A stretch of DNA of 12,559 bases from a virus, in IMG/VR virus record IMGVR_UViG_3300033145_000269, positions 1 through 12,559 of that record. The stretch is one strand, 5' to 3'. Both the position numbers and the translations under genes were made by a program. Below are positions 1 through 12,559 of the stretch, piece after piece. The notes below the pieces were generated by a model that was given only the letters and a program-made list of their open reading frames with translations, had not been told where the DNA came from and made no database searches. Each line of letters begins with the position of its first letter. Within the stretch, counting starts at the first letter, position 1.

Positions 1-114
1 AAGGTTAATTGCATGTTCTGGTGCATCTGACTTATTAGCACTCAATTTAAGCCTTAAAGCATCATTTGTTAATTTAGATATATTGATTGATTTAAGTTGA
101 GCATCTTTTAACTG
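1..114. repeat. Terminal direct repeat, left copy (identical to 12446..12559)
   Basis: Bases 1-114 (aaggttaattgcatg...gcatcttttaactg) recur base-for-base at 12446-12559. The repeat is bounded exactly by the window edges, as expected for overlapping contig ends of a circular or circularly permuted genome. Confidence 0.97.
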
Positions 115-150
115 ATCTGCATCAATAGTTATGCTAGTTGTTGTTTTCAT
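1..150 (-). CDS. N-terminal 50 codons of a wrap-around ORF (ribbon-helix-helix-like domain); continues at 12445 and ends at 12254
   Basis: The reverse complement of 150..1 reads ATG AAA ACA... = MKTTTSITIDADQLKDAQLKSINISKLTNDALRLKLSANKSDAPEHAINL, in frame with KCDVCKSEC... at 12445 downward. The strand-helix-helix pattern (SITID / ADQLKDAQLKS / ISKLTNDALRLKL) is typical of RHH (CopG/Arc-like) domains. Confidence 0.7.
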   Translation of the reverse strand, partial: MKTTTSITIDADQLKDAQLKSINISKLTNDALRLKLSANKSDAPEHAINL

Positions 151-171
151 ATATAATCATATATACTCTTA

Positions 172-179
172 TATATAAA
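172..179 (-). promoter_or_regulatory. TATA-like box (TTTATATA on - strand) for the leftward operon; putative leaderless transcript
   Basis: Plus-strand tatataaa at 172-179 is TTTATATA on the minus strand. Its centre lies about 26 nt upstream of the ATG at 150, and there is no GGAGG-like element in between. Confidence 0.45.
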
Positions 180-192
180 TATATAGGTTCTC

Positions 193-215
193 TAATACCT
201 ACATTTCCAGTGGAA
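193..215 (+). repeat. Copy A of a ~22-bp motif (taatacctacatttccagtggaa) containing the palindrome TTCCA-G-TGGAA
   Basis: The core cctacatttccagtggaa (198-215) matches cctgcatttctagtggaa (745-762) at 16/18 positions. It matches the reverse complement of 778-795 (cctatatttcaagtggaa) at 16/18. Confidence 0.8.
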
Positions 216-223
216 AACATATT

Positions 224-273
224 GAAAGAAAGAAAGAACCAAAGAAAGAAAGGGAGTGCATATATATATATGG
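224..273. repeat. Purine tract of (GAAA)n-like repeats followed by alternating (AT)n
   Basis: The sequence gaaagaaagaaagaaccaaagaaagaaagggag is followed by tgcatatatatatatgg. This is strand-asymmetric low complexity followed by an easily melted AT run. Confidence 0.8.
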
Positions 274-545
274 GGTGTTAGTAGTAGTTATCAATCTGTG
301 GCAAATCATACTCTACCAGTCCAATAATCAAATCACCTATACAGGCAAGTACCATCATATTATCTTGGCTATTAATATATCTGTAGATCAATTAGTATAT
401 AATAACTCATGACTATCCAAGCGAAGTAACATAGATATAAATACATCTTCTTTCTTATTTATATATCACCTCTTTTAGCAGGGTGGAGTGGATAACAGAA
501 ACTTCAGAAAACAGAAACTAAGCTCTATCTTGTTTTTTATGTACC

Positions 546-661
546 ATATATTGATAAGCTCGCTCATGCCATATCTTTATATAGATTGAAGTATTTAGAA
601 AGTTGCTCTTTCTATTCATTGGTTCTACATTAAGCTCGCTATCGCTCGCTTATCAATATAT
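546..661. repeat. Perfect 14-bp inverted repeat (atatattgataagc / gcttatcaatatat) flanking an ~88-bp spacer
   Basis: The arm at 546-559 is the exact reverse complement of 648-661. The spacer contains TTTATATA (576-583), and taagctcgct occurs twice (556-565 and 631-640). Confidence 0.85.
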
Positions 662-740
662 CTAAGGGTTTTTAGGTCCATACAGCTAGCCTTTTCATTA
701 GCCTCCCTTTCTTGATCTATTCCGACCAATTCCCCCCCTC

Positions 741-800
741 TTAACCTGCATTTCTAGTGGAAGTAGCAACCAAACCATTCCACTTGAAATATAGGTTAAT
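741..800. repeat. 60-bp imperfect palindrome formed by motif copies B (741-762, +) and C (778-800, -)
   Basis: The reverse complement of ttaacctgcatttctagtggaa is ttccactagaaatgcaggttaa, versus the observed right arm ttccacttgaaatataggttaa (19/22 identical). The spacer is the 15 nt gtagcaaccaaacca. Confidence 0.8.
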
Positions 801-977
801 TCACCCCTCCTTGGCCTCCCTGTATTGTTTGCTTCTTTAATGTGTGAGCGTAGCGAACTGTTAGTTATCCTCCTCACCGAATAACTGTATACTATGCTAA
901 CCTAAGTATACACTAGAAGTTAGCGAGAGTTATTGTCCCTTAGTAGTAGTGCTGTTGTTCTTCCCGCCACCGCTAAT

Positions 978-985
978 TTTATAAA
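978..985 (+). promoter_or_regulatory. TATA-like box (TTTATAAA) for the rightward packaging/structural operon
   Basis: The centre of the box is about 26 nt upstream of the ATG at 1007. The sequence in between (atataatattctaataatata) has no SD-like element. Confidence 0.4.
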
Positions 986-1006
986 ATATAATATTCTAAT
1001 AATATA

Positions 1007-1096
1007 ATGTCTTACGAAATACTATACCTTGATCTCTTAGCCACATTAGGAATACTCATAAAGCTATATCAACTAAAGAAAGAGGGAAAGCTATGA
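1007..1096 (+). CDS. Hypothetical 29-aa hydrophobic peptide (MSYEILYLDLLATLGILIKLYQLKKEGKL)
   Basis: The ATG sits at the predicted leaderless start. Its TGA stop overlaps the terminase ATG (ATGA at 1093-1096). The ORF is very short, so the call is weak. Confidence 0.3.
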   Translation: MSYEILYLDLLATLGILIKLYQLKKEGKL

Positions 1097-2430
1097 TCCT
1101 TAACCTAGATGACTGGCAAATAGAGGCTTTAGAGCACAAAGGCGACCTTTTACTCTGTACTGGTCGAAGAATCGGCAAAACATACATTATGGCAAAGAAA
1201 GCAGTTGATAGAATGAGATATAAGACAAATACTCAAATTGTTGTTGTTTCTCTTACCGCAGATCAAGCCGAACTAATAATAGAGTTCGCAAGAGAGATAA
1301 TCCAAGCAGAATGTCCCAGAGAAATCTCAAAGAAACATACAGATACTAATAAAACCAAAATAACATTTAAGAACAAATCTAAATTAATGGCTCGACCTGT
1401 TGGGAACACCGGAGATGCAGTACGAGGTTTCACAGGTGATGTTCTTATAGTAGATGAGGCCTCAAGAATGCCCCCTTTGATGTGGATGGCAGCTAAACCT
1501 ATTCTATTAATGACAGGTGGAGAGATATGGATGTGCTCAACTCCTGCGGGAAAAGAGGGCTATTTCTGGAAACAATATGATAAAGCATACAATAAGAAAG
1601 ATCCAGAGGCTAGATTTAAGGTTATTTATAAAACATCTGAAGATGTAGTGTATAATAGGCCTTTATCCTCTACTTGGACGGAATCACAGCGTGCAGGGGC
1701 AATAAGGAACTTAGAAGAGGAAAAGAAAGACATGTCAGAGCTAGAATACGGCCAGGAGTACTTAGGACTCTTTATGGAAGACTTAAAGAGGTTATTTGAT
1801 GAGAAATGGATAACAAACTGCGCAGTCCTGGAGAAAAGCCAATCTCAAGCCTCACAATTAGGTACCTACTTCATGGGTTGTGATATTGCGCGTCTTGGAA
1901 AGGATGCAGGAACTTTTGAGATATTTAAGAAAACAGAGAATTTAATATTACATTTAGATAACTTTGTCACAAGAAAGAAACTAACAACTGAAACTCATGA
2001 TAATATTATTAGGTTAAACAAACTTTGGAATTTTAAGAAGATTGGTATAGATGCCGGATCGGGGGCCTTAGGTGTTGGAGTCCTAGATTGGCTACTCCGA
2101 TCCGAAGTAAAGCGGAAAGTAATAGCCCTAAACAACCAACAAGTGGCCCTAGACCGTGAAGGAAAGAAGAAAAGAGCATTATTGAAAGAAGATGGTTATA
2201 TGTTGGTCCTAAGTCTTGGAGAAAGGGGAATACTCAAGCTTCTCAAATCAGACGACGTTATTAACTCTCTTAGATCAGTTCAATACGAAATAGTTAGAGA
2301 AAAGGGAGCACAAGCAAGGTTTAGAGTCTTCTCAAGCCCACATTCAGAGTCGCATATCATGGAGGGAGTATGGAGAGGGGTATATTTAGCAAATAGCAAA
2401 AATATAAATACCAACATTAGCTACTTTTAG
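1093..2430 (+). CDS. terL: Terminase large subunit (ATPase plus RNase H-like nuclease)
   Basis: Motifs present: Walker A CTGRRIGKT (aa 22-30), Walker B VLIVDEA (aa 117-123), coupling motif CSTP (aa 148-151) and LEYGQEYLGLF. The C-terminal nuclease acidic motifs are MGCDIARLGKD and IGIDAGSG. Length and N-terminal DWQ...GKT layout are typical of TerL. Confidence 0.9.
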   Translation: MILNLDDWQIEALEHKGDLLLCTGRRIGKTYIMAKKAVDRMRYKTNTQIVVVSLTADQAELIIEFAREIIQAECPREISKKHTDTNKTKITFKNKSKLMARPVGNTGDAVRGFTGDVLIVDEASRMPPLMWMAAKPILLMTGGEIWMCSTPAGKEGYFWKQYDKAYNKKDPEARFKVIYKTSEDVVYNRPLSSTWTESQRAGAIRNLEEEKKDMSELEYGQEYLGLFMEDLKRLFDEKWITNCAVLEKSQSQASQLGTYFMGCDIARLGKDAGTFEIFKKTENLILHLDNFVTRKKLTTETHDNIIRLNKLWNFKKIGIDAGSGALGVGVLDWLLRSEVKRKVIALNNQQVALDREGKKKRALLKEDGYMLVLSLGERGILKLLKSDDVINSLRSVQYEIVREKGAQARFRVFSSPHSESHIMEGVWRGVYLANSKNINTNISYF

Positions 2431-2432
2431 AT

Positions 2433-2573
2433 ATGGTAGTAGAACCCCTATTAGAATTAATAAAGAAACTGAAACTAAGATTTCCAAATAAATCAGACGA
2501 AGTTATCTTAGAATTAATAAAGATAAAGACACTTATGGATATAAGTGGTAAGCTTGGGATGTTGAAAAGATGA
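2433..2573 (+). CDS. Hypothetical 46-aa protein (not in ORF track)
   Basis: MVVEPLLELIKKLKLRFPNKSDEVILELIKIKTLMDISGKLGMLKR. It starts 3 nt after the terL stop, and its TGA overlaps the next ATG (ATGA at 2570-2573). It contains a 15-nt internal direct repeat, ttagaattaataaag, which encodes LELIK twice. Confidence 0.4.
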   Translation: MVVEPLLELIKKLKLRFPNKSDEVILELIKIKTLMDISGKLGMLKR

Positions 2574-2959
2574 CATGGACACTTTGCACCTCTGGCGCTG
2601 CAATAGATAAAGCAGGAACTCACGCTAATTCTACTATCATTGATTATGGTACTGCAGCATCTAAAGTTACCCTAGATAAGTGGTCTGATGAGTTTGAGGG
2701 GGCGATAGAATTACAATCTGGCAAAGCCTTTATTACAGATATAGGTAATGCACCTGGAGGAATAGCTAATGGTATATCAAACGTAGTATCTTCTTGGATA
2801 GCTATGCAGATTGCGAGTTATGATCCCACAGGTTATTCTTCAAGAGAGTTTAACTCCTTAATGAACTTCCACAACGATATAGTCCAGAAAGGAATAGCAG
2901 AATTAAAAAGATGGTCCTCAACAACGTTGAATAACCCATTTACAACAGGAAGCCCTTAA
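2570..2959 (+). CDS. Hypothetical protein, 129 aa (possible virion or connector component by position only)
   Basis: Long ORF in the operon frame chain, abutting the next gene (stop 2959, ATG 2960). No family recognised. Confidence 0.6.
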   Translation: MTWTLCTSGAAIDKAGTHANSTIIDYGTAASKVTLDKWSDEFEGAIELQSGKAFITDIGNAPGGIANGISNVVSSWIAMQIASYDPTGYSSREFNSLMNFHNDIVQKGIAELKRWSSTTLNNPFTTGSP

Positions 2960-3529
2960 ATGACATTACCACCCCAAGCATACACCTCTCAAGATGCGGC
3001 AGTTGCTAGTTATCCCGCTGCGGATTTAATAAATGGATTAAGTGATGTTATTTATAATTTGGTGAAAGTTCAGAACCCCGGATCATCAACTAATCTTAAA
3101 ATAGTCAGTTCAGATATGTCTGGTCAATTCGTAGCAGCCAATGGTTATAACTCTACAGCTAATGATGCTTTTGATTTAGGGCCTTTTCAAACTACAAGAA
3201 TAATAGATGGCTTTGTTTCTCTTTGGGGTCAACAGAATGGTACATCTGGAACTCCAACAATGACAGCTCAACTCTTTCATGTAGAATCAGATGGAACAAC
3301 AGAAACACAGCTAGGGGCTGATGGCTCTAGTGGTTCTACTACTTCAGATATAGCTTATAATATAACTTTCACAGTACCTAGAACTCAATTTAAAGTTGGA
3401 GAGTTCCTAAGAGTAAAGATTGATATGTCTGACGGAACTTTATATATTTCTATAGACCCAACAGAAATAAGCCCTGCATCAATAGCACATACAAGATTAA
3501 CCGTTCAATACGAGGTGGACTTAGTATAA
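2960..3529 (+). CDS. Hypothetical protein, 189 aa, Ser/Thr/Gly-rich and probably beta-rich (possible structural protein)
   Basis: ORF directly abuts its neighbours, and its stop overlaps the portal ATG (TAATG at 3527-3531). No family recognised. Confidence 0.6.
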   Translation: MTLPPQAYTSQDAAVASYPAADLINGLSDVIYNLVKVQNPGSSTNLKIVSSDMSGQFVAANGYNSTANDAFDLGPFQTTRIIDGFVSLWGQQNGTSGTPTMTAQLFHVESDGTTETQLGADGSSGSTTSDIAYNITFTVPRTQFKVGEFLRVKIDMSDGTLYISIDPTEISPASIAHTRLTVQYEVDLV

Positions 3530-4611
3530 TGGATCGTGATATGAGAAGTGCACAAGTCGGAACATCTACATCTACAGACTTTGAAGTGGATACAGCTAAC
3601 CAAGATGGCTTAACAGATCAGCCAGTAACAACCTTTGAGTATACAGACTTCCCACAATGGCAGAACTACTATGAAACTACTGCCGAAGCAAAAAAGCCTA
3701 TTCAGACTTATGCTACATGGGTTGTTGGCCAGGGTTATACAACTCAAACAGCAAAAGATGAAGCAACATTAAACAATATAAGGGGATGGGGTGAGGATGA
3801 TATAACTTCAATATTATGGAATATGCTTGTAGTTAAGAAGTTCAACGGAGACTCTTTTGCTAAGATTGTTAGAAACGATAAAGGTACTTTAATTAACATT
3901 CTTCCTCTAACTCCCTCAAGAATGAAAACAGATGTAAGGAGTAGCGGAACAATCAAACAATATAGGTATCTCTCTCCAGATCGTAATTCTGTAGAACAGA
4001 CATTCAAGCCAGAAGAAATATTCCATTTATGTAACGATCGTATTCTTGATAACGGAAAGGGAGACTCTGTTATAGAAACTCTTAAATGGTATATTGATGC
4101 TAAATGGGAAGCCATGAAAGACGTTCGTAGAGTATCACATAATTCTAGTATTAGAATCATATATGTCGACGAGGATAACATAGGTAAGATAACAGACTTA
4201 GAAACCAAATGGGCTAAAGGTATAGCTACAGGTAATGTTATGCTTATGCCTGGAAAGAAAGGAGTAGATTATGAGGTTGAAGATATAACCGTTCCTGCTC
4301 TTGATGCCTGGATGTTGTGGATAAAGTATTTAGAGAACTCTATATATAAGGCGGTAGGAGTACCTAAGACTCTTGCAGGTGACGCCGAGGGTATACCAGA
4401 GTCTGGTGGTAAGATGGTAGTATTCACACATCAACCAACATATATTAGAGAAGTTACAGTTCTTGAAAATGATTTCAAAAGACAGATAGGTATAGAGATT
4501 AAGTTTAATAGGCAAGAAGACTTATCTAATGATGTTCAAGAAACAGACTCAAAGAATACTAATCAAACACAGGCTACACAGCCAGGAGATACAAATGCGG
4601 GTACGGTTTAA
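3529..4611 (+). CDS. Portal protein (HK97-family-like, compact 360 aa)
   Basis: The central region FNGDSFAKIVRNDKGTLINILPLTPSRM...YRYLSP...EEIFHLCNDRILDNGKGDSVIETL follows the pattern I associate with Phage_portal (PF04860-type) proteins. The C-terminal tail is acidic and polar. The gene lies in the packaging module upstream of the head genes. Confidence 0.7.
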   Translation: MDRDMRSAQVGTSTSTDFEVDTANQDGLTDQPVTTFEYTDFPQWQNYYETTAEAKKPIQTYATWVVGQGYTTQTAKDEATLNNIRGWGEDDITSILWNMLVVKKFNGDSFAKIVRNDKGTLINILPLTPSRMKTDVRSSGTIKQYRYLSPDRNSVEQTFKPEEIFHLCNDRILDNGKGDSVIETLKWYIDAKWEAMKDVRRVSHNSSIRIIYVDEDNIGKITDLETKWAKGIATGNVMLMPGKKGVDYEVEDITVPALDAWMLWIKYLENSIYKAVGVPKTLAGDAEGIPESGGKMVVFTHQPTYIREVTVLENDFKRQIGIEIKFNRQEDLSNDVQETDSKNTNQTQATQPGDTNAGTV

Positions 4612-4626
4612 ATTAAACTTTAAGAT

Positions 4627-4809
4627 ATGGGGTTATACCATATACTTAACAATAAGAAAATGAAAAGATTAACATTAGGAGAAAGACTAGCAAAGGTTGA
4701 AGTTAGAATCAAATATGTAGAGAGAGGTATGTATGTTCTTATAGTATTACAATTAGGGGTTGATGCTATTCCTAAAGTCTTGCCTTATGTAATGGGGGTA
4801 TTGTTCTAA
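4627..4809 (+). CDS. Small protein with a C-terminal hydrophobic helix (60 aa, or 49 aa from the ATG at 4660)
   Basis: KRLTLGERLAKVEVRIKYVERG is followed by the hydrophobic MYVLIVLQLGVDAIPKVLPYVMGVLF. The stop overlaps the next ATG (TAATG at 4807-4811). Start choice is uncertain. Confidence 0.5.
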   Translation: MGLYHILNNKKMKRLTLGERLAKVEVRIKYVERGMYVLIVLQLGVDAIPKVLPYVMGVLF

Positions 4810-5804
4810 TGGTTATCCTAAATACTATAAAGAAGAAGAAAAAGAAAGAAGTAGAGCAAAGAGATAAAAGGAAAACTGTAGAGGGTGAAGTTACAACCAC
4901 CCCCGACTTCAAAGCTCCAGATGTTACAACAGTTCCAAAGAAGTTTAATATTAATGGTAAGCAAGTTACAGAAGAAGAATTCAAAGCAGCTCAATCAGAC
5001 TTTCAAGCTCAAAAAGGAGAGGCACAGATTATAGCCGCAGGTGGCGTGGGCCCACAAGAGAGGGAGGCTAAAGCAGAAGAATTAGCTAGGAAAGAGGAAG
5101 GTGCTCAAATATTACAAGAGGGGGGGTTTGATCCTTTAGCTCAAGCAGAGAGAACCCAGTTAGATATAGACCCTAAAACTGGACAAGGTATACCAGTTAT
5201 AGGTCCTGGTCAAGCTGCACTTCAAGGAGTTATAGGTGACTTTGTTAGAGGATCTATATTTGAGGGTGATGCTGCTAAGATGGAGCCTTTAATACAGGAC
5301 CCAGAAACTGCTAGAGAAGTTGCATTACAAGCTATTCAACAAGATGTTATAAATGAGGGTATCTCTGCAGGCGAGGCTTTCGGTGCTCTTGTTGAGAGTA
5401 TACCTCTTGTTGGTTCTTTAGCTAATAAGTATGCTCAAGGATTAATAGAAAATCCAAAAGGAAATATACAAACTATTACAACTCAAATAGCCTCTGAAAG
5501 AGAGAGGGCATCGGTATTAGCTGAAAAGATGCTAACAGGTAAGATGAACCCTATAACTGGTTTAGCGGAGATAGATAATATTGAGGAGAATATAGTAGGA
5601 TTAGAACAGAGAATAGTGGTTCTTGCTAATACTAGTGCCGCATTAAGAGCCGACGCTGATGCTATCAATTTAATAGAAGAACAAATACTAAGAGCTAAAG
5701 AGAGAGTTATAATCGCAAGAAATGCAGCAGCAGGAGGCTTTGCTGTTACCCCGTCAGATGCTAGCCTTGTTTTAGAATTGGAGAAAATAAATGAAAAATC
5801 TTAA
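4809..5804 (+). CDS. Charged, Ala/Glu/Gly-rich, predicted helical protein, 331 aa (scaffold-like or internal virion protein; function unknown)
   Basis: N-terminal lysine run (KKKKKKE), then long helical and coiled-coil-looking segments (EREAKAEELARKEEGAQ, ENIVGLEQRIVVLANTSAALRADADAINLIEEQILRAKERV). It lies between the portal and capsid genes. Confidence 0.6.
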   Translation: MVILNTIKKKKKKEVEQRDKRKTVEGEVTTTPDFKAPDVTTVPKKFNINGKQVTEEEFKAAQSDFQAQKGEAQIIAAGGVGPQEREAKAEELARKEEGAQILQEGGFDPLAQAERTQLDIDPKTGQGIPVIGPGQAALQGVIGDFVRGSIFEGDAAKMEPLIQDPETAREVALQAIQQDVINEGISAGEAFGALVESIPLVGSLANKYAQGLIENPKGNIQTITTQIASERERASVLAEKMLTGKMNPITGLAEIDNIEENIVGLEQRIVVLANTSAALRADADAINLIEEQILRAKERVIIARNAAAGGFAVTPSDASLVLELEKINEKS

Positions 5805-5887
5805 AGACCTTTATGTCTATGTATTCTGGCTATTTGTATTCTGGCCTGCTACGTTCTTCTTACATAGGTGAAAGGAGGTAAATTATA

Positions 5888-6175
5888 ATGGATGAAAAAC
5901 AAACAAAAAAGGAAACTGAACCGAAAGCTCCAGTTGCAAATACTGACAACGGGGATGAGCCCAAAGAGCTTACTGAGAGTCAGAAACTCAAAGCAGAGAA
6001 CGATAGAATGGAAAAGCTCTTAGTTGAACAGAAAGACTTTAGTGCTCAAGAGCAGTTAGCAGGTAGAGGTACAGCAGGTCAAGCACCAATTCCTAAAGCC
6101 CCAGAAACTGATGAGGAGTATGCCGAGCGTTTTCAAAAAGGCCAAGTTGATTTAATGAAGACAGATGATCAGTAA
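5888..6175 (+). CDS. Small acidic helical protein, 95 aa; candidate scaffolding protein
   Basis: Strong SD (aaaggaggtaaattataATG). The composition (ELTESQKLKAENDRMEKLLVEQKD) and position upstream of the capsid gene resemble phage scaffold proteins. The capsid protein has no N-terminal delta-like extension. Confidence 0.55.
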   Translation: MDEKQTKKETEPKAPVANTDNGDEPKELTESQKLKAENDRMEKLLVEQKDFSAQEQLAGRGTAGQAPIPKAPETDEEYAERFQKGQVDLMKTDDQ

Positions 6176-6344
6176 AGCAATTCTAAAAGAAGAAATTAAG
6201 AAGACTAAGGAAGCTATCAAGGCTATTGAAGCTATGTCTGTTAAATCTAATAAACAGAATCTACAGATACAAGAGGATTGTGGAGTCGGTTTACAGGTTA
6301 ACAGATTAGTTTTAGGTTATTTGGAAACCGAATTAAAGAAGTAA
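6165..6344 (+). CDS. Hypothetical 59-aa helical protein (not in ORF track)
   Basis: MISKAILKEEIKKTKEAIKAIEAMSVKSNKQNLQIQEDCGVGLQVNRLVLGYLETELKK. It overlaps the upstream gene by 11 nt, and its stop overlaps the next ATG (TAATG at 6342-6346). It fills a gap that would otherwise be non-coding. Confidence 0.5.
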   Translation: MISKAILKEEIKKTKEAIKAIEAMSVKSNKQNLQIQEDCGVGLQVNRLVLGYLETELKK

Positions 6345-6760
6345 TGACAGCTATATGGTTCATAACTAGAGGAATTAAAGACAGAGTGGATGCTCTAGTT
6401 AATGACTTACAAGCTCAAGTCTTCACCTTTAATGTAAAGAATAAGAAGACTAAGAAAGTAGAAACTCATTACGTTCAAGGTGCTTTAAGACCTGTTCAAT
6501 TGTGGGAGTATGTAGTTCCAGATGAGCACGTTCCGACTATGGTTAAAACCTTAGATTTGACAATAAATGGCTATCCAAAGTATAAAAAGTATTTAACGAT
6601 ACTTAGGAAGATGTTGAAATTAGATAAGATTAAAGAACCATCTAAAGATACGCCAAGAAGAATTTTAAGGAAAGATCACGTCGCTATGCATGTTATTGGA
6701 GTTAAGAAAGATGCTATCGGAACAACCTTAGACCCCAATATTGAGCACGAATTACTTTAG
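6344..6760 (+). CDS. Hypothetical basic protein, 138 aa
   Basis: ORF in the coupled chain. No family recognised. Confidence 0.6.
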   Translation: MTAIWFITRGIKDRVDALVNDLQAQVFTFNVKNKKTKKVETHYVQGALRPVQLWEYVVPDEHVPTMVKTLDLTINGYPKYKKYLTILRKMLKLDKIKEPSKDTPRRILRKDHVAMHVIGVKKDAIGTTLDPNIEHELL

Positions 6761-6787
6761 TTAATCGGTATACCGAATAACGAAAGA

Positions 6788-6795
6788 TTTATATA
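6788..6795 (+). promoter_or_regulatory. TATA-like box (TTTATATA) with a purine-rich upstream flank (cgaaaga), driving the decoration/capsid genes
   Basis: It lies in the 57-bp intergenic gap. The box centre is about 26 nt upstream of the ATG at 6818. The T-rich sequence in between has no SD. Confidence 0.5.
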
Positions 6796-6817
6796 TATTG
6801 TTTTTTATTATTTATTT

Positions 6818-7213
6818 ATGGCAAACGAAGCAACCCAAGTTGAGGGCCCATACGAGGCTCATGATTTTGAAGTAGTTGATGCAACAGCAGTTGAACAATA
6901 TACTTTAATGGGAATGTCAGATGCTCGTCACGCTTATGCTAGTTCTGGAGCTGATGACTTCGCAGGGATTGCAGCAACTGAAAAAACAGCTTCTAATGGT
7001 CAAACTCAATTAGGTCTATTTACCACAGGTACATTCCTTTTAACTGCCGCATCTGGTGCTGCAATAAGTGCAGGTGAATTGGTATCTCTATCTGGAGCTA
7101 ATTTCGTTAAAACAGCTACTGAAGCAGAAGTTGTAACTGGTCATGTTGTGGGTAAAGCCCTGGAAGATATAGCAGCAACAACCACAGGCGAAGTAAAGTT
7201 GGTGGTTAATTAA
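6818..7213 (+). CDS. Head decoration/cement-like protein (DUF2190-like), 131 aa
   Basis: FAGIAATEKTASNGQTQLGLFTTGTFLLTAASGAAISAGELVSLSG...VVGKALEDIAATTTGEVKLVV follows the two-lobed G..V...G.A...G..v.V pattern of DUF2190 proteins. Those proteins are commonly encoded immediately upstream of HK97-type capsid genes. The stop overlaps the capsid ATG. Confidence 0.55.
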   Translation: MANEATQVEGPYEAHDFEVVDATAVEQYTLMGMSDARHAYASSGADDFAGIAATEKTASNGQTQLGLFTTGTFLLTAASGAAISAGELVSLSGANFVKTATEAEVVTGHVVGKALEDIAATTTGEVKLVVN

Positions 7214-8070
7214 TGGCAGATAGACCAGGCCAAGCAGACGTAAGAGGAGAAAACATTTCTAAGGTCGTAACAGTATTAGCTCAAAAGAAATTCAGATTAA
7301 TGCCTTTACTTAAACAATTGACTTCTAGTGATATTACAGAAACTTATTACGAAGAGGATGCAACAATCCTAACAGCTGCAGGAACTAGAAACATTAAAGG
7401 TATTGGTAAATTCTCAGAGTTCCCTAGTGTAAACAGGTCTTGGGTTAAAACAAGTTCAGATCATCAAAAGTATGGTGCTGAAAGTTATATATCTATAGAA
7501 GACTTAAGACTAGGAGCTTTCAATATGCAAGCTAGAACAGTTGATGGTATAGCAGAGTCTATAACAAATGCAATAGACGAAGCAATCTACGCAGCTTTAA
7601 CAGCAGCTACAGGTACAAGTGGAGTAGTAGCAGCAGTGGCTACATGGGATAATGCAACAGCTTCAACCCAGAACCCAGTTAATGATATTCTTAGAGGAAT
7701 CCAAGCTATGGATGAGAACAACTACGATGCTTTAGAGAATGGTTTCCTATTGCTTAACCCTCATGACTATGCCTCCTTAATGCAGAACTCTAAGGTTATT
7801 AATAATCCATCATTTAAGACTGCTGATGTGGTAAGTAATGGGAGAGTAGGACAGATAGCAGGTCTTACAATAGTAAAGACTACAAGTGTTACAGATGCAG
7901 AAGCTATGATAATTATAGGTCAGAAGACAGCTCAATGGCAAAGTGCTATGGGCTTTGAGAGTGCTGTAACTGTTAAACCTGGTAAAGGTTCTATCTTTAC
8001 ATCCTGGCAAATGGGTCAAATACAAATCATACATAAAAAGGCTATCTATACGATAACGGGGACTGAATAA
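7213..8070 (+). CDS. Major capsid protein, HK97-fold, 285 aa
   Basis: KYGAESYISIEDLRLGAFNMQARTVDGIAESITNAIDEAIYAALT, then NGFLLLNPHDYASLMQ and GRVGQIAGLTIVKTTSV, match the conserved layout of HK97-family (PF05065-like) capsid proteins. The position after the scaffold and decoration genes also fits. Confidence 0.75.
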   Translation: MADRPGQADVRGENISKVVTVLAQKKFRLMPLLKQLTSSDITETYYEEDATILTAAGTRNIKGIGKFSEFPSVNRSWVKTSSDHQKYGAESYISIEDLRLGAFNMQARTVDGIAESITNAIDEAIYAALTAATGTSGVVAAVATWDNATASTQNPVNDILRGIQAMDENNYDALENGFLLLNPHDYASLMQNSKVINNPSFKTADVVSNGRVGQIAGLTIVKTTSVTDAEAMIIIGQKTAQWQSAMGFESAVTVKPGKGSIFTSWQMGQIQIIHKKAIYTITGTE

Positions 8071-8240
8071 TGGTAAACTATCAAGCTCAAGTTCTAAGAG
8101 GAGAGAAGTGGTTTCACTTAATGTCTGAAGAAGATATAGCTAAAGCAGGTGGAAGTATACCTGGAGATGTTAAAGTATATCTTGAATCTAAAGCTAAAGT
8201 AGTTGCAGAGAAAGAATCTAATTCTAAGAGGAAGAAATAA
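8070..8240 (+). CDS. Hypothetical 56-aa protein (not in ORF track)
   Basis: MVNYQAQVLRGEKWFHLMSEEDIAKAGGSIPGDVKVYLESKAKVVAEKESNSKRKK. There are TAATG stop/start overlaps at both ends (8068-8072 and 8238-8242). Confidence 0.5.
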   Translation: MVNYQAQVLRGEKWFHLMSEEDIAKAGGSIPGDVKVYLESKAKVVAEKESNSKRKK

Positions 8241-8398
8241 TGGTAGATTTAATTGGTGACAATTGCGAACCTAGTGATCTTGTTGTACCTGCAAAAGCTG
8301 TAGGTAAGGATCAGACAGGAGCAGTTATATTATCTGGTGCTAAGCTATGGGTTAATGTTGATGGTGCTGCAGGTTGGCAAGTTGTGACTTCTAGTTAA
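8240..8398 (+). CDS. Hypothetical 52-aa protein (not in ORF track)
   Basis: MVDLIGDNCEPSDLVVPAKAVGKDQTGAVILSGAKLWVNVDGAAGWQVVTSS. SD-like agaggaag lies upstream, and the start overlaps the preceding stop. Confidence 0.5.
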   Translation: MVDLIGDNCEPSDLVVPAKAVGKDQTGAVILSGAKLWVNVDGAAGWQVVTSS

Positions 8399-8407
8399 TT
8401 ATTTAAA
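8399..8407 (+). promoter_or_regulatory. A/T box (TTATTTAAA) upstream of the fibre gene
   Basis: The centre is about 26 nt upstream of the ATG at 8429. The intervening cttctttttctaatttattct lacks an SD. The match to TTTATATA is weaker than for the other three boxes. Confidence 0.35.
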
Positions 8408-8428
8408 CTTCTTTTTCTAATTTATTCT

Positions 8429-11038
8429 ATGGGTATTAATGATAGACTTATCAAAGCACGTACTGCAAAGAAACCAGACACTTCCGGCTTTCATAGACCA
8501 GAGGGTGCAGGTAACTTTGACAATATGGATGATATGAATATTGTTAATCAAGTTAATACACTCACTGGAAAAGTTGAACACATACCAACAGATAACAAAC
8601 ACATAGTAAACAAAGAATATGCTGATAGACATGACCCTTTCTGGAATGGATCGTTTAAAGAAACCTTTGATGCCTTAGTGACTTCTAATGGGACCATTGT
8701 AACTATGACTCTGACTAATGCAGATAGTGGTAACTTAACTATGCAGTTCTCAACTGGAGAGAGTACCCTATCTATGCCAGATACAATAGCTTTAACCGTT
8801 GGAAGTGATGCTAGCCCTCAAGCTAATTATATCTATATTCCTCTTAGTACAAAGGTCTTAACAAAGTCTACTTCTAACTGGCCCAATGAAGAACATATTA
8901 AGATAGGATATTTCTTAATCCAATCTGCCTCTGGTGTACAATCAGATGATGGATGTTATATCAATCAAAACTGGAACGATCATTTAGCAGGTACTAATGA
9001 TATGGGCCATGCTCAACATCTAGCAGAGGCTCTAAGACGTAGGAGTGCTAGGTATTTCTCTGGTATAGATGGGAATGGAACTGATAACTATTTAACTCCA
9101 ACAGCATCTAATGTAGAGTTTAAGTCTACGGCCGGAGTTGTATACCAACTGCACCAACATACTTTCCCTGCTGTTGATACAAGCACAAGTTCAGATGTTC
9201 ATGTTAAGAATTGGAATGGTGATTCTTTCCATCAGATAACAAATCTATTTGACATAGTGAATGATAGCACAGGTTCAGCTATATCTAATAACAAATATTT
9301 TAATTTAGTTTTCTGGGGTGTTGCTAACAAGACAGGTGAGCATGATATTATAATGGTGAACTTACCTAGTGGTTCTTATAATACTCAAGCAGGTGCAGAG
9401 TCTGACACTTCGGGCTTTGATGATTTCTCTATGCCAAGAGAATTTAATTTTGAAAGTTCTACTGGTTTCTTATTATCTCGTATGACAATACAAATGGGTA
9501 CAACATGGAGTGTGGCATCTTCTGTAGACCTTAGAGGACAGAGTCCAACTACAGCATCTGGGGGTGCATCTTCAGTAGCCACCGAGTTTCCAGATAATAC
9601 TTTCAGGATATTTGATGAGGCTGATCCAACTAAGGAGTTAGCTTTAAGTGTTGGTGGTATATCAGCGTCGACAACTAGAACTATAACTGTTCCAGATGAG
9701 AGTGGAACAATACCTTTAAAGACTGGTACTCCAATTAGTGGACAAATGGCTTCGTGGTCAAGTGAAACAACATTACAGCCAGAGGCTGAAATAACTTATG
9801 ATGGCTCTATTTTTCAAGTTGCTAATACTGCAGCAGCTGAAAGTGGGATGAGATTAAAATCTATATCTGGACAGCAAGCAGTTCTTTACTTAGATAATAC
9901 TACTGATATTTGGGCCATGTATGCGCCTGCCAGTTCTAATGATTTAAGATTTTGGAATGGTTCTGATCTGATGACTATAGACTCATCGGGAAATGTTGGA
10001 ATTGGGACGGCAAGCCCCAACACAGCTAAACTTCATGTAATAGGATCACCAACACAAATTAATTTTAATGATGCGGTAGATAAGGGTGGTTTCTTAGTTT
10101 CTTTAAATGATGACCAAGCTATAGTATCTGCAGGTGCATATTTTGATGGTGGTAATTGGAAAGCCACAGACACAACAGTTTCACAGATTGAAATGGTAGA
10201 TGGACAAATAAGATTCAGATATAAAACTGGACTTACTGCGGGGGACACTGTTAGTTGGTCTGATTCTATGAGAATTTTATCAGATGGTAAGGTTGGAATT
10301 GGAACTGTTAGCCCCTCTGCAAGATTTCATGTTAAATCTACTGGAGCAACATCACAGACATTCGGATTGTTTGAAGATAGTGCAGGAACAGATGCAGTTA
10401 AAATGTGGTCTGATGTAAACGGAGATAGTTTAATTAGTATCTACGACACAAGCGGGAATGAAGATGTTAGATTATATAGTGCAGGAAATTCTTGGTTTAG
10501 AGATACTAATCTTGGTTTGGGTACAACTGCTCCCGCTGAAAAATTAGAAATTGAGGGCGGTAACTTAAAGATGGAGAGTACCAACGACGGAAACAATGGA
10601 CTTATAAGATTTTATGATGCTAATGATGTAGAGAGCGGACAGGTTTATGCTAGTGCTAGTGATTTAAGATTGTTTAGTGCTAATGATATTATTATGACTG
10701 CTGATACTGTAGATGTAGTTGGGGCAATAGCTTCTGGGACCACAACAATAAGCGCAAGCTCTGATGCTGTAGACGTAACAGGAGTAAACACAATCTTTGT
10801 AAATACTGGATCGGGAGATGTGACTATAGGTGGTTTTACTGGTGGGATAGATGGTCAAGTAGTTCATATAATCAAAGCCCCAGACTCATCTAATAATATG
10901 ATCTTAGAATATAATGAGGCAGCAGGTACTGAAAAATTATTAAATCATGCACAAGTAGACTTAACATTTGATAAATTAGGTGGTGCTACTTATGTCTTCG
11001 GTGTTCAGTCCAAATGGTGGCAAGTAGACGGACCTTAG
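8429..11038 (+). CDS. Fibre/spike-like receptor-binding candidate, 869 aa
   Basis: It is the largest ORF and the last gene of the structural module. The C-terminal half carries three copies of the motif G-x-[VL]-G-[IL]-G-T-x-x-P-x-x-[KR]-[LF]-[HE]-[VI]: GNVGIGTASPNTAKLHV, GKVGIGTVSPSARFHV and NLGLGTTAPAEKLEI. I associate that motif with phage tail-fibre-domain proteins. Confidence 0.65.
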   Translation: MGINDRLIKARTAKKPDTSGFHRPEGAGNFDNMDDMNIVNQVNTLTGKVEHIPTDNKHIVNKEYADRHDPFWNGSFKETFDALVTSNGTIVTMTLTNADSGNLTMQFSTGESTLSMPDTIALTVGSDASPQANYIYIPLSTKVLTKSTSNWPNEEHIKIGYFLIQSASGVQSDDGCYINQNWNDHLAGTNDMGHAQHLAEALRRRSARYFSGIDGNGTDNYLTPTASNVEFKSTAGVVYQLHQHTFPAVDTSTSSDVHVKNWNGDSFHQITNLFDIVNDSTGSAISNNKYFNLVFWGVANKTGEHDIIMVNLPSGSYNTQAGAESDTSGFDDFSMPREFNFESSTGFLLSRMTIQMGTTWSVASSVDLRGQSPTTASGGASSVATEFPDNTFRIFDEADPTKELALSVGGISASTTRTITVPDESGTIPLKTGTPISGQMASWSSETTLQPEAEITYDGSIFQVANTAAAESGMRLKSISGQQAVLYLDNTTDIWAMYAPASSNDLRFWNGSDLMTIDSSGNVGIGTASPNTAKLHVIGSPTQINFNDAVDKGGFLVSLNDDQAIVSAGAYFDGGNWKATDTTVSQIEMVDGQIRFRYKTGLTAGDTVSWSDSMRILSDGKVGIGTVSPSARFHVKSTGATSQTFGLFEDSAGTDAVKMWSDVNGDSLISIYDTSGNEDVRLYSAGNSWFRDTNLGLGTTAPAEKLEIEGGNLKMESTNDGNNGLIRFYDANDVESGQVYASASDLRLFSANDIIMTADTVDVVGAIASGTTTISASSDAVDVTGVNTIFVNTGSGDVTIGGFTGGIDGQVVHIIKAPDSSNNMILEYNEAAGTEKLLNHAQVDLTFDKLGGATYVFGVQSKWWQVDGP

Positions 11039-11047
11039 TAATAATAT

Positions 11048-11063
11048 AAAAAAAAAGAAAAAA
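11048..11063 (-). terminator. Oligo-T tract (TTTTTTCTTTTTTTTT on - strand) downstream of the leftward operon
   Basis: The plus strand reads aaaaaaaaagaaaaaa, 24-39 nt beyond the stop of the 99-aa gene (11087). Oligo-T tracts act as intrinsic terminators in archaea. No convincing hairpin is present. Confidence 0.4.
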
Positions 11064-11086
11064 GGGCTTAGAATGGCTCTGTGAGC

Positions 11087-11386
11087 TTATTCTGCTAGTT
11101 CTACAGAGTATCTTGTAGCTAAACCTGTTCCAGTGCTAGTTACTTTAACAAACTTCATTTCTGGCTTAAGCTTCAACATCTTTTGAATTTCTTCAAGAAC
11201 TGTATTAGCTATTCTGAAATCGTTTGTACCAATAACAACAGCTTTATATGAGAAAGGCTTATCTTTCTTATCAATTCCCTCTCGATCTTCAACTGGTAAA
11301 CTCAAATCAAGCCTATCTAAATCTGTTACGTTAAGCGTTTTCTTAGGTTCGTAAGCTTCAGCTTCTTGTTTTAGTGTTTTTTGCAT
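11087..11386 (-). CDS. Hypothetical protein, 99 aa
   Basis: Strong SD (aaaggaggtaaagataataATG). It is the last gene of the leftward operon. No family recognised with confidence. Confidence 0.65.
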   Translation of the reverse strand: MQKTLKQEAEAYEPKKTLNVTDLDRLDLSLPVEDREGIDKKDKPFSYKAVVIGTNDFRIANTVLEEIQKMLKLKPEMKFVKVTSTGTGLATRYSVELAE

Positions 11387-11822
11387 TATTATCTTTACCT
11401 CCTTTTGGAATTATATTATGATCATTCACACTATGCTCGATGTGCGGATCTTTCTCCCTACATGTCTTACAATATATTTTAGCCTTATAGGCATCATAAT
11501 ATTGACCACAATTCCAACCTGCAGTTTTATCATCCCAACACAAAAGATTATGTATAAACTTACCACAACCCTTCGCACTATCTGTATTATCTGAACCCCT
11601 AAGGGTGTCAGAGGAGCAATCCTCTGACTTGTCATGTGCCTGTATACTAGGGTGACTATGATTTGATGGTTTGAATTCTTCACACAACCAATCTAAGAAT
11701 ATTTGACCTCTTTCCTGTACTTTTCTACCACTTATGTATATTGGATGAAATATCTCATAGTATCCACAGTTCGCACAAGATGGGTTGTCTGAACTCGTTG
11801 TATATCTTTCTATATTACTCAT
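11358..11822 (-). CDS. Cys/His-rich protein, 154 aa (zinc-binding; function unknown)
   Basis: CANCGYYEIFHP near the N-terminus, then CGKFIHNLLCWDDKTAGWNCG and CKTCREKDPHIEH. There are nine Cys including two CxxC pairs. SD ggggaggat lies upstream, and the start overlaps the upstream stop (ATGA). Confidence 0.7.
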   Translation of the reverse strand: MSNIERYTTSSDNPSCANCGYYEIFHPIYISGRKVQERGQIFLDWLCEEFKPSNHSHPSIQAHDKSEDCSSDTLRGSDNTDSAKGCGKFIHNLLCWDDKTAGWNCGQYYDAYKAKIYCKTCREKDPHIEHSVNDHNIIPKGGKDNNAKNTKTRS

Positions 11823-12025
11823 ATTAAATCCTCCCCTGCGAGTTTGTCAATTCTATTATGTATTGTAGCTATATCTTGGTAGAAATCACAATTATCTTCA
11901 ATTACAGGAATCCCCCTAAGTTCTTCTTTCAACTCTTTGATGAATTTCTTTACATGCCTTTTTCTAATAACATCTTCTTGAAGTTTTGTTTCTCCATACA
12001 TATCTATTTTATCGCTTAAACTCAT
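11819..12025 (-). CDS. Hypothetical helical protein, 68 aa
   Basis: ORF in the coupled chain, with ATGA overlaps at both ends. No family recognised. Confidence 0.6.
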   Translation of the reverse strand: MSLSDKIDMYGETKLQEDVIRKRHVKKFIKELKEELRGIPVIEDNCDFYQDIATIHNRIDKLAGEDLI

Positions 12026-12132
12026 TCTAATTCTCCAATCTTATTTATTAATCTAAGCATTACTCTTTCAAAATGGCCTGTTAGTATCTTTATCTGTTCA
12101 TTCATATATGTTTCGTATTCTCCTCTAGTCAT
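12022..12132 (-). CDS. Hypothetical 36-aa protein (not in ORF track)
   Basis: MTRGEYETYMNEQIKILTGHFERVMLRLINKIGELE. ATGA overlaps occur at both ends (12129-12132 and 12022-12025), with SD-like ggagag upstream. Confidence 0.4.
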   Translation of the reverse strand: MTRGEYETYMNEQIKILTGHFERVMLRLINKIGELE

Positions 12133-12257
12133 ATTCTCTCCATGACATTTCTAGTCTTACCACATTTATGACAATAAGCAACTTTGGGGTTTCTAAATCT
12201 AAGTGAGAAAACCCATAAATCCTCCTTATGTCCACATTTTAATTTATAGAGACTCAT
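12129..12257 (-). CDS. 42-aa zinc-ribbon-like protein (not in ORF track)
   Basis: MSLYKLKCGHKEDLWVFSLRFRNPKVAYCHKCGKTRNVMERI carries C-x-H and C-x2-C pairs 18 residues apart. Its ATG overlaps the upstream stop (ATGA at 12254-12257), with SD-like tggag upstream. Confidence 0.5.
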   Translation of the reverse strand: MSLYKLKCGHKEDLWVFSLRFRNPKVAYCHKCGKTRNVMERI

Positions 12258-12559
12258 TCTCGAACTCCATTGAAGCTAGGTATTCTGATGTGCTCGTGTA
12301 GGCCTTGTGATCCTTTACTATCTCTGATCTCGTCATGAGGGTGCATATTCATATTACATATCTCTTGACATTTCTCACAATAGAATTTGTCTAGTTCTTT
12401 ACACATATAGCCAAATTCGCACTCAGACTTACACACATCGCATTTAAGGTTAATTGCATGTTCTGGTGCATCTGACTTATTAGCACTCAATTTAAGCCTT
12501 AAAGCATCATTTGTTAATTTAGATATATTGATTGATTTAAGTTGAGCATCTTTTAACTG
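12254..12559 (-). CDS. C-terminal part of the RHH plus B-box-like zinc-finger protein (113 aa once the genome is circularised; start is the ATG at 150)
   Basis: The frame is open from 12559 down to the TGA at 12254-12256. The segment 12446-12559 duplicates 1-114. The C-terminal half reads CDVCKSECEFGYMCKELDKFYCEKCQEICNMNMHPH. The track's start at 12490 is a TTG, not an ATG. Confidence 0.7.
   Translation of the reverse strand, partial: QLKDAQLKSINISKLTNDALRLKLSANKSDAPEHAINLKCDVCKSECEFGYMCKELDKFYCEKCQEICNMNMHPHDEIRDSKGSQGLHEHIRIPSFNGVRE
12446..12559. repeat. Terminal direct repeat, right copy (identical to 1..114)
   Basis: Exact 114/114 identity with the window start. Confidence 0.97.

Follow-up and report, generated by a model that had tools for sequence, protein, structure and literature searches.

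The intergenic hub between the two divergent operons of this virus, at positions 151-1006 of the window (the whole stretch of 12,559 nucleotides analyzed here), probably serves both as the replication origin and as the divergent promoter region of a minimal 12.4-kb tailed archaeal virus, the predicted origin being dependent on the Orc1/Cdc6 initiator of the host. Positions 1-114 of the window are identical to positions 12446-12559 (a terminal repeat of the stretch); the genome is complete and is therefore either circular, with 12,445 bp, or linear and permuted. It carries a tailed-virus gene set made of a terminase, a portal, an HK97-type capsid protein, a cement protein and a tail fibre, the first four recognized by Pfam (Terminase_6N, Phage_portal, Phage_capsid_4 and Phage_cement_2) and the tail fibre from PHROGs. 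With a large terminase, a portal and an HK97-fold major capsid protein, the virus has the genes by which Caudoviricetes are recognized; small zinc-finger and RHH proteins are also encoded. The two operons diverge from the hub and converge at 11,038-11,087. The product of the first minus-strand gene (ATG 150) is 113 aa long and combines an RHH domain with zinc fingers; on the other side, a 29-aa ORF starting from ATG 1007 runs into the large terminase gene, which starts at 1093, and the cement/capsid operon begins at ATG 6818 on the plus strand.

The initial annotation had described 151-1006 as lacking any ORF of 60 aa or more in a genome with tightly packed genes and no replication protein. 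The longest ORF of the hub is indeed 59 aa long (698-877, minus strand, GTG start) and the tight packing elsewhere is borne out once ORFs of 46-59 aa are counted, so that 151-1006 is the sole large non-coding gap in the genome. The lack of a replication protein holds within the reach of Pfam, PHROGs, NCBIfam and PDB sequence searches, in which no polymerase, primase, helicase, Rep, HUH or Orc1/Cdc6 was recognizable in any ORF. The small proteins without assigned function include two of 99 aa and 154 aa, and a novel initiator or adaptor could be present among such proteins. The hub has no DNA similarity to deposited phages. GC and AT skew, proposed as a check on the position of an origin, turned out to be uninformative: its extremes (1073 and 11085) coincide exactly with the two gene-orientation switches, skew is thus confounded with gene orientation, and we rejected it as independent evidence for an origin.

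The main determinant of our interpretation is a motif that had been noted three times in the hub, with a length of 22 bp, and is found as ACCTNNATTTCNAGTGGAA at 197-215 and 744-762 on the plus strand and at 778-796 on the minus strand. Three copies of ATTTCNAGTGGAA are present versus 0.09 expected, a number reached in none of 200 shuffles. The motif matches the archaeal origin recognition box (ORB) and is a predicted binding site for Orc1/Cdc6. In P. furiosus, the ORB1 and ORB2 oligonucleotides bound by Cdc6/Orc1 read ...CCCCC(C)AGAGTTTCATTTCCACTGGA(A/G)... with TTCC and GAA invariant, ORB1 contains TCATTTCCACTGGAA, and a lone mini-ORB of Pyrococcus was unbound in vivo (PMC1904270). When compared with the P. 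furiosus sequence ATTTCCACTGGAA, the window cores ATTTCCAGTGGAA, ATTTCTAGTGGAA and ATTTCAAGTGGAA all contain the invariant TTCC...GAA dyad core. ORB A (ACCTACATTTCCAGTGGAA, 197-215, plus strand) lies 17 nt past the leftward TATA box, and the segment 165-218 that comprises both elements is conserved in one relative (L001). ORB B (732-762, plus strand) may have a full-length layout resembling that of P. furiosus ORB1, with CCCCCCC at 732-738, an 11-nt spacer including ACCTGC (744-749) and the core ATTTCTAGTGGAA at 750-762; the C-string is present on this copy only and is located 11 nt before the core, as against 8 nt in P. furiosus ORB1. ORB C (ACCTATATTTCAAGTGGAA, 778-796, minus strand) is head-to-head with ORB B, with 15 nt between the cores. 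With ORB A, which is 562 nt away, it forms an inverted pair, the ACCT flanks of A and C pointing outward.

Cellular genomes were scanned with the extended motif ACCTNCRTTTCCANTGGAA. Among the matches listed, 36 of 120 loci have an archaeal label, which is far above the archaeal share of the database. The orc1/cdc6 gene lies directly beside the match in L024, L029, L063, L065, L118, L120 and L131, as well as in L025, a locus binned as bacterial, and mcm is found beside the match in L102. The inward-facing polarity of the boxes in L063, L131, L120 and L065 is that of ORB A and ORB C in the window. The box variants found in viruses (CCAGTGG, CCTATGG, CCCATGG and CCTGTGG) are all present among cellular ORBs. 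ORB-like sequences are not confined to origins, however: in a Pacearchaeota contig (L066), an ORB pair is located inside an ORF. The hub and the cellular loci match at the ORB only, and capture of a host origin was rejected. The similarity of the ORBs hints loosely at a host among DPANN, Thermoplasmatota or Euryarchaeota; an Izemoplasmatales bin label is probably a binning artefact.

In viral relatives, the ORB is concentrated at the position of the hub. An ORB weight matrix gave 0.54 matches per kb over the 1.3 kb that precede the terminase gene, versus 0.012 per kb elsewhere (about 46-fold), with at least one match in the hubs of 17 of 49 relatives, and C-strings were found in 28 of 52 hubs versus 3 expected. 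A scan of viral contigs retrieved 104 ORB-bearing loci, 22 of them in the family of the window virus, the ORB being mostly 115-760 nt upstream of the terminase; an Orc1/Cdc6 gene was found in none of the 104. Roughly two thirds of the relatives have no canonical ORB, including the closest one (L005/L132, terminase 70% identical). A ACCTTAGTGCACA box and hairpins with G-string loops are candidate ORB replacements in members devoid of ORB. The family is large, with more than 880 terminase homologues at an E value of 1e-20 or better, none of which belongs to a cultured virus in the deposited collection searched. Comparison with relatives had been put forward as the way to find conserved blocks in the hub, and it gave a mixed outcome: the hub is hypervariable overall, small conserved islands excepted, and most of the other repeats listed are not conserved. 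The expectation that host-recognized origin elements would reside in the hub is supported by the identity of the ORB, by its adjacency to cellular orc1/cdc6 genes and by its concentration in the hubs of relatives. As these boxes are carried by a virus with no recognizable replication gene, the origin machinery of the host is probably borrowed.

The hub had also been proposed to be a regulatory center, which is supported by two predicted leaderless promoters and a conserved operator half-site. The outward-facing TATA boxes are exactly at the positions initially assigned, TTTATATA at 172-179 on the minus strand and TTTATAAA at 978-985 on the plus strand, centred 25.5 nt upstream of ATG 150 and ATG 1007, respectively; a third box (6788-6795, plus strand) has its centre 26.5 nt ahead of ATG 6818, where the capsid operon begins. 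In archaeal leaderless promoters, transcription starts at the start codon itself, some 26 nt from the centre of the TTTAWAWA box upstream, and by this measure the three boxes are predicted leaderless archaeal TATA promoters. A palindrome, TTATTCGGTATACCGAATAA, is present in degenerate form at 863-886, with an intact right half (CACCGAATAACT, 875-886) and AGTTAT as left arm (863-868). A near-perfect copy, TTAATCGGTATACCGAATAA, lies outside the hub at 6761-6780 on the plus strand, followed by the capsid-operon TATA box. Because such a second copy occupies the capsid promoter not only of the window but also of L005, L007 and L008, the palindrome appears to be a conserved transcription operator separate from the ORB, and its assignment as an origin or pac element was rejected.

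An origin is expected to be easily melted, and on this point the hub differs from cellular origins. The AT content between the inverted ORBs is 0.66 versus 0.63 genome-wide, compared to 0.70-0.80 versus 0.54-0.64 for the cellular origins examined; being barely above that of the genome, it leaves a clear unwinding element missing. Two segments are candidates. The tract announced as (GAAA)n followed by (AT)n corresponds to (GAAA)7 at 224-252 and (AT)7 at 259-272, the latter being easily melted and a candidate unwinding site, and (TA)n is enriched in the hubs of relatives. The least stable 120-nt stretch of the hub, promoters aside, is at 358-477 (AT 0.76, z 3.1). The weakness of the unwinding element is one of several observations that fit a different role for the boxes, in which host Orc1/Cdc6 would bind them to repress or activate the divergent promoters, or in which the boxes would titrate the host initiator and disturb host replication. 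ORB A directly precedes the leftward TATA box in both the window and L001, distal ORBs recur near the far end of the hub in several relatives, and homologues of Orc1/Cdc6 regulate the lysis-lysogeny decision in SNJ2, a role also proposed for MSTV1 (PMC11375127). We nevertheless consider a purely regulatory or titrating function unlikely: clusters of up to 7 boxes (7 in L305 and 6-7 in L289) are more origin-like than operator-like, no candidate origin exists elsewhere in the genome, which also lacks a replication gene, and the operator role at two promoters is already filled by a different conserved palindrome.

Besides the ORBs and the promoters, the hub contains a number of repeats, most of which had been listed initially and are present. 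The tandem copies of GAWAACAGAAACT are at 491-503 and 507-519 on the plus strand, and no conservation of them was found in relatives. A perfect 14-bp inverted repeat (arms 546-559 and 648-661) encloses GCTCGCT at 558-564, 634-640 and 644-650; GCGAGC-type repeats recur among the hubs of relatives. The TTAGTAGTAGT repeat lies at 278-288 and 940-950, one base away from the coordinates first given, and the CT-rich blocks are direct repeats at 695-714 and 808-827. As for the nested hairpins, the short nested inverted repeats are real (863-930) although weak. The shorter two-copy repeats are each compatible with chance. Two boxes of the plus strand are shared with relatives, TATACTATGCTAACCTAAGTATACA starting at 886 (matched in L188, L141 and L149) and, after it, AGCGAGAGT at 922-930 (matched in L001, L003, L007 and L163). 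Another possible role is in packaging, according to which the hub or its terminase-proximal part would be a pac or cos site, with CACCGAATAACT, TATGCTAACCTWAGT and the AGCGAGAGT/GCGAGC repeats as terminase recognition elements. This role, which is compatible with an origin, has in our view a low probability. The hub is directly upstream of the terminase operon, several of its conserved boxes have no assigned role, and no small terminase subunit was recognized among the virus proteins; against it, the capsid promoter has the palindrome as well, an indication of transcription control instead of packaging, and the contig ends merely reflect where the assembly was broken.

We also considered that the boxes might be bound by a protein of the virus, such as the RHH-zinc-finger protein or one of the other small proteins with zinc fingers; the resemblance to ORBs would then reflect convergence or mimicry without host Orc1. 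Such a binder would fit with the RHH DNA-binding domain encoded by the first gene adjacent to the hub, and with the several small zinc-finger proteins to which no function is assigned. It is nonetheless improbable, as the box found beside cellular orc1/cdc6 is the extended one of 19 nt, ACCT flank included, and all the virus variants occur in cellular ORBs. Furthermore, an RHH-zinc-finger homologue is absent from 6 of the 7 ORB-bearing relatives scored, and 3 of the 4 relatives with a homologue have no ORBs; the presence of this protein being uncorrelated with that of the ORBs, it was rejected as the ORB binder.

A non-coding RNA or small peptides could finally account for the sequence of the hub. 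An internal TATA-like box, TTTATATA at 458-465 on the plus strand, is centred 26.5 nt from a 33-aa GTG ORF (488-589), a second one is at 576-583, and TTG and GTG ORFs follow the internal boxes at roughly leaderless distance; for 690-975, folding gave z-scores of -2.1 (plus strand) and -2.6 (minus strand). Such products are very unlikely, given that none of the 34 stop-to-stop ORFs of the hub, the 33-aa one included, was conserved in tblastn comparisons with more than 80 relatives (all E > 0.02), that no Rfam match was obtained at E values up to 1 in the window or at gathering score in 10 relatives, that ARAGORN detected no tRNA, and that the main predicted hairpin, from which the weak z-scores derive, is the ORB B/C inverted pair, arranged differently in relatives. 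Hidden small genes and a structured RNA or tRNA were both rejected. The occurrence of the ORB on both strands and as single copies fits DNA sites over RNA.

Returning to the host-dependent origin, host Orc1/Cdc6 would bind ORB A, B and C, of which A and C would face inward with the ACCT flank outward as in the Woesearchaeota and Nanoarchaeota origins examined. It would then load the host MCM on nearby easily melted DNA, which may be (AT)7, the 358-477 segment or AT-rich promoter DNA, and the host replisome would copy the circle bidirectionally. As ORB A is just upstream of the leftward promoter, binding of the initiator may also couple early transcription to replication. The separate palindrome, reduced to a half-site in the hub but complete at the capsid promoter, would act as a transcription operator.

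This predicted arrangement is best compared with cellular oriC1-type origins, such as those of Pyrococcus, Sulfolobus and Methanothermobacter and those of the Woesearchaeota (L063/L131), Nanoarchaeota (L120) and Thermoplasmata (L065) loci, which bind Orc1/Cdc6 at ORB or mini-ORB repeats. The hub shares with them the dyad core ATTTCCAnTGGAA, the 5' flank ACCTNC, a putative C-string extension in one of the boxes, the presence of multiple copies, an inverted pair directed inward across several hundred bp and a location in the one large intergenic region of the genome. Unlike them, it has no orc1/cdc6 gene beside it or elsewhere in the replicon, its inter-box DNA is barely AT-richer than the genome, two of its boxes are tightly head-to-head and it belongs to a 12.4-kb virus. 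Bacterial plasmid and phage origins with DnaA boxes, and Epstein-Barr virus oriP with host ORC and MCM, present host initiator sites and use the host helicase loader and replisome; they normally also need a protein encoded by the element (Rep or EBNA1), whereas no protein of this type is recognizable in the virus. For an iteron/Rep or a rolling-circle origin, no Rep, HUH, primase or helicase domain was found in any ORF. MSTV1 of Methanobrevibacter smithii, the pleolipovirus SNJ2 and the haloarchaeal tailed virus DHTV-4 are likewise archaeal viruses tied to the Orc1/Cdc6 system, but they encode their own Orc1/Cdc6 whereas the window virus has boxes only. No close relative, cultured or deposited, was found in the collection of deposited phage and virus genomes; the best terminase match there is Halogranum tailed virus 1, a tailed virus of archaea whose large terminase is homologous (26% identity over 76% of the protein) and whose genome has 144 kb. 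By their description, the Verdandiviruses of Asgard archaea are similar, being small tailed viruses in which neither replication nor transcription proteins are recognizable and for which complete dependence on the host is predicted. They differ in that their genomes are described as reaching 20 kb, and the searched passages of that preprint mention no cis-acting origin element (bioRxiv 10.1101/2021.07.29.453957). In the AGV1 preprint, ORBs were sought in a virus and none was found, and the literature searched contained no description of ORBs on a tailed virus lacking Orc1.

A broader proposal, which we regard as nearly an even call leaning slightly against, is that a global family of tailed archaeal viruses of about 11-13 kb has dispensed with replication genes, many members carrying 1-7 host-type ORBs that would fire as an extra chromosomal origin through host Orc1/Cdc6 and MCM. 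The box variants would track the specificity of the host initiator and thereby act as a host-range determinant, and the virus would compete with the chromosome for the initiator. Papers on small archaeal viruses without replication genes say no more of their copying than that the host is relied upon; the hub offers a concrete cis element for it, host-type ORBs on a virus without an initiator, and the analysis also yields predicted promoters and operators of an undescribed virus family of very high abundance. If confirmed, the host-dependent origin would provide an archaeal counterpart to DnaA-box replicons and Epstein-Barr virus oriP and a compact origin module for vectors in archaea lacking genetic tools, and matching viral ORBs to host origins would predict the hosts of uncultured archaeal viruses.

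The stretch from 151 to 1006 (hereafter the hub), described in the initial annotation as free of ORFs, does contain none of 60 aa or more and is the sole large gap in the genome. As window positions 1-114 and 12446-12559 form an identical 114-bp direct overlap, the sequence represents a complete genome of 12,445 bp, circular or circularly permuted. The plus-strand module (1007-11038) encodes a 29-aa ORF, large terminase, portal, cement protein, HK97-type capsid protein and tail-fibre protein, along with tightly packed small ORFs. The minus-strand module spans 11087 to 150, crossing the junction, and encodes small proteins, mostly zinc-finger; its first gene, adjoining the hub (150 back to 12254, minus strand, spanning the junction), specifies a 113-aa protein with a CcdA-like ribbon-helix-helix (RHH) N-terminus. 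The genome had been described as lacking a replication protein, and sequence searches of Pfam, PHROGs, NCBIfam and PDB recognised no polymerase, primase, helicase, Rep or Orc1/Cdc6.

The two TATA-like boxes flanking the hub proved to be exact archaeal consensus boxes: the centres of the leftward box TTTATATA (172-179, minus strand) and of the rightward box TTTATAAA (978-985, plus strand) lie 25.5 nt before the start codons at 150 and 1007, respectively. The cement/capsid operon has a third TATA box (6788-6795), its centre 26.5 nt upstream of the operon start, and the spacing of all three is that of leaderless archaeal promoters. Inside the hub, TATA-like boxes at 458-465 and 576-583 have their centres about 24-26 nt from the starts of a GTG-initiated 33-aa ORF (488-589) and a TTG-initiated 20-aa ORF (603-665), both with hydrophobic products and neither conserved in the relatives; these elements could have arisen by chance, encode small peptides or drive non-coding transcripts.

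All the repeats listed in the initial annotation are present, with coordinates off by at most 1 base. Its thrice-repeated 22-bp motif corresponds to ORB A ACCTACATTTCCAGTGGAA (197-215, plus strand), ORB B ACCTGCATTTCTAGTGGAA (744-762, plus strand) and ORB C ACCTATATTTCAAGTGGAA (778-796, minus strand), and at the sequence level it matches the archaeal origin recognition box (ORB), the binding site of Orc1/Cdc6. Cdc6/Orc1 binds the Pyrococcus furiosus ORB1 oligonucleotide AAAACCCCCCAGAGTTTCATTTCCACTGGAACC, whose invariant core consists of TTCC and GAA (PMC1904270). The 13-nt ORB core occurs three times in the window where 0.09 copies are expected, a count reached in none of 200 shuffles. The ORB B core is preceded, at a distance of 11 nt, by seven consecutive C, which resemble the C-string of P. 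furiosus ORB1.

The motif is identical to boxes of cellular genomes. When ACCTNCRTTTCCANTGGAA was scanned against one genome per prokaryotic species, a database of which archaea make up only a few percent, at least 120 loci matched, and 36 of the 120 loci listed carry an archaeal label (Woese-, Pace- and Nanoarchaeota, Thermoplasmata, Methanomassiliicoccales, Poseidoniales, Thermococcus, Bathyarchaeia and others); bacterial matches are within chance expectation for a pattern of ~33 bits. Among the matches listed, an Orc1/Cdc6 gene directly adjoins the box at 8 loci, in Woesearchaeota (L029, L063, L131), Methanomassiliicoccales (L118), Nanoarchaeota (L120), Thermoplasmata (L065), L024 and L025, and an MCM gene does so at L102. 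The L025 contig is binned as Lachnospiraceae, a bacterial family; it encodes a full Orc1/Cdc6 (1229-2764; 628 bits against the Orc1 profile) flanked by three ORB cores, and almost certainly represents an archaeal origin region placed in the wrong bin. At L063, L131, L120 and L065, box pairs beside the initiator gene face each other, with the ACCT flank outward, across 110-660 bp; ORB A and ORB C of the window share this polarity, 562 bp apart. Unlike that of the cellular origins examined, the inter-ORB DNA of the window is barely AT-rich, and the least stable window DNA is found at the two promoters and at 358-477. ORB-like sequences can also occur outside origins.

About 90 related loci were collected by their terminase, and in every one with enough flank the terminase operon is preceded by ~470-1,020 bp poor in ORFs. 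Most of the hub is unalignable, and word-7 blastn recovered islands only: L001 matches the window at the TATA box and ORB A, L188 and L007 at ORB A, and L152 over the purine tract (227-269); two boxes at 846-914 were also recovered. No conservation in the relatives was detected for the (GAAA)n tract, the tandem AACAGAAAC copies, the 14-bp inverted repeat or TTAGTAGTAGT. When the viral boxes were used as a weight matrix, ORB matches numbered 0.54/kb in the 1.3 kb preceding the terminase gene, versus 0.012/kb elsewhere in the loci, and at least one was present in 17 of 49 hubs. One group of boxes is proximal to the terminase (about -115 to -460) and another, distal, lies near the opposite promoter (about -670 to -1010); there are arrays of 7 boxes in L305 and 6-7 in L289. 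Of 52 hubs, 28 contain runs of C or G, where 3 would be expected. The canonical box is absent from about two thirds of the relatives, including the closest one. In relatives that have no canonical ORB there are short inverted repeats with loops of 7-9 G or C, e.g. TTGCGGATTTTGGGGGGGAAAATCCGCAA (L004 1229-1340, L005 7503-7530, L003 2632-2655); a box ACCTTAGTGCACA is found in L005 and L011, and a related 9-mer, ACCTAAGTG, is common to eight hubs. These elements may serve as initiator sites of another type, suited to other hosts.

The hubs of relatives also contain a 20-bp palindrome, TTATTCGGTATACCGAATAA, of which the window hub retains the right half only (875-886), while a near-perfect copy, TTAATCGGTATACCGAATAA (6761-6780), directly precedes the TATA box of the capsid operon. 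L005 (1982-2001 and 7567-7586), L007 (2470-2489 and 8688-8707) and L008 (5279-5298 and 11336-11355) each have the palindrome twice, in the hub and again at the cement/capsid promoter. The palindrome is probably a transcription operator for late genes, and on this reading the hub is also a regulatory centre, as the initial annotation had allowed. Further conserved elements are the box TATGCTAACCTWAGT (890-906) and AGCGAGAGT/GCGAGC repeats (922-930, with GCTCGCT three times within 558-650).

We consider it probable that the hub is an origin served by host factors. Host Orc1/Cdc6 would occupy ORB A, B and C, with ORB A possibly coupled to the adjacent leftward promoter, and once bound would load the host MCM helicase at a putative unwinding site; the circle would then be copied bidirectionally by the host replisome, co-oriented with both operons. 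Host-recognised origin elements had been anticipated here; the ORB match, the initiator neighbours and the concentration in hubs favour them, while the barely AT-rich inter-ORB DNA, the many relatives devoid of a canonical box and the occurrence of ORB-like sequences outside origins count against them. Cumulative GC/AT skew agrees with an origin at the hub, turning at 1073/980 and 11085/11073; as these turns fall exactly at the gene-orientation switches, they are not independent evidence. With the hub as origin, replication would terminate where the gene modules converge (11038-11087), with skew peaks at 11085 and 11073.

It is possible, though unlikely, that Orc1 binding serves regulation or titration instead. 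A comparably tentative proposal, compatible with an origin, is that the terminase-proximal boxes are a candidate packaging site. Binding of the boxes by a virus-encoded protein is more doubtful still, since ORB presence does not track the RHH-zinc-finger gene. An RNA or peptide hidden in the hub is very improbable: no Rfam family or tRNA was detected in the window or ten relatives, folding of 690-975 is only slightly better than that of shuffles, with the ORB B/C pair as the responsible hairpin, and hub ORFs have no conserved counterpart in the relatives. Across the viral relatives ORBs occur on either strand in varying pair arrangements, which fits protein-binding DNA sites rather than RNA structure.

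The putative viral element, read as host-dependent, would work like a cellular oriC1-type origin, but the virus lacks the adjacent cognate initiator gene, and the hub is therefore not classed as an ordinary replicator-initiator unit. Some archaeal viruses (MSTV1, SNJ2, DHTV-4) encode their own Orc1/Cdc6. Small tailed Asgard viruses are described as host-reliant and without replication genes in the passages covered of one report (bioRxiv 10.1101/2021.07.29.453957), which name no origin element, and in the AGV1 preprint ORBs were sought in a virus and none was found. In the literature searched, whose coverage is incomplete, no tailed virus lacking Orc1 was found described as carrying ORB arrays.

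Among deposited phage and virus genomes, the best terminase match is the archaeal Halogranum tailed virus 1 (26% identity). More than 880 terminase homologues were found at E 1e-20 or better on contigs reaching ~11-12.7 kb at most; the family is therefore large and uncultured, and its tailed viruses are very small. Some members are probably temperate, since in L009 (same contig as L133; terminase 52% identical) a tyrosine integrase gene (8254-8901) directly adjoins the hub; an ORB-like box, ATTTCCCATGGAAAGGGGGG, lies just after it. Upstream of the L002 terminase operon, a tRNA-like 3' half, GGGGGTTCAAGTCCCCTCGCCGGGA (3740-3795), in which neither ARAGORN nor Rfam called a full tRNA, may be an attachment-site remnant. 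A 13-kb Pacearchaeota contig (L066, JAAOYK010000018.1) carries, at 439-458 and 1093-1191, an ORB pair and an operator-like palindrome, ATATTCGTTACACCGAATAA; the pair is very like that of the viral relative L008, yet lies within a 263-aa ORF with a low-complexity linker, and no similarity was found between L066 proteins and the window. This contig may hint at Pacearchaeota as hosts, or at another mobile element. Finally, when the viral collection was scanned with the extended box, 105 stretches in 104 loci (L212-L315) matched, and none of these loci encodes Orc1/Cdc6. The window's family accounts for 22 of these loci, with the box mostly 115-760 nt upstream of the terminase gene, and the other 82 contigs fall outside its terminase/capsid family; other archaeal viruses or mobile elements may widely carry host-type ORBs.

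Follow-up and report, generated by a model that had tools for sequence, protein, structure and literature searches.

Capsid-forming PICIs make a capsid of their own and borrow their tails from a helper, and tail-hijacking satellites obtain their fibres from the helper too. The size range of known satellites includes the size of the genome analyzed here (10.1101/2025.06.18.659913). For the origin recognition box (ORB) of archaea, the published consensus is CTTCCAGTGGAAACGAAAGGGGT (PMC4153887, PMC4164010). We analyzed a DNA stretch of 12,559 nt, IMG/VR virus record IMGVR_UViG_3300033145_000269 (hereafter, the window). The best isolate match of its large terminase subunit (TerL) was the haloarchaeal Halogranum tailed virus 1 (26% identity, E 1e-19), and Methanobacterium virus PhiF1 was also among the best isolate matches. 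We consider it fairly likely that the window represents an autonomous miniature archaeal virus of the HK97 lineage (Caudoviricetes-type), from a very large family of uncultivated 10-13 kb viruses whose gene order is fixed. The literature searched did not contain a description of this family.

Genome Closure and Gene Content

In a self-comparison of the window, positions 12446-12559 were an exact copy of bases 1-114; thus, the unit genome comprises 12,445 bp, and the window is a closed, complete virus genome. Terminal repeats of 55-127 nt also close six relatives of 11.3-12.4 kb, making seven independent self-closing genomes in this size range. The span 1007-11038 occupies 80.6% of the unit genome and lies on the plus strand throughout, in agreement with the original prediction that about 80% of the genome is one head-packaging module; the genes named there (TerL, portal, a DUF2190-like protein, an HK97 capsid protein, and an 869-aa fibre) were borne out by Pfam and PHROG matches. 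The repeat and the genes are as follows.

1..114, no strand: terminal direct repeat, identical to 12446-12559; circular or concatemeric template
1007..1096, plus: single-helix hydrophobic peptide, 29 aa, MSYEILYLDLLATLGILIKLYQLKKEGKL; ATG at 1007, overlaps the TerL start
1093..2430, plus: TerL, packaging ATPase-nuclease, 445 aa (Pfam Terminase_6N 1.8e-10; PHROG terminase large subunit 3e-34)
2433..2573, plus: 46-aa ORF; a TATA-like box lies 30 nt ahead of it
2570..2959, plus: c129, all-alpha protein of 129 aa in the virion module; family-wide, in 91 loci
2960..3529, plus: c189, single jelly-roll (C1q/TNF-like) beta-sandwich (AF2 pLDDT 80; Foldseek matches in PDB and BFVD)
3529..4611, plus: portal, 360 aa (PF04860 1.2e-12; PHROG portal 1e-11)
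4627..4809, plus: 60-aa ORF with a hydrophobic C-terminus; most relatives have a small ORF at the same position
4809..5804, plus: c331, with a Lys-rich N-terminus followed by a Gly/Ala/Glu-rich helical part
5888..6175, plus: c95, highly charged, 95 aa; strong Shine-Dalgarno site
6165..6344, plus: 59-aa ORF
6344..6760, plus: c138, conserved 138-aa protein, in 49 loci
6818..7213, plus: cement/decoration protein (DUF2190, Phage_cement_2; PF09956 2.4e-6)
7213..8070, plus: HK97-fold major capsid protein, 285 aa (PF25209 1e-11; PHROG major head protein 5e-18)
8070..8398, plus: two small ORFs of 56 and 52 aa, kept in close relatives
8429..11038, plus: fibre, 869 aa, with internal repeats (PHROG tail fiber 2e-10)
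11087..12257, minus: leftward early genes coding for 99 aa (family cluster 25), 154 aa (a singleton rich in Cys), 68 aa, and 42 aa (a zinc ribbon)
12254..12559, minus: 3' part of the first early gene, an ORF from the ATG at 150 across the junction

The family-wide gene order runs from variable small early genes through TerL, c129, c189, portal, c331, c95, c138, cement, and capsid to at least one fibre, and it was kept across 25 near-complete genomes. Homologues of TerL also matched Terminase_6C, and the major capsid protein lacks the delta domain. Peptides homologous to the 29-aa hydrophobic peptide occur at other positions in L039, L082, L083, and L096. Across relatives, c331 is conserved in size and very divergent in sequence, and its homologues gave weak PHROG matches to tape-measure proteins (5/45), tail-associated lysins (3/45), and endolysins (2/45); it is a candidate scaffold or internal/ejection (tape-measure-like) protein, and c95 is a candidate scaffolding protein. 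Searches of PDB, Pfam, and PHROG returned no match for c138, and neither a small terminase nor a protease was recognizable in the genome.

Against Pfam and PHROGs, the ORFs of the window matched no polymerase, primase, helicase, Rep, integrase, or TerS family, and no tube, sheath, baseplate, endolysin, or holin family. A set of 128 accessory-gene representatives drawn from 101 related loci likewise lacked these families, apart from a 215-aa integrase in a single relative and one gene each for Dam, HNH, SNase, and RusA. The original prediction that replication, integration, small terminase, and lysis genes are missing thus holds for the window; its claim that nothing resembles a tape measure was slightly too strong in view of the weak matches of the c331 homologues.

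Putative Replication Origin

The control region upstream of the late genes contains the following features.

151..1006, no strand: non-coding control region of ~860 nt, from which the early operon runs leftward and the late operon rightward
197..215, plus: first ORB-like box, ACCTACATTTCCAGTGGAA; in reverse complement (TTCCACTGGAAATGTAGGT) it agrees with the origin recognition box of archaea
744..762, plus: second ORB-like box, ACCTGCATTTCTAGTGGAA; it follows a C-run and forms the left half of an inverted pair
778..796, minus: third ORB-like box, which completes this pair as its right half

The region is AT-rich on its left side (GC 0.30 over 1-500). Within 151-1006, ORFs above 59 aa were absent in all six frames, and an Rfam search gave no match. 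A conserved non-coding block directly upstream of TerL was detected with nhmmer in ~35 relatives, and a consensus RNA fold was not found. The three ORB-like boxes of the window (0.01 expected) have a core identical to the published archaeal consensus. Family-wide, 43 boxes per 73 kb were counted upstream of TerL versus 12 per 576 kb elsewhere, a 28-fold enrichment. The recurrent architecture was an inverted pair at -300 to -350 together with a distal box, and an inverted pair 300-350 nt ahead of TerL was also present in L028, L036, L040, L044, L077, and L090. Thus, we proposed that 151-1006 is a putative replication origin combined with regulatory or packaging sites, and we infer that the host Orc1/Cdc6 may start replication at the boxes ahead of TerL. 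Binding of Orc1/Cdc6 is deduced solely from sequence identity, and the boxes could instead serve a viral protein. Two observations weigh against this assignment: at the same stringency, boxes were found in only 25 of the 72 loci with enough upstream sequence, and, whereas an orc1/cdc6 gene adjoins cellular origins, none lies beside the putative origin here.

The Virion Vertex and the Satellite Alternative

The AF2 model of c129 (pLDDT 77) contains three long helices; it had no Foldseek match (best E 0.6), and Pfam and PDB searches were also negative. This protein is a candidate neck or adaptor. For c189, Foldseek indicated a generic jelly roll only, and the slot is exchangeable, being occupied in relatives by a beta-helix, fibre-like, or SNase protein; c189 is a candidate receptor-binding or tail-tip protein. 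Residues 6-66 of the fibre form a conserved N-terminal anchor common to the fibres of relatives, followed by a variable middle and by fibre repeats in the C-terminal half, and the relatives' fibres carry lectin, depolymerase, and Gp10_C domains.

Searches with Pfam, PHROG, and PDB profiles and with AF2/Foldseek revealed no tube, nozzle, sheath, tape measure, or baseplate, and no adaptor, nozzle, tube, or stopper was recognized in the genome, which weighs against an autonomous virion. Together with the absent replication genes and the satellite-like genome size, these results are compatible with a capsid-forming satellite that makes its own small capsid and packages itself while taking tails, and perhaps replication, from a larger helper virus. 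We regard such a satellite as a real but rather unlikely alternative. The genome has a putative host-type origin of its own, an integrase occurs in only 1 of ~25 near-complete genomes, chromosomal contigs contained no copy of the family, and helper-sensing or interference genes were not recognized. Fibres that the virus itself encodes and that carry a conserved virion anchor, in conjunction with a second swappable receptor-binding slot, favor an autonomous virion that is short-tailed or nearly tailless. The term podovirus-like is used tentatively, because c129 lacked a structural match and the jelly roll of c189 is a generic one.

Promoters and Host

Three promoters and an associated palindrome were located in the window.

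172..179, minus: TATA box of the early leftward operon (TTTATATA), 29 nt ahead of the ATG at 150; leaderless
978..985, plus: TATA box of the late operon (TTTATAAA), 29 nt ahead of the ATG at 1007; the conserved non-coding block ends with it on the 3' side
6755..6786, no strand: palindrome CTTTAGTTAATCGGTATACCGAATAACGAAAG, a family-wide 22-bp operator-like element adjoining the cement promoter
6782..6795, plus: BRE and TATA of the cement/capsid operon (GAAAGATTTATATA); the TATA starts 30 nt ahead of the ATG at 6818, and a Shine-Dalgarno site is absent

Of 480 occurrences of TTTAWATA, 94 started exactly 29 or 30 nt ahead of a called start codon (background, 0-6 per position), and a purine-rich BRE accompanied these boxes. 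In addition, RAAAGWTTTAAATAG was present upstream of 52 of the 69 cement genes without a Shine-Dalgarno site. Neither sigma-70 promoters (37 vs 42 expected) nor intrinsic terminators (4 vs 6 expected) were enriched, and an Hjc-type archaeal resolvase was encoded by 16 relatives (PDB 1gef, E 2.7e-5). Judging from the promoters, the resolvase of the relatives, and the TerL match to a haloarchaeal virus, the host is very probably archaeal; the promoter spacing, the ORB boxes, Hjc, and the TerL matches support what the original prediction had suspected. Counting against this host, neither CRISPR spacers nor proviruses linked the family to an archaeon.

A small phage of ultra-small bacteria (Patescibacteria/CPR) or of other bacteria would fit the low GC (31-44%) and the mostly bacterial MAG bins of relatives, which cover Patescibacteria with three, Bacteroidales with two, and Izemoplasmatales, against only one in Methanomicrobia (the bacterial bins being labeled Levyibacteriota, 'Patescibacteria group', Saccharibacteria, Izemoplasmatales, Muribaculaceae, and Bacteroides). 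However, the bins disagree among themselves, and they carry little weight because every binned contig is a complete or incomplete virus genome that does not exceed 11.8 kb and contains no host genes. Given also that BRE/TATA elements are fixed at -29/-30 from start codons lacking a Shine-Dalgarno site, that ORB boxes and Hjc are archaeal, that archaeal viruses are the best isolate matches, and that bacterial signals are not enriched, a bacterial host is improbable.

The Putative Early Regulator and the Episome Alternative

The listed minus-strand ORF 12254-12490 extends over the circle junction to its true start, the ATG at 150, and encodes 113 aa. This protein, with homologues in 12 loci, matched CcdA/RHH PF07362 (E 1.1e-5, 26.1 bits; cut-off 22.4). 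It combines an N-terminal ribbon-helix-helix (RHH) domain with a Cys-rich zinc domain, and is therefore a putative transcription regulator. A CcdA-like regulator as the first early gene, a host-type ORB origin, no recognized lysis gene, and the missing integrase in most members could describe a plasmid-like carrier-state element, chiefly an episome that is replicated through Orc1/Cdc6 in step with the cell cycle and turns to capsid formation only from time to time. This is quite improbable, since 80% of the genome consists of virion genes with strong promoters, partition or copy-control genes were not recognized, and the family is abundant in viral-fraction collections. Such an episome overlaps the autonomous-virus explanation and does not exclude it.

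Family Size and Longer Contigs

The genome is not an isolated case: more than 880 TerL homologues and about 1,480 (1,483) c129 homologues were found, and the uncultivated family has well over a thousand members. Family genomes measure 10.2-12.8 kb, the longest contigs top out near 12.8 kb, and hundreds of relatives' contigs end at 11-12.8 kb or below. Four longer contigs were examined and proved to be concatemers or chimeras without recognizable host genes: the 15.6-kb contig of one relative, from Tara Oceans, repeated a 10,245-bp unit exactly 1.5 times, a 21.4-kb contig held two different family genomes in tandem, and contigs of 20.5 and 33.5 kb each carried the module twice, with no host or tail genes recognized in the stretches read. 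Larger metagenome contigs contained no near-identical copy of the window, and 185,579 species genomes contained no family copy within a chromosomal contig. Thus, although these few longer contigs might suggest a fragment, an excised piece (as of a larger prophage, an origin that the original prediction had considered), or a misassembly of a larger virus or prophage with tail and replication genes elsewhere, the independent self-closing genomes, the consistent contig ends, and the repeat structure of the longer contigs make this highly improbable.

Discussion

Of the two readings in the original prediction, a reduced podovirus-like virus on host replication is favored by the ORB boxes, the absent replication genes, the BRE/TATA promoters, and the virus's own fibres, and the satellite is weakened; the podovirus-like tail itself is conjectural. 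For this autonomous miniature virus, we propose that host Orc1/Cdc6 would bind the distal box and the inverted box pair within the AT-rich intergenic region and load the host MCM helicase and replisome; thus, a viral replication protein would not be needed. A leaderless early operon would be transcribed leftward from this region, starting with the RHH-zinc regulator, and the late operon rightward, with an extra strong BRE/TATA promoter, flanked by the palindromic family-wide operator, ahead of the cement and capsid genes. TerL would cut the replicated DNA and package it via the portal into a small HK97 capsid, and c129, the jelly-roll c189, and anchor-docked fibres may close and arm the portal vertex, giving a very short-tailed or nearly tailless particle. 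Taken together, the members of this 10-13 kb family are by far the smallest terminase/portal viruses linked to archaea so far.

Genome Organization and Hallmark Genes

The first and last 114 bases of the window are identical, which gives a unit genome of 12,445 bp with a GC content of 0.37 (0.30 over the AT-rich positions 1-500). All genes within 1007-11038 are on the plus strand, and five small early genes run leftward from 150, over the circle junction, to 11087; the first of these, earlier listed at 12254-12490(-), begins at the ATG at 150 and encodes 113 aa. Profile searches bore out the five virion genes named in the original prediction:

1093-2430 (+), large terminase TerL (Terminase_6N, 1.8e-10; PHROG, 3e-34)
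3529-4611 (+), portal protein (PF04860, 1.2e-12, exceeding the gathering score)
6818-7213 (+), cement protein, a DUF2190 decoration protein (profile search)
7213-8070 (+), HK97-type capsid protein of 285 aa (PF25209, 1e-11; PF05065, 8.6e-5; PHROG major head protein, 5e-18)
8429-11038 (+), fibre of 869 aa (profile search)

Close homologues of this TerL also matched the Terminase_6C nuclease domain, and TerL is, as judged from its domain matches, of the classical ATPase-nuclease type. The profile matches likewise point to an HK97 fold for the major capsid protein, which is without a delta domain. HK97-fold capsid protein, portal, and large terminase, the hallmarks of Duplodnaviria / Caudoviricetes, are all represented at the level of sequence profiles. 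The remaining ORFs of the window matched no replication, integration, lysis, small-terminase, or tail-tube family in Pfam or PHROGs, so the absence of these functions claimed at the outset was confirmed. No recognizable protease, tail, TerS, or replication gene was observed in the family as a whole, and no tRNA gene was called in the window or in 24 relatives, save one doubtful call in L083. Neither the 154-aa nor the 99-aa early protein received a PDB or Pfam assignment; the former, at 11358-11822(-), carries ~14 cysteines in CxxC-type pairs and is a singleton among 101 related loci. A hidden gene in the 860-nt noncoding region (151-1006) was rejected because stops occur in all six frames.

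A Family of Closed Miniature Genomes

More than 880 TerL homologues were found at 45-70% identity, and for nearly every one the longest contig was 11-12.8 kb; the virion-module protein c129 (129 aa) had 1,483 homologues, Tara Oceans sequences among them. Many metagenomes contributed family contigs, among them Tara Oceans samples and a groundwater co-assembly. IMG/VR held 313 relatives, 101 of which were fetched for locus analysis. Six relatives were self-closing, at 11,324-12,415 bp, and a Tara Oceans contig (scaffold_917, L127; 15,648 bp) consisted of exactly one and a half copies of a 10,245-bp unit. The largest post-capsid ORF of this marine relative is 153 aa; thus, it is without a large fibre.

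Longer contigs were also observed. A 21.4-kb IMG/VR contig is a tandem of two different family genomes, and contigs of 20.5 and 33.5 kb contain two module copies each, with no recognizable host or tail gene within the stretches read; one of these two has a TerL split by an HNH gene. On the 33.5-kb contig (NODE_625, L122:207-2014), the second TerL is broken by an HNH/NUMOD3 homing-endonuclease gene, and two family genomes are joined head to head at the noncoding region. We rejected a bigger virus as the source of these larger contigs, since they are concatemers or chimeras. The case that would have marked the window as a piece of a larger prophage, near-identical sequence embedded in larger contigs, was not encountered: a metagenome scan found no such copy. 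Among 185,579 bacterial and archaeal species (one genome each), no close relative was on a contig longer than 11.8 kb, and long chromosomal contigs held only distant TerL relatives (24-34% identity). Searched with 8 kb of the window, the 50,697 deposited records of phages and archaeal viruses gave no nucleotide match. Taken together, the window almost certainly represents a closed genome belonging to a large family. We found no description of this family in the full-text literature, most subscription journals being outside coverage; the family seems undescribed, and an earlier description may exist.

Gene Order and Accessory Genes

To derive the family gene order, ORFs were called in all loci and then clustered. 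The order is fixed: variable small genes, TerL, c129, c189, portal, and an ORF of ~55 aa, followed by c331, c95, c138 (these proteins being named by their length in aa), cement, capsid protein, small ORFs, and at least one fibre. In near-complete genomes, the nonstructural ORFs are all of ~250 aa or less. Pfam was searched with 128 accessory representatives (95 aa or longer) from the 101 related loci. Receptor-binding modules (lectin, beta-helix, Gp10_C, and depolymerase domains) were observed, together with single cases of integrase, Dam, HNH, SNase, RusA, and CcdA and one archaeal Fn3 domain. No polymerase, primase, helicase, or Rep was found among the 128 representatives; thus, the lack of replication genes characterizes the family, not the window alone. 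The integrase is a very short tyrosine recombinase of 215 aa (L024:8254-8898; Phage_integrase, 1e-17) in a closed genome of 12,415 bp; integration may thus occur in a minority of family members.

Genes for two families of small membrane proteins, both absent from the window, are situated within the structural module of some relatives, between c138 and cement. Cluster 20 (L020, L024, L025, L037, L047, L067, and L071) encodes ~96 aa with two hydrophobic helices, and cluster 26 (L037, L056, L067, L069, L074, and L078) encodes ~85 aa with an N-terminal helix; both are candidate egress proteins. At 1007-1096, the window encodes a ~30-aa single-helix peptide (…LATLGIxxKxYQLWKEGK…) that recurs elsewhere in relatives (L082 ~8753, L083 ~2631, L039 ~7984, and L096 ~12187), its shifting sites looking as if it were a mobile micro-gene. 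The assignment of cluster 63 as a tail-collar protein was a guess without Pfam support and was discarded.

Archaeal-Type Promoters and a Probable Archaeal Host

An archaeal promoter consists of a purine-rich BRE followed by a TATA box centered ~26 nt upstream of the start. In an alignment of the 60-nt regions preceding the cement gene in ~65 loci, we observed a conserved RAAAGWTTTAAATAG ending ~22 nt upstream of the ATG, with a purine-rich BRE directly upstream in ~60 of these promoters; no Shine-Dalgarno sequence was present in the aligned regions. Across all loci, TTTAWATA occurs 480 times, and in 94 cases its first base lies precisely 29 or 30 nt upstream of a called start codon; other distances have counts of 0-6. 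The motif is present at 52 of 69 cement genes. This fixed spacing between TATA box and ATG argues for transcripts that are predicted to be leaderless. The boxes in the window are as follows:

before the ATGs at 150(-), 1007, 2433, and 6818, TATA boxes

Transcription is predicted to begin at, or no more than 1-2 nt from, the ATGs at 150(-), 1007, and 6818. Internal genes of the window have GGAGG-type ribosome sites, and neither sigma-70 promoters nor intrinsic terminators were enriched.

Other lines of evidence bear on the host. An 86-aa protein in 16 relatives (for example, L046:10084-10344 and L052:2527-2787) matched the archaeal Holliday-junction resolvase Hjc (PDB 1gef, E 2.7e-5); it is the commonest recognizable early gene of the family, and the window is without it. 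Among deposited isolates (50,697 records), the best TerL match was Halogranum tailed virus 1 (26% identity, E 1e-19), and Methanobacterium virus PhiF1 was also among the best matches. The metagenome-assembled genome (MAG) labels of relatives were mostly bacterial (three Patescibacteria bins, Bacteroidales, and Izemoplasmatales), with one bin of Methanomicrobia. We rejected these labels as an unreliable guide to the host and gave them little weight because the binned contigs are whole virus genomes, with viral genes only, and the labels contradict one another. Promoter architecture and gene content thus make it very likely that the family infects archaea, a suspicion of the original prediction that is now better supported and sharpened.

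A Putative Replication Origin Upstream of TerL

The noncoding region contains three boxes resembling the archaeal origin recognition box (ORB), compared with 0.01 expected from shuffles:

197-215, ORB-like box 1, ACCTACATTTCCAGTGGAA, in the noncoding region
744-762 (+), ORB-like box 2, a further copy of ACCTACATTTCCAGTGGAA, forming an inverted pair with box 3
778-796 (-), ORB-like box 3, a further copy of ACCTACATTTCCAGTGGAA

The reverse complement of ACCTACATTTCCAGTGGAA, TTCCACTGGAAATGTAGGT, matches the ORB, both in the consensus CTTCCAGTGGAAACGAAAGGGGT (PMC4153887) and in the common motif of Ori-Finder 2, TCCA[CG]T[TG]GAAA[TC][GA]AAGGGGT (PMC4164010). Across the family, sequence within 1.2 kb upstream of TerL (73 kb in total) contained 43 such boxes, whereas the remaining 576 kb contained 12; boxes were thus 28-fold enriched upstream of TerL. 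Their arrangement is recurrent: an inverted pair lies between -300 and -350, and a more distal box lies between -800 and -1000. At the stringency used, 25 of 72 loci showed an ORB box, and the remaining 47 may use diverged boxes. An iterated nhmmer profile recovered a conserved block around the ORBs in ~35 loci, always just upstream of TerL. The consensus of this block includes two palindromes and the late promoter in addition to the ORB pair. AT repeats run through 155-185 and 255-275, in an AT-rich stretch near the ORBs that is a putative unwinding element.

These features resemble those of cellular archaeal oriC regions, which are likewise AT-rich and intergenic, with repeated and inverted boxes matching TTCCAGTGGAAA...AGG(GG)T. 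However, the window has no adjacent orc1/cdc6 gene, its G-string is shortened to AGGT, and the origin of the family resides on a 12-kb viral replicon. No orc1/cdc6 gene was found in the window or in the 128 accessory representatives, as would be expected if the host protein serves. We therefore lean, with moderate confidence, toward region 151-1006 being an Orc1/Cdc6-type origin copied by the host initiator and replisome, as suggested by its motif content. Such an origin would explain the missing replication genes: host Orc1/Cdc6 would fire ORB boxes that mimic the signal of the host chromosomal origin, and no replication genes of the virus would be needed. Because a survey of Thermococcales viruses did not find classical ORB sequences in its dataset (PMC12934983), a virus family based on ORBs would be unusual.

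In the noncoding region, DNA motifs form a mosaic whose order varies. A family-conserved 22-bp palindrome, AGTTATTCGGTnnACCGAATAACT, occurs at 6755-6786, adjoining the cement promoter, and again in the origin block at 861-885; in relatives it is found upstream of TerL and either upstream of the cement BRE/TATA or between TATA box and ATG. It is probably an operator. The first early protein has a ribbon-helix-helix domain (CcdA family, E 1.1e-5, exceeding the gathering score) fused to a Cys-rich zinc domain, with homologues in 12 loci, and our guess is that it is a candidate binder of AGTTATTCGGTnnACCGAATAACT. A second conserved palindrome, TGCACTAAGGTnACCTTAGTGCA (897-921), lies with the short motif AGCGAGAGTTG / CCGATAGTTG between the ORB pair and the late promoter, in a region shared with L023, L028, L030, L038, L039, L045, and L056 (alignment columns 340-372); together they could constitute a packaging site or another operator. 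The packaging site is predicted to fall within the conserved block, at 800-975.

Virion Proteins without a Recognizable Tail

We searched the virion module for an adaptor, stopper, nozzle, or tube, and none was found with Pfam and PHROG, with PDB profiles for c129, c189, and c138, or with AlphaFold2/Foldseek for c129 and c189. Profiles of c129, c189, and c138 gave no match to PDB sequences, and member-wise Pfam and PHROG scans of the three revealed no recurring family. The c129 model (82-sequence alignment) is a bundle of three long helices (pLDDT 77) with no structural neighbor, and with a best Foldseek E of 0.6 its candidacy as head-tail adaptor was unsupported. The c189 model is a single jelly roll (pLDDT 80) resembling C1q/TNF-like knobs, fibre tips, and viral jelly-roll proteins (E ~1e-5, TM 0.4-0.6); since structure searches returned a generic jelly roll, a role as tube or nozzle was likewise unsupported. 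Protein c95, which is very charged, and c331 are candidates for scaffold or internal proteins, and 45 homologues of c331 gave weak PHROG matches to tape-measure protein (5), tail-associated lysin (3), and endolysin (2).

The slot between c129 and portal is occupied by c189 in 67 loci and in others by a beta-helix protein (NosD/Beta_helix), fibre-like proteins, or SNase; because its contents swap among relatives, it is suggested to be a receptor-binding position. In the 869-aa fibre, only residues 6-66 are common to the fibres of close relatives, and the last ~120 residues are common to a few other relatives; as far as sequence comparison tells, such conservation is typical of fibres that attach to the virion by a constant anchor and vary in their receptor-binding parts.

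Probable Autonomy and Comparison with Known Systems

The original prediction had offered two alternatives: a very reduced virus replicated by host machinery, or a capsid-forming satellite that borrows tails from a helper. A satellite would be consistent with the virus's own small HK97 capsid and packaging genes, a size in the 10-15 kb range, and the lack of recognized tail genes. However, the window encodes a fibre of its own (869 aa) and has a putative receptor-binding slot whose content swaps among relatives. It has no integrase, and a single one was present among the 128 accessory representatives of the 101 loci; in the 185,579 species genomes, close relatives were confined to contigs no longer than 11.8 kb. 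Capsid-forming islands (cf-PICI), SaPI, and P4-type elements are integrated, carry an integrase, and depend on a helper that supplies their tails and fibres, whereas the family is extrachromosomal, mostly integrase-free, and equipped with diverse fibres of its own. The satellite alternative is weakened and is now the less likely of the two. Because the genome encodes two putative adsorption proteins, an autonomous particle, either very short-tailed or tailless, is favored over a tail-borrowing satellite, and we consider the family probably autonomous. In such a virion without a conventional tail, the fibres and the jelly-roll protein would dock directly at the portal vertex. By analogy with P4 (11.6 kb, T=4), the capsid is estimated to measure ~45 nm. 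The reduced virus copied by host machinery is accordingly the alternative that gained support and precision.

Phi29-like phages depend on a virus-encoded family-B polymerase and a packaging RNA. They and Salmonella phage astrithr, at 11.6 kb representing the smallest cultivated tailed phages (10.1101/2025.06.18.659913), resemble the family in genome size and in a minimal virion module with portal and packaging ATPase; the 10,245-bp unit of L127 is below that size. The replication of phi29-like phages is protein-primed and their packaging process is characteristic (PMC11476376). In contrast, the family is without polymerase, terminal protein, or structured RNA and has ORB boxes and a classical TerL. 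No polymerase match indicating a protein-primed family-B polymerase/terminal protein system was found in the window ORFs or the 128 accessory representatives. Structured RNA, a phi29-like packaging RNA included, was rejected because the 860-nt region gave no Rfam match at E up to 1 and no consensus fold (RNAalifold of the conserved block, -0.78 kcal/mol, 3 pairs).

Archaeal Caudoviricetes, such as Halogranum tailed virus 1 and the short-tailed Shortaselviridae, share with the family the HK97-type capsid, portal, TerL, and archaeal promoters. New archaeal tailed virus isolates have genomes of 35-105 kbp, with only one short-tailed family there (PMC8651126); at 10.2-12.8 kb, the family is several times smaller. 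The "twilight-zone" mini HK97 genomes are also metagenomic, closed by direct terminal repeats (DTR), near or below the 11.6-kb limit, and encode HK97-fold proteins (10.1101/2025.06.18.659913). The clade highlighted by Aguilar et al. has encapsulin-like capsid proteins and lysogeny genes, without portal or tail genes (10.1101/2025.06.18.659913), whereas the family encodes fibres as well as portal and TerL; its members would mostly fit the "control" size class of 11.6-20 kb in that study (10.1101/2025.06.18.659913). A gene transfer agent would be a chromosomal locus that does not package itself; the window is instead a 12.4-kb replicon that closes on itself, and the element was recovered from many samples in circular or concatemeric assemblies.

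Implications for Archaeal Viruses

Taken together, the results support a virus of the head-tailed lineage, but one that is miniature, archaeal, and origin-mimicking. The full proposal, that these are the smallest autonomous portal/terminase viruses and the first miniature archaeal lineage of Caudoviricetes type, with a copy of the host origin and no conventional tail, is tentative, and we regard it as possible rather than probable. If true, it would lower the size limit of archaeal head-tailed viruses ~three-fold relative to 35-105 kbp (PMC8651126), and the long-sought "missing small tailed viruses" would gain a large natural family with portal and terminase. Mimicry of the host origin by ORB boxes would be the means by which a terminase virus manages without replication genes, and it predicts dependence on Orc1/Cdc6 and possibly replication coupled to the cell cycle. 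The ten-gene virion module, which includes c129, c138, and c331 without recognizable relatives and the jelly-roll c189, would be a compact system for minimal portal closure and DNA delivery through the archaeal envelope. Given its wide spread, the family may be overlooked in archaeal virus ecology.
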